Shown piece after piece: positions 1-64,000 of a stretch of DNA of 64,000 nt; within the stretch, counting starts at the first letter, position 1; every line of letters starts with the position of its first letter. The notes below the pieces were generated by a model. That model made no database searches and was not told the origin of the DNA. It saw only the letters and a list, made by a program, of their open reading frames with translations. The stretch covers positions 192,001-256,000 of the forward strand of contig CAVYHV010000006.1 of assembly GCA_963768425.1 (NCBI GenBank), written 5' to 3'. The stretch is from Candidatus Bathyarchaeota archaeon (GTDB lineage Archaea; Thermoproteota; Bathyarchaeia; Bathyarchaeales; Bathycorpusculaceae). The translations under genes and the position numbers were made by a program.

Positions 1-114
1 ACAAAAAGTGTAGCCACCATCTTCATTCTGACGATTAGTGACGTAATCTACTATTCTTTTGACCCATGATTTGTCGTTTAACCGCCTTACTTCAACCAAT
101 TTAATCCGCACCAT
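1..114 (-). CDS. Prenyltransferase/squalene-oxidase-repeat protein, N-terminal part (runs off window)
   Basis: Manual translation from ATG at 114: MVRIKLVEVRRLNDKSWVKRIVDYVTNRQNEDGGYTFC; contains the QxxDGG(F/Y) repeat motif. Confidence 0.6.
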   Translation of the reverse strand, partial: MVRIKLVEVRRLNDKSWVKRIVDYVTNRQNEDGGYTFC

Positions 115-257
115 TTTTTGATTGGTAGAAGCTATCAGCCTATGTCTGTTCAAGCATTTGGCGGTTAAAGGCGAGCCTCATCGCCGAATTGACTTTTTCA
201 GTCAATATTAAATCTTGTAAATAAGCCTTCCTTTTCAAAACGCTGATTTTCTTGAAG

Positions 258-328
258 AATGTATGTCTTAAAAATAATGTATGTCTTAACGAAATGTATG
301 TCCTAACTTCTAATTAACACATACATTA
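258..328. repeat. Three direct copies and one inverted copy of AATGTATGTCTTAA (operator/iteron-like)
   Basis: Direct copies at 258, 276 and 293; inverted copy TTAACACATACATTA at 314-328; (GT)7 tract nearby at 422-435. Confidence 0.75.
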
Positions 329-600
329 TCTTACCTACCTACCATACCACATAAAGAAATGATTATTTTTTAGCCAACACCCGTAGCTACTACATAGCAC
401 CTAAACTTCCCGAAGGTAAAAGTGTGTGTGTGTGTGGATTAAATTTTAGTCCCATACGCACCGTCCGTTAATAGATGCACCAAGTTTGGGGTCAGGTTCT
501 CAAAAACTTACTTCTTTCAACTGTTTGTAGTCTATGTTACGTACATACTGTATTCAATGAAAACGTGCACTTCGATACTTGTAACAGAAAGGCAGTTAGA

Positions 601-1329
601 ATGGATAGGTTGACTATCGCTGGTTCGATATTCGTTATATTGCTAGCAGCAGCATTATGCATGGGACTGGCAGTTCTCGCAGAGAATTCACAACCACAAT
701 TTACGGGACTACCAATTCAGGAGGCATTGCTAATAGAACCTAAAGCTATGACTAAAAATAACGGCCTCTACAACGTTTCTCTAACAATCAGTGCAATTGC
801 CCCAGAAAGAATAAACAAACTTCAGCTCAACGAAAACATAACAGGCTTAACAACCTACGTAAATGGGACAACGGTAAACACGGCTAATCCTCTTCAAATC
901 AAATTGAACGGCGGCGACTTAATTGAAGTTAACTTTACAATGCCTTGCGCGGAGTATTCTTCAGTAAATGACGTCACAGTATTTTCAACTAATGCTATGT
1001 ACTATACGGGAATGCCATTGTCGTTTCAGCCGTATCTTGTCACGGATTTAGGTTGGTACTTGCATAATAGCTCAGACCCCGTATCTAATATGACTAACAA
1101 GTTCACAGTTTATGGTGCCATAAATAATGACGGTGCGACAGATGCGCAAAATTGTAGTTTAATTATAAAGTTTTATGATAACGCAGAGTTGCTTCAAACT
1201 TCAAGTATCCCAATTGGGGACATTAAGGGATTCTTTGGTTGTGATGATTTGAAAACAAATGTCCCTTGCAGTGTTGCTGACTCCGTAACAAGAACAGAAG
1301 TCTCCATAATGGGAGATAATGTTTCGTAA
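601..1329 (+). CDS. Membrane-anchored secreted hypothetical protein with Ig-like/FxLYD-like C-terminal domain
   Basis: ORF 475..1329, probable start MDRLT at 601; N-terminal TM helix; N/T-rich beta content; YGAINNDG...IKFYD segment. Confidence 0.55.
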   Translation: MDRLTIAGSIFVILLAAALCMGLAVLAENSQPQFTGLPIQEALLIEPKAMTKNNGLYNVSLTISAIAPERINKLQLNENITGLTTYVNGTTVNTANPLQIKLNGGDLIEVNFTMPCAEYSSVNDVTVFSTNAMYYTGMPLSFQPYLVTDLGWYLHNSSDPVSNMTNKFTVYGAINNDGATDAQNCSLIIKFYDNAELLQTSSIPIGDIKGFFGCDDLKTNVPCSVADSVTRTEVSIMGDNVS

Positions 1330-1338
1330 AGAGAGCGA

Positions 1339-2424
1339 TTGCATTTGAAATACAAACAACAAATTCACCGCGCGCACATATCTCGACTATTTACTAAGAA
1401 AACTGTGCCGTTAATAGCTTGCATCGTTGTTGTTCTTGCATCATTCGCGTTCATCATGCAACCTTCCAGTATACATCCCGGCCCGCCAAAAAACGGTTTC
1501 AGCATCATCCAAATTACAGACACACAGTACTTGCCTCAAAGTTACCCTACCCTCTATGACAATTTGACCCACTGGATAGTTGCGAACAGTAAGTTTTGGA
1601 ATGTCTCTATGGTTATCCACACTGGCGACATTGTGAACGTACCTGACGATAAGGTGCAGTGGCAGAATGCAAACGACGCCATGATGACGCTTTACAATGC
1701 TGGGATACCTTATTGTTGGTGTGCGGGTAACCATGATTTAGTGGGTGACTTGGTGGGTCGTGAGCCAAATAATTACACGTATCTTGGCAGCAATTATCCA
1801 GCGTTTAACGCTGATCATATGAGCGATAAATCTTATTGGGTTGACAGCATCTACCGTGGAACAAGCACTGCGGTAAAGTTCCGTTTTGGCAATATTCATT
1901 TTGCAGTTGTTGATGTGGCTTATAATGCGAATCAAACAGTGCTCGATTGGATGCAAAACATTATCCATACGAACCCAGACGTAAACGTGATTGTTGCTAC
2001 TCATAACTTCCTTAACGGCTACGCAAAATATGGTTCGCATTCTTCCAACAGCAACCAGTATCATAACAGCACTGTTGACCAAACATGGGCTACAAACTTT
2101 CAAAGAATTATTAGCAGTGACTCTAACGTGTTTATGACGCTTAATGGCCATGATGCGGGGACTGGCGTGTCAGCGTGTCTCTCGCAGGAGTATGGGCAGA
2201 CAGAAATTTTCTTTAATTGCCAAGAACTCTACAATCAGCAAGGATCTGTATTTGCTCGGATATACACTTTTAATATGGCTAACTCGGAGTTCCCAAAGGT
2301 CAACGTGAACACGGTTGCCTGCGCCAACATAGCCAACTCGTCAATCCACTACGGCGAATACATGTCTTCTGTCGGGGAAGAATCAGCGCGATTCAGTTTT
2401 CATCCTTATTTGTTGAAGGCTTAA
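1339..2424 (+). CDS. Calcineurin-like metallophosphoesterase, membrane-anchored
   Basis: DTQY, HTGDIVN, GNHD, THNFL and NGHD motifs; N-terminal TM segment. Confidence 0.85.
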   Translation: MHLKYKQQIHRAHISRLFTKKTVPLIACIVVVLASFAFIMQPSSIHPGPPKNGFSIIQITDTQYLPQSYPTLYDNLTHWIVANSKFWNVSMVIHTGDIVNVPDDKVQWQNANDAMMTLYNAGIPYCWCAGNHDLVGDLVGREPNNYTYLGSNYPAFNADHMSDKSYWVDSIYRGTSTAVKFRFGNIHFAVVDVAYNANQTVLDWMQNIIHTNPDVNVIVATHNFLNGYAKYGSHSSNSNQYHNSTVDQTWATNFQRIISSDSNVFMTLNGHDAGTGVSACLSQEYGQTEIFFNCQELYNQQGSVFARIYTFNMANSEFPKVNVNTVACANIANSSIHYGEYMSSVGEESARFSFHPYLLKA

Positions 2425-2486
2425 AAGTGGAAGTGACCACCTGTTCGTCTACTTGAAATCAAGGCGAGTTAGTACGCGCTCCCAGC

Positions 2487-3920
2487 TTACCCTGTGTAAT
2501 TTAATACGTAGATGCTCAGAGGCGATTGACCAAAAGTTTGCTCAGGTGTTATGGATGTGAAATTGTTTGAGCTATACAGTTGGGCGTAGATATCCATCAA
2601 GGTGACCGTTGAGTTAAAATAGTCCAAATGGTTCCCGCCAAGTTCTGTTGTAAAGAGAAATTGCACGTTGTCCTCCTCGCAACGGCTAACAAGAACCGTG
2701 ATGTTGAAGAAGGGATCTATGGTTCTTGACCAAGGATAAGTGTACAATTTTATTTGAGATCCTCCGTCTTTGAGAAGGTAAAATTCTATTATGCCAAAGC
2801 TGAAGTAGTTGTCAGGACAAAGCACCATTATCGATTGGTTCGAGCTGTCATGGGCTATTGCATATTTAACAGCTTGTTCTAAGTCAAAAGATGCTTTTTC
2901 AGAGTTTATCCAGTAAATGGTGTCATTTACACTGTAGAACATAGATAGGAGAGTAAAGGCGATCAATATTGAAGCTCTAATTTTACTTAGAGTTTTTCTG
3001 TTGAGGCTCCGCAGTTCTGTATATGTAACTGTTACAAAAACCGCCGCTGCAATTGCTAAAACTGGGAACAAAGGCAGAACGTATCGCCAATTTTTATGGT
3101 TAATTAATGTGTAAAAAACATAAACTGTAATGAACCATATCAGAAGAAGTTTGTCAGCTTTTTGTCGCCTAATAGCAAATACTCCTAAACCGAGAAAGCC
3201 AAAGATATACATTAGAAGGGAAATGGGGTGAATGGTGGGGTATATGCTGTTCATTTCAGTCAGATAGTATAATGGTGTGTTGGTTTGGCTTCCTGTAGTG
3301 TTCATTTCAATATTGTTTAGCCACATTGCTATGTACGACTGAAGGCTGTAGATGAGATAGGCTGCTGCTGCTAACAGCGCCGCGATTATTGCAATGTAGA
3401 GTTTTCTTGAAAAAGGTCTTTTGAGCTCACTTTTACAGAAAATCAAAGTTGCAGAAAGCATTACAAGCATAGCTACGACAATTTGGTACTTGGCTAAGAA
3501 ACCAACGATTAAAGTTAGCGCTACAAAGATCAACATTCTGTCTTTATGGGTTTGTAGCCAGAGGTAAAACAAGAAGATCGAAAGGACAAAAAAGAATGAT
3601 GCCATTATGTCTAACATGGCAATGTGAGAAGCTTCAAAGTAACCAGGCATTAGGCTTAAAAAAATTGAGCCTAACAACGCGGTTTTGCCGTCATAGACTT
3701 TGTAAGTGAATTCAAATCCTACCCAAAGAAGTAGAACGGAGAAGAGGGCATCGATTATTCTGGCGGAAACAACGCTTACACCAAAAATGTTGTAGGACAA
3801 ATAGGTTAGGGCGTCATAAAGCGGTGGATAAAACAGGTTTCCGGAAAATTGCTTGTACATTCCAAGTTTGAGGAAAAGCCCGTTGTCAAGATGGGCAGCT
3901 TCATCCCATTGGATAGGCAT
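2487..3920 (-). CDS. Glycosyltransferase family 39 / ArnT-PMT-like integral membrane protein
   Basis: WDEAAH, YPPLY, LAKY and WRYVLP motifs; many TM helices; a further in-frame TM helix upstream to ~4015 suggests the true start is obscured by an indel. Confidence 0.85.
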   Translation of the reverse strand: MPIQWDEAAHLDNGLFLKLGMYKQFSGNLFYPPLYDALTYLSYNIFGVSVVSARIIDALFSVLLLWVGFEFTYKVYDGKTALLGSIFLSLMPGYFEASHIAMLDIMASFFFVLSIFLFYLWLQTHKDRMLIFVALTLIVGFLAKYQIVVAMLVMLSATLIFCKSELKRPFSRKLYIAIIAALLAAAAYLIYSLQSYIAMWLNNIEMNTTGSQTNTPLYYLTEMNSIYPTIHPISLLMYIFGFLGLGVFAIRRQKADKLLLIWFITVYVFYTLINHKNWRYVLPLFPVLAIAAAVFVTVTYTELRSLNRKTLSKIRASILIAFTLLSMFYSVNDTIYWINSEKASFDLEQAVKYAIAHDSSNQSIMVLCPDNYFSFGIIEFYLLKDGGSQIKLYTYPWSRTIDPFFNITVLVSRCEEDNVQFLFTTELGGNHLDYFNSTVTLMDIYAQLYSSNNFTSITPEQTFGQSPLSIYVLNYTG

Positions 3921-4287
3921 GTTTGAAAGGTTCAGGATTAGAAAGCCAACAAGAATGCTGAGGTAACAAATAGCAAAAACTAAGAAGGCTAATCTAAAGT
4001 TACAGCTGCCTTTTCAAAGGCTACATACCTCCCTTTTCTTGTACGTGCTGTGAAAGCGAGCGCGCTTTTTCTTTTCCATACGAGAATACGGTCCCAGCGC
4101 CAATCCAGAGTAAAATAGCGATTACGGGTGCAAGTGGATCTAACGAATAGTACCCAAGTAGGTTTGGTTTGATTGTTTGATGCAGCAATCATTACGCAGC
4201 CAAGTTCTGGGCGATGATCCCTGTTATAATTAACGTAGAGCATAGATTTAAAGGCAAAATTATTGTACGTTATGTTGGTGATAGAAA

Positions 4288-4476
4288 ATGTCTTCAGAGG
4301 GAGAGGAAACCGAGTTTATTCAAGCGGAGAATGCTTTGGAAGAATTTGTCAAGATACTTGTTCAGGAATATCCATTGGTATTCAAGGAAGGGTCAGGCGC
4401 TATAAAGATTCGTTCTTCAATCAAAAAACATATCTTCCCGTACGAAGTCTCACTAAAAATAAGGAAAAAGAAATAA
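4288..4476 (+). CDS. Small hypothetical protein (62 aa)
   Basis: ATG-started ORF with globular composition occupying an intergenic gap. Confidence 0.5.
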   Translation: MSSEGEETEFIQAENALEEFVKILVQEYPLVFKEGSGAIKIRSSIKKHIFPYEVSLKIRKKK

Positions 4477-4551
4477 AGCAAGTTTACCTCTAAGGTTTTT
4501 GGTAAACTTACCCCCCAGTTATGTTAAGCCAATCCCATTGAAGGTTAAATC

Positions 4552-4986
4552 ATGATCTCAGATAATTCCAATAAAACAGGGACGAAACTTTCCAGAAGCG
4601 TCATTATCCTGGTCATAGTAATGATTGTAAATGTCGTGATAATCATTCTCTTAACTCCAATCGGCTTTGAGACCCGCCCGCAATCCCACTTGAAACCACT
4701 TGGCTACATTGCGATTACAGCAATTTTTGTAGGTCTCGCACTGGACCTGGCGACAATCGGTCTTCTCTTCAAGAAAGTTAGGGTCAGATTAGCTTCAACT
4801 CTGGCGATCGTCAGCTCGGTCCTCTTCTTCCTGATCATTGCAGTAGATCGAACCGGCTCCTTCTTCTCGGTGCCGATCCCTCCTGCAATTACCACCCTTG
4901 AAACCCTCCTCATTGCTGTGCTAATTGTGACTCTATTTATTGCGTCAATCGTTTACAGAGGCAGTAAGCCTGCTTCAAGCAGATGA
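4552..4986 (+). CDS. Four-TM hypothetical membrane protein
   Basis: Four hydrophobic segments. Confidence 0.7.
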   Translation: MISDNSNKTGTKLSRSVIILVIVMIVNVVIIILLTPIGFETRPQSHLKPLGYIAITAIFVGLALDLATIGLLFKKVRVRLASTLAIVSSVLFFLIIAVDRTGSFFSVPIPPAITTLETLLIAVLIVTLFIASIVYRGSKPASSR

Positions 4987-5082
4987 ATTCAGAATTTGCG
5001 TTCGAGGTGTTGAAGACTTGGTAATGTGACCTAAACTTAATTGATGAACGCATCAAAAGTAGAGTACTGTCAAAAGATGGGT

Positions 5083-5541
5083 TTAGGGGAAGCCTGTAAT
5101 TAGGTCGTATAAGTAGGCGTCCCATTCCGCTGCTTCTTTCTTTAGGATCCCCAGTAAATCCGTTAAGAATCTGTGATGTTTCTTCTCATCTTCCAAGATA
5201 TTTAAAATAAGTTGCTTGATCTTCTTGTCTTTTACAACTTGGCTGATGTCTTTTGCTTGCTTCAACATTTTAGCTTCCTCTGCAATGTGACTTGTAATCT
5301 CTTTTTGCCCGATTTCTTGGCTTTCCTTGCCCATAACCGCCGTTGAATTCAAGTCTATAAGCATCTGATAAGTGTCTGAGTGCCTCATCGTATCCAAGAT
5401 AATGCTGTGAATAAACAGCTTAATAACGGGGTTTTGTGCCGATTCATACAATGGCGTAAGCTTTTTAGCAGTTTGGTCTTCAAAGTCTTTCTGTTTCTTG
5501 ATTTTGTTAAGAGCATCCTCATCTAGAATTTCCCAAGACAA
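5083..5541 (-). CDS. Ferritin-like / rubrerythrin-type di-iron domain protein
   Basis: Helical protein with E...DTMRH and E...EDEKKH ligand pattern. Confidence 0.75.
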   Translation of the reverse strand: MSWEILDEDALNKIKKQKDFEDQTAKKLTPLYESAQNPVIKLFIHSIILDTMRHSDTYQMLIDLNSTAVMGKESQEIGQKEITSHIAEEAKMLKQAKDISQVVKDKKIKQLILNILEDEKKHHRFLTDLLGILKKEAAEWDAYLYDLITGFP

Positions 5542-5624
5542 AACAAACTACCTCACTATTTCTTCAGCGCAATTCCTATTTAACTCTTTAAAAAACTCAG
5601 TTCCGAAGCGATTTTATTTCTTGC

Positions 5625-5891
5625 CTACATGACTTTGGTGACTTCAACTATTGAGTCAGCGGGGAAGTTAATCTTCTGAAGCGCCGCTTCCAGAACCTCT
5701 TTGGATGGGGCTTCAAACTCGATAAGGGCTTTTTCCACTTCAGCGTTCAACTCAGGAGCACAACAATAGCAGGTTTTCAAATGGACATCTTTAATGCCTG
5801 TTCTCTCAAAGACGTCGGTTGTACCTATAATGCAGGTAAGCCTGTTAAGTTCGATTTGAGGTACCTTCGAGTTAACTATAAAGCGCTTCAC
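5625..5891 (-). CDS. DUF4242-like (SCO4226 nickel-binding) small protein
   Basis: Probable GTG start MKRFIV; C-terminal EFEAPSKE...FPADSIVEV motif. Confidence 0.55.
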   Translation of the reverse strand: MKRFIVNSKVPQIELNRLTCIIGTTDVFERTGIKDVHLKTCYCCAPELNAEVEKALIEFEAPSKEVLEAALQKINFPADSIVEVTKVM

Positions 5892-6044
5892 GATTCGAGT
5901 CTCCCAACTAAACAAAACCAAAAGTATCATATAAGTTATGTGCAAACACGGTAGCTAATTTCGCATTTCTCAAAAGACCTTTAGTTCTAATGATTATCTT
6001 CTTCATGTTTATATTATAGTTTTAAGCTATAATATTATAGCCTA

Positions 6045-7136
6045 ATGGTATATGAGGAAAAAGTGATGGAAAAAATGATAGAAACACCCATTCACCGGAT
6101 TTTAGATACAATCTCATCTCATTTAGGCGAGCCTTTGTCAATCAACCAACTAACCGAAAAAATTAAAGAAAAATATGGTGCTGCGTATTATTCAAATATC
6201 TATAAACAAATCAAAGAATTAGAAAACAAAGGATTACTAACAACCGCTACCTGTGGAAAATCAAGCATAGTTAAGCCCAATTTCGATAATGAGCTAATAA
6301 TAGAATTATTTGCCCAAATGGAAATCGAAAACAAAATTAATTTTCTAAAAGATAAGAAAGAATTATTAATTGTCCTATCAAGCATGACTAAATCTCTCGA
6401 CGATATTTGCTCAATAAAGTCAATAACCTCAATAAATCCTGAAAAGAATTCTGAGCTCAATAGGCTGGAACTACTCTTTCTTTTAAGAAAAATGATTGAC
6501 TATAAAGATGTCACATTCGAGCTCTATACGAAAATGAGAGAATTACAGGACCGATACAACTTGAAGATAGATAGCCTTATTCTAAACGAAGATGATTTTT
6601 CTTCCTTGATAAGATCAAATGAAATAAATCCCTTAAGAGAAGCTTTTGCCAAAGAGATAACCATCTTCTGTCCTCAGGCATTCTGGTGTAAAATTAAGGA
6701 GATCTCTGAAGAATCCGAAATCAAGACAATAGAGATAGAGACAAAACCTAACCACATTTCAGAAACAGATCTAATTTACAATCTTAATCGATTTGGCTAC
6801 AAAGAATTCGGCAACAAGATATCTCAAGCTAACAAGTACTGCATTGAATATATAATCACAAGTTTACTACTTTCAAATGATGCAAGAAGATTAGAGGCCA
6901 TCCCAATAATTCTCGCAAAAAATAACTTTCGCAGTAATCTATTGGCATTTCTTTGCCAAAAGTATAGGATTACAGGCAAACTCTTGGGACTGCTAAAAAG
7001 TCTCCAAAACATTAAACCAAACGATAAAATTAGGGACACAATTAGTCTCTTAGAGATTTTCAAAGAGGGGCAAGAAACACCAGCTGATGAAGAGAGCATA
7101 AGGCGAAATATGAGGCTATATAATGCCATTAGATAA
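6045..7136 (+). CDS. Winged-HTH protein, probable antitoxin partner of downstream nucleotidyltransferase
   Basis: N-terminal wHTH (LSINQLT...YSNIYKQIKELENKGLL); overlaps the DUF6036 gene. Confidence 0.6.
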   Translation: MVYEEKVMEKMIETPIHRILDTISSHLGEPLSINQLTEKIKEKYGAAYYSNIYKQIKELENKGLLTTATCGKSSIVKPNFDNELIIELFAQMEIENKINFLKDKKELLIVLSSMTKSLDDICSIKSITSINPEKNSELNRLELLFLLRKMIDYKDVTFELYTKMRELQDRYNLKIDSLILNEDDFSSLIRSNEINPLREAFAKEITIFCPQAFWCKIKEISEESEIKTIEIETKPNHISETDLIYNLNRFGYKEFGNKISQANKYCIEYIITSLLLSNDARRLEAIPIILAKNNFRSNLLAFLCQKYRITGKLLGLLKSLQNIKPNDKIRDTISLLEIFKEGQETPADEESIRRNMRLYNAIR

Positions 7137-7635
7137 AGCCGTATTATTTAACCTCTTGAAGAACTTTGACGAGGAAGCAAAAGAAAAGATTACCCTTGTT
7201 GCAGTTGGCGGCACGGCGATGACACTCCTCGACATCAAAGTATCAACTTTAGATATTGACTTCACTGTTCCCAGCGGTGATAAAACTGAATTTGACAGAG
7301 TTCGAAACTTAGTGCCTCATGGATTCAAAATAGATGTTTACGTAGATGGATCGGTATTCTGCAATACCTTACCGGATGACTATTTAGATAGAAGCAGGGA
7401 AATAAGAAACTTCACCAAAATCTTTCTAAGGGCTCTTCATCCCGTAGACATAATTGTGACAAAAATAGGCAGACTAAACGATCGAGATGTTCAAGATATC
7501 CAAGCGTGCATAAGCAGTTGCAATATTAAGAAGGAGGAAATAGCGGCAAGAGCAGCCAAAATCATTTACGTTGGCAGAGAAGAAGACTATAAGTACAATC
7601 TTCAATGGGTCATAGCAAATCTCTATTCTCATTAG
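7123..7635 (+). CDS. DUF6036-family nucleotidyltransferase (type IV TA toxin-like)
   Basis: AVGGTAM...STLDIDF and TKIGRLNDRD motifs. Confidence 0.8.
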   Translation: MPLDKAVLFNLLKNFDEEAKEKITLVAVGGTAMTLLDIKVSTLDIDFTVPSGDKTEFDRVRNLVPHGFKIDVYVDGSVFCNTLPDDYLDRSREIRNFTKIFLRALHPVDIIVTKIGRLNDRDVQDIQACISSCNIKKEEIAARAAKIIYVGREEDYKYNLQWVIANLYSH

Positions 7636-7794
7636 TTAGTCAAAGGACAATAAAGCCAAAACCTGAAAACATCAGGCCAAACTGATCACTTTTCACTCAA
7701 TGACGTTGGCACAACTAGATGTTTTCTGGTCCGAACGCTTGACGCAAATCTTAATATTTCTAGCTGACTTTAAGGGGGGTTGGCGGCAGTAAGG

Positions 7795-8028
7795 ATGATT
7801 GGAGATTGGCAAGAGAGAATTGTAGTTGATCCAAAAGTCTTAGTTGGAAAGCCGGTTATTAAAGGCACTCGGCTTTCGGTTGAGTTTATTTTGGATCTTC
7901 TTGCTAACGATTGGACAATTAAGCAGATACTGGATGAATATCCCCAGTTGGAGCGAGAAGACGTAATGGCAGTTTTGAAGTATGCCGCTGAAATGGTTAA
8001 GGAAGAGAAGGTATATCCATTACCCTAA
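7795..8028 (+). CDS. DUF433 antitoxin-like protein
   Basis: RIVVDPKVLVGKPVIKGTRLSV...YPQLEREDV. Confidence 0.9.
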   Translation: MIGDWQERIVVDPKVLVGKPVIKGTRLSVEFILDLLANDWTIKQILDEYPQLEREDVMAVLKYAAEMVKEEKVYPLP

Positions 8029-8090
8029 AGTTCTTTGCCGACGAAAACATCTCTGGCAAAGTGGTTAGTGCCCTTAAAAACAAGTGGGTT
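8025..8090 (+). pseudogene. Remnant of DUF5615 PIN toxin
   Basis: Translates LKFFADENISGKVVSALKNK directly after DUF433, then homology is lost. Confidence 0.55.
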
Positions 8091-8310
8091 AAGGGCATAT
8101 CAAGCGAAAAAACCAAAAAATACGCTGTCAACTATCCCAAAACCGTTCAGGAAATAGCTGATGCGATAGTCAACTGAGCTGAGAAACAAAGCAGAAGCCT
8201 AATTGTGCAATATTTGTTTCTTAAAGTCTTAACGATTTTTCTCATAATGCTAAGATAAAAAGAAAAAATTATAATACTTAATCAGCGAATGATAGTATGG
8301 TTGAACTAAT

Positions 8311-9525
8311 TTGGAACGGGGCATAGAAGCGTTTGTTTCAAGGCAACTAATCAAAGCCTTTGGCGAGCATAAGCTCGTTACCACAGATGAACAGCTACCT
8401 GGCAGAATTAGAGTTGATTTTCATTTCAAGGATAAGGCTGGCATAGATGTCTTTGTGGAAGTGACGATGAACAAAATAGGCCGCGGCAGCCTAAGCAAAA
8501 TTCTAAACCTGTATTCCGCCCTGTCTAACTTAGAGCCGCCACTTGAAAAGTTTGAGTTAATAGTCGTTGGTCCTGAATTTGAAGCGTCAGCCATGAAGTC
8601 GCTTGGCGGATTGCCTATTCGTTTGGTTACTTTTGAAGACCTTGGAATAACTCGAGCTGAACTTGAAGCGGTTAGAGAGGAGCAGAACCAGTTTCAAGAT
8701 AGGCGACTCTCTCCAGAGGAAGCCAAGTTGGCGGCAATGTGGGAGTCAGAGAAGAAGACTGTAATCCGAGCGAAGGATGTTCAGGATGCTTTGCGTTGTT
8801 CTTCTGGTTATGCTTACGTTTTGCTTCATAATCTTGAGCGAAAACATTGGCTTGAGCGGATAAGCACTGGCCTTTATCAGTTTGTTCCAGCGGCTTATGG
8901 TTACCCTGAAAAGATTCCTCCTGCTAACTCTTTTGCTGTAGGAGCTGCTTTGGTTGAGCCCTATTATTTCAGCTATTACACGGCTAACAGTCATTATGGA
9001 TTTACTACTCAGATGCCGTTCACTCTGTTTGTTGCTACTACAAAGAAAAAGCCAAAGGTTGAGTGGCAAAGCGTCGCTTTCAAGTTTGTAACTTTATCCA
9101 AACGTAAGTTCTTTGGCTACCGTTTTGAAAGGGCGTTTGACGCTAAGGTTTGTATGGCTGAGCCTGAGAAGGCTATTGTTGATTCTTTTGATAAGCCACA
9201 TTATGCGGGTGGGGTTGAGCAGTTGGCAAGGATTACTTGGCGGGGTTTGGCAAAGGTTGATGAGGGCAAGTTGGTGGATTATGCTGTCAGGATGGAATCG
9301 TATGCTTTGGTTCAGAGGCTTGGTTTTGTTGTCGATTCTCTCTCAAAAGAGGGTTTGGTTCAACCGTTAGCTTCTGATCATAGAGGCTTGTTGCTTAGGC
9401 ATGTGGGAAACACTCCGATTTATCTTGATTCCCGAAGGCTAAAGACAGGCTCGTTTTCTAATGACTGGAGAGTCATCGATAACATGCCAAGAGAACAGTT
9501 ACTCAGCGAGATTGAGGTAAGGTGA
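8311..9525 (+). CDS. AbiEi-family type IV antitoxin with extra N-terminal PD-(D/E)XK-like domain
   Basis: wHTH (LERKHWLERISTGLY), YFSYYTANSHYGFTTQMP, EPEKAIVD and QRLGF motifs; N-terminal RVDFHFKD...FVEV. Confidence 0.8.
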   Translation: MERGIEAFVSRQLIKAFGEHKLVTTDEQLPGRIRVDFHFKDKAGIDVFVEVTMNKIGRGSLSKILNLYSALSNLEPPLEKFELIVVGPEFEASAMKSLGGLPIRLVTFEDLGITRAELEAVREEQNQFQDRRLSPEEAKLAAMWESEKKTVIRAKDVQDALRCSSGYAYVLLHNLERKHWLERISTGLYQFVPAAYGYPEKIPPANSFAVGAALVEPYYFSYYTANSHYGFTTQMPFTLFVATTKKKPKVEWQSVAFKFVTLSKRKFFGYRFERAFDAKVCMAEPEKAIVDSFDKPHYAGGVEQLARITWRGLAKVDEGKLVDYAVRMESYALVQRLGFVVDSLSKEGLVQPLASDHRGLLLRHVGNTPIYLDSRRLKTGSFSNDWRVIDNMPREQLLSEIEVR

Positions 9526-9532
9526 GAAGAAA

Positions 9533-10436
9533 ATGCTGGACAAAAAATATGTGACATTTTATGCTCGTTTCTAGTAGAGTCCCCTTGGATGTGGCAGAAC
9601 GCGATATAGTCCTAACCTATGTCTTAAAAGTTTTATCTGACGATATTTTACAAAAGTTGGCGTTTAAGGGTGGTACGTGCTTAAAGAAAATACATTTTGG
9701 AAGTACCGGTAGATTCTCGGAGGACCTTGACTTTACAAGTCAAAGCATTTCCTTAGATGACCTTCAATCTGACCTTAAGAAACTGCTGGACAAGCGCAGC
9801 TATTTCGGCATAGAATTCAAGATTTCAGAGGAGAATGTTCGGAAAGGAGCAGAGGCGTGCGAGCAATCCTACATAGCGGTTATAGGCTATTCTCATGCTT
9901 GGAACACTGCAAAATTCATGTTTGAAGTAAGTTTCCGTGAAAAACCGCTGTTACCTCTTGATGCGTTGCCTTTGTTGGATGAGATGTATTTTAAGTACAC
10001 TGAATTTCCTCGGTTTCCTGTGGTGTGCCTTCAAAAAGAGGAGTTATTGGCAGAGAAGTTGCGGGCTGCATATCAGAGGTTCCGACCCCGCGATTTGTAC
10101 GACCTATACCTGTTTGCAGATAGACACTTTGACAAACACAAAGTACAAAAACTTGCTGTTATCAAATGCTGGAGTGTTAGAGAACCCTTCAGACCAAAAG
10201 ATCTCCTCAATAACATATCAGGGACTAAATATGACTGGAATGATCTTGAACGCTTAGTAAGAAGAGGAGACTCACCTTCCCAAGAAAAGGTTATTGAAAA
10301 AGTTCTCAAGTCATACGCGTTTCTGGAAGAAATGGATAGCACACTTGTCAAGATAATCGATGACTCCAAAGCTCATAAAGAAAAGAAATTAGTAGCGAAT
10401 GTCTTAGAAGCACTAAAACATAACTCTCTGAGTTAA
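9533..10436 (+). CDS. AbiEii-family nucleotidyltransferase toxin
   Basis: FKGGTCLKK, RFSEDLDF and EKLRA...RDLYD motifs; probable ATG at 9533 with an indel before ORF 9561. Confidence 0.9.
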
Positions 10437-10621
10437 TTGAAAAAACAATTTTTCATCTGGTGTCTCATGCCGGTGTAACGCGGACGTTGCCACTTGCCAT
10501 AAGAGTAATTGCCGAAGAAACGTAAATTTACTTTGTCTCTTTCAGTAAAACCCTGAAACCTTGCTCCGCTTCTGATCGGTTAGGCAAGTTTTGGCGCCTG
10601 CGACAGAGTGGAATTTTGGAA

Positions 10622-11400
10622 TTAGAGATTTTCTGGTCCGAACGCTGGTTCATCGGCTACTGAAGCGAAAATTTGTTCGGCGTATTCTTCTTGTTCTTCG
10701 TTGCCGCTGACTGCAAGCCAATATGCTCCTTCAGCTCCGCAGACTCCGCCTGAAGCGATCAACTCAACGCATGCGCCGGTTAAGGCAGCCAACGCGTCAA
10801 GCTCGGTAAATACTTCTCCGGGAACCGGCAGCAAACGGCTTCCACGAGCACCCGGGCGCATTAAGTTTCTCGGCAAGGGCAAACAAGTCGCCGTTCACGC
10901 GTTTTTCTAAGCCTACGGGTATGATGAGTTTTACTCGGCGTCCGACAACGGCTGGCAAGGCTAAACCTATGGTTCCTGCTTTGGGGTGACCAATCAAAAT
11001 CGCGGCCTGTCTACGGGTTAAATCCAGGGCGTTTGCGCCTTTCAAGATGACGTCGCCTTCCTTGAGTGAGTCAACAACGTCCTCAATCGACTTGCCCTTC
11101 TGCCAAACACCCTTGACAATCACGACGTCGCCTGGAAACGCGGTCACGTCGGATAGCCTCCCCGTTCCAGTGACGGATTTTTTTGACGGCAGAGTGATGC
11201 CGCGGAAAAAGTGTTTCCTCGAAAAATCACATGCGATCTGGTGCGTTTTCAGGATTTCTTCAGCAACGTACCCGTTGGTTGTTCCAGCCACAATGACAAG
11301 CGTTCCATTCTTGAGCGCCTTTCTTAATCGCGGGGTGGTTTGCCAGGGTTTTAGCAATTAAACGTTTTCCCGCCGCTGGAGTGATAACGAATTGTTTCAA
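10622..11400 (-). CDS. Conserved hypothetical protein of anaerobes, split by two frameshifts
   Basis: TTG at 11400 gives [17 protein letters not shown], continuing in ORF 10797..11357 ([16 protein letters not shown]) and ORF 10622..10882 (SGGVCGAEG). Confidence 0.65.
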
Positions 11401-11866
11401 AGCAAGCACCTTAAAGATTGTTATCTGAAGGTGCATAATAACAATTTTGTTGAGCGCATCATTATTCTTCGAAGGATAATTTTAGAAACCGATTTCTGGA
11501 ATTGACAATTTTCAATTTATCCAAAAAACCATGGGTTTATCGTCAAATAGAGCCGAAATTCATAAATCTAAATATGCAGAGACCCTAAACTAACCGTCTT
11601 GGGAGCGTGCCTGCAGAGTTATCCTTAAAAGAAACTCGGCGCCTATGCAAGCGCGGCATTGAAATAAAAATAGCGAATCAAAACCAACCGATGGCGAACT
11701 AAGTTGGAAAAGTCGTCTGTAAAAGGATTCCAAATACCGTTGGTCGAGAAAAGCTAAGCTCTCCGAGGTTGAAGAGCATCAGATAAGAAATAGAGTTGGA
11801 ACACATGTCGGATAAAATAATTCAAGCTAATAGATTTCAAAAAAGGAAATGTGAAGGGTAATTCTT

Positions 11867-14663
11867 ATGGGAACATTAAATCTTGATAGTATTTTCAACC
11901 CTAAAAGTGTAGCTATTGTCGGAGCCAGTGACGCTGAAGGCTCAGTAGGCTACGCGATTGTAAAAAATTTTACTAAAATGGGGTTCGCAGGCAAAGTTTA
12001 CTTTGTCAACATTCGAAAGCCAGAGATTTTAGGTGTTAAAACTTTCAAGTCAGTCGATCAGATTCCGGAACCTGTCGACCTAGTTATGATTGCCACACCT
12101 GCCAAAACCGTTCCTGACGTCATGGAGGAATGTGGACGGGCAAATGTGAAAGGCGTAATCATAGTGTCTGCGGGCTTTAAGGAAACAGGTGCTGATGGGA
12201 AAGCTTTAGAAGATAGGATTCGTCAAATCGCCAAAAAATATGGAATCCGAGTTGTAGGACCAAACTGCATCGGCGTGCTTCGTCCCAAAAATAATCTTAA
12301 CGCCACTTTTTTGGATAAAATGCCTAAAGCAGGCAATGTTGCTTTTCTTTCTCAAAGCGGAGCTTTAGGCTCAGCAGTTCTTGACTGGGCAATCCATGAA
12401 AACATCGGTTTTAGCAACTTCGTTTCCGTCGGCTCCATGGTAGACGTGGACTTCGGTGACCTGATAGATTATTTCGGTTCCGACCCAAAAACCAAAAGCA
12501 TATTGATGTACGTAGAAGGCATAACGGATGCACGCAAATTCATGAGTGCAGCAAGACACTTTGCAAGAGCCAAACCAATAATTGTAGTCAAATCTGGCAA
12601 ATTCGCTGAAAGCGCAATGGCCGCAGCTTCTCATACGGGTTCGCTCTCAGGAGAAGATGGCATTTACGATGCTGCTTTCAAACGTGCAGGCATTGTAAGA
12701 GTCAGTGAAATCGCAGATTTATTTAACTCCGCGGAAGTCTTAGGATCGCAACCCCTACCCAAAGGTCCGAAATTAGCAATAATCACTAACGCAGGTGGAC
12801 CAGGCGTAATGGCGACGGACGCTTTAATTGCTTATAGCGGCAAGTTAGCGAGTCTAAGCCAGAAATCGCTGGATGCTCTCAACGGCGTGCTGCCTCCTTT
12901 CTGGAGCAAAGGCAACCCAATCGACGTTTTGGGTGACGCGAAAGCTGACCGTTACAAAGCTGCTCTTCAAGCTTGCCTCAACGATGAAAACATCGATGGA
13001 ATCTTGATTATTTTCACTCAGCAAGCAGTGTCAGAAGCAATAGAAATTTCCAAAAACATAGTTGATCTTGTACGCAACAAAACTAACCAAGACAAAACAA
13101 TCTTAACCTCGTTTATGGGTTTTGGCCCAGTTCAAGAAGCCAACAACATCCTAAACGCAAACAACATCCCAACATACTCAACTCCTGAACAAGCAATCAA
13201 AACATACATGTACATGTACGAGTACCAACGCAACAAAGAACTCCTATACGAAACCCCTGAAGAGTTACCCTACGACGATTCACCCCCAAAACGCCCCATA
13301 ATGGTCATACTACGGAATGCTGCATTTGAAGGCCGAGACGTCTTAACTGAAGACGAAGCAAAAAAAATACTCAAATACTATGATTTCCCCATCGTAACAA
13401 CAGAAGCCGCAAACAATGTAGAAGAAGCAGTGCAACTTGCCCAAAACATGGGTTTCCCAGTTGTACTAAAAATTCTCTCCCCCCAAATCCTCCACAAAAC
13501 AGACGCCGGCGGAGTAATTCTAAACATCAACACTCCAAACAAAGTTCGAGAAGCTTTCGAAACTCTAATCCAAAGAGCAACAGCCTACAACCCAAACGCG
13601 CAGATAATCGGTGTTACCGTTCAACCCATGGTTGAGAAAAAAGGCCAGGAAATCATAATCGGCGGAAAAACCGATCCAGTCTTCGGCCCAGTAATACTAT
13701 TCGGTATGGGCGGTGTCGGTGTAGAGCTTTTCAAAGATTACTCAATTGGGATTCCACCATTAAATACAACTCTGATTCACCGCATGATGGAAGACACAAA
13801 CATTTACCAACTGCTCAAAGGATACCGAGGTTCAGCTCCCGTTGATCTTAAAAAACTCGATGAAACCATGCTGCAATTCTCGCAGTTGCTTGTTGATTTC
13901 CCACAAATAAAAGAAATTGACATCAACCCACTCTTAATCAACGAGAAAGAAGCATGCATTCTTGACGCCCGCATCGTAATTGACAAAGATGCAGTTTGCC
14001 GCAAATTTGAGTTACACGAACACATGATTATTAGCCCTTACCCAAAAAAATACGAAACAATTTGGCGCCTAAAAAGCACACAAGAAGTACTGCTGCGCCC
14101 CATAAAGCCAGAAGACGAACCCATGTGGCTTGAAATGTTCCAAAGCTTCTCAGAAGAATCCATACGATACAGATTCTTCCAAATGCTAAAAGACACTCCA
14201 CGTGAAGTTCGAGTCCGCTACTGCAACATCGATTATGACAGAGAAATCGCAATTGTCGCTGAAATGGTTGAAGAACGGAAAAAGAAAAATCCTCGGTGTA
14301 AGCCGCGTCATCATTGAGACTGATGGAAAAAGCAGTGAAATGGCCTTCATCGTAAGCGACTACTGGCAGGGACTAGGTTTAGGAACTAAAATGGTTGACT
14401 ACGCGCTTGACATCGCAAAAGAAAAAGGCGTCGAAAGCGTCTACGCAATAATGCTGCAAGACAACTACAGAGCTTTGAGCTTGACAAAGAAAATGGGCTT
14501 TAACCTTGAATACTTAAGCGACGGAACAGTCAAAGCATCACTTAACTTAAAAAACGAAGACATAGATTCACGATGCCTAATAACAAATGTACCTGAACCA
14601 CTTCAAGAACAAACAAAGCAACCAAAAACCGCGAAAACAGAAGAAAAGACCGCTCCGGCGTAA
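11867..14663 (+). CDS. Bifunctional acetate-CoA ligase (ADP-forming) family protein / GNAT acetyltransferase (Pat-like), frameshifted near 14275
   Basis: CoA-binding domain, GPNCIG, SQSGA, SHTGSL, ATP-grasp HKTDAGGV; GNAT WQGLGLG motif in ORF 14202..14663. Confidence 0.9.
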
Positions 14664-14675
14664 TCGATAAGGTAC
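14417..14675 (+). repeat. Left copy of ~250-bp direct repeat (3' end of the Pat-like gene)
   Basis: Near-identical to 20751-21010. Confidence 0.9.
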
Positions 14676-14828
14676 ATCCTTCTTTCTTCGAATAATTATT
14701 CAATTTTGAGTAATAATTGGGGTCACCTTTTTCACATTGGTGTCTGTGTGCTTAACTTATTTTTGAATATGGAGTGTCTGAAGAATACTTTTATCTGTGA
14801 GTATGAAAATTATACTTTTGGTAATAAA

Positions 14829-15119
14829 ATGGGGCAAGAAGAACCTGAGATTGCAATCGTTGGAACAAAAGGTCAAATAGTTATCCCACAACGACTCCGA
14901 AAAGAACTAAACATAATTTCAAAAACAAAACTCATAGTATACCGATCAGGGGATAAAATTGTGGTAACCAAGCTGGAGCTTCCACCTTTGAAGGAAGAAT
15001 TAAAAGATCTTTTCAGCGAAATTGATAAACAAAACAAGGGCAAAAAGATTTCTGACAAGGAAATTTTGACGGAGATTCAAACTTACAGACTTGAGAAGCG
15101 GGCCAAAAAAGGCGCATAA
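14829..15119 (+). CDS. AbrB/MazE/SpoVT-family antitoxin
   Basis: VGTKGQIVIPQRLRKELNI; probable start MGQEE at 14829. Confidence 0.88.
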   Translation: MGQEEPEIAIVGTKGQIVIPQRLRKELNIISKTKLIVYRSGDKIVVTKLELPPLKEELKDLFSEIDKQNKGKKISDKEILTEIQTYRLEKRAKKGA

Positions 15120-15120
15120 A

Positions 15121-15528
15121 ATGGCTCGAGTGGTAGTTGACACGAATGTTTTGATATCAGCGTTGATTAATAACGGAAAGTCAAGAAAACTTGTCCTTAA
15201 ATTGTTAGAGGAACATACAGTAATATTATCTAGTCAGATATTAGCTGAATTGGCTGATGTTATCTCAAGAGATAAATTTTCTGTTACAAGCTCTCAGGTT
15301 GACAGGTTCATTTCGATTCTGGTTAAAAAGGCAACTATCGTTTCAGTGCGTTCCATTCCAAAGGTCATATTGGAAGATCCTGACGACGATGTAGTCCTCG
15401 CCACTGCTCTCAGTGGAAAAGCCGATTACATAGTTAGCGGCGACAAGCACCTCCTCAAAATAGCTTGTTATGATGAAGACGCAGATAGTTTCCGTGAATC
15501 AATTTATTCAAATTATAGCCAAGCGTTA
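15121..15528 (+). CDS. vapC: PIN-domain toxin (VapC-like); C-terminal indel
   Basis: VVVDTNVLISA, DPDDD and DYIVSGDKHLL motifs; natural end in the shifted frame IVSVNQFIQIIAKR* at ~15528. Confidence 0.85.
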
Positions 15529-15571
15529 AGGAACATCTTGAAAGCAAGTGTGGATCGGCAGTTCCAAGTTT

Positions 15572-16681
15572 TTAGATTTTCACTTTGCAAATTTCGTATA
15601 CAATCAAATGCGGATACTTCAAGTAAAACCTATACAAATGAGGATTTTCTTTTTCAAACTCAACACTTGGATCAGGCTCATAAATCCTACAAATAGCCAA
15701 ACCATTCTCACTAAGAGCGCTCGTCATTTCATCAAGGGTAAACCAATGATGCGGATTGTCTTTAACCTTGAACTCTATTTTGTAGTTAGGTAAACGTCCA
15801 TGAAAGCGTCCGTTGCTCGAGGAAGTTATGCCTTTTGCAAGTTGACCAAAAAACGGATGCGCCTCAATAATAAAAAATCTACCCTGATCAGCCAGAATTC
15901 TACTGATTTGGCTTAAAGCTTCGGAGAATTCCTTGTGGTTATGTGTTTTTCTGCAATAGTCAAAACTCACAATTGTATCTATAGCCACAATATAGTCAAA
16001 GTATTTGGAATGCACGTTTTTTGCAAAATCAAGAAAATCCCACTGAAAAAACTCTTCGTTATCAAGGTCTAGTCTTTTTTTGAGTTCGTTTGCTTTTTCA
16101 ATTAGAAATGCGCTTCGGTCAATACCGGTCACGTGTGCTCCAAGTTTAGCCAGAATCGTGGAATAATATCCTGGTCCGCATCCAAAGTCAAAGATCTTTT
16201 TTCCTGCAATTTTCTCTTTCGTAAAGAATTGTGCAACAAAATTTTCTACGCAATATTTGTAGTAGGTTCGGCTTTCAGGTCTTATGTCTGAAACGTCATC
16301 GTAAAATTTCTTTTTAAACCATTTTTCCATAATTCCCTGCTGATCATCATGTTCCTTCAAAGCTTGAGGAATTGCTGTTTTCATTGCTTTGTTGACAGCT
16401 GAAACCAACATCTCTTCGACGTTTTGCATGGACCCGTTTGAACAATCATTGCCTATGATTTTTTCGCCAAATGCAGAGTTTAACCATTCTTTGTATTCAG
16501 GCAACGTTTTTTCTAAGACTTCATGGATTGTTGACTGCAGTTTTGCATAAATTTCTGGATCCAATTGTTCAAAAAGCTGAACTTTTTCCGAAGGCGCATT
16601 CAGGTGTTGATTTTGCTTTTTGGCTATTGCAGGCTTTTTAGAGAGGGTTTTAGTTGTTGGTTTATTTTTTGGCAAAAACAA
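15572..16681 (-). CDS. Class I SAM-dependent methyltransferase with N-terminal precursor-homologous domain
   Basis: IFDFGCGPG motif I, VTGIDRS, FDYIVA; residues ~1-112 align with the precursor at 18480..18938. Confidence 0.85.
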   Translation of the reverse strand: MFLPKNKPTTKTLSKKPAIAKKQNQHLNAPSEKVQLFEQLDPEIYAKLQSTIHEVLEKTLPEYKEWLNSAFGEKIIGNDCSNGSMQNVEEMLVSAVNKAMKTAIPQALKEHDDQQGIMEKWFKKKFYDDVSDIRPESRTYYKYCVENFVAQFFTKEKIAGKKIFDFGCGPGYYSTILAKLGAHVTGIDRSAFLIEKANELKKRLDLDNEEFFQWDFLDFAKNVHSKYFDYIVAIDTIVSFDYCRKTHNHKEFSEALSQISRILADQGRFFIIEAHPFFGQLAKGITSSSNGRFHGRLPNYKIEFKVKDNPHHWFTLDEMTSALSENGLAICRIYEPDPSVEFEKENPHLYRFYLKYPHLIVYEICKVKI

Positions 16682-16776
16682 TCGCTGCTCTATTTATGAT
16701 CTCTCAAGATAATATTTATGGGTTTAGTGGTTCAAAATAAAGACATAGCTGAGGCATTTTCTTGAAAGTAAATTTG

Positions 16777-18366
16777 TTAATAATATGGAACGATTATTTT
16801 TAAGGGATAATTTCTTTTTGAGCTTGACGTTTTTCCCATGCTTAAGCGGTTCCAAACCGAACGGAGATTTTCATATCGTTGGCTATCGGGCAAAGGCGAA
16901 TAAAAATAACTATAATTATTTCCTGTTTTTTCTTTGCTCAGCTCTATTCCATATTCTTGCGGGTTATGAGAAATTTCTGAATCAGGCAAAACCCCAAAAC
17001 GTGAAATGCTGACTTGATCAATAAATTCTTGGTTTTGCTCTAAGAAAGCAACGGATTGTTCAAAATCTCTCTGAGTTTCCCCTGGAAAATCTACTATCAT
17101 AAATGTCAAAACGCGAATGCCATTCTTTGCAGTATCGCGGATCACGTTTTTAGCAGTTTCTATGTCATACCCTTTTTTCATCTTACTCAGAATTCTCTGG
17201 GACCCAGATTCTATGCCAAACCACAACCCGATACAACCCGCCTGCCGAATTTTCCCAAGCAATTTGTCGTTCATTTCAGAACGAACTCTGGCCATACCCA
17301 TCCACTGCATTCCGATATTTTCTTCAATCAATAAATCGCAGAGTTTCTCCAAAGATTTGATGTTACAATTTATCAAGCTGTCATTGAAGCGAATGGTGGA
17401 AACTCCATATTTTTCTTTGATATGCTTGAATTCCGATACTATGTTTTCTGGTGACCGCATCCGATACGTGTTGCCCCATAGACGTTTTTCAACACAAAAA
17501 ACACAATCACCAACACAACCTCTAGAGCCCACAACCGGCATTATAGGCATCCCGAACTTGTTTTGAGGATATTCCTCCAAGGGCAAATTATCGTAGTCGG
17601 GAAAAGGCAAATCGTCAAGAGATTTAATTAATGGTCGATCGACGTTAGAGATAATTTTGCCCCTCTCATTTCTGAAGGAAACTCCATCGATTCCCTTTAT
17701 TGAATCTAAACTTCCGCCATAGAAATTAGCTATGTCAGCGATTGTGGACTCGCCCTCCCCTCGAACTGTTACGTCAATTTCTGGGTTGGCAGACAGAACT
17801 TCTTCCCATGAAGCGAATGCCGGACCCCCCAAAACTGTCAAAATTCTCGGTTGAATTTTCTTTAATTTACGTGCGAGAAGTATGCTCCACATCAATCCCG
17901 TATGAGTTATTACATGAAATCCCACAACACTTTGACCTTTGGGATCGTTGGCTATCTCCATAAACCATTCATTACAAATTTTCCAAACATCCGACAGTGT
18001 CGTCTGTTTTGATTCTTCGCTGATAATATCTTTGGACGTTGAATTTGAATATGTATAACCTAATTGATCAGAAGCCTCTTTCAGCATTATTTCTTCAAAA
18101 ATTTTTTGGGCATTTTGAATGGTTGAATAAATTTCTGTGTCAGGAACCTTTTTCCATTTCGCCCCTCTCTTGATGCCGCTTTTTCTTAAAATTTCTCCAG
18201 GTTTGATTTCGAGTCCTTGATGGAAAAGAGTTAAGTTAAAAGCTTTAATATTCAGATCAAACGTGCTTACCTTTTGATTATTTGCATTTAAGGTGCTTGT
18301 CAAGTATGGAATTGCGGGATAAGGAACTAAGGAAGAAACTGGAGGGATGCAAAGAAAAACAGGCAA
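16777..18366 (-). CDS. Cobalamin-dependent (class B) radical SAM enzyme, probable RiPP C-methyltransferase
   Basis: B12-binding region (VLGGP, VRGEGE), SRGCVGDCVFC CxxxCxxC, FGIESGSQRILSKMKK, FPGET. Confidence 0.88.
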   Translation of the reverse strand: MPVFLCIPPVSSLVPYPAIPYLTSTLNANNQKVSTFDLNIKAFNLTLFHQGLEIKPGEILRKSGIKRGAKWKKVPDTEIYSTIQNAQKIFEEIMLKEASDQLGYTYSNSTSKDIISEESKQTTLSDVWKICNEWFMEIANDPKGQSVVGFHVITHTGLMWSILLARKLKKIQPRILTVLGGPAFASWEEVLSANPEIDVTVRGEGESTIADIANFYGGSLDSIKGIDGVSFRNERGKIISNVDRPLIKSLDDLPFPDYDNLPLEEYPQNKFGMPIMPVVGSRGCVGDCVFCVEKRLWGNTYRMRSPENIVSEFKHIKEKYGVSTIRFNDSLINCNIKSLEKLCDLLIEENIGMQWMGMARVRSEMNDKLLGKIRQAGCIGLWFGIESGSQRILSKMKKGYDIETAKNVIRDTAKNGIRVLTFMIVDFPGETQRDFEQSVAFLEQNQEFIDQVSISRFGVLPDSEISHNPQEYGIELSKEKTGNNYSYFYSPLPDSQRYENLRSVWNRLSMGKTSSSKRNYPLKIIVPYY

Positions 18367-18479
18367 TTTAGATCATCTTAACTGTTTATACCCATTGGTT
18401 TTATGGTAGCTACTACTTTATGGCGTAAATCGGAGAACTATTTTTCAGTTGATGGCGTTGGTTTCTGAACCGAAGCTTC

Positions 18480-18938
18480 TTATTTGAACTGATCTTTCAA
18501 AGCTTGACGAATTGCTCCCATCATAGCCTCATTGACAGCATTAACAACCATATCGTCCATTTTTCTATTTGGTGTAGGGCAGTCGTTACCACATGAGCTA
18601 CACAAAGGTGTTGGACAGTCGTTTCCACATGAACTACAAAGCGGCGTCGGGCAATCGTTACCACATGAACTACACAAAGGTGTAGGGCAATCATCAGCTG
18701 CTATCAAAGAAGCATCAACCCACTGCAGATATTCTGGCAAAGTTTTTGCAACGGTATCACGAATTGTTGACTGCAGTTTTGCATACATTTTAGGATCCAG
18801 TTTTTCCACAGGTGGCATTTTTGCCAAGAGTTTCGTTAAACGTTTCTTTTGTGCTGGAGTCAGTTTTTTTGCTGATGGAGCGGTAGTTGGTTTTTTTGAG
18901 GAAGCTTTAGGTGTAGATTTATTTTTTGACAAAAACAA
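18480..18938 (-). CDS. Putative multicore RiPP precursor: leader + (DCPTPLCSSCGN)x3 + DCPTP + follower
   Basis: Cys-rich perfect 12-aa repeats between two helical segments; lies between two radical SAM genes. Confidence 0.8.
   Translation of the reverse strand: MFLSKNKSTPKASSKKPTTAPSAKKLTPAQKKRLTKLLAKMPPVEKLDPKMYAKLQSTIRDTVAKTLPEYLQWVDASLIAADDCPTPLCSSCGNDCPTPLCSSCGNDCPTPLCSSCGNDCPTPNRKMDDMVVNAVNEAMMGAIRQALKDQFK
18571..18692 (-). repeat. 36-bp coding tandem repeat x3.4 with only synonymous differences
   Basis: Units differ at GAT/GAC, TGC/TGT, CCT/CCG/CCA, ACA/ACG, TTG/CTT, AGT/AGC and GGT/GGA. Confidence 0.95.
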
Positions 18939-19020
18939 TCACTACAATGATGTATTAAGTCGTCTTATTTAATGTTTATTGTGAAGCAAATTTGAGGTTG
19001 GATCATTTGGGGAAAACTCT

Positions 19021-20438
19021 TCAACTTTTGGTTTTTGCATTTTTGTTTTTTTGAGATTCCAACAGGAAATTGTACGAAATTAGGAGCTTTAGTATTTCAT
19101 TTTGAAAAGTGCAAAAGTAGTCTTCTTTTATGCCAAGTTGCCCCGTTTTAACATAGATATCGTAAGCGCATCCTCCGCCGCAAATTCCAATCGCAGCACA
19201 TCTCATACAGTCTTTATTCTTTAGTGTCCCCATTTCCAGCCATTTATAAAACACGGGTTCTTCTTGAACTTTCAAATCATCTTTAATTGGAATTTGATAT
19301 TTTCCCGACGGATAAAACGCGTGGCAAGGACCCACTGTTCCAGTTGGCGAAAAAAATAGTAGTTGACCAAAAGCTGGGCAATCGTAAAGGTGGAATATTT
19401 CTTTGAAAAAATAATTTGCACGCCGATTATCAATGCGATCTTCAAACATGTGCAATTCTTTTGCTTTTAAGTAGGCCCCAAAAAGATGATGAGCAAGCTC
19501 TTTGGGGTCTGGAACTTCAAATTCGCTTGGCTCTTTAAGTCTGGTCAACAAGTTGAAGCCTATGGTTCTGACGCCTAATTTCTGGATAAATTCTATTATT
19601 TCTTCTGTGTGCTCATAGTTCTGTTTCGTAATGGTGCATGATATTCCTGTGTTTACACCCGCCTCTTTTAGAAGCGCCAACGCTTTGAGTGCTGAGTAAA
19701 AGGTTTCTTTTCCATCGGTGAAAACACGGTTTTTGTCAATGTTAGCCCACCCGTCAAGCGACAACCCCACGGTAACGTTGTGTTGTTTAAGTTTCTTAGC
19801 TATGTTTTCGGTTATTAGGCTTCCATTTGTTACGCAGGAAAACAAGAATTTACCTTAGAAGCCGCCTCAAGCTTCTCCATGATATAGAATACAATTTCAC
19901 TATTGCTAAACGGCTCTCCCCCATAAAAAGTGACCCTGTATTCTGGAACCTGTTTTGCCTCGTTGACAAGAACATTTATGACTTTATCAGCCAAATCCTT
20001 AGACATCACTGCACTTGGGCCTTTTAGAGAGTTTTCTATAAAACAGTAACCGCACCTGAAATTGCAGAAGTCGGTAACCAAAATGTAGGCAAGATTGGTT
20101 TGTGGTTTTTTTCTAAGCAGACTGGTTGCAAGAGTTTCAAAAACTTTTTCCTCATTAAAGCCTTGAGGAACCAAAAATTTTAGTTCCATTAACTCTTTAA
20201 TGTCCTTGCCATGCTCGCCCTCACTTAGATCTGCCAAAACCTTTTCGTACTTTTTGTTGGTTAAGTACACTTTCTTTAGAGTTAAAGAATTGAAAAGACA
20301 CTTCGTTGATTCATCAATATCAAACAAGTGGACAAACGGCGAAAGAACCCCTTGAGCAAGCTCTTCACGGAGCACTCGCTCAGAAGACTGGTTTTTATTC
20401 ACAATCACATTAACCGCCTTAGATTGTTTCTTGCTCAT
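19021..20438 (-). CDS. Radical SAM/SPASM peptide maturase with N-terminal RRE-like domain; frameshift near 19850
   Basis: CNFRCGYC, FYGGEP, TNGSL, SLDG; SPASM motif CPAFG...GPC...CMRCAAIGICGGGC...FC; split across ORFs 19830..20438 and 19021..19845. Confidence 0.9.
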
Positions 20439-20750
20439 TTACCCACCCAAAAAGAAAACCATCTTAAATGTCCCTAAATTAACAAATTATTAAAATCTTT
20501 CCTAAATCCCATTGACGACCATTTTCGATGTACAGGATAAACCTTTTGTGTTTTTCCATTACTTAATTGTGAAAAATAATGGTGCACCCTTGGTTACCCT
20601 TCTTTCTATTTGGCTGTTTCGAATCTGGCTGCTTCAATTTGAACCGGTCCTCAAAAAGACAACGAAACTATACAGTTAAGTTATCGAGATTATCAAAAGT
20701 AGACTTGTTTGCTCTAAAACAGGGCACAATTTATATTGAGTTGAATAATA

Positions 20751-21010
20751 AAAAGAAAAGGCGTCGAAAGCGTCTACGCAATAATGCTGCAAGACAATTA
20801 CAGAGAGCTTTAAGCTTGACAAAGAAAATGGGCTTCAACCTTGAATACTTAAGCGACGGAACAGTCAAAGCATCACTTAACCTAAAAAACAAAGACATAG
20901 ATTCACGATACCTAATAACAAATGTACCTGAACCACTTCAAGAACAAACAAAGCAACCAAAAACCGCGAACACAGAAGAAAAGACCAGTCCGACCTAAAC
21001 AAAAAGGTAC
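20751..21010 (+). repeat. Right copy of ~250-bp direct repeat (orphan duplicate of the Pat-like gene 3' end)
   Basis: Matches 14417-14675; encodes the same KKMGFNLEYLSDGTVKASLNLKN...EEKT tail. Confidence 0.9.
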
Positions 21011-21083
21011 CACATAGTGAAGCGCATTTATTGTTTTTCTTCTTCGTAAATTTTGAGCTCGAAAAGAATTTGCTTGTCCTTTA

Positions 21084-21356
21084 TTATTCTACATTAAGCT
21101 GATTAATCGCGCTAACGAATTTTTCCCAGTTGTCTTTCCTAATTCCTAGTTGCTCCGTAAATAAGAAACGACCGCTCGGATTAAACTTCAAAATCCTAAT
21201 GCAGAAGCGGTGGTCTAATTTTTGAGCGACTTCTTCATTCCATTCATACAGCCAAAAAGTGGTTTTAAATCCGTCTGGCATTGTAATTTCGCTCAACTGT
21301 TTCCTGGTTTTCCAAGCTCTTTTTCTTTTTGCTACCACTGTAACGCTTCCTAACAT
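21084..21356 (-). CDS. Small hypothetical protein, possibly PC4/PUR-like nucleic-acid-binding fold
   Basis: Beta-rich with C-terminal LGIRKDNWEKFVSAI helix; co-oriented with vsr. Confidence 0.45.
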   Translation of the reverse strand: MLGSVTVVAKRKRAWKTRKQLSEITMPDGFKTTFWLYEWNEEVAQKLDHRFCIRILKFNPSGRFLFTEQLGIRKDNWEKFVSAINQLNVE

Positions 21357-21408
21357 GACTGACTATAATCTGCTTCATTTGTTGCTAAAAGCTAATAAGT
21401 TTAAGTAG

Positions 21409-21849
21409 TCAAATTTCGAACGAAAACGTTTGGTCATTAAAAAAATGGGCTCTAATTGAAAGCTCACTTAGGATTCGCTCTAAAACCGCCTCTCTATTCT
21501 CGAGCTCGTGTTCCCATATTCGCATAACAATCCACCCTTTATTTTCAAGGCGTAATGTTGTTTCTATATCTCTTAATTTGTTCTTATTCAATTTAGGAAT
21601 CCAATACTCTTTGTTACTTTTAGGTAAATGCCCGTGGATTGGACAGCGGTGCCAGAAGCAACCATCAACGAAAATTGCTATCTTTCTTTTAGGAAACGCA
21701 ATGTCTATTTTTTCTTTGCCATATTGGATACTGAACCTAAACCCCTTTGCCCACAATGCCCTTCTCAAAGCAACTTCAGGCGTTGTGTTTTTGGAACGTA
21801 TGGCAGACATTATTTTTGAACGCTTTTCTTTAGAAATTGTGTCTACCAT
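21409..21849 (-). CDS. vsr: Very short patch repair endonuclease
   Basis: DTISKEKRSKIMSAIRSKNTTPE, FVDGCFWH and RIWEHE motifs; start MVDT at 21849. Confidence 0.93.
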   Translation of the reverse strand: MVDTISKEKRSKIMSAIRSKNTTPEVALRRALWAKGFRFSIQYGKEKIDIAFPKRKIAIFVDGCFWHRCPIHGHLPKSNKEYWIPKLNKNKLRDIETTLRLENKGWIVMRIWEHELENREAVLERILSELSIRAHFFNDQTFSFEI

Positions 21850-21891
21850 AATTCTCAAACGTTTTATATTACTTCCAAACAATATTAGCGT

Positions 21892-22749
21892 ATGTGCCCC
21901 AACATACTAACAACAATAAAAAGTATTTCAGAATTCAGAAATAACGATCTCAAAAATTACTTCGCAACTTACCCTATCCGCATAAATCAAGTTGGGCAAC
22001 AATTGGAGTTTTACGTCAAAGATGCTATATGTGGCTCTTTCAAGTCTAACAAGACCGAAGACCTAGCTCACACTAAAGGGGTCTTTTCCTACTTAGGTAA
22101 TCAAAACAACCCTCCTGACCTCATTATTGCCAATGGTGACGCCTACGAGATAAAGAAAATCGAGAACCTCAAGGCTTCTCTTGCACTTAATAATTCCCCA
22201 CCAAAAGACCAACTTCATAGAGATGACCCAAGGATTACTCAATATTGCCGAGATTGTGACGGAGGCAATTGGAAAAGCAAGGAAATTTTTTATACTGTGG
22301 GGTGTGCTGAAAAAACTAAACTAAAGCATCTGTTCTTCATACATGGTCGTTGCTACGCCGCAGACAAAGAAATTTATGAAAACAAAGCAACCCAATTGAA
22401 AGAAGGCATCGACATTTTTTTCAAGTCAAAGGGATGGGAGACCACCAAAACAAAGGAATTGGGTCGAATAAATAAAATGGACCCTCTTGGCATTACAAAT
22501 TTTAGGATTCGCGGTATGTGGGAGATAGAAAATCCACTTAAGGTTTTTTCGTACTTATACAAGTTCGATGAACGGAAGAGTTTTTCGTTAGCCGCTCTTA
22601 TGACGAAAGAGAAATACGGTTCTTTCCCAAAAGAAGATAAAATGGCATTGGAAAATGATGACAAAATTACCTCAAAGACAGTAATTGTCAGGAACCCCAA
22701 TAATCCTGCTCAAGACGTGGAAGCTCAGCTTATTACCTCATGGTGGTAA
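21892..22749 (+). CDS. Type II restriction endonuclease, NgoPII-like (probably GGCC)
   Basis: FSYLGNQNNPPD...AYEIKK and DPLGITNFRIRGMW motifs; adjacent to a C5 methyltransferase. Confidence 0.8.
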   Translation: MCPNILTTIKSISEFRNNDLKNYFATYPIRINQVGQQLEFYVKDAICGSFKSNKTEDLAHTKGVFSYLGNQNNPPDLIIANGDAYEIKKIENLKASLALNNSPPKDQLHRDDPRITQYCRDCDGGNWKSKEIFYTVGCAEKTKLKHLFFIHGRCYAADKEIYENKATQLKEGIDIFFKSKGWETTKTKELGRINKMDPLGITNFRIRGMWEIENPLKVFSYLYKFDERKSFSLAALMTKEKYGSFPKEDKMALENDDKITSKTVIVRNPNNPAQDVEAQLITSWW

Positions 22750-22761
22750 ACGCTGGAAATA

Positions 22762-23766
22762 GTGTCTCTCTTTTCAGGTTGCGGTGGGTTAGACCTTGGA
22801 TTTACGAATACTGGTTTCGAGTTAGTCTATGCAAATGACAATGACCCAATAGTCTGGGAGACTTTTGAAAAGAACCACAAAATAGCTATTGACAAGCGTT
22901 CTTTGTTTGAGATTAAATCCTCTGAAATACCTGATGCAGATGGAATAATTGGTGGTCCTCCTTGCCAAAGTTGGAGCCTTGCAGGAAAGATGCGTGGCGC
23001 AAAGGATGAAAGAGGACAGCTATTTTATGAGTACGTTAGAGTGCTGAAGGATAAGCGACCCAAGTTTTTCCTTGCTGAGAATGTCCCAGGAATTGTTTCC
23101 AGGACACATCTTCCGGAGTTTAAGAATATCTTAAGGAGGTTTTCTTCGCTGGGTTATGAAGTCTCCTTTGGGCTAGTTGATGCCCGAAATTATGGTGTTC
23201 CCCAAGACCGTAAAAGAGTGTTCATGATCGGTTTTAAAAAAAGTCTCAAGTGCCGATTTAAATTTCCTGAGCAAACACATTCAGAACTTGGCGGAAAGAC
23301 CCTCGATGGCAAGAAAACTTTCAAATGGTTGACATTGAAAGATGCTATTGGAGACCTTCCTGAACCCATTCGGGCTCTTGATAAGAACAAGGCTAACGGC
23401 AATCTAGCTATCCCTAATCATGAGTATATGAACGGAAGCTTTTCATCCATGTATATGTCTAGAAATAGACGAAGAACTTGGGACGAGCCTTCCTTTACAA
23501 TCCAAGCTGGCGGAAGGCATGCACCTTTACATCCAGGTTCCGCTAAGATGACAAAAGTTGAGACTGATCTGTGGAAGTTTGAGGGAGATAGTCCTCAATT
23601 CAGGCGTTTGTCAGTAAGAGAAGTTGCGAGAATTCAGACATTCCCAGATGATTTCAGGTTTTATTACACGAATATTGCAGATGCCTACAAGATGATTGGG
23701 AATGCGGTTCCGGTTAAGTTGGCAGAAGTTCTAGCGAAAAAGATCTCTGAAGACCTTAGTGTCTAA
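22762..23766 (+). CDS. DNA (cytosine-5) methyltransferase, M.HaeIII-like
   Basis: LFSGCGG, GGPPCQ, ENV, QDRKR and IGNAVP motifs; target recognition region MSRNRRRTWDEPSFTIQAGGRHAPLHP resembles GGCC enzymes. Confidence 0.92.
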   Translation: MSLFSGCGGLDLGFTNTGFELVYANDNDPIVWETFEKNHKIAIDKRSLFEIKSSEIPDADGIIGGPPCQSWSLAGKMRGAKDERGQLFYEYVRVLKDKRPKFFLAENVPGIVSRTHLPEFKNILRRFSSLGYEVSFGLVDARNYGVPQDRKRVFMIGFKKSLKCRFKFPEQTHSELGGKTLDGKKTFKWLTLKDAIGDLPEPIRALDKNKANGNLAIPNHEYMNGSFSSMYMSRNRRRTWDEPSFTIQAGGRHAPLHPGSAKMTKVETDLWKFEGDSPQFRRLSVREVARIQTFPDDFRFYYTNIADAYKMIGNAVPVKLAEVLAKKISEDLSV

Positions 23767-24171
23767 GTTAAGCACTTGACCCGTCTTATGAGTGCAAAGC
23801 ACAACCAATCAACGAGTCTTACAAGCTGACCGTCAGAAATACGGGAGATACTCTTCGAAAAACTTCTCGGACGTGAGAGATTAAACGATTTCATGGCGTT
23901 AACCGAGAGATTTGGAATGGAATTTGGATTGAGACATGGATAAAGTTGCCCTTTCCAGGGGCCATCAGTAGCCCTAAACTGCTGGTACTTTATCCACCGC
24001 TACGATCTACAACAATTTTAATCGAACCGATTGCAGGCTAATTAAATAAATGCAGCCAATCATCTTCAAGAAAGAAAATTGCGCCAAGCAAGTAACAAAG
24101 GAGTCAAGAAAGCTGTCAAAAATAAGCTGCCGCATTGACATCGATAAATCAATTTAAGATAAAGGCATTTT

Positions 24172-24840
24172 TTAGAACTTTTGTGTTCCTTTTTCCAAAT
24201 CTATCAGATATTTGCATTTATCACAGAGTTTCTTTCTGAATATAATACCGGTTTCTCGGATGCAGTTAGGGCAAAACGCTTTGCCACAATTACTGCAATT
24301 GACAGTTTGATTCATCTCTAACTTTTTTTGACATACCGGACAATATGTCATTATGTTCAATAGTTTTCCAGAGTAACCGAACCTTGAATCCTCATATTTG
24401 CTTCCGTCAGGTTCTTGTCTTTCAATGTACCATAACGGCACTTGAACAAAGCCGCTTTTTAAAATTGAAATTGTGTTTTTAAAGGGGACGAAAACTCTAT
24501 CGGAGGATCTGTTTCCATAGTGTACTGTGTAGTGCTCTGTGTTTTTGTTGATGAAGTAGTTTAGAGCTACTTCTTTTGCCTCATGGAAGTTTGCAATTTC
24601 TAGTTGGTTTATTGTTAACCTGTACTTGTTTTCGGTATCAATAATATAACTTTCAGCAAGATTGACATTGATCTCTTGTAGCAGTAATCCGTTATCGACA
24701 ACTTTGCCATTACTTGCATCTAGTGTTATTGTGTAATGGTCTTGAAAGAGGTGACGTCCGACTGACGCTCGAAAGCTAAACTCGAAAAGATAATAAGAAA
24801 AGAACCTGAGTTCCTTGACAATTGATGTTTCCGCGGGCAA
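24172..24840 (-). CDS. Hypothetical protein with C-terminal multi-CxxC zinc finger (possibly the C-terminal part of the upstream PLD gene)
   Basis: CPVC, CSNC, CPNC and CDKC motifs. Confidence 0.55.
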   Translation of the reverse strand: MPAETSIVKELRFFSYYLFEFSFRASVGRHLFQDHYTITLDASNGKVVDNGLLLQEINVNLAESYIIDTENKYRLTINQLEIANFHEAKEVALNYFINKNTEHYTVHYGNRSSDRVFVPFKNTISILKSGFVQVPLWYIERQEPDGSKYEDSRFGYSGKLLNIMTYCPVCQKKLEMNQTVNCSNCGKAFCPNCIRETGIIFRKKLCDKCKYLIDLEKGTQKF

Positions 24841-24875
24841 TTTGTTTATACGGTATTCTTAATGGCAATGCATTT

Positions 24876-25361
24876 TTAATTAAACGTTGCGTGGTAGAGG
24901 TTAATTGGTCTTCGTGTCATGTTTTGGTTTTCATATTTCAACCATGTTTTCATGAAGTTGTGTTCCAGTTCTTTGACTTCTTCAGAAGTCTCAGTTATGC
25001 TAAGTGACTCTACGTTGGTATTCAAGCCACTGTATGTTAGATTTGCCGATCCTGAAACACCATACGACCCATCGACTATGTACAATTTTGAATGAATAAA
25101 GGTTGACTTCTCAGTGTTCTTATCTATGACTAAGAAATTTAGATGCATATTTTTTGCTTTTTCCAAGATAGCTATGGAGTCCATGTTTAAAGGGTCGTTG
25201 CTTGTGATGATTCGCACGTCAATTCCACTTTGAGATAAGAAAACAAGTTTTTCAGCGTAGTCTTTTCCTATCCATGGACTAATAATCCATGCCGATTTCT
25301 TGGCGTTCCACAATAGAGGCGTGATCTTAGAGCCAGCGCCAGCATCTAAGTAAGCTTTCAT
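24876..25361 (-). CDS. Phospholipase D-family nuclease domain protein
   Basis: ISPWI and IHSKLYIVD...GSANLT...NVE (HKD motif). Confidence 0.8.
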   Translation of the reverse strand: MKAYLDAGAGSKITPLLWNAKKSAWIISPWIGKDYAEKLVFLSQSGIDVRIITSNDPLNMDSIAILEKAKNMHLNFLVIDKNTEKSTFIHSKLYIVDGSYGVSGSANLTYSGLNTNVESLSITETSEEVKELEHNFMKTWLKYENQNMTRRPINLYHATFN

Positions 25362-25482
25362 CGAGTCTAACCTTATATTGAGGATAGATAGGGCTATTCT
25401 AATTAAATTCTTATGATTTCACAATTAGTATTTTGGTTTTGGTTCACGCTGCTCTTCCTTCATGTTCAGTCCGCAAATCTGA

Positions 25483-25727
25483 CTATTTTTCAATTATCTT
25501 CATTTCGTTTCGTTGGCTGGTTATGGATAGGTGGGCGAAGGTTGAGTCTTTGGTGGCGCCGTGCCAGTGTTCTTCGCCTGGAGATATGAGAACTATTGTT
25601 CCGGGCGTGGCTGCGTGTTGTTGGATCTTGGTGGCTATGATTCCTTTGCCTTCGGTGATTATGTGGATTTGTTCGGTTGTGTGGGTGTGGAGTTTGTTGC
25701 GTGCACCTAACAAAACTTCTGGAGGCT
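25483..25727 (-). pseudogene. Cupin-domain gene, 5'-truncated
   Basis: LHTHTTEQ...EGKG...PGEEHWHGAT; 5' end replaced by the abrB module starting at ~25730. Confidence 0.7.
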
Positions 25728-25867
25728 GGTTTTATTAGATATCTATTTTAGGTAAGAATGTAAGATTATATTCGGGGTAACGTGAATGACTCAAAGTGAA
25801 AAGGCCAACTTACGATTCTCAGCGAAAAAGGCGAAGTTGTTATACCTGCAAAAATAAGGTCCCGAAT

Positions 25868-27496
25868 GAGAGTGTGTGAAAAGTCTCATTTTTTGCCAGC
25901 CACTTACCGTTAAGCTTAAAGCTAGCCTTAGAACAACTGAAAAGCCATGAGCGAACATGTAAATGGAACCCACAGAGACCAAACAGTGCTGTTCCCAGAT
26001 ACCATCAACAAGTACGTTGAAAAAGAAAACCCGGTTAGGTTCATCGACGCTTTCATAGATAGCCTTGACCTGGAAAAGCTTGGCTTCAAACACTCAATTC
26101 CGGCTGAAACTGGAAGACCCTCTTACAATCCTTCAGACTTGCTAAAACTCTACGTTTACGGCTACCTAAACCAGGTCAGGTCTAGCAGGAAATTGGAGAA
26201 AGAGTGCCACCGAAACGTTGAAGTTATGTGGCTTATGAAGAGGCTTGTTCCAGACTTCAAAACCATTGCTGATTTCAGGAAAGATAACGTCGACTGCATC
26301 AAAGGCGTATTCAAAGAGTTTGTTTACCTCTGCAGGAGCTTGGATCTTTATGGTGCTCAGCTGGTAGCCATCGATGGTACAAAATTCAGGGCTGTTAACT
26401 CACGGGGCAACAACCTCAACGAGAAAGCAGTCGCTCTAAGACTCAAGCAGACAGAGGAAAGGATAGCAAAATATCTCAACGAATTAGACCACAATGATGC
26501 GTCTGATTCAGACGGAGATGGAGCAGTCAAGACCGATGAGCTTAAAGAAAAAATAAGCCAGTTGGAAGAGAAGAAGAAGCAGTACGAGCATATTCAAGAG
26601 CAGATGAAGGCCACAGGCCAAAGGGAGATTTCTCTTGTGGATCCTGATAGCCGCTTGATGAGAGTGGATAGTCAACGGTTTGAAGTCGGCTATAACATTC
26701 AAACATCAGTCGATGCGAAACAGCATCTAATCGTTGATTATGATGTGATAAATAACTCAACTGACCATCATCAGCTAGCCAAGGACGCCTTTGCAGCAAA
26801 GGAGACCTTGGGTGTGGATGAGCTTGATGTTTTGAGTGACAAGGGATTCTATGTTGAAAAAGACGTCTCAGACTGCGAGAACAATGGTATTACTGTCTTC
26901 ATGCCTATACCCGCCGTTTTGAGCCCTTACAAGAGTATTGGTGTTCCAGCGCCTGAGTTCTACAGCGACAAATTTGTTTATGATGCTGCTAAGAACGTGT
27001 ATGTTTGTCCTGCAGGCGAAGAGTTGAAGTTTTGTAAGTGCGTCTACAGAGATGAACCTGAGAGAGGCAGGGTTTACAGGACTGCTAGTTGCGCTGTCTG
27101 TGTTTTTAGGGGCAAGTGTACGAGGAACAAACGTGGACGGACTATGGTTAGGTCTGAGTATGATGATGCAGTTGAGCGTCTAAGGGTTAGGTTGAAGGGT
27201 CTTGATGGACGAGAGAAGATTCGTTTGAGACGGATGCTAGTGGAGCATCCGTTTGGGACTATTAAGCGTGCTTTCAATCAGGGCTATGTGCTATTGAAAG
27301 GCTTGCGAAAGGTTAGAGGAGAGGTCGGATTTACGATGCTGGCTTACAACATGCGACGGGCTATCAATATTCTTGGAGTTGGTATGCTGATGGGCTTCAT
27401 TAAGGCGTAGAAAAGAGAAAACAAGTGAACAATAGTAGCTAACAGCTTGAGTGATAGATACTCTTAGGATTTAGCTCTGAGTTTTCACACGGTCTC
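25868..27496 (+). mobile_element. IS1182-family insertion sequence with 18-bp imperfect inverted repeats and 4-bp GAAT target duplication
   Basis: Left IR GAGAGTGTGTGAAAAGTC; right IR (reverse complement) GAGACCGTGTGAAAACTC; GAAT at 25864-25867 and 27497-27500; empty site visible in the paralog at ~47025. Confidence 0.93.
25947..27410 (+). CDS. IS1182-family DDE transposase
   Basis: GRPSYNP, SSRKLE, PDFKTIADFR, IDGTK, DKGF and VEHPFGTIK motifs. Confidence 0.95.
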   Translation: MSEHVNGTHRDQTVLFPDTINKYVEKENPVRFIDAFIDSLDLEKLGFKHSIPAETGRPSYNPSDLLKLYVYGYLNQVRSSRKLEKECHRNVEVMWLMKRLVPDFKTIADFRKDNVDCIKGVFKEFVYLCRSLDLYGAQLVAIDGTKFRAVNSRGNNLNEKAVALRLKQTEERIAKYLNELDHNDASDSDGDGAVKTDELKEKISQLEEKKKQYEHIQEQMKATGQREISLVDPDSRLMRVDSQRFEVGYNIQTSVDAKQHLIVDYDVINNSTDHHQLAKDAFAAKETLGVDELDVLSDKGFYVEKDVSDCENNGITVFMPIPAVLSPYKSIGVPAPEFYSDKFVYDAAKNVYVCPAGEELKFCKCVYRDEPERGRVYRTASCAVCVFRGKCTRNKRGRTMVRSEYDDAVERLRVRLKGLDGREKIRLRRMLVEHPFGTIKRAFNQGYVLLKGLRKVRGEVGFTMLAYNMRRAINILGVGMLMGFIKA

Positions 27497-27731
27497 GAAT
27501 GGGTCTAAAACCTAAAACGAAATTTCTAGTGTATGAATGCGAAGACTCGGTAATATTGAAGAAATTTGAGGAGCCCGATTTTTCAAAAGAGATTGAAGCT
27601 ATGTACAAAAGAGTCAATGAAAGAATTGCAAAATACGGCGAGCTAACGCAAAACGATGTAGAAAACGAAATACAAAAATACCGAAAAGAAAAGGCTGCAA
27701 GGGCAAAAAAGGCTTAGGAATCAGGAATCAC

Positions 27732-28145
27732 ATGATTGTCGTAGTTTTCGACATTAATGTGCTAGTTTCCAGTTTGATAGTAGTGGGAAAGCCTCAAGAT
27801 CTTTGGCGCAGAGCAAAGACCAATGAGTTTTCTCTTGAATTGTCGGATGAAATGTATAACGAGTTCGTTAATGTTGTGAGCCGAAAAAAGTTTGAGAAAT
27901 ACGTGACAGATATTGATGTCAAGTTGTTCTTAGCCGATTTACGCCAAATAGCCAAATTTGTGCAAGTGAAGTCCAAGTTTAAGGTTATACTGGAAGACCC
28001 TGACGATGACATTATTATTCGAGCAGCTTATGACGGCAAAGCTGACTACATTGTTTCAGGCGACAGGCACTTGCTTTCACTGAAAGAATTCAAAGGGATA
28101 AAAATCCTAACCGTTGAGGAAATGCTAAACGTTCTGAATAGTTAG
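27732..28145 (+). CDS. vapC: PIN-domain toxin (VapC-like)
   Basis: VVFDINVLVS, DPDDD and DYIVSGDRHLL motifs. Confidence 0.9.
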   Translation: MIVVVFDINVLVSSLIVVGKPQDLWRRAKTNEFSLELSDEMYNEFVNVVSRKKFEKYVTDIDVKLFLADLRQIAKFVQVKSKFKVILEDPDDDIIIRAAYDGKADYIVSGDRHLLSLKEFKGIKILTVEEMLNVLNS

Positions 28146-28391
28146 CGTTATTCATCAAAATTGATTACTGGTTGACAATCACTTTCTCGTTATTACGGCA
28201 TAAGTAAACCTACAGATGCTGATTCAGCCCATACTAAATTAGCGGAAAAAGGGGTGGTTGTATATGTTTCCTTTTTTCCATGGCAATTTGGGGTCTTCGC
28301 CGAACATTACTCCTACTCCTGGAGGCGGGGTACGTTTTAGTTGCCATGCTGCTAATGCTAATGCGATGACGCAGTCGTCGTGGTAGCCTTC
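28073..28391 (+). repeat. ~320-bp direct repeat (vapC 3' end + terL 3' end), copy 1
   Basis: Near-identical to 41542-41860. Confidence 0.9.
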
Positions 28392-29524
28392 TGGTGCTCC
28401 ATACTGTACGTTTCCGCTTGGGGTTGTTTTGTAACCGTAGAGTTTGAGCTCATTGATTAACTCAGGAATCTGGGGTATTGTTAGCTTTTGGTTCTCGATC
28501 ATCATGCTGAGGTTTTCGATCAAATCTTTTTTTGTGGCGTTGGTGAATTTGTAGCCGTCAACTCGAACGTTTTCTCGGTGGAGTTCGTCGCAGACTGGGT
28601 CTCCGACGCCTGTGCTGTCGATTAGCAGGCGGGCGTTGTATTGTTGGGCAAGTTGAACTATGCGTTTGCGTTGGAAAACCCAGTCTATCTGGTGTGAACC
28701 TGTCAAAAGCGCACAAATGCCCATCCATATCTAGAACGACTAGAACTGTGAAGTCTTTGAGTTTGGCAAGGTCACCGCCCATAACATATTGCTTGTGCGG
28801 TTCAGGCGGTTGGAAGGTGCCTTTGACTATGCGGTCTACGCCTCGGAAAACTGAGCCAACATCCTCAAGAAACTCAGCCATAACCTCTTGGCGATAAGCA
28901 AGTTCAGGCATGTCACGGGCGAAAGAGGCAATCTCCGCTGGATCCAGATATGGGTTGCTGCCGCTGGGGAAACTCCAGCTCTTGTAATCAGTTTGCGACG
29001 GGTCTTGTCCTCGGGTCCAGAGCTGAAAATACCAGTTATGTCCTCTTGGTGTGCCTGTGAAGAAGGCGATGCCTTTCTCATCCATCAATGCAGGTCTAAG
29101 CGCCATGGTCCATGCTTCCTCCGCAATCTGAGCGCCCTCGTCAACCCATAAGACCTTTACGCCTTGGCTTCTAAGCGAATCAGGATTATCTGCGCTCTTA
29201 AACCAGACATGGCGTTTTCCCTTTGAGGATAACGTGCCGTTCAGCCCGGCGGATTTCCTCTATAAGTTCAGGTGGGCAAAAGTTGAAGAACTCGCTCCAT
29301 TGACGCTGAGTATGCCAATAAGTGGGGGCAACAGCAAATCCCACGATGCCTATTTTTTCTTTGCCTTCGCCCTGCTGCCAGATTTGCCTTATGAACTCGT
29401 TGGCGCCTGCAACGGTTTTGCCCCAGCGGCGTCCACAGTTGAGCACTCGGAACCTTGCTGGATGAAAGTGGAATTCAACTTGTCCAGGATGAGGCTTGTA
29501 CTTGATTACTGCTGTTTTGTGCAT
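28239..29524 (-). CDS. terL: Terminase large subunit (Terminase_6-like), frameshifted in three pieces
   Basis: PHPGQ, CGRRWGKT (Walker A), LRSQGVKVLWVDEGAQ (Walker B, read manually ~29120-29170), FTGTPRGHNW, DLAK, DSTGVGD and HDDCVIALALA. Confidence 0.9.
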
Positions 29525-29911
29525 GTCTTTTGGGTCCTCCCATTTTATTCGGATTTCTTCAGGTTCCGTTTCGCCTTGGGTTTTGGCTCCTGACATACTC
29601 GGCGATATCCACATTTATTTGACGCATAAGATTCAAAGCTGCGATGCGAGCTCGTGTCAGATTTTGCCTGCATGTATGCGACTACGGCTTTGCGGTAAAG
29701 CTGCTCATGCCGGTTACGAACTTTTAACAGTGTTTTCTTCATCTCTTGAAGTTGGGGCTGCCAACTGCTTCCGGGTCTCAAAATCCTTGTATACGGCACG
29801 CTCGGATACCCGATATTTTGCGCTTAGTTCCTTCACAATTTCGCAGGGTTCTAAGCCGTTTCCTTCAAGCTTTAAGATTTCTAAGCGTCTTTCAAGTGTT
29901 ATTGCATCCAA
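29525..29911 (-). CDS. Putative terminase small subunit (HTH), frameshifted
   Basis: N-terminal HTH (EIVKELSAKYRVSERAVYKDF), helical middle, C-terminal EIRIKWED; directly upstream of terL. Confidence 0.6.
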
Positions 29912-30992
29912 GAATTGTCACCTTTAATTTTCTTTGGAACATATTGGAGTGTTACAGTAAGCCGTCCCTTGCTTGCTGACTTTATGAGCCCACGATTTAT
30001 CCTTGAATCGTTCCTTCCATGGCTGCCATGCCCAACACGCTTCACAATCCAGTGGTCCAAATTTCCTCGAACCAGCTGAGGATTGCTCGTAACCAAATAG
30101 AACGGCAAATTCAACTGAGAAGTATAGAGCTCGGCGACAAAATTCAGCAGACGCTTTCCGATGCCTATGCCCTGGTAATCGGGCAAAACAACGAGGCGGC
30201 TGACGCGAAAGAAGTGTCCTCTCATTCGCACATGCGCAACTGCGATAAACGCTACGGGTTTTTCTTGGTAGAGGGCGACGTAGCATCTGACGCCTGCGCC
30301 AAGTTTGCCGTTTAGATAGTGATACTGCCGAAACATCTGTCCACGTGGATTTGCCGCACCGATAAACTTTGAGCTCAACGGGCGGCCGCCCTCTTTTTTT
30401 CGGTCAAACTCCATTGTGTCAGTGCAGAAAACCCAGTCTGGATCCAACCAATCGACTACATCGTAGTGGCAGGTTACGGCAATGAATTTCTTATCTTTCT
30501 GGCGCCTAATTGCTTTGCTGATTGCGTAAGAGGCAATTTTTGCAACTTCGCGATCCACGACCGAGGTGAACTCATCAAAAACGATCAGCTTCTTTGGGAG
30601 GCAGAGCGCTCTGGCGATGTCGACGCGCATTTTTTCTCCTTGACTGAGGCAACTGTAAGATTTCAGCCAGTCTGGAGGTGACGCGAAGCCAACGCTGCAA
30701 AGCAGCCGTGGTTATTTCGTTTGTTTCTATTTCTTCTGGGAAAGTCATCAAGGATGCATTTTGCTGTGTACTCGAAGCCTGTGGTGTATGCGTCTGGAAA
30801 CAGCTTTTTTGCTATGCTTGATTTGCCTGAGCCGCTGCGTCCGACTATGACGCCGATTTGCCAGTCATCGCCTTCAATCGGCAGTGAGCCTTTGAAATGC
30901 TTCTGCAACTTTACGTCGTTTAATGTGAAGCTGCCAACGACGCTTTGCGCTCGAAAACTCTCCGGTTCACTCCAACTCACCGATAAAATCAA
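29899..30992 (-). CDS. ABC-type ATPase + GNAT acetyltransferase (phage packaging-locus type), frameshifted
   Basis: GRSGSGKS, LSQGEKMRVDIARAL, VFDEFTSVVDR, TCHYD; GNAT RQYHYL and SRLVVLPDYQGIGIG. Confidence 0.85.
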
Positions 30993-31012
30993 AATCCAAC
31001 CTTTTCCGCCTC

Positions 31013-31577
31013 CTACAGATTTAGAACTCTCACCTTGTATCCTTCAGCCTTCAGTTTCTCAAAGAAGCATTTCTGCTGCGTCTCATCTTCGCATTCGATG
31101 ATTAGCTCGTAGCTGTCGGGTATGATGTTTGAGTTTTCAGGCGCTTGCCCGTCGGTTTCTGGCAGTTTCTCGCCGATAGACTGCAACAGTGCTTTTAAGC
31201 AGTCGCTTTCGCCAGCCTCTACAATACGCATGTACTCGGCGTCATCAAGCTCCCTGCTATGTTTGCCTTTGAGCTTGTTTAGGATCTGCCGCAGCATTCG
31301 CCTATCAACATCGGAGACTGGCAGTCGAAGAACTGGAGCAAAAAACTCGCCGTGATCTATGCAGACCTGCGCTCTCTGCTCGCCATCCGCAAAAACGCCG
31401 TCTTTGTTGGTTACGATAGGATAGGTCCAACCGTACTTTTGTAGGCTGCTCCAAACCTGGTCTTTCTGCTTGATCGTCATCTTGTTAGGGTTGTTGCCGT
31501 CACTTCGCAGCAGCCGAAGATCCTCAACCAGCGGCAGATAAGCATCAGGAACCTTAACGGTTGTTTTCTTTTCCATT
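31013..31577 (-). CDS. ParB/Srx N-terminal domain protein
   Basis: NNPNKM...LQKYGWTYPIV...ADGEQR; upstream of the ABC/GNAT and terminase genes. Confidence 0.75.
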
Positions 31578-31673
31578 ACTTTATCCTCTACAGAAAACAT
31601 TAAGATCAGTTCTAAAATACTGGAAGCTAATTAGCTACTAATTGGCACTTAATTTGTCGCGAAAACTTAAAGC

Positions 31674-31928
31674 TTGGATTTCAAAATTCATTGTTTTGCA
31701 GGTGTGTGCTTATTGCCTGACAAAATAATAATTGAGCCACCAGAGATTTCATTGGAAGAATACAAAAAGTACAGTGGAATGGACGTGGCTATATACAAAC
31801 ATAAGATAGTAGCTGCTGGTCGAACATCAAGCGAGGCATTAAATGCGGCGTTAAGAAAATATCCGAAAGCGAAGACAGAAGAAATAGAAATTGAGTATAT
31901 CGAATCAGCGGATTTCCTAATACTTTGA
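31674..31928 (+). CDS. DUF5678-like small protein
   Basis: KYSGMDVAIYKHKIVAAGRTSSEALNAALRKYP. Confidence 0.7.
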   Translation: MDFKIHCFAGVCLLPDKIIIEPPEISLEEYKKYSGMDVAIYKHKIVAAGRTSSEALNAALRKYPKAKTEEIEIEYIESADFLIL

Positions 31929-32257
31929 AAAACATGCGTTTTCAAGCTCTTGACGTGACGACTGGTTTTGCCGACTCGGCCTGAAAAAACTTTCATGATA
32001 AAATTTGCCTAACATTGAACTAAATCCAGATAGCGTCTTTTAGGACGGATTCCCCTTGGAGCTGCCTTTTCGTGTAAGTTGTGGTTGTTCTTCTACAATC
32101 ACATAGATTATTTAGTTATCAGCAGTGAACTTTAATATTGAAAGTCAAATCCATAAGGAAGAATTACTTGAATAAGGTAATCTAATTTAGTATAAGCTTT
32201 AATATACGGTGCATTGTATTGAAGAACGGTCGAAAGAGGAGTAACCCGTTGTCAGTT

Positions 32258-32534
32258 ATGGCAGTTAGACCTAGAGTGACTTTAAGCCCTCAGTGCACTT
32301 TATGAACGGCGTGAACAATTACAGGCAGACTATAAGTGGTTACTTGAACAAAAAAGCGTTTTGTCACATGACCCCAAGTTTCTCAACAAATTCGTAGCTG
32401 TAAAAGATAAGAAAGTCGTATTTTTTGAGAAAGACCCTGATTGTTTAAAAAGAAAAATCAGAGCAACAAAGGAAAGCCCTGACACTTACGTGGTTGACTA
32501 CATTAGCCAACAATCCACTTGTTTCCTTCTTTAA
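32258..32534 (+). CDS. Second DUF5678-like protein, frameshifted near 5' end (absent from ORF track)
   Basis: Manual translation: EQLQADYKWLLEQKSVLSHDPKFLNKFVAVKDKKVVFFEKD...YVVDYISQQSTCFLL*. Confidence 0.55.
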
Positions 32535-32551
32535 AAGAGGCAATTGATTAA

Positions 32552-33022
32552 TTGCCTTTGATTGCGGATATTGTAACTCTTCAAGATGAATTAACGAATA
32601 GTGTTTTCACTTATGCAACTATTGCAGGTTCAATTAGTCATCCAAAAGAGATTAGAAAACAACAAGTTATACCTTTTATTGTCGATTCAGGAGCTACTAC
32701 AACTACATTAGCGCCTTATTATACCAAGGCGATAGGCATCGATTGGGAGGAACTGCCTCAGGCTCAAAGTCCTTGCACAATTGCTAACGGACGCAAATTT
32801 TATGCGAGGGTTCTTGATTATCCCAAGATAAAATTCAACGTCAAGGATGAAGATAAAAAGAAACAAGAAACTTTCAGCCCTCAACGCATTCTGGTTGTGC
32901 CATACTCTAAAAAGAAAAAGAAAATTAAACCAACACCCAATCTTTTAGGCATGGATATCTTGAGCAATTTTAGCAACTGGGAATGGAATCACGCTAATGG
33001 AAAATTGTATTTAAGACCTTAA
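32552..33022 (+). CDS. Retropepsin-like (clan AA) aspartic protease
   Basis: FIVDSGATTT and LLGMDIL motifs. Confidence 0.8.
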   Translation: MPLIADIVTLQDELTNSVFTYATIAGSISHPKEIRKQQVIPFIVDSGATTTTLAPYYTKAIGIDWEELPQAQSPCTIANGRKFYARVLDYPKIKFNVKDEDKKKQETFSPQRILVVPYSKKKKKIKPTPNLLGMDILSNFSNWEWNHANGKLYLRP

Positions 33023-33258
33023 CCTAACAGACGATTTTTGACAGAGAACCGCCAGACGGAGACTTTTCAGAGCTCTATTGTTCCCGTGAAATTTAACTTA
33101 TTCCGTTGTGCTTGGGACTATCACATCTCAGCTATTTAATGAAGCCAGAATTTGTGAGGATTCGAAGCAACATCAGAGCTAAGCAGATTATTGTCAAGTT
33201 AACCTTGAAATTTATTAGGAAAACAATTATTAATCATTAGCTACTAATTAGTGATAGT

Positions 33259-34039
33259 AATGGCTGATAAGCTTGACATGCTTGAAGGGGACATTGTTTC
33301 TCTTCTGCGAAAGCATGAACCTAACATGCTCCGCTGGAACGAAATAGTAGAAAACCTCTGGCAAACATATCAGTATCGATACAAAGACAGAAAGGGGTTC
33401 GGAGTAGCAGTCAACGGCAAGCTGAAGCTTCTTGTTGCGAAAAAGACGAGTTGACCACAAAGAGATCTTTTATGGGATGCCTAACTCGTTGACGCCTGAT
33501 GAGTTATCTTCGATGGAGAACACCAAGAAAACCCAAGCTGAAGTAGACGCCGTTAAAGTGGCGCTTGAAGGGCTTCAGCATGATTTCAGGTATTTCAAAG
33601 AGCCAACTATAGTTGACATATCTTTGAGGGCTGGTAAGCCTCCGACAGTCGTGGAGCCTATCCTCTACAGGCTGGCCAAAGATACAGGATGGAAACCGCA
33701 GGAAAACCCGGAAAAGAGGCAAAAGACGCTATTAACTTGGCAGGGTGGATTTGCTGGAAACAAAAAGGCGAACAAGACCCAATTGCAAAAGAGCTGGCGA
33801 CTGAAGCGATAAACAACGCATCTTCGGACGTTAGAAGGAGAGCCGAAACGATTCTAAAATTGTTTCCAGATTTGGTTCCAGCTGCCAATAGGAGGGTGCT
33901 GCAGTGGCCGCTGGAAACGCAGAGGTGTTGGCGACGGCTTTTTGACAGCGAGCCGCCTGGGCCTCCAAATTGGGGTGTAGGCGCAATTATGGGAGATAGC
34001 GATGAGACCTTAAATTCGCTTTTTAGACGCCGCTTCTAA
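33259..34039 (+). CDS. Hypothetical protein (wHTH-like segments), split by frameshifts
   Basis: Overlapping co-oriented ORFs 33251..33454, 33432..33812 and 33689..34039. Confidence 0.45.
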
Positions 34040-34221
34040 AAAAACAAACCTCAAAAAGCAACCCCGACCTGCGCGCTTTTTCAACATGCGTTTGGTTCAA
34101 ACCTGACCCGCTTCAACATCGAAATAGTTCAATTTGCTCAACCCCTCAAAGCCGTTTTCACGAGTTTTTTCTAATTTCAAGCCCAAATCAACCCCAATTG
34201 CACCGAAAATAAAGCAACTTT

Positions 34222-34239
34222 TTGAACCTGCAGGTTCAA
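34222..34239. promoter_or_regulatory. Perfect 18-bp palindrome TTGAACCTGCAGGTTCAA
   Basis: Read directly; ~110 bp upstream of the UvrD-nuclease gene; function inferred only. Confidence 0.45.
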
Positions 34240-34346
34240 TTCAGCAAAAACCTCTAATCCTACCCCGAACGCCTGCTTAAGTTGCAAAACGTTAAATTGA
34301 TTTTTGAATAATACATTATGTACCCTTTCAGTCTTGGCGATATTGG

Positions 34347-37319
34347 ATGACTGATCTTTTCGATAACTTGAACCCTCAACAGCAGGAAGCTGTCAAAGAA
34401 ATTGAGAAACCCCTCCTCATAATTGCGGGTGCTGGTTCAGGCAAAACTCTGACAGTGGCAAGCAAAATCGCCTATCTGATCGAACAGGGCGTGAAGCCAG
34501 AGAACATTTTGGCGTTAGCTTTTAACCAGAAAGCCGCCGAAGAGCTGAAAGAAAGAGTTATCGGTATGCTGGAGAATTCAGAGGATTTGAGCATATCGAC
34601 TTTTCACTCGTTTTGCAACCAAGTCATACAGGATAATCTTTTAAACACCAAACTTAACGCTAACTATAGGGTTATTACTGATACGGCTCAGCTGGTTTAT
34701 TTTACCAAGAACATTAACAGGTTTGGCATCGAGTTTTTGGAGTTTAATCATGAGCCCTACACATTAGCGGAAGAAGTTAAGAAGTTCATTTCCAGATGCA
34801 AAGATGAAGCTATAACTGCGGATGACCTGGAGAAATGGGTTGCAACGCAAGAGAAAAAATCTCTTGACGAAGAAGAGCAAATTTCGCTAAATAACCTCAA
34901 AGATATTCTAAAGATTTACCGGTCCTACGAAGATTACAAAGTAAAAAATAACATGCTTGATTTCGGCGACATGCTCTGCACAGTATACAACCTGCTCAAG
35001 AATAACCCTTTGATTCTAAAGCGTTACCAAGACAGCTTCCAATACGTTATCGTTGATGAATTCCAAGACACTAACTACATTCAACTGCAGATTGTCCATT
35101 TGATAGCTAAAAAGACATGGCCACATAACAGTTGTAGGAGATGATGACCAAAGCATCTACCGATTCCGAGGCGCCTACCTAACCAACATAGCGGAATTCA
35201 AACAAATGTTCCCAAACTACATAGAAAAAGCCTTGGAACATAACTACAGAAGCACCAAAAAAATCGTCGCTGTAGCAAACAAACTGATCGAGAACAGTCC
35301 AGAGCGGACAATAAAGAAGCTGTTCACAAACAACCCTGAAGGAGAAAAAGTCGCGGTCGTTGAGACTCCAACGGATAATTCGCAGGCAAACTATGTCCTT
35401 GAAACAATCAAAGAACAATTAAAATCACATCCCCATAAGGATATAGCGGTGCTGTGCAGGCGAAGAGCAAGCGCTGAACCAATAATCAAAGCCCTCAGAA
35501 AACAAGCCATACCCTTCAACTTTGTAGGCGAGACGGGCTTTTTCCAAGAACCCATAATCAAAGACGTTACAGCTTATCTAAAAGTTGCAAGCAACCCGCT
35601 GGAAAGCAATGCGGAACTTGTTAGGATCATGCACCGCTACAACATTAGCCCTGTTGACATCTCCAAATTCAACTCATATGCAGGCCACAAAGACATCTCG
35701 TTATACGAAGCCTTTGACCACCTTAACGAATTAGAAGTTGATAAATTCAAGTTCCTTGCACTAAAGCAAGTCCTAAAGGAGATATTGAAAAATAAGAAGA
35801 GGCTGCGAACTCTCGACCTCATCCATAACCTCCTTTTTGAGCTCGAATTCTACAAATACGAGATAGCGCTCCAAAACCACCGAAACATTCAGCTCCTAAA
35901 CCAGTTCTATGCGTTCGCTGAAGAATTTGACAGTCTCTACCCTGATAATGACATCGATGACTTCACAGATTACTTGTCTTATGCCTCAAACTTTGAAATC
36001 GAAGAGAGAAACACAGACGAACAAGCTATTATCATCTCGACTATTCATGGCGTCAAAGGCATGCAGTACCCAGTCGTGATAATTCCAGACTTGGTTGAAC
36101 GCAAACTTCCAACAATCTACCAAAAAGACAAATTCCCAATCCCCCAAGAGCTGCTCAAGGGCGTAAAATCAAAATTTGACGAGAAGGAGCTGCACCTCCA
36201 AGAGGAACGGCGACTCTTCTATGTAGCCATAACCCGAGCTAAAGACAAACTATTCATAACTTACGCTAAGCGGTATGGCGAGAACAAAACAGACTCCAAA
36301 CCATCCAAATTCCTAAACGAAATAGATTACACCCAAAACGAAAACATCAATTTCCAACAAGCTGACCCGCCAGAGCTAGTCAGTGGAGTGCGTAACAAAA
36401 GAAAACCAAACCCAAACAACACTACTGAAACAAACTAATGTCATCCATTAAAGCAGAAAACTACCGCAGACGCAATAGAAAACATTCTATTAATTGCTAA
36501 ATGCCAAAACAGAGACCGAGACATCAAAGAAATAATCGCACAAATCAAAGAACCCGACTACAGCACACTTGAGCAAGGCTGCGAAGAAAAACCAGTCACC
36601 ATCTCTGACGACCACCTTTTCAGTGTTTCACAATTTATCTCCTACAAAAAATGCCCAAGACTCTACCAATACCGCTATTTGATGAAGATTCCAGAGAAGC
36701 CCCGCTACTACTTTGACTTCGGCGCCTCCATCCACAACATCGTAGAACAGCTCACTAAGCTGCTAAAAGAGGGCAAACCCATAAACCAAGACGTTGCCTA
36801 TGAGCTTCTCCAGAAATACTGGGACCCCAAAGGCTACAAATCGCGAATCGATGAAAAGAGAGACTATAAAGAAGCTAAGGCGATTCTCAAAGTCTTTCTG
36901 GATGAGCAAGCTAAGAGCAAGTCGGAGATAGTTGATATTGAGCGATGGTTTGAAACCACAATTAGTAATGTGCGGTGAAAGGGCGAATTGACCGCATAGA
37001 CAAAGAACGGCTCCGATTATCACAGTTATTGACTATAAAACAAGCAAAAAAGCCCCTTCTTTAAATGAACTCAAAAAGGACATGCAACTGCTGGTTTACG
37101 CGCTTGCAGTTAATGAGGTGTATGGCAGCAAACCATTGGTCGGCGACTGGTTTTTGCGATCCAACGAAAAAGTGTTCTTTAAACCGGAAGACCAAGCCAT
37201 TGATGCACTAAAAACAGAAATCGCAGACATAGCAGGCGAAAATCAAAGCTGGATAGTTTGAGCCTAAAAAGAGCTGGGAATGTAACTACTGTGACTACGG
37301 CTGCCTCTGCGACACATAA
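34347..37319 (+). CDS. UvrD/PcrA-type SF1 helicase fused to C-terminal RecB-like PD-(D/E)XK nuclease with Cys cluster (AddA/AdnA-like); multiple frameshifts
   Basis: AGAGSGKT, VDEFQDTN, NYRS, STIHGVKG, EERRLFYVAITRA; then YKKCPR, GRIDRI, IDYKT, QLLVYALA and CNYCDYGCLC. Confidence 0.88.
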
Positions 37320-37388
37320 GCTGAAAAAATCTGATTTTTCTGACAGCGCTAATTTTCGTATTACCGTTAGAGCAAATGCTGTAATTGG

Positions 37389-37589
37389 CTACCTTAGTCC
37401 TTGGTCGTCGTCCCAGAGGTCGTCTCCGCCGTAGTCGGATTCCAGTGTTGCTCCAGAGCTAGAGTATGTTGTATCTCTCATGGCGCCGCACAGCTTGCAT
37501 ATGTCAGTGTCTTCATCGTTTTCGTGTCCACAGTTTAAGCACTCCCAAGTCTCCTTTTTCTTCGTTGGATCTTGTTCACTAAGAGGCAT
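37389..37589 (-). CDS. Small RanBP2-like zinc-ribbon protein with acidic tail
   Basis: WECLNCGHEN...CKLCG. Confidence 0.65.
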   Translation of the reverse strand: MPLSEQDPTKKKETWECLNCGHENDEDTDICKLCGAMRDTTYSSSGATLESDYGGDDLWDDDQGLR

Positions 37590-37925
37590 AAAAATGACTT
37601 TAGCAACTATTTGCTTAAAAGCTTAAAAAACAATGGACTTTAATGAGCTAGCTCAGCAAACTCTGTCTAACACAGAAAATTACGAGTTGCCAAAAAAAGA
37701 ACAGAGAGAGTCGTTAAGTACTTTCTGCAGATACCCAGGCTAAGTACAAATCTGTGTTTTTGGTTCGTTTTGCTTTATGTATTCTGTTTAATTGCGGCAG
37801 CATTCCGAACAAAGAAACAAACTGCGAGTAATCACTAAATCATTCATTTGTTTGATTCTAAAGGAGTGGAAAAGCATTAAGGCTGTTGAAGCATTGCGCC
37901 GTCAGCCTCAGGAGAGTAAGTTGTG

Positions 37926-38282
37926 TTAGGAGATTACGCGAAGTCTTCTTTTGGTGATTATTACGAGGTTGTTTTGAGTTTTGTTGAGGTCAATTCTACT
38001 TTGAGCGGTGTTAAGTGCTTGAATAATGCTTTGGCTGGTTCCTTCTTTCGTTTTTACGAGAATGACCGCAAGTTTGCGTCTATAAAGAGCATGATATAGC
38101 TTGGCAAAATCCGCGTCTTGGGTTAGAACTGTCATGCCATTTTTCACCGCGAATTCTGCTATCTTCTTATCCGCCGCGCCTCTAAGGTTGACGTCAGCTA
38201 AAATAACTGTTACGAAGCCTTTCTGTTTTAGCCAATCCCTGACGCGTATTGGTATGTTTTGATCGATCAAAATCGGCGCCAA
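37926..38282 (-). CDS. DUF5615-family PIN toxin
   Basis: LIDQNIP, GAADKKI and VLTQDADF motifs. Confidence 0.85.
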   Translation of the reverse strand: MAPILIDQNIPIRVRDWLKQKGFVTVILADVNLRGAADKKIAEFAVKNGMTVLTQDADFAKLYHALYRRKLAVILVKTKEGTSQSIIQALNTAQSRIDLNKTQNNLVIITKRRLRVIS

Positions 38283-38299
38283 AGAATGTTCCTCTGCTC

Positions 38300-38527
38300 T
38301 TACACAGGAATGATTTCTTCACGATCAAGGCATTTAGATGCGTACAACAGCGCCGCTTTTATGTCCTCTTTCTTTAGATCGGGATAGTCCTCTAATATCT
38401 CAGTTTCCGTGGCCCCGTTTGCTAAGAGTTGAATAATAAGATTCACTGTGATACGAGTACCTTTGATGACTGGCTTGCCAACCATTATTTCAGGGTCTAT
38501 AATGATCCTGTCCATCAACTCTTCCAT
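38300..38527 (-). CDS. DUF433 antitoxin-like protein
   Basis: RIIIDPEIMVGKPVIKGTRITV. Confidence 0.9.
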   Translation of the reverse strand: MEELMDRIIIDPEIMVGKPVIKGTRITVNLIIQLLANGATETEILEDYPDLKKEDIKAALLYASKCLDREEIIPV

Positions 38528-38649
38528 TCAAATCACTTTGTTCTTATGAACGATATCAGCGAATATCTTATCGGATGGGTAGTATATGAGGATATACACG
38601 CATGCTTAGGTTTTTCGAATTAAAAGAGTGTTGGTTACGAGCCTATTTC

Positions 38650-38832
38650 CAAGGTTTGTGTGCTGGAACAACCACCCTAATCTCGTTTTTTCTACAACCA
38701 AACAAAGAATTATATTTCTCTTTTTCAGAAAGGCGCATCACAATATGACTACCTTTTGGTTGTTAACAACATAGTCTATATTTGTCAGAGCTTGACTACC
38801 TTTTCATAGTCTACCGGAGTTAATTTAGACAC
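38650..38832 (-). pseudogene. hicA: HicA toxin remnant (frameshifted and truncated)
   Basis: Homologous to 47448-47704; KGSHIVM and VVPAHKP motifs. Confidence 0.75.
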
Positions 38833-39028
38833 TGACTTGCACCGATTCGATGGGTACTGGATCGCCATGTTCCTTTAGAGCTTCAAGATATGCTTGGATT
38901 GCTTCTTTGACGTTTTTCATTAGTTCTTCTCTTGTTCTGCCTTCTGTGGCACAGCCTGGTAAATCAGGAACTTTTGCGACAAGAACGCCATCTTCGTCCT
39001 TTTCGATAATTACCCTGTACTGAAGCAT
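38825..39028 (-). CDS. hicB: HicB-family antitoxin (short form)
   Basis: VPDLPGCATEGRTREELMKNVKEAI; protein identical to 47697..47900. Confidence 0.9.
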   Translation of the reverse strand: MLQYRVIIEKDEDGVLVAKVPDLPGCATEGRTREELMKNVKEAIQAYLEALKEHGDPVPIESVQVSV

Positions 39029-39151
39029 ATGTTTTCATGCGTCTTGAAAATTCTTAAGCCTTCGCTTTCTAAAACCCAATTCTTCCCTTTGAAAAACGTT
39101 GTTAAACTTTAGCAAACACTTGCATCGCTCAACGCCTGTGGAGCCTTCAGA

Positions 39152-39292
39152 TTCAGCCAATCCCTGACGCGTATTGGTATGTTTTGATCGATCAAAATCG
39201 GCGCCAAAGAATGTTCCTCTGCTTTTACACAGGAATGATTTCTTCACGATCAAGGCATCTTGATGCGTATAACAGTGCCGCTTTTATATCCT
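39152..39292. repeat. Partial duplicate of the DUF433/DUF5615 junction (38228-38368)
   Basis: ~140-bp near-identical direct repeat. Confidence 0.88.
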
Positions 39293-39381
39293 CACCGCGA
39301 CTTTTAACAAAAGCGGAAGACTGGGCAAACACTGCTCCTCGATAAAACAAAAGAAAAAATGGAGGATGTTTGCTTGCGGAA

Positions 39382-40377
39382 TTATGGATATTCACGAGAC
39401 CACGTGTCTGAGAAACTGGTTTTGTCATAAGATATTCTTGATGGTGTAGCTGTTGCTGCACTGGTTACCATGGTTATCGATTGAATCGCTGAATCGAAAG
39501 AACCGAGCGGCCTGGAAATCCCATTTATTGTAGCGTAACACGTTCCCCAAATACCCGTAGAATCGTAGCCATAGTTCACTTTGTGGAAGTTCGCAAGTGG
39601 CAGAAATGTCATGACGTCGTCACTTATGGTTGCTGGCCTCTCCACAATCCATTCAGCCGAAGACCTCTGAGCGTCCGGAACAGATTCAGAAGTAGAAAAA
39701 CTCCAACCCTGCGTTTTCTCCCAAATGGTCACCGTGAATTCAAAGCTCAGCGAACAAGCCTTGCCTGGGTCAGTGAATGCATTGCTTGAGCTGGTCAATG
39801 CCATGTTTGGGCTGATGAATGTGTTAATTGGACTGACGACTGCGCTGATTGGGCTGCCGAATGTGTTGCTTGGGCTGCCGAATGTGCTGACGCTTACGGG
39901 TCCGTATGTTACGGATGCAAAAATAGTGTCGCCGGGATTTACTGGAGCTGGAGCGCCTGTGCTTGTGACTAGCTCGTACGCTGGACCTGGATAGAACTCA
40001 AACCAAGCGAGATATACTGTGGATCTGCCAGTGGATTCAGCCAAGGTTCCTATTTGCTCTACAGTAGTAGAACTCGTTTTAACACCGTCCATACCTACCC
40101 AATTGGCCTCGTAATATGCTGTTGATGACCAAGGTTCAGGGGAAGTAGTAAAGGGGACTATCCATGACCCACAGGCAGAAGTCACCGAGCCTGTTCGATC
40201 TGTTACGGCGTATCCGCTCCAATTTTGGCTTGTGCTGGAAGCAGGGTTGCCATTGATGCTTGCTACACCAATTGCTGGTGCTGTTGTTGGGCTTGCAAGG
40301 GCTATTGCTGGACTGATTGCTGCTAAAAGCATAAGGGCGCCAACGAGAAATACAGATAGTTTAGTTGATGTTTTCAT
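39382..40377 (-). CDS. Secreted G1-family (eqolisin, peptidase A4) glutamic peptidase
   Basis: Signal peptide; SQNWSGY, WVGMDG, VEQIGT, AWFEFYP and SSAEWIVERP motifs. Confidence 0.85.
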   Translation of the reverse strand: MKTSTKLSVFLVGALMLLAAISPAIALASPTTAPAIGVASINGNPASSTSQNWSGYAVTDRTGSVTSACGSWIVPFTTSPEPWSSTAYYEANWVGMDGVKTSSTTVEQIGTLAESTGRSTVYLAWFEFYPGPAYELVTSTGAPAPVNPGDTIFASVTYGPVSVSTFGSPSNTFGSPISAVVSPINTFISPNMALTSSSNAFTDPGKACSLSFEFTVTIWEKTQGWSFSTSESVPDAQRSSAEWIVERPATISDDVMTFLPLANFHKVNYGYDSTGIWGTCYATINGISRPLGSFDSAIQSITMVTSAATATPSRISYDKTSFSDTWSREYP

Positions 40378-40810
40378 AAGAATTCACCTTTTTTTGCTTA
40401 AAATTACACTATAAATCTAATCGGCTGACTAGATATAAAACTTTTGACAAGTCGGCGCTTTATTCTTACATTGGATCTATAGCCATTGCAGCACACGAAA
40501 CCGTTTTGTCCAACTCGTTAAGATCAGCTATAATGCTTTTTAGAGCGTTGCAACTTTTGCGTTGATTTTTGGAGACCCAACTGGGAGGTTCAAGTAAATC
40601 GTGGTATTGACGCTGAGTATTCTAGGCAGTTAGTTATTGATCAAGATTGCTGGTTGACAATCACTAAATTGGTTTTGGGACTTAAGTGAACTTTCATCAG
40701 CTACGTCATTGGCCAGCAGGATTCGTACATTAACTAATTGAATAAGTTTTACGTTAATAGTAACATGTTTTTTATAATACGATTGATATATACAATATCG
40801 GTAATACTGA

Positions 40811-41041
40811 ATGGTCGTGCAAGAAACTGTCTGCGCTAAAGTTCCTGCTGAACTCAAGAAAAAGCTAGCAAACTTAGGCGTAAACGTAAGCGAGCTAATC
40901 CGAGAATCCCTACAATCTGAAGTTGACCGCTTAGAAAGAGAGCGCCTGAAAAAACTTGCCAATGAAGTATCCGTCATTCTTAAGAAAATTCCGCCGGAAG
41001 AATTTGTTGAATCAGTCAGGGCTACTAGGGAAAACTTATGA
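40811..41041 (+). CDS. VapB/CcdA-like RHH antitoxin
   Basis: TVCAKVPAELKKKL...VNVSELIRESL; overlaps the PIN gene. Confidence 0.8.
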   Translation: MVVQETVCAKVPAELKKKLANLGVNVSELIRESLQSEVDRLERERLKKLANEVSVILKKIPPEEFVESVRATRENL

Positions 41042-41469
41042 CAAAGCCACAATTGCTGTTTGACGCTAACGCCATTTTTAGACTCATCAGAGAATACCCA
41101 GACGATGCCCCGGATAAGTTGAGTGATGGCTCAACAATTTATTTAGCATACTACGAGCTGGGTAACGCGTTGTGGAGAGAATGCTTTTTGCTTAAGAGAA
41201 TAAGCTTAGAAGAAGCTGAAAGGTCACTGGATTTGATGTATACGATTCTTGCGCGAATGCAGGTATCCTCACTTGATAATGAACGGGGTAGCGCAGCTTT
41301 GAACATAGCCTGCAAACTTAACCTAACATTTTACGATTCAACCTATCTTGCAGAATCAAAGAAATCGAACAAAATCCTAGTCACCGACGACAAAAAACTT
41401 GCAAAAGCAGCAGAGACATTTGGAATAAAAACTATCTCAAGCATCGCGTCAGAGGAAAATCATGCCTGA
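41038..41469 (+). CDS. vapC: VapC PIN toxin
   Basis: LFDANA, YYELGNALW, LTFYDSTY and LVTDDKKL motifs. Confidence 0.9.
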   Translation: MTKPQLLFDANAIFRLIREYPDDAPDKLSDGSTIYLAYYELGNALWRECFLLKRISLEEAERSLDLMYTILARMQVSSLDNERGSAALNIACKLNLTFYDSTYLAESKKSNKILVTDDKKLAKAAETFGIKTISSIASEENHA

Positions 41470-41541
41470 CACCAACCAAAGTTAGCAAAAAAATAGAACG
41501 GTTCCTCTTCTCAACGTGATCGGTTTACTGGCAGCCTCCTG

Positions 41542-41860
41542 GCTTTCATTGAAAGAATTCAAAGGGATAGAAATCCTAACAGTTGAGGAAACGCTAAACG
41601 TTCTGAATAGTTAGCGTTATTCATCAAAATTGATTACTGGTTGACAATCACTTTCTCGTTATTACGGCATAAGTAAACGTACAGATGCTGATTCAGCCCA
41701 TACTAAATTGGCGGAAAAAGGGGTGGTTGTATATGTTTCCTTTTTTCCATAGCAATTTGGGGTCTTCGCCGAACATTACTCCTACTCCTGGAGGCGGGAT
41801 GCGTTTTAGTTGTCGTGTCGCCAATACGAAAAGCGTAACACAGTCGTCATGGTAGCCTTC
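41542..41860 (+). repeat. ~320-bp direct repeat, copy 2 (vapC end + terL C-terminal remnant)
   Basis: Matches 28073-28391; EGYHDDCV...PPPGVGVMFGEDPKL. Confidence 0.9.
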
Positions 41861-42051
41861 GGCGCTTGGTGATGCAAGTACCCACTTTACCGCGTTTTTT
41901 GTCGAGACCAAAGACCGCCTTTTCTCTTTATATCTAAAGTTTTCAAAAGCAAAATCACTGTATACCCGTTTTCTAACGTTAACTCTTGAGGTTTTCGTAG
42001 AGTTTAGGTTGAACCTGAACGCCTTACGCATCTTGCATACCCGTGATCTCT

Positions 42052-42280
42052 TGTATCAACAAAATGTATTGACAAAATGTATCAACATTGACCCACCCGG
42101 TAGGTTTGTACATACAAGAAAGACCTGCTCATTTTCTTTGGAGGTTCCTTAACAAACTGAATTGATCGGTGTCGCCAGATTTATAGAGATTTAAAGACTC
42201 AACCTGCAAGCGATCCAAACCGCATTTTCAAAAAAGCAATCCTTTCACAAAGAAAAAAATTTGCCGGAAAATCGTCAACC
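42052..42280. repeat. Dispersed non-coding element, copy A
   Basis: TGTATCAACAAAA-type 13-bp x3 + CATTGACC...GTACATACAAG; downstream similarity to 59270-59345. Confidence 0.75.
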
Positions 42281-42320
42281 TCTTTTTCGTTATTTTGTTA
42301 TATGGCTCATTTAAGTACTT

Positions 42321-43622
42321 GTGGAAACTATAATACAATTTAGAAAGTTCGTAATTTTAACTCAGGTGAACATTTTGAGAATCGGCTTTTTTGTTTATGA
42401 GTATCCGCCAGCAATTGTTGGTGGCTTAGGTACGTATGCTGAAAATATAACGCAGCAGTACATCGATATGGGACATGATGTTTCAGTCTTCACGTTAAAT
42501 GGTGGCAATCTAAAAACCAGAGAAATCATAAAAGGCGTAGAGGTTCATCGGCCTCTGATTGCTGACGCAAGCAACGTTTTTCCATTTTTCGTGGTTGACG
42601 ACTTAAAGAAATGGGGTACCAACATAAAATTCTTCAACGACATTTTTATTTACAATATTCTCAGCGCGACTAAATTCATTAACCGCTTGATAAAAAAAGA
42701 GAAGTACAATTTTGACGTTGTGTGCGTGCACGATTGGCTAAGCAGTATTTCTGGACTTGTGATAAAGAATGAAACTAAAATTCCGGTGGTCTTTCATGTG
42801 CACAGTACTGAATGGGGAAGAAGTCAGGGTCCAGGATCCGAAGTAGTGTCGCATCTTGAATATGCCATGGCTCAAGACTCAGATAGAGTGATCACTGTTA
42901 GCTACGCAATGCAGCAAGATCTAATAAAGCACGGGTGGTCGCCCTCAAAAATAAGCGTGGTTTGGAACGGCGTGGATTCAGAACGTTACAACATCGCAAA
43001 ATTCAATCCCGAAGACATCGCTGCAACTCGCGAAAAATATGGCGTCCCCAAAGACTGGAACATGCTTCTATTTGTTGGCAGACTTTCCTGGGTGAAGGGC
43101 GCAAAAAACCTTTTGTTGGCAATGCCCTCTGTTTTGAAGGAAAACCCTAACACCAAGCTCGTAATTCTGGGAACAGGAGAAGAACAAAACGTTATAGTGG
43201 AATTAGCGGAGAGGTTAAACATTAAGGACAACCTGGCGGTTCGCTTTGATTTTGTTCCAGAACCCGAGAGAATCATGCATTATGCTGCTTCTGACGTGTG
43301 CATTTTTCCCTCGTCCTACGAACCCTTCGGCATAGTTTGCCTAGAAGCTATGGCTATGGAAAAACCCGTTGTCGTGGGTGCACGTGGAGTAGTCGGTTTC
43401 AAAGAACAAGTTCTAAGCTCAGGTCCAGACCAGAACGGAGTGCATGTAAATGGCGAAGATCCCCTCGACATAGCTTGGGGCATAAACGAAACCCTGAAAA
43501 ATCCCGAAAAAGCCAGAAACTGGGGAGAAAACGGACGCAAAAGAGTAATCGAGTACTTCACATGGCAAAAGGTAGCAGACGAAACCATAAAAATCTACGA
43601 ATCACTAATCAAAAAAGAATAA
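42321..43622 (+). CDS. GT4 glycosyltransferase, probable glycogen synthase
   Basis: EYPPAIVGGLG, HDWL, HSTE, FVGRL and YEPFGIVCLEAM motifs; next to branching enzyme; true start probably ~42366-42375. Confidence 0.85.
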   Translation: METIIQFRKFVILTQVNILRIGFFVYEYPPAIVGGLGTYAENITQQYIDMGHDVSVFTLNGGNLKTREIIKGVEVHRPLIADASNVFPFFVVDDLKKWGTNIKFFNDIFIYNILSATKFINRLIKKEKYNFDVVCVHDWLSSISGLVIKNETKIPVVFHVHSTEWGRSQGPGSEVVSHLEYAMAQDSDRVITVSYAMQQDLIKHGWSPSKISVVWNGVDSERYNIAKFNPEDIAATREKYGVPKDWNMLLFVGRLSWVKGAKNLLLAMPSVLKENPNTKLVILGTGEEQNVIVELAERLNIKDNLAVRFDFVPEPERIMHYAASDVCIFPSSYEPFGIVCLEAMAMEKPVVVGARGVVGFKEQVLSSGPDQNGVHVNGEDPLDIAWGINETLKNPEKARNWGENGRKRVIEYFTWQKVADETIKIYESLIKKE

Positions 43623-43708
43623 ACACCGCCAAAACAATCGCGCGTTGCTTTAATAGACTAATAAGAATGTCTCATCTTAGAACTGATTAGAACACAAGGT
43701 ATGATTGT

Positions 43709-44005
43709 ATGCCTGTAACTATTGGTTCACTATTTAGACAAATTGTCAGAGACTTGAAAACCAAAGACACCAACCCAAACAGCTGCCTAAATAATCCAAA
43801 AAGCGACCTCTACAATCTAAACTACGACATCAACAACCCGAACAGCACAATCAACAATCAGTATAGTTGCATTAATGATGCGTCAAATAATGAAAAGAAC
43901 AAGGGACTGCGAAGAAATACGCTCAGAGAACTCATTCAAATGTATCTATCCGACTACCTATCGCCAGAACAAACAGAGAAGCTTGTTACAGAGTATATCC
44001 CCTGA
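43709..44005 (+). CDS. Hypothetical Asn-rich protein
   Basis: ATG ORF filling the gap between the glycogen genes. Confidence 0.45.
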   Translation: MPVTIGSLFRQIVRDLKTKDTNPNSCLNNPKSDLYNLNYDINNPNSTINNQYSCINDASNNEKNKGLRRNTLRELIQMYLSDYLSPEQTEKLVTEYIP

Positions 44006-44041
44006 ATCAATTAAACCATTTAAGCGGAATAATGTGTTTTG

Positions 44042-46060
44042 ATGAGCGGTCTTGAAAACCGATTAACTCGCCTGCTGAAAAGCGATTCGTATCTCGAACC
44101 GTTTTCTGATCAGATTCGACGCCGATTGGAAAATATTGAAGAAACAGAGCAACGCCTCACACAGCGTAAAATGAGCCTAACCGAGTTCGCGTCGGGCCAC
44201 GGATACTTCGGCTTACATTTCCAAAGAGGAAAATGGGTATTTCGCGAATGGGCGCCAAACGCAACAACGATCTTCCTAATAGGCGATATGAGTAACTGGC
44301 AAGAGAGCCGAGAGTTTGAGCTCCAAAAGATCAATGAATATGGTGTCTGGGAAATTCAACTGGCCGCCGACAAACTGAAACATGGCGACCTGTATCGACT
44401 CCGTATCCATTGGGCAGAAGGCGAAGGCGATCGCATTCCAGCATACGCCAGACGGGTTGTGCAAGATCCAAAAACATTGATTTTCAACGCCCAAGTATGG
44501 AAACCACCGCAGCCTTACTGTTGGAAAGAATCCAATTTCAAGCGATCAAAAGAGCCCCCAATTATTTACGAAGCCCATGTCGGTATGGCACAGCAAGAAG
44601 AAAAAATTGGGACCTTCCAAGAATTCACTCAGAATGTGCTTCCACGAATAGTCAACGCAGGCTACAACACATTGCAGTTAATGGCTATTCAGGAACATCC
44701 CTATTATGGTTCATTTGGGTACCAAGTGTCAAGCTTTTTCGCTGCTTCATCACGTTACGGGACACCTGAGGATTTGAAACTTCTAATCGACACTGCTCAC
44801 GCCAAAGGGCTTACCGTCTGCATGGATCTAATCCACTCCCACTCGGTGTCCAACGAGGTGGAAGGGTTGAGTCGCTTTGACGGGACACCATTTCAATATT
44901 TTCATAGCGGCCCACGAGGAATGCATCCGGCTTGGGATTCACGTGTCTTTGATTACGGCAAGCCTCAGGTTCTACATTTTTTACTTTCCAATTGCCGATA
45001 CTGGCTTGATGAATTCCACTTTGACGGTTTTAGGTTTGACGGCGTCACCAGCATGATTTACCTCGAACATGGTCTTAAAAGAGTGTTCACTTCATACAAC
45101 GATTACTTTGACGGCAGCTTGGATGAGGATGCCCTTACCTATTTGGCTCTTGCCAACAAGGTGATTCATGACGTACGCCCCGACGCCATAACCATAGCTG
45201 AAGATGTCAGCGGCATGCCAGGTTTAGCCGTTCCCCATTCAAATGGCGGCTTCGGTTTTGATTATCGCTTCTCAATGGGAGTGCCTGATTACTGGATCCG
45301 TTTGATAAGTGATTACAGAGATGATGACTGGCCTATCGGGCATCTTTGGTTCGAACTGACTAACCGTAGATCCGATGAGAAAACCATTAGTTATGCGGAA
45401 TCTCACGACCAAGCACTGGTGGGAGATCAAACACTTATTTTCCGACTGATCGGCCAAGACATGTACAATCACATGGCGCTTGATGATGACAACGCTAAAG
45501 TCGCCCGCGGAATAGCACTGCACAAAATGATTCGCCTAATAACTCTGGGCACGGCCAACAACGGTTACCTGAACTTTATGGGCAACGAATTTGGCCACCC
45601 CGACTGGATAGATTTTCCCCGCGAAGGAAACAACTGGTCATTCAAACATGCACGGCGACTGTGGCACCTCGCAGATGACCCCAACCTAAAATATCATTTA
45701 TTAGCATTATTCGACCGCGACATGATTGACCTTACCAAAAAGCAACAGCTGCTTGACACACCAGACCTCCAACTTCTGCACGAGGATTCAACAAAAAAAA
45801 TAATCATTTTCAAGAGGGCAGATTTGATTTTTGCCTTCAATTTTAATCCCAGCCAATCCTTCAATAATTACCGATTTGAAGCCCCTCCCGGAAAATACCA
45901 AATGATTCTAGACAGTGACGCACCAAAATACGGTGGATACGGGCGGTTAGATCCCCAGCAAACCCACTTTACTATCTTTGAAAATGCCGAAGGAAAAAAG
46001 CAAAATATGCTAAGCCTATATCTGCCAGCACGCTCCGCTTTTATCCTATGCCCGACATAG
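44042..46060 (+). CDS. glgB: 1,4-alpha-glucan branching enzyme (GH13)
   Basis: FREWAPNA, IYEAHVGM, HPYYGSFGYQV, FRFDGVTSM, AEDVSG, YAESHDQ and FMGNEFGHP motifs. Confidence 0.93.
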   Translation: MSGLENRLTRLLKSDSYLEPFSDQIRRRLENIEETEQRLTQRKMSLTEFASGHGYFGLHFQRGKWVFREWAPNATTIFLIGDMSNWQESREFELQKINEYGVWEIQLAADKLKHGDLYRLRIHWAEGEGDRIPAYARRVVQDPKTLIFNAQVWKPPQPYCWKESNFKRSKEPPIIYEAHVGMAQQEEKIGTFQEFTQNVLPRIVNAGYNTLQLMAIQEHPYYGSFGYQVSSFFAASSRYGTPEDLKLLIDTAHAKGLTVCMDLIHSHSVSNEVEGLSRFDGTPFQYFHSGPRGMHPAWDSRVFDYGKPQVLHFLLSNCRYWLDEFHFDGFRFDGVTSMIYLEHGLKRVFTSYNDYFDGSLDEDALTYLALANKVIHDVRPDAITIAEDVSGMPGLAVPHSNGGFGFDYRFSMGVPDYWIRLISDYRDDDWPIGHLWFELTNRRSDEKTISYAESHDQALVGDQTLIFRLIGQDMYNHMALDDDNAKVARGIALHKMIRLITLGTANNGYLNFMGNEFGHPDWIDFPREGNNWSFKHARRLWHLADDPNLKYHLLALFDRDMIDLTKKQQLLDTPDLQLLHEDSTKKIIIFKRADLIFAFNFNPSQSFNNYRFEAPPGKYQMILDSDAPKYGGYGRLDPQQTHFTIFENAEGKKQNMLSLYLPARSAFILCPT

Positions 46061-46323
46061 AGGCTTCCTTTTAGGCTTCCAATCCCTCATTTGGTCAATC
46101 ATCGTTTTTAGTTATGCAATGCTGCTTTTTCCAGAACCGCTCCCTGAGGAATCAAACATAGTTCAAGCCCCATTTTGGGTATGCGAAAATACTTCCTTGT
46201 ACTCAACCTATAAAGAATTCAGATCCCAAATCAAAAAGGCAACCGAAAACACAAAGAAAAAATTTTGTTCAGAAACCATCGGCTTGCCTTCTATATGCTT
46301 CTGTCGTGAGATTTTCCGGAGAC

Positions 46324-46403
46324 TATTTTAGCGTATTTTAGCGTATTATAGCGTATTATAGCGTATTATAGCGTTTTTTAGCTTAAAATAGCATATTTTA
46401 GCT
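46324..46403. repeat. 10-bp tandem repeat (TATT[A/T]TAGCG), about 8 units
   Basis: Read directly; followed by CAGTTGCAACCAA. Confidence 0.9.
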
Positions 46404-46621
46404 TACAGTTGCAACCAATCTAAGCTCCAAACCAAAAAACCAACCCAAAACACAAAGAAAAATTCCGACGAGAAAATCGCATCGAAATTGAACCTGACCT
46501 TAGCAGACCGACCACAAACTCTTGCACATTATTGGACACACACCAATTTTAACATCCACGTTACATTAAGTAATGTCATGTTATCTTGTATTGTATCGTG
46601 TAATTGCTATGAGGATGTTGC

Positions 46622-46858
46622 ATGGTAAAAAATGTGATTGATTTGGGTGAAAGGGAAAGTCGAGTAATCAATATTGTCAAGGCAAAATATGGTCTTAAGG
46701 ATAAGAGCCAGGCTTTGAGCGTGATAATTAAGCGTTATGAAGAATGTGAGCTTGAACCTCAACTGCGCCCCGAATTTGTTAAAGAGATAGAGTAAACTGT
46801 GAAAAACGGCAAATTCGTTAAAGTTAAGGATTTTGCGGCAGAGTCCGGCTTAAAGTGA
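46622..46858 (+). pseudogene. DUF2683-family antitoxin with premature TAA (46793), followed by a truncated RelE-like start
   Basis: MVKNVIDLGERESRVINIVKAKYGLKDKSQAL...LEPQLRPEF; downstream TTG-YSLEIEE cut off at ~46890. Confidence 0.7.
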
Positions 46859-46948
46859 TTGCTTGTACAGTCTGGAAATCGAGGAAAGAGGTTTCTATTA
46901 GATATCTATTTTAGGTAAGAATGTAAGATTATATTCGGGGTAATGTGA

Positions 46949-47248
46949 ATGGCTCAAAATGAAAAGGCCGAACTTACGATTCTTAGTGAAAAAGGCCAAG
47001 TCGTTATACCCGCAAAAGTAAGGTCCCGAATGGGTCTAAAACCTAAAACGAAATTTCTAGTGTATGAATGCGAAGACTCGGTAATACTGAAGAAATTTGA
47101 GGAGCCTGACTTATCGAAAGAGATTGAAGCTATGTACAAAAGAGTCGATGAAAGAATAGCGAAATATGGCGAGCTCTCAAACGATGAGATAAACGAAATA
47201 ATCCATGAATACAGAAAAGAGAAGGCTGCAAGGGCTAAAGAAGCATAG
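46949..47248 (+). CDS. AbrB/MazE-family antitoxin, orphan (intact paralog of the IS-disrupted gene)
   Basis: LSEKGQVVIPAKVRSRMGLKP. Confidence 0.9.
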   Translation: MAQNEKAELTILSEKGQVVIPAKVRSRMGLKPKTKFLVYECEDSVILKKFEEPDLSKEIEAMYKRVDERIAKYGELSNDEINEIIHEYRKEKAARAKEA

Positions 47249-47262
47249 GAACAGTATACGCC

Positions 47263-47330
47263 GTAGTTGTCGTGGTAGCTTTCTTGGGTTCCCAAACTTA
47301 GACGTTTCCGTTTGGCGTTGTTTTGCAGCC
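47263..47330 (-). pseudogene. Decayed terminase large-subunit fragment
   Basis: Aligns by eye to 28371-28436 (GTCGTGGTAGC...ACGTTTCCG...GTTGTTTTG). Confidence 0.6.
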
Positions 47331-47447
47331 TCTACAAAAATTCCCAAACAGCTCAAAGCAAAATGAGAATCCTCAAAATCAAACCATCAGACTAATGCGA
47401 AAGCCATAGAAGATGAAGTAAGGGGGGGAAGGAAGCTGGGTTATTCT

Positions 47448-47704
47448 TCAAATAAGCTCGTTGAACTCATCAACCGAAAGATCAACTTCTTTGATAATAG
47501 TTCTCAACATTCCCTTTCCTATAGGTTTGTGTGCTGGAACAACCGCCATAATCTCGTTTTTTCTGCAACCAAACAAAGAATTATATTTCTCTTTTTCAGA
47601 AAGGCGCATGACAATATGACTACCTTTCTGGTTGTTAACAACATAGCCTATATTTGTCAGAGCTTGACTACCTTTTCATAGTCTACCGGAGTTAATTTAG
47701 ACAC
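47448..47704 (-). pseudogene. hicA: HicA toxin, full length with one frameshift (absent from ORF track)
   Basis: MSKLTPVDYEKVVK|ALTNIGYVVNNQKGSHIVMR...VVPAHKPIGKGMLRTIIKEVDLSVDEFNELI*. Confidence 0.8.
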
Positions 47705-47900
47705 TGACTTGCACCGATTCGATGGGTACTGGATCGCCATGTTCCTTTAGAGCTTCAAGATATGCTTGGATTGCTTCTTTGACGTTTTTCATTAGTTCTT
47801 CTCTTGTTCTGCCTTCGGTGGCACAGCCTGGTAAATCAGGAACTTTTGCGACAAGAACGCCATCTTCGTCCTTTTCGATAATTACCCTGTACTGAAGCAT
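47697..47900 (-). CDS. hicB: HicB-family antitoxin (duplicate)
   Basis: Protein identical to 38825..39028; DNA 47521-48010 duplicates ~38650-39139. Confidence 0.9.
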   Translation of the reverse strand: MLQYRVIIEKDEDGVLVAKVPDLPGCATEGRTREELMKNVKEAIQAYLEALKEHGDPVPIESVQVSV

Positions 47901-48158
47901 ATGTTTTCATGCGTCTTGGAAATTCTTAAGCCTTCGCTTTCTAAAACCCAATTCTTCCCTTTGAAAAATGTTGTTAAACTTTAGCAAACACTTGTATCGC
48001 TCAACGCCTGTTGCCAGTATTCTTCGCCGGGAGATACAAGAACTATTGTTCTGGGTGTTACTGTGAACTTAGTCATTCAAAACATGAACAGCTAAAAATA
48101 GTTGTCCTTGGCTTTTGCCCAAATTAAAGAATGGCTTTTATAATCATTAAGTTGATTT

Positions 48159-49445
48159 ATGGCAGAACATAAATTGCCAATAGAATACGTTTGCAGAAAA
48201 TGCAACAAAATCTATTCGAACCAAGAGTACGAGCAGAGCAGGTTTTGCAGGGTTTGTGGTTCTTTTCTTTTGCGCAATTTTAGGGATGACGGTTATGCGG
48301 AGATGTTGGCTCAAAAAAGCTTTAGCAACCGAGCTTCAGCATCTGCCGTAAACGGTTTTTACAAAGAAAAAATCGCTTTGACACGGGCAGCTGAAAGCCT
48401 AAGCGAAAGAATAGCTCGTACAAAAGAATATGAGGTAATCTCTGAAACAGAAAAAACCGTTGAACACCGTGCTGAATCGGCGGTTGAAAGCTGGATTTGG
48501 AGCAGCGAATACGACGAGGCACTCAAACTTGAAAAGAAACTCATCCAACAATACGAAGGAAAAAACCTCCATGACGCCATAACTGGAGAAGTCGTCTCAA
48601 ACCAACAAGGCGAGTGCTACCAAATCTCAGCCTCATGCACGTCTAAATTCAAAAAGGCAACTTATCACGAAAGCAAACAACAAATAATCTCTGATCTGAA
48701 AGCTCTTCCAGGAATAGGACCAGCACGCGAACAAACCCTAAAACAGCAGGGCTACAAAACCATCGAAGACCTTGAAAATCATCCCCTTTGGAAAAAACAA
48801 GCCCATGCCTTCATGAAAATAATAGATAAAAAAGAAGTCCCCCTGATTCAAAAATGGCTTTGGCAACGCTTTCCAAAATCGCATCCGCTGCTTCATTATT
48901 TAGCTGGTTTCTGCCAAGATCAAGACTTCGCCATCGTAGACATCGAAACTTTGGGGCTCTCAGAGCGACCCATAATTCTGCTTGGCGTAGCCAAACCAAC
49001 CCAAACTCATGTTTGTACAAGCCAGTTTTTGCTAAGAGATATTCAAGATGAACCCAGTGCCATTTGGGCTCTTGTTTCGCAGCTTGAACCCAACTTGTCA
49101 CTTATAACTTATAACGGCAGAAGCTTTGACATTCCATACATCAAGCAAAGGTTAGCTTATTACGGCTTAGATGCGCCGCTGGATAACCCGCATTTTGATG
49201 TTCTCCACTTCACCAGAAGGGCACTGCGCCACAAATTGTCGGATTGCAAACTGGAAACCGTGGAAAAATATATCGGAATAAAAAGAGATATCAACATTCC
49301 AGGCGCGTTAGTTCCCCACTTCTACGAAACTTACTTGAGAACCAAAAATGCAGGACCGCTAGTCGCCATAGTTGAGCACAACAGGCAAGACCTGCTAACA
49401 CTTGGAACATTATTCTCCAAGCTTTATGAGGAATGGAACCTTTGA
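48159..49445 (+). CDS. YprB/MrfB-like RNase H-fold exonuclease with N-terminal zinc ribbon and HhH
   Basis: CRKC..CRVC, LPGIGP, DIETLGL, TYNGRSFD and HNRQD motifs. Confidence 0.85.
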   Translation: MAEHKLPIEYVCRKCNKIYSNQEYEQSRFCRVCGSFLLRNFRDDGYAEMLAQKSFSNRASASAVNGFYKEKIALTRAAESLSERIARTKEYEVISETEKTVEHRAESAVESWIWSSEYDEALKLEKKLIQQYEGKNLHDAITGEVVSNQQGECYQISASCTSKFKKATYHESKQQIISDLKALPGIGPAREQTLKQQGYKTIEDLENHPLWKKQAHAFMKIIDKKEVPLIQKWLWQRFPKSHPLLHYLAGFCQDQDFAIVDIETLGLSERPIILLGVAKPTQTHVCTSQFLLRDIQDEPSAIWALVSQLEPNLSLITYNGRSFDIPYIKQRLAYYGLDAPLDNPHFDVLHFTRRALRHKLSDCKLETVEKYIGIKRDINIPGALVPHFYETYLRTKNAGPLVAIVEHNRQDLLTLGTLFSKLYEEWNL

Positions 49446-51718
49446 TAGAAGACTTTATTCAAAGCATAAAGCATATGCAAGGCTACAAGAGACAGATTGT
49501 GCATATACAAGAGATTCCTCCGCAGGAAGCATGTTTTGGTGAGTTGGAGAAATCCTTGCCGCCAAACATTCAAAATTGCTTATTGACAAGGGGCATTCAT
49601 CTTTATTCGCATCAGGCTGAAGCAATAAACAAGGCGAGGGCGGGCAAGAATGTGGCGATTGTTACTCCGACCGCTTCAGGAAAAACCTTGGCGTTTAACA
49701 TTCCTGTTTTGGAAGCTCTTGCAAAAGACCCCAAAGCAACTGCGCTTTATCTTTACCCGACTAAGGCGCTAACAAATGATCAGCTTAAGGTTTTGAGAGA
49801 ACTAGAAAAGGAAACGGGAATTCAAGCTTTCCCCAACGTTTACGATGGTGATACTCCTCAAAGTCAAAGGGCAAGCATCAGAGAAAACAGTAAAATCATC
49901 TTAAGCAACCCGTATGGGCTCCACCAGTATCTTCCATGGCATTATAAGTGGCGAAGCTTTCTTGGAAACCTCAAATTCGTAATAATCGATGAAGCCCACG
50001 TTTACCGCGGCGTATTTGGCTCAAACGTGGCTATGCTTCTGAGGCGGCTCATGAGAGTTTGCAATTATTACCACGCAGACCCACAAATCATCCTCTCGTC
50101 AGCCACCATCGCAAACCCCGAAGAGCACGCCAAGAAACTGACTGGAAAAGACTTCGAAATCGTCTCAAACGATGGCGCCCCAAGAGGAAAAAAATCATTC
50201 CTATTCTGGAACCCACCATTCATCGACGACGCCAACACCACACGCAGATCCACCCATCAAGAAACCAAAGACCTCCTAACCCTCAATATCACAAAAAACC
50301 TCCAAACCCTCTGCTTCACAACATCACGCCAAATGGCTGAGCTTATAACAAGATGGACAAAAGAGGACCTCAAAAAAAGATCGCCAAAACTGGTAAATTC
50401 GGTTACCGCTTACAGAGCTGGCTATCTGCCTCAGGAACGACGTGAAATAGAGAACAGGCTAAAAACAAAAAGCTTAATTGGAGTTGTCTCAACTAACGCG
50501 CTCGAGTTGGGAATCGATATTGGTTCTTTGGATTCAGTGATTATTTCCGGTTACCCGGGAACTGTCATATCAACTTGGCAGCAGGCGGGAAGAGCCGGCA
50601 GAACCAACGCGGATTCGCTTGTAACGTTAGTTGCTTTTCAAAACCCGATTGACCAATACTTCATGAAGCATCCGAAAGACTTCTTTGGAAGGCCACATGA
50701 GCAAGCCATCATTGATCTGCATAATCGCTACATTTCTTTGGGGCACATTATGTGTGCGGCAAGCGAACTGCCCCTAACAGAGGGAGACAAAAAATATTTC
50801 CCAGAACTATTCGAAGAGAGTGTCCAAGCTCTTGAACAACAAAACCTGGTCCGCAAAACGCCCAGGGGCTATGTGTATTCGGGGACGGCAAGACCTGTCG
50901 AAGTTGTAACGTTGGAGAGCATCTCCGACAAAACCGTCACCGTAACATGCAACGGAAACATACTTGAAACCCTCACACTGAACAAAGCCTACGAAGAAGC
51001 ACATGCAGGCGCAGTCCTGCTTCATCAAGGCGAAACATACATCTCAGAAGAATTAGACCTCAACCAATTGACCGCCAAAGTCACACAGGAAAACGTCAAC
51101 TACTACACAGAAGCACTGAAAACCGTTGACGTCGCCATAAAGAAAACTCTTGAAGAAAAACAAATCGGCATCCAAGTTGGCTTAGGAGAATTAATTACAA
51201 CGGAATTTTACCATACTTACGTTACCAAATCGTATGATGAGGTTGTTGAGAGAAAACCGCTTAGTCTCCCGCCTTTATCGTTTTCAACTGTTGGCATGTG
51301 GTTTATTATTCCAGAGGAGATCAAGAAGGAAATCGAAGATAGCGGGCTCGATTTTGACGGGGGAATACATGCGGCGGAACATGCGATGATTGCTATGTCG
51401 CCGATTTTTGCGATGTGTGATCGATGGGATATCGGTGGAATGTCGACTCCTCTGCATCCGGATACAGGAGAACCCACAATTTTCATTTATGACGGCTTTG
51501 AAGGCGGGATTGGAATTTCAGAAAACCTCTACCAAAACATAAAACCCCTTTTGGAAAAAACCTTAGAGCTGATCGATAAATGTGAATGCAAAGACGGTTG
51601 CCCCTCATGCATCTACTCGCCAAAATGCGGAAACGAAAACAAGCCCTTAGACAAGAAAGCAGCAAGCATAATTCTGCAAAGAATTTTGAGTATGGTAAAC
51701 CGAAAAACAATAGCGTGA
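49433..51718 (+). CDS. DEAD/DEAH helicase with DUF1998 zinc domain (YprA/MrfA/Hrq1 family)
   Basis: LYSHQ, TASGKT, DEAH, SAT, QQAGRAGR and CECKDGCPSC motifs. Confidence 0.93.
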   Translation: MEPLIEDFIQSIKHMQGYKRQIVHIQEIPPQEACFGELEKSLPPNIQNCLLTRGIHLYSHQAEAINKARAGKNVAIVTPTASGKTLAFNIPVLEALAKDPKATALYLYPTKALTNDQLKVLRELEKETGIQAFPNVYDGDTPQSQRASIRENSKIILSNPYGLHQYLPWHYKWRSFLGNLKFVIIDEAHVYRGVFGSNVAMLLRRLMRVCNYYHADPQIILSSATIANPEEHAKKLTGKDFEIVSNDGAPRGKKSFLFWNPPFIDDANTTRRSTHQETKDLLTLNITKNLQTLCFTTSRQMAELITRWTKEDLKKRSPKLVNSVTAYRAGYLPQERREIENRLKTKSLIGVVSTNALELGIDIGSLDSVIISGYPGTVISTWQQAGRAGRTNADSLVTLVAFQNPIDQYFMKHPKDFFGRPHEQAIIDLHNRYISLGHIMCAASELPLTEGDKKYFPELFEESVQALEQQNLVRKTPRGYVYSGTARPVEVVTLESISDKTVTVTCNGNILETLTLNKAYEEAHAGAVLLHQGETYISEELDLNQLTAKVTQENVNYYTEALKTVDVAIKKTLEEKQIGIQVGLGELITTEFYHTYVTKSYDEVVERKPLSLPPLSFSTVGMWFIIPEEIKKEIEDSGLDFDGGIHAAEHAMIAMSPIFAMCDRWDIGGMSTPLHPDTGEPTIFIYDGFEGGIGISENLYQNIKPLLEKTLELIDKCECKDGCPSCIYSPKCGNENKPLDKKAASIILQRILSMVNRKTIA

Positions 51719-51898
51719 TCAAAAATCAGCGTTGGATTGTTTAGTAGAGGAAGATTAGGCTGGCAAGGACTCCGAGCTATTGCGAAAGGTTTCTAACCCA
51801 GCCAACTATCATGTTAGTTTTGAGGAGAATAGCCAACGAGCAATGTTTGCACATGTAAAGCACGTTTTGGCGATACTCTTTGCTAGAAGGCGAAAAAC

Positions 51899-52309
51899 AT
51901 GGAAGATAGTTTCGATGTTAATTTCTGTAAAGTGCTTGTTAAGAAACCTACCTCAGATAGTACTAGTTTTGAACAATATGAAGAGCCTTTGATAGATGTT
52001 ATCGACGAAGAAGACAATGTTAGGCTTTTGGTTCAATGCAGATGTCAAGAAGAACAAGTTAGTATTCACGTGAACAAGGAACAAGGTGGAATAACAGTTT
52101 GCAAGGAACAGTGCCATATCAAGAAAGAATCAGAAATAGTCGTTTGCGGTGACGTGTGCACCAGAAATATTCCTTTAAACCTAAAAGATCTGCAACTGGA
52201 AGACATGCAGTTCATCGTATCTCAGTGCAACAACAACAATGTCCTTGAAATAACAATCCCAAAAATAAACACAAAGCCAACGACGAACGCTAAGCAATTA
52301 AACCCTTAA
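51899..52309 (+). CDS. Hsp20/alpha-crystallin-like protein
   Basis: EPLIDVIDEEDNVRLLV...NNNVLEITIPK. Confidence 0.65.
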   Translation: MEDSFDVNFCKVLVKKPTSDSTSFEQYEEPLIDVIDEEDNVRLLVQCRCQEEQVSIHVNKEQGGITVCKEQCHIKKESEIVVCGDVCTRNIPLNLKDLQLEDMQFIVSQCNNNNVLEITIPKINTKPTTNAKQLNP

Positions 52310-52514
52310 GGCTTCATTTGGCTAAGTTTTCTCTTCTTTCTCTTTTCTTTAGTTTCTTTGAGTTTGTCGATCTCCATTTTATTTGTTCCAAAACTGCCGT
52401 CAGTCTTTGTTTTCTGCGCTCCAGCGTTTCCAGGACCTGCTCCTTGCTTGGCTAAGCCATAGGTTCCCGGTACGTGGTTTCTCACGGTTGCTGCGACGCT
52501 GTTCGGCAGCTGAG

Positions 52515-53294
52515 CTATGATAGTGATGGGGTTGGTGCCTTATCAATCTCTAAACTAGCAATGTACTCGCGGTCTTTTGGCGGATTCTTGTCTCTCTCTT
52601 TTTCAAACACGATTCTGGTTTTCCAACCCAAATGTTCGGCCGCGAGTTGCAAGTGACAAATAGCAATGCCCACATTGAGCGGGAAATAGCTGCCGCCGAC
52701 GATGCTTCTGAGAAAGCCGGCTTTGGGTGAATAGGTATGAATCAGATTTTTGTCTCCGGTGAAGTACCAGTTCTGCAGGTTGATTGCTGATGGGGCTAGG
52801 CGGGCTGGTTCCAACAATTCATCCGCGCCCTCTATGTTGGTTATCTCTGAGAGGGTTTTTCTTTTAAACTGCGAAATGCTGGTTCTGTGCAGTGTTTCCT
52901 TTGGATTTCCAAACGACATCAAAATGATGAATTCTAGGCTTGAAGACTCCCTTACTTCCTTGGTTGGTTGAGGAATGCCTAGCCAGCAGCTGCCTGTGCC
53001 GGTCGCTGAAAAATACAGATCCATTTGCTGAAGCATGAAACCCATGTTTGCTTTGTATGTGTCTTTTGCTTCGGAGAATGCTGCTATGTAATGGGGTGCT
53101 TTGTTCATGCCCTTTCGGGTTACTTGGTCTGGCGAGATAATCTTGAACTCTGTTTTAATTTCGGTGGACATTGGTTTTAGGGCGTCCAGGTTCCTGGAAA
53201 TCTCGTCTAGATGATTTTGGTCAAGTTGCGCCGGATCATAGTTCCGAATTGATTTTCTCTTGAAAATCGCTTCGTACAGATCATTTTCATTCAT
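52515..53294 (-). CDS. Nitroreductase-family protein
   Basis: IFKRKSIRNY, GSCWLG and ARLAPSAINLQNW motifs. Confidence 0.88.
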   Translation of the reverse strand: MNENDLYEAIFKRKSIRNYDPAQLDQNHLDEISRNLDALKPMSTEIKTEFKIISPDQVTRKGMNKAPHYIAAFSEAKDTYKANMGFMLQQMDLYFSATGTGSCWLGIPQPTKEVRESSSLEFIILMSFGNPKETLHRTSISQFKRKTLSEITNIEGADELLEPARLAPSAINLQNWYFTGDKNLIHTYSPKAGFLRSIVGGSYFPLNVGIAICHLQLAAEHLGWKTRIVFEKERDKNPPKDREYIASLEIDKAPTPSLS

Positions 53295-53443
53295 TTTCTC
53301 ACCAGAATAATCACAAGTTGACTGCTAGTAAAAGCTTCCTTTTCGTTCTATCAACAAATGTTTCAATCGCGTTTGCTGCGGAACGATTGGTATTTATCGT
53401 CGAGGTAGGTCTATTTTGATTGTCTTTCTGGGAGTTCTGTGCT

Positions 53444-54778
53444 TTGAAGAAAACTAGAGTCATCATTATGGGTGCGGCTGGGCGAGACTTTCACAATTTT
53501 AATGTCTACTACCGGAAAAACGAGCAATACGATGTTGTCGCTTTTACAGCTGCTCAAATTCCTAACATTGAAAAAAGAGTGTACCCTGCAGTTCTGGCGG
53601 GACCAAACTATCCTGAGGGCATTCCGATCTTTTCAGAAGAGAGACTTGTTGACCTCATTAGGGAATACGAAGTTGAAGAAGTTGTCTTCGCTTACAGCGA
53701 TGTTTCACACGAATACGTGATGCATCAAGCGTCGAAGGCACTGTCAAATGGACCTGACTTTAGGCTTATGGGACCTTTGACAACTATGCTGAAAGCCAAA
53801 GTTCCCTTGATATCTGTCTGTGCTACAAGAACTGGAGCGGGAAAGAGCCAAACCTCCAGAAAAGTCGCGGAAATTCTCAAAAACCTCGGCTACAGAATCG
53901 TCATCATTAGGCATCCTATGCCATACTGCGATCTCTCCGCAGACCCAGTTCAACGATATGCTTCCTACGAGGATTTAGACAAGTATGCCTGTACAATTGA
54001 GGAGAGAGAGGAGTATGAGCCTCACATTCTGCGCGGCAACACCGTTTACGCGGGGGTCGACTACGAAAGAATCTTGGTTGACGCCGAAAAAGAAGCTGAC
54101 ATCATCGTTTGGGATGGAGGCAACAACGATCTTCCCTTCTATCGACCAGACTTGCATATTGTGGTAACGGACCCTCACAGGCCTGGGCATGAACTGACAT
54201 ACCATCCTGGCGAAACAAATCTAAGAATGGCCGATGCAGTTATCATTAACAAAGTGGATACCGCTGACCCTCTAAATGTTGAAACTGTAAGAAAAAACAT
54301 AAGAAGCGTTAATGCCACCGCCCAAATAATTGAAGCCGCCTCACCCATCACCGTTGACAAACCCGAACTCGTTACCGGAAAACGAGTTCTCGTTGTGGAA
54401 GATGGGCCAACGTTGACGCATGGACAAATGTCTTATGGAGCAGGAGCATTAGCGGCAAAGATGCTGGGCGCCAAAGAACTGGTGGATCCGCGGCAGTACA
54501 GCGTAGGCTCAATAGCTGAGGTGTTTGAGAAATATCCGCATTTGAAATCAGTTCTTCCGGCAATGGGCTACGATTCAAAACAGATTCAAGAACTGGAGCA
54601 AACAATAAACGCGGTTCCATGTGACACGGTACTTGTGGGCACTCCTATTGATTTGCGTAGGTTTCTCAACTTAAATAAGCCGAGCGCGAAAGCCAGTTAT
54701 GAGCTTAAGGAAATAGGAATCCCAACTCTCGAAGAAATATTAAAGAAATTTCTGTCAAAAACATTTATTCAAAGATAA
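53444..54778 (+). CDS. COG2403 P-loop protein (cyclic 2,3-diphosphoglycerate synthetase / arginine synthetase ArcE-like)
   Basis: GAAGRDFHNFN, RTGAGKSQTSR, EEREEYEPH, WDGGNND and EDGPTLTHG motifs. Confidence 0.8.
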   Translation: MKKTRVIIMGAAGRDFHNFNVYYRKNEQYDVVAFTAAQIPNIEKRVYPAVLAGPNYPEGIPIFSEERLVDLIREYEVEEVVFAYSDVSHEYVMHQASKALSNGPDFRLMGPLTTMLKAKVPLISVCATRTGAGKSQTSRKVAEILKNLGYRIVIIRHPMPYCDLSADPVQRYASYEDLDKYACTIEEREEYEPHILRGNTVYAGVDYERILVDAEKEADIIVWDGGNNDLPFYRPDLHIVVTDPHRPGHELTYHPGETNLRMADAVIINKVDTADPLNVETVRKNIRSVNATAQIIEAASPITVDKPELVTGKRVLVVEDGPTLTHGQMSYGAGALAAKMLGAKELVDPRQYSVGSIAEVFEKYPHLKSVLPAMGYDSKQIQELEQTINAVPCDTVLVGTPIDLRRFLNLNKPSAKASYELKEIGIPTLEEILKKFLSKTFIQR

Positions 54779-54857
54779 ATACACTTGTCTGAATACGAAT
54801 ACGTTAAAAGTCCAGCGGCAAAATGACCTTGACGATAACGTCTTTGAAGGTTGAAAA

Positions 54858-55514
54858 ATGAAGGCTCTTGCAATTAATGGAAGCCCAAGAAAAACTTGGA
54901 ACACAGCTGCAATGCTCAACAAAGCACTTGAAGGTGCAGCCTCTGAAGGTGCCGAAACAGAAATCATTCATTTGTATGACCTTAACTTTAAAGGCTGTAC
55001 GAGCTGTTTTGCCTGTAAGCTAAAGGGTGGGAAAAGCTATGGAGAATGCGCCTACAAAGACGAGATTACGCCAGTTCTCAAAAATATCCCGAAAATCGAC
55101 GCTCTTATCCTCGGCTCACCCATATACATGGGAACAATAACTGGCGAAATGAAGAAATTTCTAGAACGTCTGATCTTTCCATTTCTGGTCTATGATGTCA
55201 ACCGTTCCTCTCTGTTCCCAAAGAAGATACCGGTTGGATTCATATACACAATGGGTGCAGATGAAATCCGGCTCAAAGAGATGGGCATAGATCGGCACAC
55301 TCGCCTAAACGAGGCGATATTGGGCAGAATCTTCGGAGCATCAGAATCATTAGTCGCCACTGATACATACCAATTCGAAGACTACACAAAATACGTCTCA
55401 TCATTTGATGTGGAAGAAAAAATAATGAGACGCAAAGAAGTTTTCCCTATCGACTGCGAAAAGGCATACAAGATGGGGGCAAGATTCGCAAAAAAAACTG
55501 AACAGCAAAAATAA
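54858..55514 (+). CDS. Flavodoxin-family / iron-sulfur flavoprotein (NADPH-dependent FMN reductase fold)
   Basis: INGSPRK..NT, CTSCFAC...C and GSPIY motifs. Confidence 0.88.
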   Translation: MKALAINGSPRKTWNTAAMLNKALEGAASEGAETEIIHLYDLNFKGCTSCFACKLKGGKSYGECAYKDEITPVLKNIPKIDALILGSPIYMGTITGEMKKFLERLIFPFLVYDVNRSSLFPKKIPVGFIYTMGADEIRLKEMGIDRHTRLNEAILGRIFGASESLVATDTYQFEDYTKYVSSFDVEEKIMRRKEVFPIDCEKAYKMGARFAKKTEQQK

Positions 55515-55650
55515 CAATCAAAATAAAATTTTAGATAGACCGCTGTTAACGCTAAACAATCCCTTTTCATGCAAACTCTTTAATGCAAAAACGGGTGGTC
55601 GATAAGTTGCTTTTTTTCTTTGGTTTTTGATAGTTACTGAAGCATGCGCT

Positions 55651-55845
55651 CTCCCTGGAGGCGGGTGCGCTTTAGTTGCCTGCCCTTTTTAGCTGACTCT
55701 TTTAAGTTTCATGAGGTTGAGGATTAAAACTAAATGTATTAATTTTCTTAGGCATACGCTTGTTCACCTGTATATGCAAAGTGTATATGCAAATTGTATA
55801 TGCATTGACCCGACCGGTCGGCTTGTACACACAAGAGAGAACCTG
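55651..55845. repeat. terL micro-remnant (55651-55680) plus dispersed element copy B (55769-55845)
   Basis: CCTGGAGGCGGG..CG.TTTAGTTGCC matches 28317-28345; TGTATATGCAAA x3 + CCGACCGGTCGG + CTTGTACACACAAG. Confidence 0.75.
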
Positions 55846-55958
55846 ACTTAGGCAAATGGAATCAAGTTTGACGAGGCAGACAAGGCGTTTGAAATTATTG
55901 CTAAGAAACTGGACGGAGTCATAAAATCACTCATAACGTTCTAAGAAACAGGCGTCTA

Positions 55959-56683
55959 CTATTGACTGTAGGCTGTGCTCATGCCCTTGTCTAAGCTAGC
56001 TTCCCTTGTGATTTCTTCCACAACTTTTTGGTACCCCGATGGGTTTACAGCTTTTAGTATCTCCAGATAAAGGCCGGCTTCAGGATATGCACCTACAAAT
56101 GAGTAGCTTTCATTTACAATGGTTTTAGGTGTTCCCGTTACGCTGTATTTTTGTGCAAGATAAGGAAACACGCTGAGGTCAACCATGTCTGCTCGAATGT
56201 TTTCGTTTAGAAAAGCGAAGCTATGCGCAGCCCGCACTGCCTTTGGACAATGAGGACAAGTTGGAGAAGACATTACTTGCAGGTGAATGTTATTTGGCAT
56301 TGTTCGCACTAATACTTCAAGTCGGGGATCGAGGCTGTGCGTTCGCTGGAAACCATGATGATGTCTTCTATGAGCATCTTAAATTCAAAACCAGCCGTTA
56401 AACCAAAGAACCGGATGCCATAGTCACGTTTGCCAACAATCGCCGTTGCCGGTATCTTATCTATCTTGTAGTTCATGGCTTCATCGCCATTTAGAACAAA
56501 GTCATAGCTTTTCAAAGTTAACTTGTTTGATAAAGAACTGACTTCTCGCAACAGTTCCTCTTGATCCCCGCAGGCAGCACAACCGTCTTTTTGAGTAAAG
56601 AAAACAAGACGCACGGGATTAACCAAATTCCCAAACGCCGCCACCAAATGAGTCCTAACGTTTTCCTCAACAAAGCGTGACAT
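55959..56683 (-). CDS. Protein disulfide oxidoreductase (two thioredoxin folds), frameshifted at ~56310
   Basis: CAAC and CPHC motifs; KIPA and GIRFFG. Confidence 0.85.
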
Positions 56684-56877
56684 AATAACACCAAAAACGT
56701 TCTAGAATATTAACTACGAAACTTTTCAATTTTCTTGCCCACATCAAAAAACTCAGGAACACCCCAACTCAAAGGGGGCTGACATCTTCAAACTGATGGA
56801 TAAAAAAACATTAAAGATATCCTGACGAGGAAATACAAAATGAATTAACCCCGCGCGCAAATCAAAAAGTTCGAATC

Positions 56878-57036
56878 TTAGGGGTAGTCCAAACGAAACC
56901 AATAATCAGAATGCTGCGCAGTCAGCTCAATGTTTTTGCATTTGGGGCATAGGAAAAAAGTATTTTGAAGTTGACTTAAATCTTCAAATTCACCCTTTGC
57001 CTCCATATCGGTGCCACACTTTGGGCATTTATGCAT
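56878..57036 (-). CDS. Small CPxC(G) zinc-finger protein (52 aa, absent from ORF track)
   Basis: MHKCPKCGTDM...FLCPKCKNIE. Confidence 0.6.
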   Translation of the reverse strand: MHKCPKCGTDMEAKGEFEDLSQLQNTFFLCPKCKNIELTAQHSDYWFRLDYP

Positions 57037-57051
57037 AATTTCTCTTCCTTG

Positions 57052-57351
57052 CTAGGTTTTTGGGGCGCCTTCGTCGATTTTGGTTTCCTTACCAATGATA
57101 TCTTTCCGACGGCTCAGAATTACTGTGGTAATGGTGCTTTTTACTCCATTAATCTTCATTACTTGTTTCTGTAAGACGTTATGAAACTCCTCTATGCTTG
57201 AGGCCGAGATAAAAGAAACTATATCATATTCTCCTTTTACCTCGTAGACTTCTTTTGCATTTGGAAGCTTCGATAGCTCGCGTAGAACGTTGTTTTTCTG
57301 TGATTGGTCAATGAAAATGTTTACTGAAGCTAAGAATTGGCTCAACTTCAC
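57052..57351 (-). CDS. Lrp/AsnC ligand-binding domain protein
   Basis: EVYEVKGEYDIV...INGVKSTITTVIL. Confidence 0.85.
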   Translation of the reverse strand: MKLSQFLASVNIFIDQSQKNNVLRELSKLPNAKEVYEVKGEYDIVSFISASSIEEFHNVLQKQVMKINGVKSTITTVILSRRKDIIGKETKIDEGAPKT

Positions 57352-57634
57352 ACGCGACCTATTTTTCTAGTTTTAAAGGACAACACATAGGTTCCTCAAT
57401 GAAGATTGAGGACATCTGCCGATAATATAAAGCTGGTTATGAACTGTTCATAACTTGTCAATTTTACTCAACTATTGTTTACAGAAAAACAATAAAACTA
57501 AAACTAGTGATAAACAAGAACTGAATAAGAAGACAAATGTCTAAAAAGAGGTCAACCGATTTATGGGATCCTTCACGGTCTGGAAATAGCTTTAAGGCGC
57601 GATTCTTTCTAAACTCTTCAGGAGCTCTCCTTAA

Positions 57635-59077
57635 ATGGCAGTTACAAAAGAATATGACTTGATTGTTATCGGAACAGGATCCGGAATGGAACTTGCTTCT
57701 GCATTCGTTGAAGAAAATCCCAAAGCGAAAATCGCAGTAATCGACAAAGATGAACCTGGAGGAATCTGCCTGACAAAAGGCTGCATTCCCTCAAAACTTC
57801 TAATTTATCCAGCCGACCTTGTGAGAACGGTTCAGAAAGCTGAAAAATTCGGAATCCAAGTGGAAATCAAAAAAATAGATTCAGCAGCGGTCTTGGCACG
57901 CATGCGGTCAATTATAGACAGAGACATAGATTCGATTAGAAATGGGTTATCCAATTATAGTAACATAGACTATTACCCGTCTGTCGCCGAGTTTGTAGCA
58001 CCATACACGATAAAAATCGGGGACAACACGATAACTTCTAAGATGATTTTTCTCTCCACAGGCTCAAAACCTACTATTCCCCCTATTGAGGGTTTAGAAG
58101 AAGTCGGTTACCTGACCAGCGATACGATCCTCAAGATCATGCAACTGCCCCAAAGCATCGCCATTATAGGAGGAGGCTACATTGCTGCTGAATACAGTCA
58201 CTTTCTTTCTGCGATGGGTTCAAAAGTCACTATAATCGGGAGAAACCTACAGTTTATTCCTGAAGAAGAACCGGAAATCTCCGCATTAGCTAAAAGAGAA
58301 ATGCAAAAACACTCCACGATGCTGACTGGTCAAGAAGTGCGGAAAGTCGAAAAAACTTTGGATGGAAAAAAGAAACTAATCGCGGTCGACCGAGAATCGA
58401 AAAAGGAGACAGAAATCGTTGCTGACGAAATTCTTTTAGCGGTTGGAAGAATGCCTAACAGTGATATCCTTCACCCCGAAAAAGCCGGAATCAAAACAGA
58501 CGAAAAAGGGTTTCTGATTGTTAACGAATATCTCGAAACCACCCAACCAGGTGTCTGGGCTGTGGGAGATTCAGACGGGAAATTCATGTTCAAACACGTT
58601 GCAAACTATGAATCCCAAATCGTTTACTACAATGCCGTCGAAAAAATGAAGGTTGCTGTAGACTATCATGCTGTTCCCCACGCTGTTTTTAGTGAACCAG
58701 AAATCGCCAGCGTAGGCCTCAAAGAAAGTGAAGCAGTAGCCAAGTACACTGAAGATAACGTACTTATCGGCTTTTGGAAATATGCAGATACAGCTAAAGG
58801 AGAAGCTATGGCTTTGGAAGACGAGTTTGTTAAGGTCATAGTCGAGAGACAAACCGGACGAATAGTTGGGGCACACATCATTGGACCCCAAGCCTCGGTG
58901 CTAATTCAAGAAATAATAAACTTGATGTACACCGCTGATCAAAGCTATGAGCCGCTAAGTAACGCGATGCACATTCACCCAGCATTGAGCGAGGTTGTGG
59001 CAAGGGCATTTCATTCACTGATGACACCAGCACAGTACAGCCACCTCTTGCATGAGCACACAAATCTTCTAAAATGA
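57635..59077 (+). CDS. Dihydrolipoamide dehydrogenase-family pyridine nucleotide-disulfide oxidoreductase
   Basis: IGTGSG, GGICLTKGCIPSK, IGGGYI and HIHPALSE motifs. Confidence 0.9.
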   Translation: MAVTKEYDLIVIGTGSGMELASAFVEENPKAKIAVIDKDEPGGICLTKGCIPSKLLIYPADLVRTVQKAEKFGIQVEIKKIDSAAVLARMRSIIDRDIDSIRNGLSNYSNIDYYPSVAEFVAPYTIKIGDNTITSKMIFLSTGSKPTIPPIEGLEEVGYLTSDTILKIMQLPQSIAIIGGGYIAAEYSHFLSAMGSKVTIIGRNLQFIPEEEPEISALAKREMQKHSTMLTGQEVRKVEKTLDGKKKLIAVDRESKKETEIVADEILLAVGRMPNSDILHPEKAGIKTDEKGFLIVNEYLETTQPGVWAVGDSDGKFMFKHVANYESQIVYYNAVEKMKVAVDYHAVPHAVFSEPEIASVGLKESEAVAKYTEDNVLIGFWKYADTAKGEAMALEDEFVKVIVERQTGRIVGAHIIGPQASVLIQEIINLMYTADQSYEPLSNAMHIHPALSEVVARAFHSLMTPAQYSHLLHEHTNLLK

Positions 59078-59119
59078 AATGGGTAACTTCTGCCCTTTTA
59101 GCGGCATATGCTTGCCTGC

Positions 59120-59520
59120 TCTATCAACAAACTGTATCAACAAAGTGTATATACATTGACCGACCGGTCGGCTTGTACACACAAGAGAGAACCCCCCCTC
59201 CTGCCGGAGACCTTTCTTATTTGATTTGCGAGTTGAAACTTTAATTGACTTTAGTAAACGTTAGTTGACGCAACCTGCAAACGAAACAAGCTCTAAGCCA
59301 AAAAACAACCCATTTCACGATGGAAAAAAATTCTGCAGCAAAAAACCTTAGCTCAGCACCCGCAACTCTTCTCCCGCAGAGATCTTTTGGGATGTTTTGG
59401 GATGTTTTGGGATGTTTTGGGATGTTTTGGGATGTTTTGGGATGTTTCTAGAGACCAGTTGCAACCAAAACAAGCCCCAGACAAGCAAAGCAACCCAAAA
59501 CACCAACAGAAAAATTTTGA
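59120..59520. repeat. Dispersed non-coding element copy C, including 10-bp tandem repeat (GATGTTTTGG) ~6.7 units at 59381-59447
   Basis: 13-bp triplet + CCGACCGGTCGG; tandem array followed by CAGTTGCAACCAA as at 46406. Confidence 0.8.
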
Positions 59521-59616
59521 ATTAAGCCAAAAGCAAAAATAAACCCCTTGCAGAAAATTAAAAAAATAAAAAAGAAAAAATTTGTAAGACTTGTAAAGAT
59601 GTTCAGCTAAATTAGC

Positions 59617-59760
59617 TTAATATCTTCTCGGTGGTCTTCGTTTTGCGTAGCATTCTCGGCAATATACTGGCCTGGTGCCGTCTGGTTTGAAAGGAACATC
59701 GCATTCTTTTCCACAGTCGGCGCAGGTTGCCTTGTGCATTTCGCGGTTGCCATATGACAT
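59617..59760 (-). CDS. CxxC-x17-CxxC domain small protein (47 aa, absent from ORF track)
   Basis: MSYGNREMHKATCADCGKECDVPFKPDGTRPVYCRECYAKRRPPRRY. Confidence 0.88.
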   Translation of the reverse strand: MSYGNREMHKATCADCGKECDVPFKPDGTRPVYCRECYAKRRPPRRY

Positions 59761-59905
59761 TTCTAATTTTCAACTCCTACTATATTTGGTGTGCAAGAAG
59801 CGGTTCTTACACAGTATCCATAAAACCTGTGTTCATCCTTATAAATTGAGTGCCTACAGGATGCAGAAAGCTTGGCTGCCCCGTGGTCATTGAGCGGTTT
59901 TTCCT

Positions 59906-60646
59906 TTGGTTTTGTTTCTTTTCGGGAGCATTATATTTATACGCGACTTAAACATTGATTTGGCAGTACAAGAAGGGAAAACCAGCAGTTTGACAGTTAT
60001 CGTTGACGACGCAGGCAGCGGCGACTTGCTTTTCGGGGTCGTAATCGGCGCTTACAGGGAAGAAACCGGCGAATTCAAGTATGACATGATAGACGTTCAC
60101 TTCTACCAGGAGATTTTCCGCGAAAAAGAGTACCTGCAAGAATCTTCCCGCGTAGTTTCTAGGCTTGTAAGCGGCTTCAACCTTAAACCCGACGAGGCAG
60201 TGCATATTTGCCAAGGATGCATCTTCGACGTCGCCGCTGAGACGCTCCGTAAAGTATACGGGGAAGACCGAGTTAAACGAGTCAGAGTGGTCGGCGAAGC
60301 CCAACGGCTTATTGAAATAGCTTATTTGGATGAGATCCGCAATTTAGGTTACGAACCACTAGCTGAACGCGAAGAGAAAAGGGGCAAAAGCTTTTTCCAC
60401 ATGATGCGTTGGCTAAAAGACAACCCGGATATGCTGCGGTATGCCAAAACGGGGTGGCCCAGGCTTAAGAATTATCATCTTTTTGAAAAGTTTCAAGAAG
60501 AGCCCGCTCACAAGGCTGTTTGCAGTGACTGCGGAGAGGAATGCGAGGTACCTTTTAAACCCCGCGAAAACCGACCTGTATACTGCCGAAAATGCTGGCC
60601 TGCCCATAGGCCTCCGAAGAAAAAACAGAAAAACGTAGTCCACTAG
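59906..60646 (+). CDS. Hypothetical protein with RNase HII-like N-terminus and C-terminal CxxC-x17-CxxC domain
   Basis: IVDDAGSGDLLFGVVIG; CSDCGEECEVPFKP..NRPVYCRKC; start probably ~59959. Confidence 0.65.
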   Translation: MVLFLFGSIIFIRDLNIDLAVQEGKTSSLTVIVDDAGSGDLLFGVVIGAYREETGEFKYDMIDVHFYQEIFREKEYLQESSRVVSRLVSGFNLKPDEAVHICQGCIFDVAAETLRKVYGEDRVKRVRVVGEAQRLIEIAYLDEIRNLGYEPLAEREEKRGKSFFHMMRWLKDNPDMLRYAKTGWPRLKNYHLFEKFQEEPAHKAVCSDCGEECEVPFKPRENRPVYCRKCWPAHRPPKKKQKNVVH

Positions 60647-60769
60647 GTCCGCTTGCAGTGCAAGGTTATTTTAAACTGCTCAGGTAAATCGCCCTGAAAA
60701 ATTGGTTTTTTGAAGGGGAAAAATATAAGCAACCCTCTGCAAGTATGTGGTAAAAGGCGTACTTGTTAG

Positions 60770-61615
60770 ATGAAATGCCAAACGTGCGGTCAGGAACTTG
60801 ATCTTCCTTTCCATTGCCCATTCTGCGGGGGACAGTTCTGTAGTGCACACCGTATACCGGAGAACCATGCCTGCCCAAACATTGGTTTTGCACGTACGCA
60901 ACGGCAAGGGCAAGTGCTAACGCCTCAGTCGTTCAATTCTTATCAGTACAGCTACAAGGTGGGTCCGCCACGTCATAACCACATTACTTCTAGCCCTAAA
61001 GAAGTCAAGCATATTTCTGTTGCTGCGGGGCTTATCGTCGCCATAGGCTTCTCTATTGGTCTCTACGGACGATACTTCGGAGGCTTCAACTTTACTTGGA
61101 CATGGACTTTAATGGCGGCTTTCGCGGCAATCATGACGGCTTCAGTTTTGATTCATGAAATGGCACATAAAATAATGGCTCAAAGAAACGGACTGTGGGC
61201 AGAGTTCCGCCTAACCACCTGGGGAGTGGTGTTGACTTTTGTCTCGGTATTCTTGCCTTTCCGCATGATTGCGCCAGGCGCCATGATGATTTCCGGTTCA
61301 CCCAGCGGCGACGAAATAGTCAAAATCTCTATAGCTGGACCCGGCACAAACCTTGTTCTATCGGCAGGCATTCTCGGAGTTGCATTTGCTTTATCTCCTA
61401 CCCCCTTTATCTCCCAAACCCCGCTTGCTGCTATGCTGTTTTTCGCCGCCTACATCAACGCTTTCTTAGCAACCTTCAACCTGATACCCTTCGGAATTCT
61501 CGACGGTTACAAGATCTTTAGCGTTAAGAAGAAAGTGTGGCTTTCAGCTTTCATTCCAAGTGTCCTTCTAGCAATCTTAACTTTCATTTTAATTTCAGTA
61601 ACACTTGCACACTAA
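60770..61615 (+). CDS. AN1-type zinc finger fused to site-2 protease (M50)
   Basis: CQTC...FHCPFCGGQFCSAHRIPENHAC; HEMAH, AGPGTN and NLIP..LDG. Confidence 0.85.
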   Translation: MKCQTCGQELDLPFHCPFCGGQFCSAHRIPENHACPNIGFARTQRQGQVLTPQSFNSYQYSYKVGPPRHNHITSSPKEVKHISVAAGLIVAIGFSIGLYGRYFGGFNFTWTWTLMAAFAAIMTASVLIHEMAHKIMAQRNGLWAEFRLTTWGVVLTFVSVFLPFRMIAPGAMMISGSPSGDEIVKISIAGPGTNLVLSAGILGVAFALSPTPFISQTPLAAMLFFAAYINAFLATFNLIPFGILDGYKIFSVKKKVWLSAFIPSVLLAILTFILISVTLAH

Positions 61616-61708
61616 GTGCTCCGCTTTTCAGACTTAATTCCATTCCTTTAGAGCACATGTTATATTTCAATACAATAATATTAATTATCGCCAGGCAGAG
61701 GGATTGCT

Positions 61709-62482
61709 TTGACATCGGACTCGGGCTCGTTTAAAAATCGTTATCTTTCGTCGAAATATGTTGAATTCTGGATGGCCGACAAAGGTATGGAGGCAGGCCG
61801 CAGCGTTTGGCGTCAAAGATTGCTTTCCTTTTTGCCTTTTGAACCAGCTGACAGCTTCCGCTTATTGGATCTGGGCACGGGAACAGGCGCCTTGAGCTTA
61901 GAAATTCTTAATCGTTTCCCAAACGTCTCCCTCACTTGCTTAGACTTCTCTGAAGCCATGCTTTCCCATGCCCGAGAACGGCTGGAAAAATTCAGCGAAA
62001 AAGTAACTTTCGTCCAAACGAACCTCCGAAACTCTGGATGGTCCAAAGCTGTCGACGGGACTTTTGATGCATTAGTCTCTTCTTTCGTCACCCACACCAT
62101 CCCTGACATGATCAAAAAGGTGTATCAGGAGCTTTTCGGGATAGTGAATCCAGACGGATGCTTCCTATCCTGCGACGTTTTTCCGCCGCCAGGTCCAGTT
62201 CTGGAACGGATTTACCACAAATCCCGGCTTCTTGACCGTCAATACGGGATCAAAATGAAAACCGGGGCAGAAAAAACCATCTCGGAAGTGGAACAACTAC
62301 TGCGGGAGCGTCGCGAAAGCTACAAGGCTTTCTTTAAGGCTGACGACAGAATCTTGACCATAGGTTCCCCGACAGTCATGAATCACCTGGAGTGGCTGAA
62401 GGAAGCTGGCTTTGACGAAGTTGACTGCCTTGAAAAACATACCCGCAACGCCATTATCGGCGGCTTTAGGAATAAACGATAG
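61709..62482 (+). CDS. Class I SAM-dependent methyltransferase
   Basis: LLDLGTGTG, LDFSEAML and FDALVSS motifs. Confidence 0.85.
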   Translation: MTSDSGSFKNRYLSSKYVEFWMADKGMEAGRSVWRQRLLSFLPFEPADSFRLLDLGTGTGALSLEILNRFPNVSLTCLDFSEAMLSHARERLEKFSEKVTFVQTNLRNSGWSKAVDGTFDALVSSFVTHTIPDMIKKVYQELFGIVNPDGCFLSCDVFPPPGPVLERIYHKSRLLDRQYGIKMKTGAEKTISEVEQLLRERRESYKAFFKADDRILTIGSPTVMNHLEWLKEAGFDEVDCLEKHTRNAIIGGFRNKR

Positions 62483-62521
62483 GAACAGAAAACAAATGAT
62501 TAGCAAAAAATTGCTTTTTTC

Positions 62522-62830
62522 TTAGATGAGTTCAATTGTTACGTGGACTTCTTCTGGGACGCGGATACGCATGATTCTACGCATGACTCGTTCTTCGGAG
62601 TCTATGTCGATTAACCGCTTGTGAATACGCATTTCCCATTTGTCCCATGTTGCTGTTCCCTCACCTGACGGCGCTTTCAAAACTGGAACCCGAAGCCGTT
62701 TGGTAGGCAATGGGACTGGACCGTTGATTTTGACGCCTGTCTTTAGAGCGATGCTTCTGAGTTCTCCGCAGACCTCTTCAAGTTTGCTGTAATCTGTGCT
62801 TGTGAGGCGTATTCGTGCTTTTCTTACCAT
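62522..62830 (-). CDS. rps10: 30S ribosomal protein uS10
   Basis: [14 protein letters not shown] and [12 protein letters not shown] (archaeal type). Confidence 0.96.
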
Positions 62831-63012
62831 TTTGGTCAATCAATCCATTATTTTTCTGTCTAATATATGTTGATGCCACCTAAGAGACTTAAATGGAACA
62901 TAAAAAGCTATCGACGCACAAAACCGAGGTTAAAGCGTCAATTTACAGCTTACCAAAATAAGCATTGTAGCTTAACGGAACGGCTGAAAATTAACTGCAA
63001 CAGCTTTTTTGT

Positions 63013-63237
63013 TTATTGCCGAGTTGTATCGCTTACTCTTTTTACGATTGCCGCTGTTTGTTCTGGCGTAAACCGTTCCTCTTGGCAAGATGGACATTTG
63101 AGCGCTTTTACTTTATGAAGTACGATGCCGTCTACTTCAAAATCAAATTCGACCTCAACGTATTCGATGCAGCAGACAGGACAAAGCAGCGCGCCAGCCT
63201 TGGTGCCAGCAGATTTTTTAGGCGAATTTTTTTCCAA
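63013..63237 (-). CDS. YgiT/MqsA-type zinc-finger protein
   Basis: CPVC...VKALKCPSCQEERFTPE. Confidence 0.65.
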   Translation of the reverse strand: MEKNSPKKSAGTKAGALLCPVCCIEYVEVEFDFEVDGIVLHKVKALKCPSCQEERFTPEQTAAIVKRVSDTTRQ

Positions 63238-63688
63238 GCTCTTCCGCCCAAGCCTCTACCTTAGTCAAATCAGTGTTGTCAACCATTGTTTTTCTGAAAT
63301 ACCTTATGCGGCCGCCGAAGGCTTCCGTGCTCACCGGGCTAATCGTGGAGAATTTGGCGAGGTTTTTTTCGACAAATCTAGCTTTTGCGTTTTCGTAGCT
63401 TCCAGGGGTGCCAGCCCAAGTGGAAGAGACAAAGAAAGCAACGTTTTTGCCGGTTAAGTCGTTTTCAAGGAACCTTAAGGCTTTGCCATAGACTCTGCCG
63501 CCTCTGACACCGCCGCCCACAACTATGTTTTGGTACTGCTTCAGATCTAGGATTTTTTGCTCTTTTAAGTCAACCAAATCGACTTCAATTTGATATCTGG
63601 AGCGTAGGACTTCCGCGATTTTGCGTGCTGCCTCTTCTGTAGCTCCGCCCTTGGTAACATAAGCGATGAGAGTTTTGCCTGACGCCAA
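63218..63688 (-). CDS. Flavodoxin-domain protein (HemG/Flavodoxin_5-like)
   Basis: LIAYVTKGGATEEAA and AFGGR motifs. Confidence 0.8.
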   Translation of the reverse strand: MASGKTLIAYVTKGGATEEAARKIAEVLRSRYQIEVDLVDLKEQKILDLKQYQNIVVGGGVRGGRVYGKALRFLENDLTGKNVAFFVSSTWAGTPGSYENAKARFVEKNLAKFSTISPVSTEAFGGRIRYFRKTMVDNTDLTKVEAWAEELGKKFA

Positions 63689-63690
63689 TT

Positions 63691-63999
63691 CTAAGCGCCG
63701 CCGCCATGCGACTCTTCAATCGGGGCAATCCTGGCTCCGCAGTTGTTGCAGAAAATGGCGCTTGAAGGATTTTTCGTATTGCATTTTGGGCAAGCGGTTG
63801 TTGGTTGCGCTACGGGTTTTTGCCGCAGGTCTTCTCTTGCTTTTTTGAGGGCTGCATGGGTTTCCCGAGCGGCAAGATTAAACGCACGTTCAAGCTCTGA
63901 TCCTACAGTGTAGAACGCGTCTGTCAACTGGTCGGTTGGGTAAACCGCGTGGGCTGATTTGCCTTTGAGCGTTTTGGTGCCGCATTTTGGGCAGAAATT
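63691..63999 (-). CDS. Double zinc-ribbon protein, partial (5' end beyond window)
   Basis: Open frame from the window end NFCPKCGTK...; C-terminal CPKC...FCNNCG. Confidence 0.7.
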   Translation of the reverse strand, partial: NFCPKCGTKTLKGKSAHAVYPTDQLTDAFYTVGSELERAFNLAARETHAALKKAREDLRQKPVAQPTTACPKCNTKNPSSAIFCNNCGARIAPIEESHGGGA

Positions 64000-64000
64000 G

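Follow-up and report, generated by a model that had tools for sequence, protein, structure and literature searches.

In a 64,000-nt stretch of a Candidatus Bathyarchaeota genome (hereafter, the window), a methyltransferase (MT) gene is fused in frame to a copy of the precursor gene of its own peptide cluster, and the fused piece comprises the precursor copy together with its upstream element and start region (Table 1). We regard it as virtually certain that this fusion exists, that it is a derived and conserved state, and that it lacks the core. Purifying selection has preserved the precursor N-terminal motif, the EKLDPxxYAKLQS block and the leader helix in the fused copy, and we rate the enzyme as a variant of known precursor-enzyme fusions in which the recognition part has been kept and the modified part lost.

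Table 1. Positions of the peptide cluster, its subfeatures and the flanking repeats in the window.
Feature	Position	Strand	Basis or detail
Direct repeat, left copy, ~260 nt	14417..14675	plus	3' end of CoA-ligase/acetyltransferase gene
Fused MT gene, 369 aa	15572..16681	minus	ORF list; TTG start
MT N-domain, residues 1-112, core-depleted precursor paralog	16346..16681	minus	BLASTP and alignment
MT residues 85-112, follower helix	16346..16429	minus	single AlphaFold2 helix 85-125
MT residues 72-84, core remnant (…GEKIIGNDCSN…)	16430..16468	minus	pLDDT low at 79-86
MT residues 42-71, leader helix	16469..16558	minus	AlphaFold2 helix; block (E)QLDPEIYAKLQS and LPEYKEW
MT residues 1-38, Lys-rich tail, predicted disordered	16568..16681	minus	pLDDT <50
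24-nt AT-rich element	16696..16719	minus	begins 38 nt upstream of MT start
B12-binding radical SAM enzyme, 529 aa, putative C-methyltransferase	16777..18366	minus	Pfam
Precursor, 152 aa	18480..18938	minus	ORF list; TTG start
Precursor core, tandem 36-nt (12-aa) units	18567..18695	minus	each unit with C-x-x-D
Radical SAM/SPASM peptide maturase	19021..20438	minus	ORFs 19830-20438 and 19021-19845
Direct repeat, right copy	20750..21010	plus	94-95% identical to left copy

In-frame fusion of the methyltransferase gene with a precursor gene copy

The MT consists of a precursor-like N-domain followed by a class I SAM methyltransferase, and the ORFs lie on the minus strand where a preliminary description, made from the sequence alone, had placed them. 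The precursor runs from a Lys-rich tail through leader helices and a core of CPTPLCSSCGND units to a follower helix, and it matches no Pfam or NCBIfam family. BLASTP aligns its residues 1-150 with residues 1-111 of the MT (E=9e-22, 38% identity), and the gap in this alignment falls exactly at the core repeats, confirming the MT N-terminus as a precursor copy. The two genes also share a 23-nt DNA string, previously noted, that occurs exactly and at only two places (16527-16549 and 18763-18785; 0 expected from 100 shuffles). A repeat search reports DNA similarity between them over 96 nt (76%) and over 75 nt (72%), and resemblance also reaches back ~25 nt before the TTG start of each gene.

The 24-nt element preceding the MT gene is present in a single copy in the whole genome (allowing up to 3 mismatches), and recurs unchanged ahead of both MT genes and second precursor genes in other species, with exact copies in L026, L027 (two), L028, L029 (two), L124 and L125. 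It is a putative promoter or 5'UTR element. A second precursor gene is located directly upstream of the MT gene in L027 and L029, and also in L028 and L123. On a phylogenetic tree, the 13 sampled MT N-domains form one split (support 94/97), which indicates a single origin of the fused domain, and co-resident type-A precursors separate from them (support 100/99). The DNA similarity extending into the 5' flank, the second precursors beside the MT and the single split together uphold the duplication followed by fusion that had been proposed.

The junction at codon 112 is spanned with 0 gaps by contigs from three other studies, X1 (16174-16563), X3 (16235-16578) and X2 (16263-16413), with no indel listed between 16174 and 16681, and 17 copies, spread over 14 of the 120 genomes of the genus, keep the reading frame intact, so that independent data and homologs both corroborate the fusion. 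The same cluster does hold at least one suspicious frame change: in the window, a 1-nt shift of frame near 19846-19853 divides the SPASM maturase gene, which is a single ORF (471-518 aa) in L024-L028 and L030 and carries one extra base at 19853 in a contig from run X4 (2 letters different in 219). Given the gap-free contigs and the open frame, the joining of two genes by assembly or sequencing error is exceedingly improbable.

Besides the 17 intact copies, the genus harbors 7 broken ones (24 in total), and orthologs at 63-87% identity are intact in 13 genomes of the genus besides the present one. Of 92 clusters of homologous proteins, at least 46 show the leader motif of the fused form, with fused homologs reaching down to 61-63% identity, and a free precursor accompanies the MT in all 20 MT-bearing genomes. 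The group hosting the fused MT consists of soil archaea.

The preliminary description had named homologs lacking the fusion as a finding that would refute it. Such homologs were found at 48-61% identity only. On four metagenome contigs, all alike (L114, L117, L119, L121), an unfused MT is the third gene after a Cys-rich repeat precursor and a SPASM radical-SAM maturase. These unfused MTs share 52-63% identity with an unfused query and 48-61% with the window enzyme, and begin with a short unrelated extension or none, the L121 homolog being devoid of any. Their occurrence in a three-gene cassette indicates that the fusion is derived rather than spurious. Like the window, the unfused cassettes combine an orthologous MT, a maturase with TIGR04136 as its best family and Cys/Asp-rich tandem repeats; unlike it, they have no precursor-like MT domain, and their leaders and repeat units are different.

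The catalytic part presents the Rossmann-type SAM-binding region of class I SAM-dependent methyltransferases. Methyltransf_31 matches residues 160-275 with 69.8 bits (Pfam cut-off 27), and four further class I families also exceed their Pfam cut-offs (Methyltransf_23, 52; Methyltransf_25, 47.2; Methyltransf_12, 46; and Methyltransf_11, 45.6 bits). The borosin-type alpha-N-methyltransferase fold is distinct from the class I fold; only class I families match the MT in Pfam, and a fold search likewise returned generic class I methyltransferases only. All 25 NCBIfam families listed for the MT score below their own cut-offs, yielding no named equivalog that would point to a substrate; the top match is BchM/ChlM (61.1 bits vs. 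a cut-off of 158.9).

Core decay and selection within the N-terminal domain

AlphaFold2 predicts helices at precursor residues 28-40, 49-81 and 125-151, the latter two at pLDDT of about 60-72 in a model with pTM 0.27, and places residues 81-125 below pLDDT 50. In the MT, helices are predicted at residues 42-71 and 85-125 (pLDDT about 55-75), with the follower helix continuous with the first catalytic helix. Of the scaffold envisaged in the preliminary description, a helical leader and follower joined by an expandable core loop, the predicted secondary structure and the variable repeat number agree, but a packed hairpin is not borne out. A repeat search recovers 3 core copies at 36-nt spacing (18571-18692) in the window, and relatives harbor about 2 to 4 units, in which CGND alternates with CSNQ.

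The MT loop in the window reads GEKIIGNDCSNGS, as previously quoted, but the single GNDC within it does not represent a surviving core unit. Where the precursor has C-G-N-D, the MT has I-G-N-D-C, and the C-x-x-D motif of this copy is thus already disrupted. Among 46 fused homologs, the core remnant contains a Cys in 21 and a C-x-x-D/Q unit in 2. A comparison of six species orthologs shows three without a Cys in the loop, and clade P0046 has deleted the loop altogether. These losses make self-modification of the MT, another earlier suggestion, unlikely. A borosin-like self-substrate, in which the remnant loop itself would be crosslinked or methylated, could draw on the GNDC of the window copy and on the ADDC…CPTP still present in the loop of deeper clades (P0032), and it is nevertheless a very unlikely reading against this record of decay, which also sets the MT outside the borosins. 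Borosins of types I-III (OphMA-type), as reviewed in PMC11285071, join a RiPP methyltransferase and precursor-derived sequence in one polypeptide, as does the MT. A borosin enzyme, however, carries the core in its own chain and is its own methylation substrate, whereas the MT has lost the core and retains leader and follower only; the MT further differs in the N-terminal position of its precursor piece, its class I Rossmann fold and the constant presence of a free precursor gene.

Selection acts unevenly along the fused protein. The dN/dS ratio is 0.36 in the N-domain vs. 0.12 in the catalytic part, with a pairwise value of 0.18 for the leader helix (residues 41-76) and a nearly neutral 0.70 for the follower (residues 90-112). 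The near-neutral follower and the 7 broken copies among 24 suggest that selection is weaker on the N-domain than on the enzyme. Synonymous divergence is also lower in the N-domain (dS 0.34 vs. 0.66), and third-codon positions are 74% conserved across paralogs. The low dS hints at nucleotide-level constraint, which could inflate apparent protein conservation.

These observations bear on the possibility that the fusion captured an expression signal, the MT having acquired from the precursor a promoter-like element, the 5' region and the start codon. The two genes would thereby be co-regulated, and the N-domain would be a largely tolerated passenger. The shared and otherwise unique 24-nt element, the DNA similarity at the start region, the synonymous conservation, the decaying loop and the near-neutral follower are all consistent with such a capture. 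The constraint on the leader helix argues against it, as do the 112 codons, uninterrupted in 17 of 24 copies and also in clades as remote as 61-63% identity, and the history of clades P0028 and P0046, which have shed 9 tail residues and the loop, respectively, yet retain both helices. We consider this capture unlikely.

A putative docking role in the peptide cluster

Several parts of the N-domain are shared with free precursors. FLxKNK at the extreme N-terminus of the MT tail is common to precursors; in the alignment of precursors and MT N-domains, F2 and L3 are invariant and K5, N6 and K7 are at least 90% conserved. When 16 precursors are compared with 42 MT N-domains, 23 positions carry the same residue at a frequency of 80% or more in each set; EKLDPxxYAKLQS, within precursor residues 45-57, accounts for a contiguous 11 of them. 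Conservation of this kind takes in all faces of a helix, as would be expected of a bound recognition motif rather than of a single packing face.

We tentatively favor, as plausible though short of probable, a role for the N-domain as a leader-mimic docking module. The N-domain would show the substrate's recognition sequence to whichever protein reads the leader, acting as an adaptor and not as a substrate. Such mimicry would tether the tailoring MT to a maturase-precursor complex, and tethering may in turn couple methylation of the Cys/Asp-rich core to its crosslinking. The best candidate reader is the N-terminal region of ~115 residues of the SPASM maturase, the sole partner found in every intact cluster seen; the B12-binding radical SAM gene is missing in L028 and broken in L025, L026 and L029. 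Some observations weigh against a leader mimic. Unless the maturase forms oligomers or offers two sites, the mimic and the substrate would compete for one site, and unfused homologs manage without the N-domain, that of L121 without any extension. The weaker selection on the N-domain and its possible nucleotide-level constraint, described above, count against it as well. The maturase has ~118 residues ahead of its radical SAM domain; no PqqD-type (RRE) Pfam match was found in it at E<=0.01, and its alignment to CteB (5wgg) covers residues 84-429 only.

Alternatively, the leader and follower helices of the N-domain might pair homotypically with those of the precursor, for instance as a four-helix bundle, so that enzyme and substrate would assemble together and the precursor's core loop would be held near the active site. 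The models show two helices flanking a core loop in either protein, the modeled continuity of follower and first catalytic helix would fix the geometry, and the two share hydrophobic or aromatic positions (Y52, L55, L67, Y70, W73) and small-residue positions (A134, A146, L147). The weak constraint on the MT follower, the low pTM of the precursor model, which gives no confident tertiary packing, and the contiguous block, unlike a single helix face, leave this pairing as unlikely as the capture of an expression signal.

More doubtful still is an N-domain that binds its own catalytic domain in cis, either activating it for a leaderless core or autoinhibiting it until the precursor displaces it. 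Its N-terminal position and retained recognition block would suit such a role, and engineered leader-cyclodehydratase fusions are described in PMC9052802 as constitutively active on leaderless substrates. Class I MTs of the same family, however, work in other lineages without a leader-like part, and no leader-binding element was found in the catalytic domain, whose fold matches are generic. The constructs described in that report (LynD-F, MicD-F and lantibiotic synthetase fusions) resemble the MT in carrying the leader at the enzyme N-terminus instead of on the substrate. They are laboratory constructs, built for leader bypass on enzymes with a leader-binding site, whereas the fusion here is natural, involves a tailoring MT, includes the follower and exists alongside leader-bearing precursors.

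Returning to docking, a broader proposal, possible but rather unlikely in our estimate, is that the MT represents a natural "leader on enzyme": a copy of the substrate gene swallowed by the enzyme, which would thereby have acquired specificity for the pathway, its core discarded, now serving as a pseudo-substrate subunit in the leader-reading machinery or in a bundle of precursor hairpins. If so, precursor duplication and fusion would constitute a general route for recruiting leader-independent tailoring enzymes into RiPP complexes, and the duplication would at once have brought the MT under the precursor promoter. Many RiPP tailoring enzymes have no recognizable leader-binding domain, and how they find their substrates is often unclear. 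Engineers control recognition by fusing leaders to enzymes, and nature seems to have done something similar across many species. The natural controls at hand (unfused orthologs, broken copies in the genus and loop-less clades that retain the helices) make this a directly testable model of substrate recruitment, and the N-domain may yield a portable docking tag for an uncharacterized family of Cys/Asp-rich crosslinked peptides of soil archaea.

Related systems and cluster borders

A substrate with repeated Cys-X-X-Asp/Gln motifs, as defined in PMC13692751, adjoins the maturase gene (CGND units in the window), in keeping with ranthipeptide/Cys-rich-repeat SPASM systems. The Methanococcus voltae Crp cluster, as outlined in PMC13692751, pairs a SPASM radical-SAM enzyme with a Cys-rich repeat substrate protein that bears C-X-X-Q/D motifs. 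The authors interpret residues 1-47 of CrpA as leader-like, predict the recognition sequence for the RRE of the CrpA maturase within the first 5 residues, and report a second protein with an almost identical N-terminal 47 residues, which offers a precedent for a leader mimic. On that account, both clusters are archaeal and encode a SPASM maturase and two proteins with a common leader-like N-terminus, but CrpB is a second Cys-repeat protein and not an enzyme, whereas the fused partner here is an MT. The maturases also differ: the intact L024 homolog scores 98.2 bits against the TIGR04463 (CrpC) cut-off of 525, and falls short of the SPASM families TIGR04136 (194.3 vs. 400 bits) and PapB (149.2 vs. 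340 bits).

The B12-binding radical SAM enzyme exceeds the Pfam cut-offs for Radical_SAM (68.6 bits) and B12-binding (34.5 bits) but remains below those of NCBIfam, its best matches being ApyD (160.6 vs. 750 bits) and TIGR03975, the B12-dependent radical SAM RiPP C-methyltransferases (144.2 vs. 281.85 bits). The 6.3 kb between the two direct repeats contain a MazE/PIN pair (Pfam MazE_antitoxin, PIN_3) and the entire peptide cluster.

Homology, reality and distribution of the fused methyltransferase

The methyltransferase of the peptide cluster begins with a domain (residues 1-112) that aligns with the precursor, the Cys-repeat protein encoded in the same cluster, over its N-terminal tail, leader and follower, with gaps falling exactly at the Cys repeats (BLASTP, E=9e-22). 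This result bears out the preliminary description, which had read the domain as a copy of the precursor and had reported a shared 23-nt DNA string; that string has exactly two occurrences, one per gene, where chance predicts none. The two genes further share DNA repeats of 96 nt (76%) and 75 nt (72%), and the resemblance continues for about 25 nt ahead of the TTG start of each. The core has been lost from the methyltransferase copy: a single GNDC, as described previously, is present, but it reads IGNDC and lacks the Cys of a C-x-x-D unit. Residues 1-112 match no family in a Pfam search, and NCBIfam assigns none of the four cluster proteins to an equivalog. A PDB profile search with the alignment of precursors and N-terminal domains returned a single match at chance level (E=0.28), and a protein atlas search with residues 1-115 gave no usable match.

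Features of the peptide cluster, its flanks and the 24-nt upstream element (positions in the window unless a related locus is named)
Feature	Position	Strand	Remarks
Methyltransferase, 369 aa	15572-16681	minus	residues about 147-330 above class I SAM methyltransferase Pfam cut-offs
B12-binding radical SAM enzyme	16777-18366	minus	
Precursor, 152 aa	18480-18938	minus	no Pfam match
Radical SAM/SPASM peptide maturase	19021-20438	minus	two ORFs in the window
Direct repeats, ~260 nt	14417-14675 and 20750-21010		94-95% identical; copy of the 3' end of the CoA-ligase/acetyltransferase gene
24-nt AT-rich element	16696-16719	minus	starts 38 nt upstream of the methyltransferase start codon
24-nt element, L026	7832-7855		
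24-nt element, L027	9109-9132, 9688-9711		
24-nt element, L028	7218-7241		
24-nt element, L029	8566-8589, 9145-9168		
24-nt element, L124 and L125			

The fusion is real. Assembled contigs of other public sequencing runs cross codon 112 free of gaps in three runs from three studies (X1, 16174-16563; X3, 16235-16578; X2, 16263-16413), the junction is also open in homologous copies, and the contig comparison lists no indels between 16174 and 16681. The X2 contig is identical to the window and may derive from the source sample; X1 and X3 differ from it by 5-7% and are therefore independent. That the fusion is an artefact is a reading we practically dismiss.

Within the genus, the methyltransferase gene is present in 20 of 120 species genomes, all 20 of which carry at least one free precursor gene. 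Full-length, stop-free copies number 17, in 14 genomes, and seven copies are broken or split (G029, the second copy of G001, G113, G124, G132, G120 and G106). In the G106 copy (G106:C19:218870-220040) the N-terminal domain (an open frame of 145 aa) is out of frame with the catalytic part (303 aa), which makes this copy either a naturally split gene or a pseudogene. Two further genomes (G108, G114) harbor only a divergent or type-B precursor and no methyltransferase. In the protein collection, 93 clusters match the methyltransferase, and the leader motif stands ahead of the catalytic domain in 46 of the 92 examined (P0001-P0092).

Origin of the fusion

The preliminary description had set homologs without the fusion against its own reading. 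Such homologs exist at 48-61% identity, where the precursor-like domain is absent, but the fused form is kept in homologs down to 61-63% identity (P0046). The four metagenome contigs examined (L114, L117, L119, L121) each hold a cassette of three genes that ends with the unfused enzyme; ahead of it come a Cys-rich tandem-repeat protein and a SPASM maturase of 506-543 aa. The N-terminus of the unfused enzyme is a short unrelated extension, and in L121 there is no extension at all. On this comparison, we take the fusion to be derived. The precursors of two of these cassettes (L114, 5760-6344; L121, 5843-6373) present other repeat units (CACAPPVD and DCDCYCPCS) and a common leader motif of the type L-x-KVAG-x-I, with Cys and Asp in every unit, as in the archaeal cores. 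A phylum-wide search with an unfused homolog as query returned none of 400 other genomes at E<=1e-40. Scanning contigs with the methyltransferase alignment, by patterns of generic methyltransferase motifs, yielded at least 80 loci; among the matches listed, all were distant methyltransferases with 23-53% identity over parts of the protein, and no close relative was found.

A leader/follower profile, run against a set of 1.84 billion representative proteins, recovered 18 matches: mostly precursors or fragments, a 1,089-aa protein that matches the repeat part alone (E=1.5e-4), and one fused methyltransferase (P0017). No other fusion partner of the family was seen among these matches. In the inferred tree, 13 methyltransferase N-terminal domains form one group (support 94/97), separate from nine precursors co-resident in the same clusters (type A; support 100/99), a topology that fits a single old fusion. 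Concerted evolution of the domain with its co-resident precursor was rejected because the domains form their own group, and the same grouping argues against ongoing gene conversion between the two.

The N-terminal domain shares an insertion, FGEKI, and an EKT…KEW variant with type-B precursors (L031, P0093-P0095, P0098), which points to a precursor of this kind as its probable source. A second precursor gene lies directly upstream of the methyltransferase in L027 and L029, and a precursor lies immediately upstream of it in L028 and L123; such arrangements could have provided a route to fusion. Type-B precursors (P0093, P0095, P0098) also carry a long extra C-terminal helix, and orphan precursor genes are found far from any maturase gene in L031 (7233-7736) and L032 (7667-8098).

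Retention, decay and possible role of the domain

Pairwise dN/dS across six species orthologs of the methyltransferase was 0.12 for the catalytic domain and 0.36 for the whole N-terminal domain, within which it ranged from 0.18 in the leader helix through 0.29 in the tail and 0.31 in the loop to 0.70 in the follower. At 23 positions the same residue occurs at 80% or more in both precursors (16 sequences) and N-terminal domains (42 sequences); 11 of these fall within one contiguous stretch, EKLDPxxYAKLQS, and P68, Y70 and W73 are among the remainder. FLxKNK at the extreme N-terminus is shared as well. Of 46 fused homologs, 21 retain a Cys in the remnant and two a C-x-x-D/Q unit. One clade (P0046) has deleted the core loop, and that of P0032 retains ADDC…CPTP, the two ends of the core with every repeat removed. 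That the methyltransferase is itself the substrate is accordingly a reading to which we give very little credence.

The part that the domain has kept is what a leader-reading protein would be expected to see, and the part it has lost is what would be modified. Because the recognition part is retained and the modified part lost, we read the domain as a putative adaptor rather than a substrate. Our tentative proposal, which we hold at somewhat less than an even chance, is leader mimicry: the domain would bind where leaders are read, the SPASM maturase being the most plausible place, and would thereby couple methylation to crosslinking. The maturase is favored because no other partner occurs in all intact clusters; the B12 enzyme is absent from L028, and L025, L026 and L029 carry it in broken form. 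A parallel is offered by the Crp system as presented in excerpts of a 2026 study (PMC13692751), where recognition is predicted to depend on the substrate's extreme N-terminus, which recurs in a second cluster protein.

AlphaFold2 models of the methyltransferase (mean pLDDT 71.8; 55-75 in the N-terminal domain) place a disordered segment at residues 1-38, a helix at 42-71, a low-confidence loop, and a helix at 85-125 continuous into the Rossmann domain, while the precursor is modeled with helices at 28-40, 49-81 and 125-151 and an unstructured core (pTM 0.27). Of the helical scaffold with the core as a loop envisaged in the preliminary description, these models support the helices but not a packed hairpin. 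The domain might instead pair with the precursor's own helices, which we judge unlikely. Complex prediction for methyltransferase residues 39-369 with precursor residues 40-152, with alignments as input and without controls, returned no answer (score 0.02, mark 0.32) and speaks neither for nor against pairing.

Capture of the precursor's expression signals is, in our estimate, likewise an unlikely explanation, and two observations speak for it. The 24-nt element is identical, letter for letter, before methyltransferase genes and second precursor genes in several species, occurs once in the window's genome and exceeds in conservation the coding sequence that follows it; a possible role is that of an archaeal promoter or 5'UTR signal common to enzyme and substrate genes. 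In addition, synonymous divergence among the window's methyltransferase and its orthologs in L024-L028 is 0.34 in the N-terminal domain versus 0.66 in the rest of the gene, which could reflect RNA-level constraint or past gene conversion. The YAKLQS codons are nearly invariant at third positions in both paralogs. Leader-enzyme fusions appear in excerpts of one paper (PMC9052802) as laboratory constructs, such as LynD-F and MicD-F, and these would be analogues for an in-cis leader acting on the methyltransferase itself, which we consider improbable. These readings are compatible and not mutually exclusive with leader mimicry.

In borosins, notable among the known precursor-enzyme fusions, it is the core that is fused, and the enzyme acts on its own chain (excerpts of PMC11285071), whereas the methyltransferase here carries a core-less copy. 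Our literature search found no account of this family, and no natural tailoring enzyme bearing a core-less copy of leader and follower while free precursors persist. A natural fusion of this kind is of clear interest for the ribosomal-peptide field.

Likely product and state of the cluster

The core units of the precursor are CPTPLCSSCGND, and in precursors of relatives CGND alternates with CSNQ. According to excerpts of PMC13692751, the same C-X-X-Q/D pattern in a Cys-rich protein of an archaeon is linked with thioether (ranthionine) crosslinks of the radical-SAM type. The maturase is closest to TIGR04136, PapB and, of solved structures, CteB, and falls below every family cut-off; fold searches with the methyltransferase retrieved nothing beyond generic class I enzymes, a long list that includes CypM and BamL, two peptide N-methyltransferases.

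At 19846-19853 a frame change of 1 nt divides the SPASM maturase gene into two ORFs. Compared with its closest relative the gene is one base short here, and in six relatives it is an uninterrupted ORF of 471-518 aa. The frame is restored by an additional base at 19853 in a contig of run X4 (2 letters different in 219), and two X1 contigs likewise have one base more in this vicinity; the break therefore probably stems from an error in assembly or arose very recently. A second frame error of the assembly may lie at 14200-14320, where an ADP-forming acyl-CoA ligase ORF (11867-14317) overlaps an acetyltransferase-like ORF (14202-14663) in a different frame; the equivalent text in L028 is uninterrupted.

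The 6.3 kb between the ~260-nt direct repeats contain a MazE/PIN pair and the entire peptide cluster, and no integrase; this arrangement suggests that the whole segment may have arrived by insertion. The genome of the window (91% completeness) yielded no mcrA in a search whose two controls were positive, and a Pfam search for amoA matched neither this genome nor any control genome. Locus L028, which comes from another genome of the genus, encodes a TFIIB-type factor above cut-off, in favor of an archaeal host. Beside the right-hand repeat, positions 21409-23766 encode a Vsr-type mismatch endonuclease, an NgoPII-type restriction endonuclease and a C-5 cytosine methylase.

Follow-up and report, generated by a model that had tools for sequence, protein, structure and literature searches.

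A Bathyarchaeia accessory cassette that probably makes a RiPP-like, post-translationally modified small protein with internal Cys repeats

Introduction

Maturases of the PapB family turn repeated Cys-x-x-x-Asp/Glu motifs into side-chain thioethers, and the CteB/SCIFF (thermocellin) maturase (PDB 5wgg) reportedly places a Cys thioether on a Cys-rich peptide; its N-terminal domain is said, in the publication on CteB, to be an RRE. In borosin-type systems such as OphMA, methyltransferase and precursor share one polypeptide. The closest archaeal precedent is the Crp system of Methanococcus voltae, described in 2026, in which the gene next to that of an RRE-bearing radical SAM (rSAM)-SPASM enzyme codes for a protein of >100 aa whose tandem repeats contain Cys, with C-X-X-D/Q motifs (PMC13692751). 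That paper takes C-X-X-Q/D as a hint of rSAM thioether formation and ties it to ranthionine formation in CrpA, whose CAVD motif was found modified; co-expression of CrpB, which has its N-terminal 47 residues in common with CrpA, led to more extensive modification (PMC13692751). Among cobalamin-dependent rSAM C-methyltransferases acting on RiPPs, ApyD beta-methylates a Tyr of its precursor (PMC13703928).

Here we compare with these systems a four-gene cassette of about 4.9 kb within 64,000 nucleotides of a Candidatus Bathyarchaeota genome (GCA_963768425.1, CAVYHV010000006.1:192001-256000; hereafter the window). On our best reading, the cassette is an accessory of one Bathyarchaeia genus, and is most like the Crp system yet outside every named family. 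An earlier note on this DNA had recognized no described class for the core or the architecture. A full-text literature search returned no paper describing this core, nor any on rSAM RiPPs in Bathyarchaeia; for the system as a whole, Crp is now a close precedent (PMC13692751).

Results and discussion

The four genes are all present and co-oriented on the minus strand at 15572-20438, as the earlier note had it, and ORF analysis, repeat search, Pfam and NCBIfam bear out what it saw in each: an rSAM enzyme with CxxxCxxC, a SPASM Cys array and an LMELKFLV segment (located in the N-terminal half), a 152-aa protein with a triple repeat plus DCPTP, a cobalamin-binding rSAM enzyme and a class I methyltransferase. 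The rSAM/SPASM peptide maturase gene (19021..20438, minus strand; delimited from ORFs, Pfam, NCBIfam and an ortholog model) reads as two ORFs, 19830-20438 (202 aa, with CxxxCxxC) and 19021-19845 (274 aa, with a seven-Cys SPASM), because one base is missing near 19850-19852. Radical_SAM (Pfam) matches both halves, and for the NCBIfam SPASM domain TIGR04085 the score is 44.4 bits, above the cut-off of 27. Across 102 relatives C125, C129 and C132 of the CxxxCxxC are invariant and the SPASM residues C354, C372, C411, C414, C420, C424 and C443 are conserved; the window's ORF keeps all seven of the latter.

The best sequence and structure match of this enzyme is CteB, found by a profile of 14 orthologs at E 1.3e-25, although identity is only 18-20%. 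An AF2 model of an intact ortholog (pLDDT 93.5) superposes with its residues 33-461 on residues 1-450 of the CteB chain (Z 35.2, rmsd 3.4, 407 aligned), a superposition that takes in the N-terminal domain, rSAM core and SPASM. Residues 30-107 of the model are strands followed by helices (pLDDT 95-98). Structural neighbours are CteB, TigE, anSME, ChlB and SuiB; TigE aligns from model residue 26, whereas anSME and ChlB, which have no CteB-type N-terminal domain, align only from about residue 110. By model and superposition, then, the N-terminal domain is of RRE-type fold, in agreement with the earlier suggestion, while the Pfam PqqD/RRE model gave no match to it.

The nearest NCBIfam families are all peptide maturases, yet the intact ortholog L001 reached none of the curated cut-offs of the four named families scored: FibroRumin TIGR04136 (184.7, cut-off 400), PapB NF047865 (second-best match; 144.1, cut-off 340), SCIFF TIGR03974 (100.8, cut-off 425) and CrpC-type TIGR04463 (91 bits, cut-off 525). 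As the enzyme falls below every such cut-off, its reaction is not readable from a named family. It has in common with CteB- and PapB-type maturases the CxxxCxxC, the seven-Cys SPASM, an RRE-type fold (in the model) and an adjacent Cys-rich substrate candidate. PapB belongs to a ranthipeptide maturase family, but its match spans residues 119-434 only, without the N-terminal domain, and the motif here is C-x-x-D/Q; SCIFF precursors are peptides of about 45 residues with a C-terminal core, in contrast to a 152-aa protein with an internal repeat. Distant rSAM/SPASM genes, found in metagenomes with GNAT-fused relatives as query, also have short Cys-rich ORFs close by, some of which we take to be SCIFF-like.

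The presumed substrate (18480..18938, minus strand) was delimited by its ORF and by alignment of homologs, of which there are 158 at E<=0.01; it matches nothing in Pfam or NCBIfam. Its 152 residues run from a basic N-terminus through a conserved EKLDPxxYAKLQ segment and 3.5 units of a 12-residue, three-Cys repeat to a conserved C-terminal segment, with 10 Cys in total. The repeat array (18570..18692, minus strand; direct-repeat family D2) consists of three 36-nt units, each encoding exactly DCPTPLCSSCGN, and a terminal DCPTP. These units specify the same residues although 4, 6 and 9 of their 36 bases differ, all synonymously; the repeat is therefore under selection as a peptide and is not a product of recent slippage. 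Over 258 units from 121 proteins the consensus is [DQ]-C-P-[TV]-x-x-C-S-[SA]-C-x-N, in 1-5 copies, with three invariant Cys, Pro and then Thr/Val after the first of them, an invariant Asn and the spacing C-x2-C-x3-C-P; in the same 121 proteins Asp or Gln stands three residues past the third Cys (C-x-x-D/Q) in 274 of 278 windows. The Cys total is 3n+1 for n units (4, 7, 10, 13 or 16).

The flanks of this array are conserved to the same degree as the repeats, whereas a discarded leader would not usually be. The multicore precursor proposed earlier calls for refinement, the repeats being set between two conserved flanks. The small gene is covered by contigs in two metatranscriptome libraries, each of a different study, and one contig of 237 nt is identical to the window with zero differences; as assembled contigs, they are neither proof of transcription nor a basis for ranking genes.

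Downstream lies the gene for the class B type, cobalamin-binding rSAM enzyme (16777..18366, minus strand; 529 aa), with an N-terminal B12-binding domain (Pfam PF02310, 34.5 bits, cut-off 32.1) ahead of the rSAM core (PF04055, 68.6 bits). This is the layout of RiPP cobalamin rSAM C-methyltransferases, and its best NCBIfam matches are ApyD NF050148 (160.6 bits), HpnJ and TIGR03975 (144.2); the first and last scores nonetheless fall far under the cut-offs of 750 and 281.85, outside both C-methyltransferase families. The methyltransferase gene (15572..16681, minus strand) carries its catalytic domain in residues ~116-369 (15572..16336), where Pfam Methyltransf_31 (E 2.6e-19), 23 and 25 cover residues 147-330 and weak PDB sequence matches are to PH0226, MitM, UbiG-type, CypM and BchM.

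The N-terminal ~115 residues of the methyltransferase (16337..16681) are a paralog of both flanks of the small protein, with an 8-residue linker in place of the Cys repeats. BLASTP aligns small-protein residues 1-150 with methyltransferase residues 1-111 (77 bits, E 9e-22), and the nucleotide repeats D3, D4 and D6 are further evidence of the kinship. This flank-like domain is in frame in 19 of 23 orthologous methyltransferases examined. Its kinship with the small protein is an addition to the earlier note. A borosin-type fusion of methyltransferase and precursor was considered and rejected: none of the methyltransferase N-domains contains a CxxxxCxxC unit, and the single Cys of the linker varies (C, S, G, A or Y). 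The resemblance to borosins lies in the covalent joining of a methyltransferase to precursor-derived sequence. Here, however, the fused part is N-terminal and has no modifiable core, the presumed substrate is a separate gene and Pfam places the enzyme among class I Rossmann methyltransferases. Because the repeats sit between conserved flanks that are found again on the methyltransferase, the system looks, from sequence comparison, more like a modified small protein than a leader-plus-core peptide.

Co-occurrence of enzymes and precursor, which the earlier note had set in advance as its test, is what we found. With the RRE-type fold, this makes two refuting conditions of that note that computation could address, and both came out in favour of its interpretation. 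Among 31 related loci, nearly all titled Bathyarchaeota, 21 share with the window the order rSAM - small protein - B12-rSAM - (second small protein) - methyltransferase; two more want only the B12 gene, giving 2 of 23 cassettes that are complete but for it. The small protein adjoins the rSAM gene in 26/31, and in all five loci where it is an orphan the assembly also carries a full cassette. Of 101 genomes sampled from the genus, 18 hold an rSAM ortholog (E<=1e-60), and the identical 18 hold the small protein (E<=1e-10). The hosts are some soil and peat Bathyarchaeia. In 32 neighbourhoods no protease or exporter/transporter family is conserved around the cassette, upholding what had been noted for this locus, nor does the cassette conserve any other candidate substrate.

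In the window the cassette is part of a strain-specific island of ~13.6 kb with an IS element and toxin-antitoxin genes. A direct repeat of 261 bp, its copies 93% identical, brackets the block, a feature that the earlier note did not include. The left copy (14417..14675, plus strand) is the true 3' end of an acetyl-CoA synthetase (ADP-forming) (ACS)/GNAT gene, and the right copy (20750..21010, plus strand) is a detached duplicate of that end upstream of the rSAM gene; among the genus-search matches scored, only this genome has two full-length copies of the stretch. Within the block lies an AbrB/MazE-type antitoxin and PIN-domain toxin pair (14706..15696, plus strand; Pfam). The pair is not conserved beside the cassette in the other loci and so falls outside the conserved cassette.

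Comparison with the Crp system

The likeness to Crp extends beyond the archaeal setting and the RRE-rSAM-SPASM enzyme. The small protein is of at least 100 aa and has tandem Cys repeats with C-x-x-D/Q, and a second cluster protein shares the N-terminal region of the substrate, as the methyltransferase N-domain does here and in orthologs (PMC13692751). In both systems no protease or exporter is known, which makes the product a modified protein rather than a peptide. There are also clear differences. CrpC is a member of TIGR04463, for which the enzyme here scores 91 bits against a cut-off of 525; the CrpA repeats number ten, are 17 residues long and lie at the C-terminus, against one to five 12-residue units between flanks; the Crp cluster as described has neither a B12-rSAM enzyme nor a methyltransferase; the flank-sharing protein here is an enzyme and shares the C-terminal flank too; and the host belongs to Bathyarchaeia rather than the methanogens.

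Proposed mechanism and alternatives

We consider it likely that this accessory cassette is a RiPP-like system whose product is a post-translationally modified small protein, and we read its chemistry by homology as thioether cross-links and methylations. The 152-aa protein would be the substrate, and the RRE-type domain of the rSAM/SPASM enzyme would hold it by its conserved N-terminal part. With a 5'-deoxyadenosyl radical and two auxiliary Fe-S clusters, that enzyme would join a Cys sulfur to a side-chain carbon as a thioether, the likeliest pair in each 12-residue unit being the third Cys and the Asp/Gln three residues later. The B12-rSAM enzyme would then supply C-methyl groups on unactivated carbons and the class I methyltransferase a further methyl group, the latter presumably being guided to the substrate or to the rSAM complex by its N-domain, a repeat-less copy of the substrate flanks. 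The product, neither cleaved nor exported by a dedicated system, is probably kept in the cell and would act there.

It is improbable, in our estimate, that the small protein is not a substrate at all but a metal-thiolate or Fe-S protein serving both rSAM enzymes, which would act elsewhere; a dedicated electron carrier, cluster donor or metal buffer would be examples of such a role. Each unit's three invariant Cys, the first of them followed by Pro, have a C-x2-C-x3-C-P spacing that we take to be reminiscent of ferredoxin-type metal- or Fe-S-binding motifs, and the Cys could therefore be ligands rather than cross-link donors; even one-unit forms have four Cys, and flank conservation is such as a folded protein would show. 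Yet with repeat copy number running from 1 to 5 the Cys count tracks no fixed cluster stoichiometry, the adjacent rSAM enzyme has a CteB-type peptide-binding N-terminal domain (in the model) and maturases as its nearest named families, and nothing else in the cassette is conserved as a candidate substrate. A more open matter is the bond: the same system could form another cross-link, a sactionine (S to alpha-carbon), a link to another acceptor (Thr, Asn) or a non-thioether, and we regard this as a possibility of some weight, if a minority one. The enzyme's scores below every family cut-off leave room for it, as do structural neighbours that span several chemistries and the invariant Pro-Thr/Val and Asn of the unit, while the near-universal C-x-x-D/Q, which matches the motif tied to ranthionine formation in CrpA (PMC13692751), and the second-best NCBIfam match to PapB favour the Cys-Asp/Gln pair.

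The window's own copy may also be dead, since its rSAM gene is frameshifted. The earlier note had placed an indel near 19850, and alignment to the closest orthologs (L022 and L001) shows a GGG run (about 19850-19852) to be short of one G, a base absent relative to all rSAM orthologs aligned. If this frameshift is real and the cassette is decaying in this genome, the small protein would be unmodified or not produced, and such decay is in line with the patchy distribution (18/101 genomes) and with a setting in a strain-specific island that also holds an IS element and toxin-antitoxin genes. We nevertheless hold it to be doubtful. The missing base sits in a short homopolymer, the conserved neighbouring ACS gene also has a one-base indel, and many similar breaks occur in otherwise well-conserved genes of related assemblies (the B12 gene of locus L002 is broken into five pieces of 73-91% identity), a pattern that would be typical of assembly indel errors. 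Both rSAM halves are still 85-96% identical to orthologs, and in soil run X1 the frame-restoring extra base is in all of the depth over the site (7.84 + 3.62 of 11.5), that depth being two contigs of related strains. Least probable, to our mind, is a classical secreted RiPP, an antimicrobial or signal whose repeats would depend for excision and export on a protease and a transporter that are both unlinked. Multi-unit cores of variable copy number are typical of multicore precursors, and an accessory, patchy cassette is what bacteriocin clusters often are; against this, none of the 32 neighbourhoods points to a conserved protease or transporter, the C-terminal flank is conserved like the N-terminal one and retained in the methyltransferase, and the N-terminus of the small protein, read from its sequence, has no hydrophobic signal segment.

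Within the preferred reading of a modified intracellular protein, we offer one tentative extension, which we think distinctly less likely than not to hold in full: the methyltransferase N-domain would be a core-less copy of the substrate used as a recruitment handle, the flanks would fold as a helical hairpin that pairs with the enzyme's identical hairpin or docks on the RRE, assembling a processing complex around the Cys-repeat loop. The product, on this view, would stay inside the cell as a methylated mini-protein, stapled by thioethers and metal- or redox-active, that only soil and peat Bathyarchaeia make.

Significance

To our knowledge, almost nothing is known of post-translationally modified peptides or proteins in uncultured Bathyarchaeia. 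The compact, four-gene cassette has many natural variants (one to five repeat units, two repeat types, with or without the B12 enzyme) and should be amenable to heterologous co-expression. Knowing what the flank-copy domain does could uncover a novel means by which tailoring enzymes locate substrates; substrate-mimic recognition, if true, would be a mode not described for RiPP enzymes. The cassette takes the recently opened class of RiPP-like thioether proteins (Crp, 2026) into a second archaeal lineage, and brings to it two enzymes for methylation as well as an enzyme bearing a copy of the substrate flanks.

The cassette and its cysteine-repeat protein

Four co-oriented genes on the minus strand, at window positions 15572–20438, make up the cassette much as the earlier note had read it: a radical SAM (rSAM)/SPASM enzyme lying in two ORFs (19830–20438, with the CxxxCxxC motif, and 19021–19845, with seven SPASM cysteines), a 152-aa small protein (18480–18938), a B12-rSAM enzyme with a B12-binding domain and an rSAM core (16777–18366), and lastly a class I methyltransferase (15572–16681). 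The triple repeat described there was likewise found in the small-protein ORF, as three exact DCPTPLCSSCGN units followed by a terminal DCPTP. No Pfam or NCBIfam model matches this protein, and an ESM Atlas search gave no usable match. The three 36-nt units encode the same residues yet differ from one another at 4, 6 and 9 bases, all synonymously; thus selection acts on the repeat peptide, and recent slippage does not account for the array. Across 258 units in 121 proteins the consensus is [DQ]-C-P-[TV]-x-x-C-S-[SA]-C-x-N, present in 1–5 copies per protein, with two main types of unit (CSSCGND and CSAC[SDA]NQ). Asp or Gln stands three residues past the third Cys of the unit in 274 of 278 windows.

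A feature absent from the earlier note is that residues 1 to ~115 of the methyltransferase are a paralogue of the small protein (BLASTP E 9e-22; small-protein residues 1–150 against methyltransferase residues 1–111), a likeness also visible in the DNA as three families of direct repeats (D3, D4, D6). The gap in this alignment coincides exactly with the Cys repeats. Of 23 methyltransferase orthologues inspected over the region preceding the catalytic domain, 19 have the whole N-domain in frame, and in all 19 a linker of eight residues replaces the repeats; the single Cys of this linker is not conserved among the orthologues. Because the N-domain is kept with a linker in place of repeats, the two flanks of the small protein appear to be one unit able to exist without them, which suggests, from these alignments, that the flanks form a folded module into which the repeats are inserted as a loop.

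Distribution of the cassette

Homologues of the small protein number 158 at E ≤ 0.01 in a large protein collection; the 120 of these that were listed are 49–90% identical, and one is named as a Bathyarchaeia archaeon. A scan of species-representative genomes yielded 31 loci in 21 assemblies, 30 of them titled Candidatus Bathyarchaeota. The order rSAM, small protein, B12-rSAM, methyltransferase is kept in 21 of the 31 loci as well as in the window, with an additional small-protein gene ahead of the methyltransferase in six to eight of the full-order loci. Two loci lack the B12 gene only, three hold just the rSAM and small-protein genes or a fragment, and five are orphan small-protein genes, every one in an assembly that also holds a full cassette. 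When all ORFs of 32 neighbourhoods were clustered, the only protein families present in more than nine loci, antisense artefacts aside, were the three cassette families; neither a protease nor a transporter was conserved, in keeping with the earlier remark that the cluster encodes no protease or exporter.

In an even, class-wide sample the small protein occurred in four of 401 genomes, all in one genus, and among 101 sampled genomes of that genus 18 have the rSAM orthologue, and the same 18 have the small protein. The enzymes and their proposed precursor do therefore co-occur, as the earlier note had anticipated. We treat this as one patchily distributed cassette rather than as a statistical association, since related genomes are not independent of one another and the two genes are neighbours.

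Several variants were seen among these loci. The sole locus not titled Bathyarchaeota, L027, lies on a contig of 10 kb under the title Candidatus Sulfotelmatobacter that is probably archaeal and mis-binned; there, two tandem rSAM/SPASM genes precede a small protein of four units whose C-terminus is extended by a Lys-rich stretch. Such an additional Lys-rich tail marks a small-protein subfamily (~50–57% identical, 165–203 aa) found at loci L024, L025, L027 and L028 and in the homologous proteins P0065, P0092, P0108 and P0120; at L024, L025 and L028 the genes lie away from any cassette. Large proteins (820–946 aa in full-length copies) adjoin cassettes or orphan small-protein genes at seven loci (L009, L016, L020, L025, L026, L028, L030). 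The one at L020 (10507–12972) has PQQ_2 beta-propeller and Ig-like matches, and the L016 copy scanned has a signal-like N-terminus and no Pfam match.

The three enzymes

A profile of 14 intact rSAM orthologues matched the thioether-forming SCIFF maturase CteB (PDB 5wgg) at E 1.3e-25 and TigE (8vpo) at E 7.8e-22. With these 14 close orthologues only, the AF2 model had a mean pLDDT of 50.3; with a 102-row alignment, drawn from the best of 387 relatives at E ≤ 1e-30 in a search of 1.84 billion representatives, pLDDT rose to 93.5. CteB is the top structural match of this model (Foldseek E 1.7e-20), superposing in VIA over 407 residues (model 33–461 on chain 1–450; Z 35.2, rmsd 3.4). Residues 33–108 are modelled as four strands, two helices, a short strand and a helix. 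Since CteB aligns from residue 33 whereas the alignments of anSME and ChlB start only near residue 110, this segment of the model corresponds to the N-terminal peptide-binding domain of CteB. The RiPP recognition element (RRE) suspected here in the earlier note is thus borne out as a predicted CteB-like domain by superposition but not by Pfam, where the N-terminal 118–120 residues gave only chance matches (E ≤ 10) and none to the PqqD/RRE model. Predicted complexes of the enzyme with the small protein, run without controls, scored 0.00, 0.62 and 0.00 against a mark of 0.32 and are not counted for or against an interaction. An intact orthologue fell under every curated NCBIfam cut-off (FibroRumin 184.7/400, PapB 144.1/340, SCIFF 100.8/425 and TIGR04463, the family of CrpC, 91/525).

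The closest non-orthologous relatives of the rSAM enzyme (P0123–P0128, P0134 and P0135; 36–45% identical, 554–596 aa) have a GNAT-like C-terminal extension and, judged by sequence, are rSAM/SPASM-acetyltransferase fusions. A metagenome scan with these proteins and generic rSAM patterns gave best matches just 29–34% identical, and none of 171 Cys-rich ORFs (mostly spurious frames) from 80 metagenome loci had a flank-repeat-flank design like that of the small protein.

The break between the two rSAM ORFs is one G absent from a GGG run; in the closest orthologues (loci L022 and L001) that base is present and the frame stays open. It may be an assembly error: a conserved ACS gene 5 kb away likewise has a one-base indel, well-conserved genes in related assemblies contain many breaks, and one extra base is carried by the entire depth over the site in a soil DNA run, on two contigs of related strains. 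That the frameshift is real in this genome seems rather unlikely. The small gene is covered by contigs of two metatranscriptome libraries from two studies, one of them 237 nt long with zero differences from the window, and the enzyme genes only by scraps, their uncovered parts not being counted as silence; we read these contigs as presence in RNA libraries, not as transcription or its level.

The nearest named relatives of the B12 enzyme, at scores far under the cut-offs, are RiPP C-methyltransferases, among them ApyD, which beta-methylates a Tyr (PMC13703928). A PDB sequence search returned generic relatives only, as did PDB and NCBIfam searches with the methyltransferase. PADLOC matches (pVip for the rSAM core, PDC-M51A for the B12 enzyme, mad2 for the methyltransferase) are at superfamily level only and are not evidence of a defence role.

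Genomic setting

A direct repeat of 261 bp (14417–14675 and 20750–21010; 93% identical) duplicates the last ~250 nt of an ADP-forming acetyl-CoA synthetase/GNAT fusion (ACS/GNAT) gene, and the cassette and an AbrB/PIN toxin–antitoxin pair sit between the two 3'-end copies. Among the matches scored in a search of the genus, only this genome has a second full-length copy; no integrase was found between the two. The ACS/GNAT gene itself (11867–14663) reads in two frames, with one extra base near 14265 relative to locus L004.

Positions 14676–28238 have no counterpart in G451, the most closely related of the sampled genomes that lack the cassette, which is 93–95% identical over the upstream 14 kb (flanks 88–96% overall, rearranged downstream). 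This stretch holds AbrB/PIN, the cassette, Vsr with an NgoPII-type restriction enzyme and a C5 DNA methylase, a PLD nuclease and an IS transposase, and looks like a strain-specific island; the cassette is therefore accessory, within a variable island.

The PIN-domain ORF (15091–15696) shares 125 nt, on the opposite strand, with the 3'-terminal part of the methyltransferase gene. The final ~40 codons of the ORF are antisense to that gene, so that tblastn detects them at all loci; the PIN protein itself is probably shorter. Another stretch without a match in G451 (~8076–10611) contains a gene for an AbiEii-type nucleotidyltransferase toxin (9561–10436).

Relation to known systems and a proposed mechanism

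On the scores obtained, the cassette lies outside every named family tested. Full-text literature searches found nothing for three repeat motif strings, for rSAM RiPPs in Bathyarchaeia or for Bathyarchaeia biosynthetic gene clusters with radical SAM, and a passage of a 2025 survey of archaeal RiPPs treats ranthipeptide-type clusters in general terms only. By homology, the cassette would work like the rSAM/SPASM thioether maturases. Closest in logic is the CrpA/CrpB/CrpC system of Methanococcus voltae, where C-X-X-Q/D is considered suggestive of rSAM thioether formation and CAVD is among the modified CrpA motifs (PMC13692751); the supplementary set of CrpA-like proteins may list relatives of the small protein. 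CrpB, which shares the first 47 residues of CrpA and whose co-expression raised the extent of modification (PMC13692751), is the nearest precedent there for the substrate-like N-domain of the methyltransferase. In contrast to what is described of Crp and the maturases, the cassette has its own repeat, set between two conserved flanks, two methylating enzymes and an enzyme-borne copy of the flanks.

We propose that the rSAM enzyme binds the conserved N-terminal part of the small protein and, by homology, installs thioethers on Cys residues of the repeats. The C-x-x-D/Q pattern of the 274 windows, together with the Crp motif, favours one side-chain (ranthionine-type) link per unit; the other two Cys of each unit would then be free and might bind metal. 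The substrate-like N-domain most plausibly would serve to recruit the methyltransferase to either the substrate or the rSAM complex.
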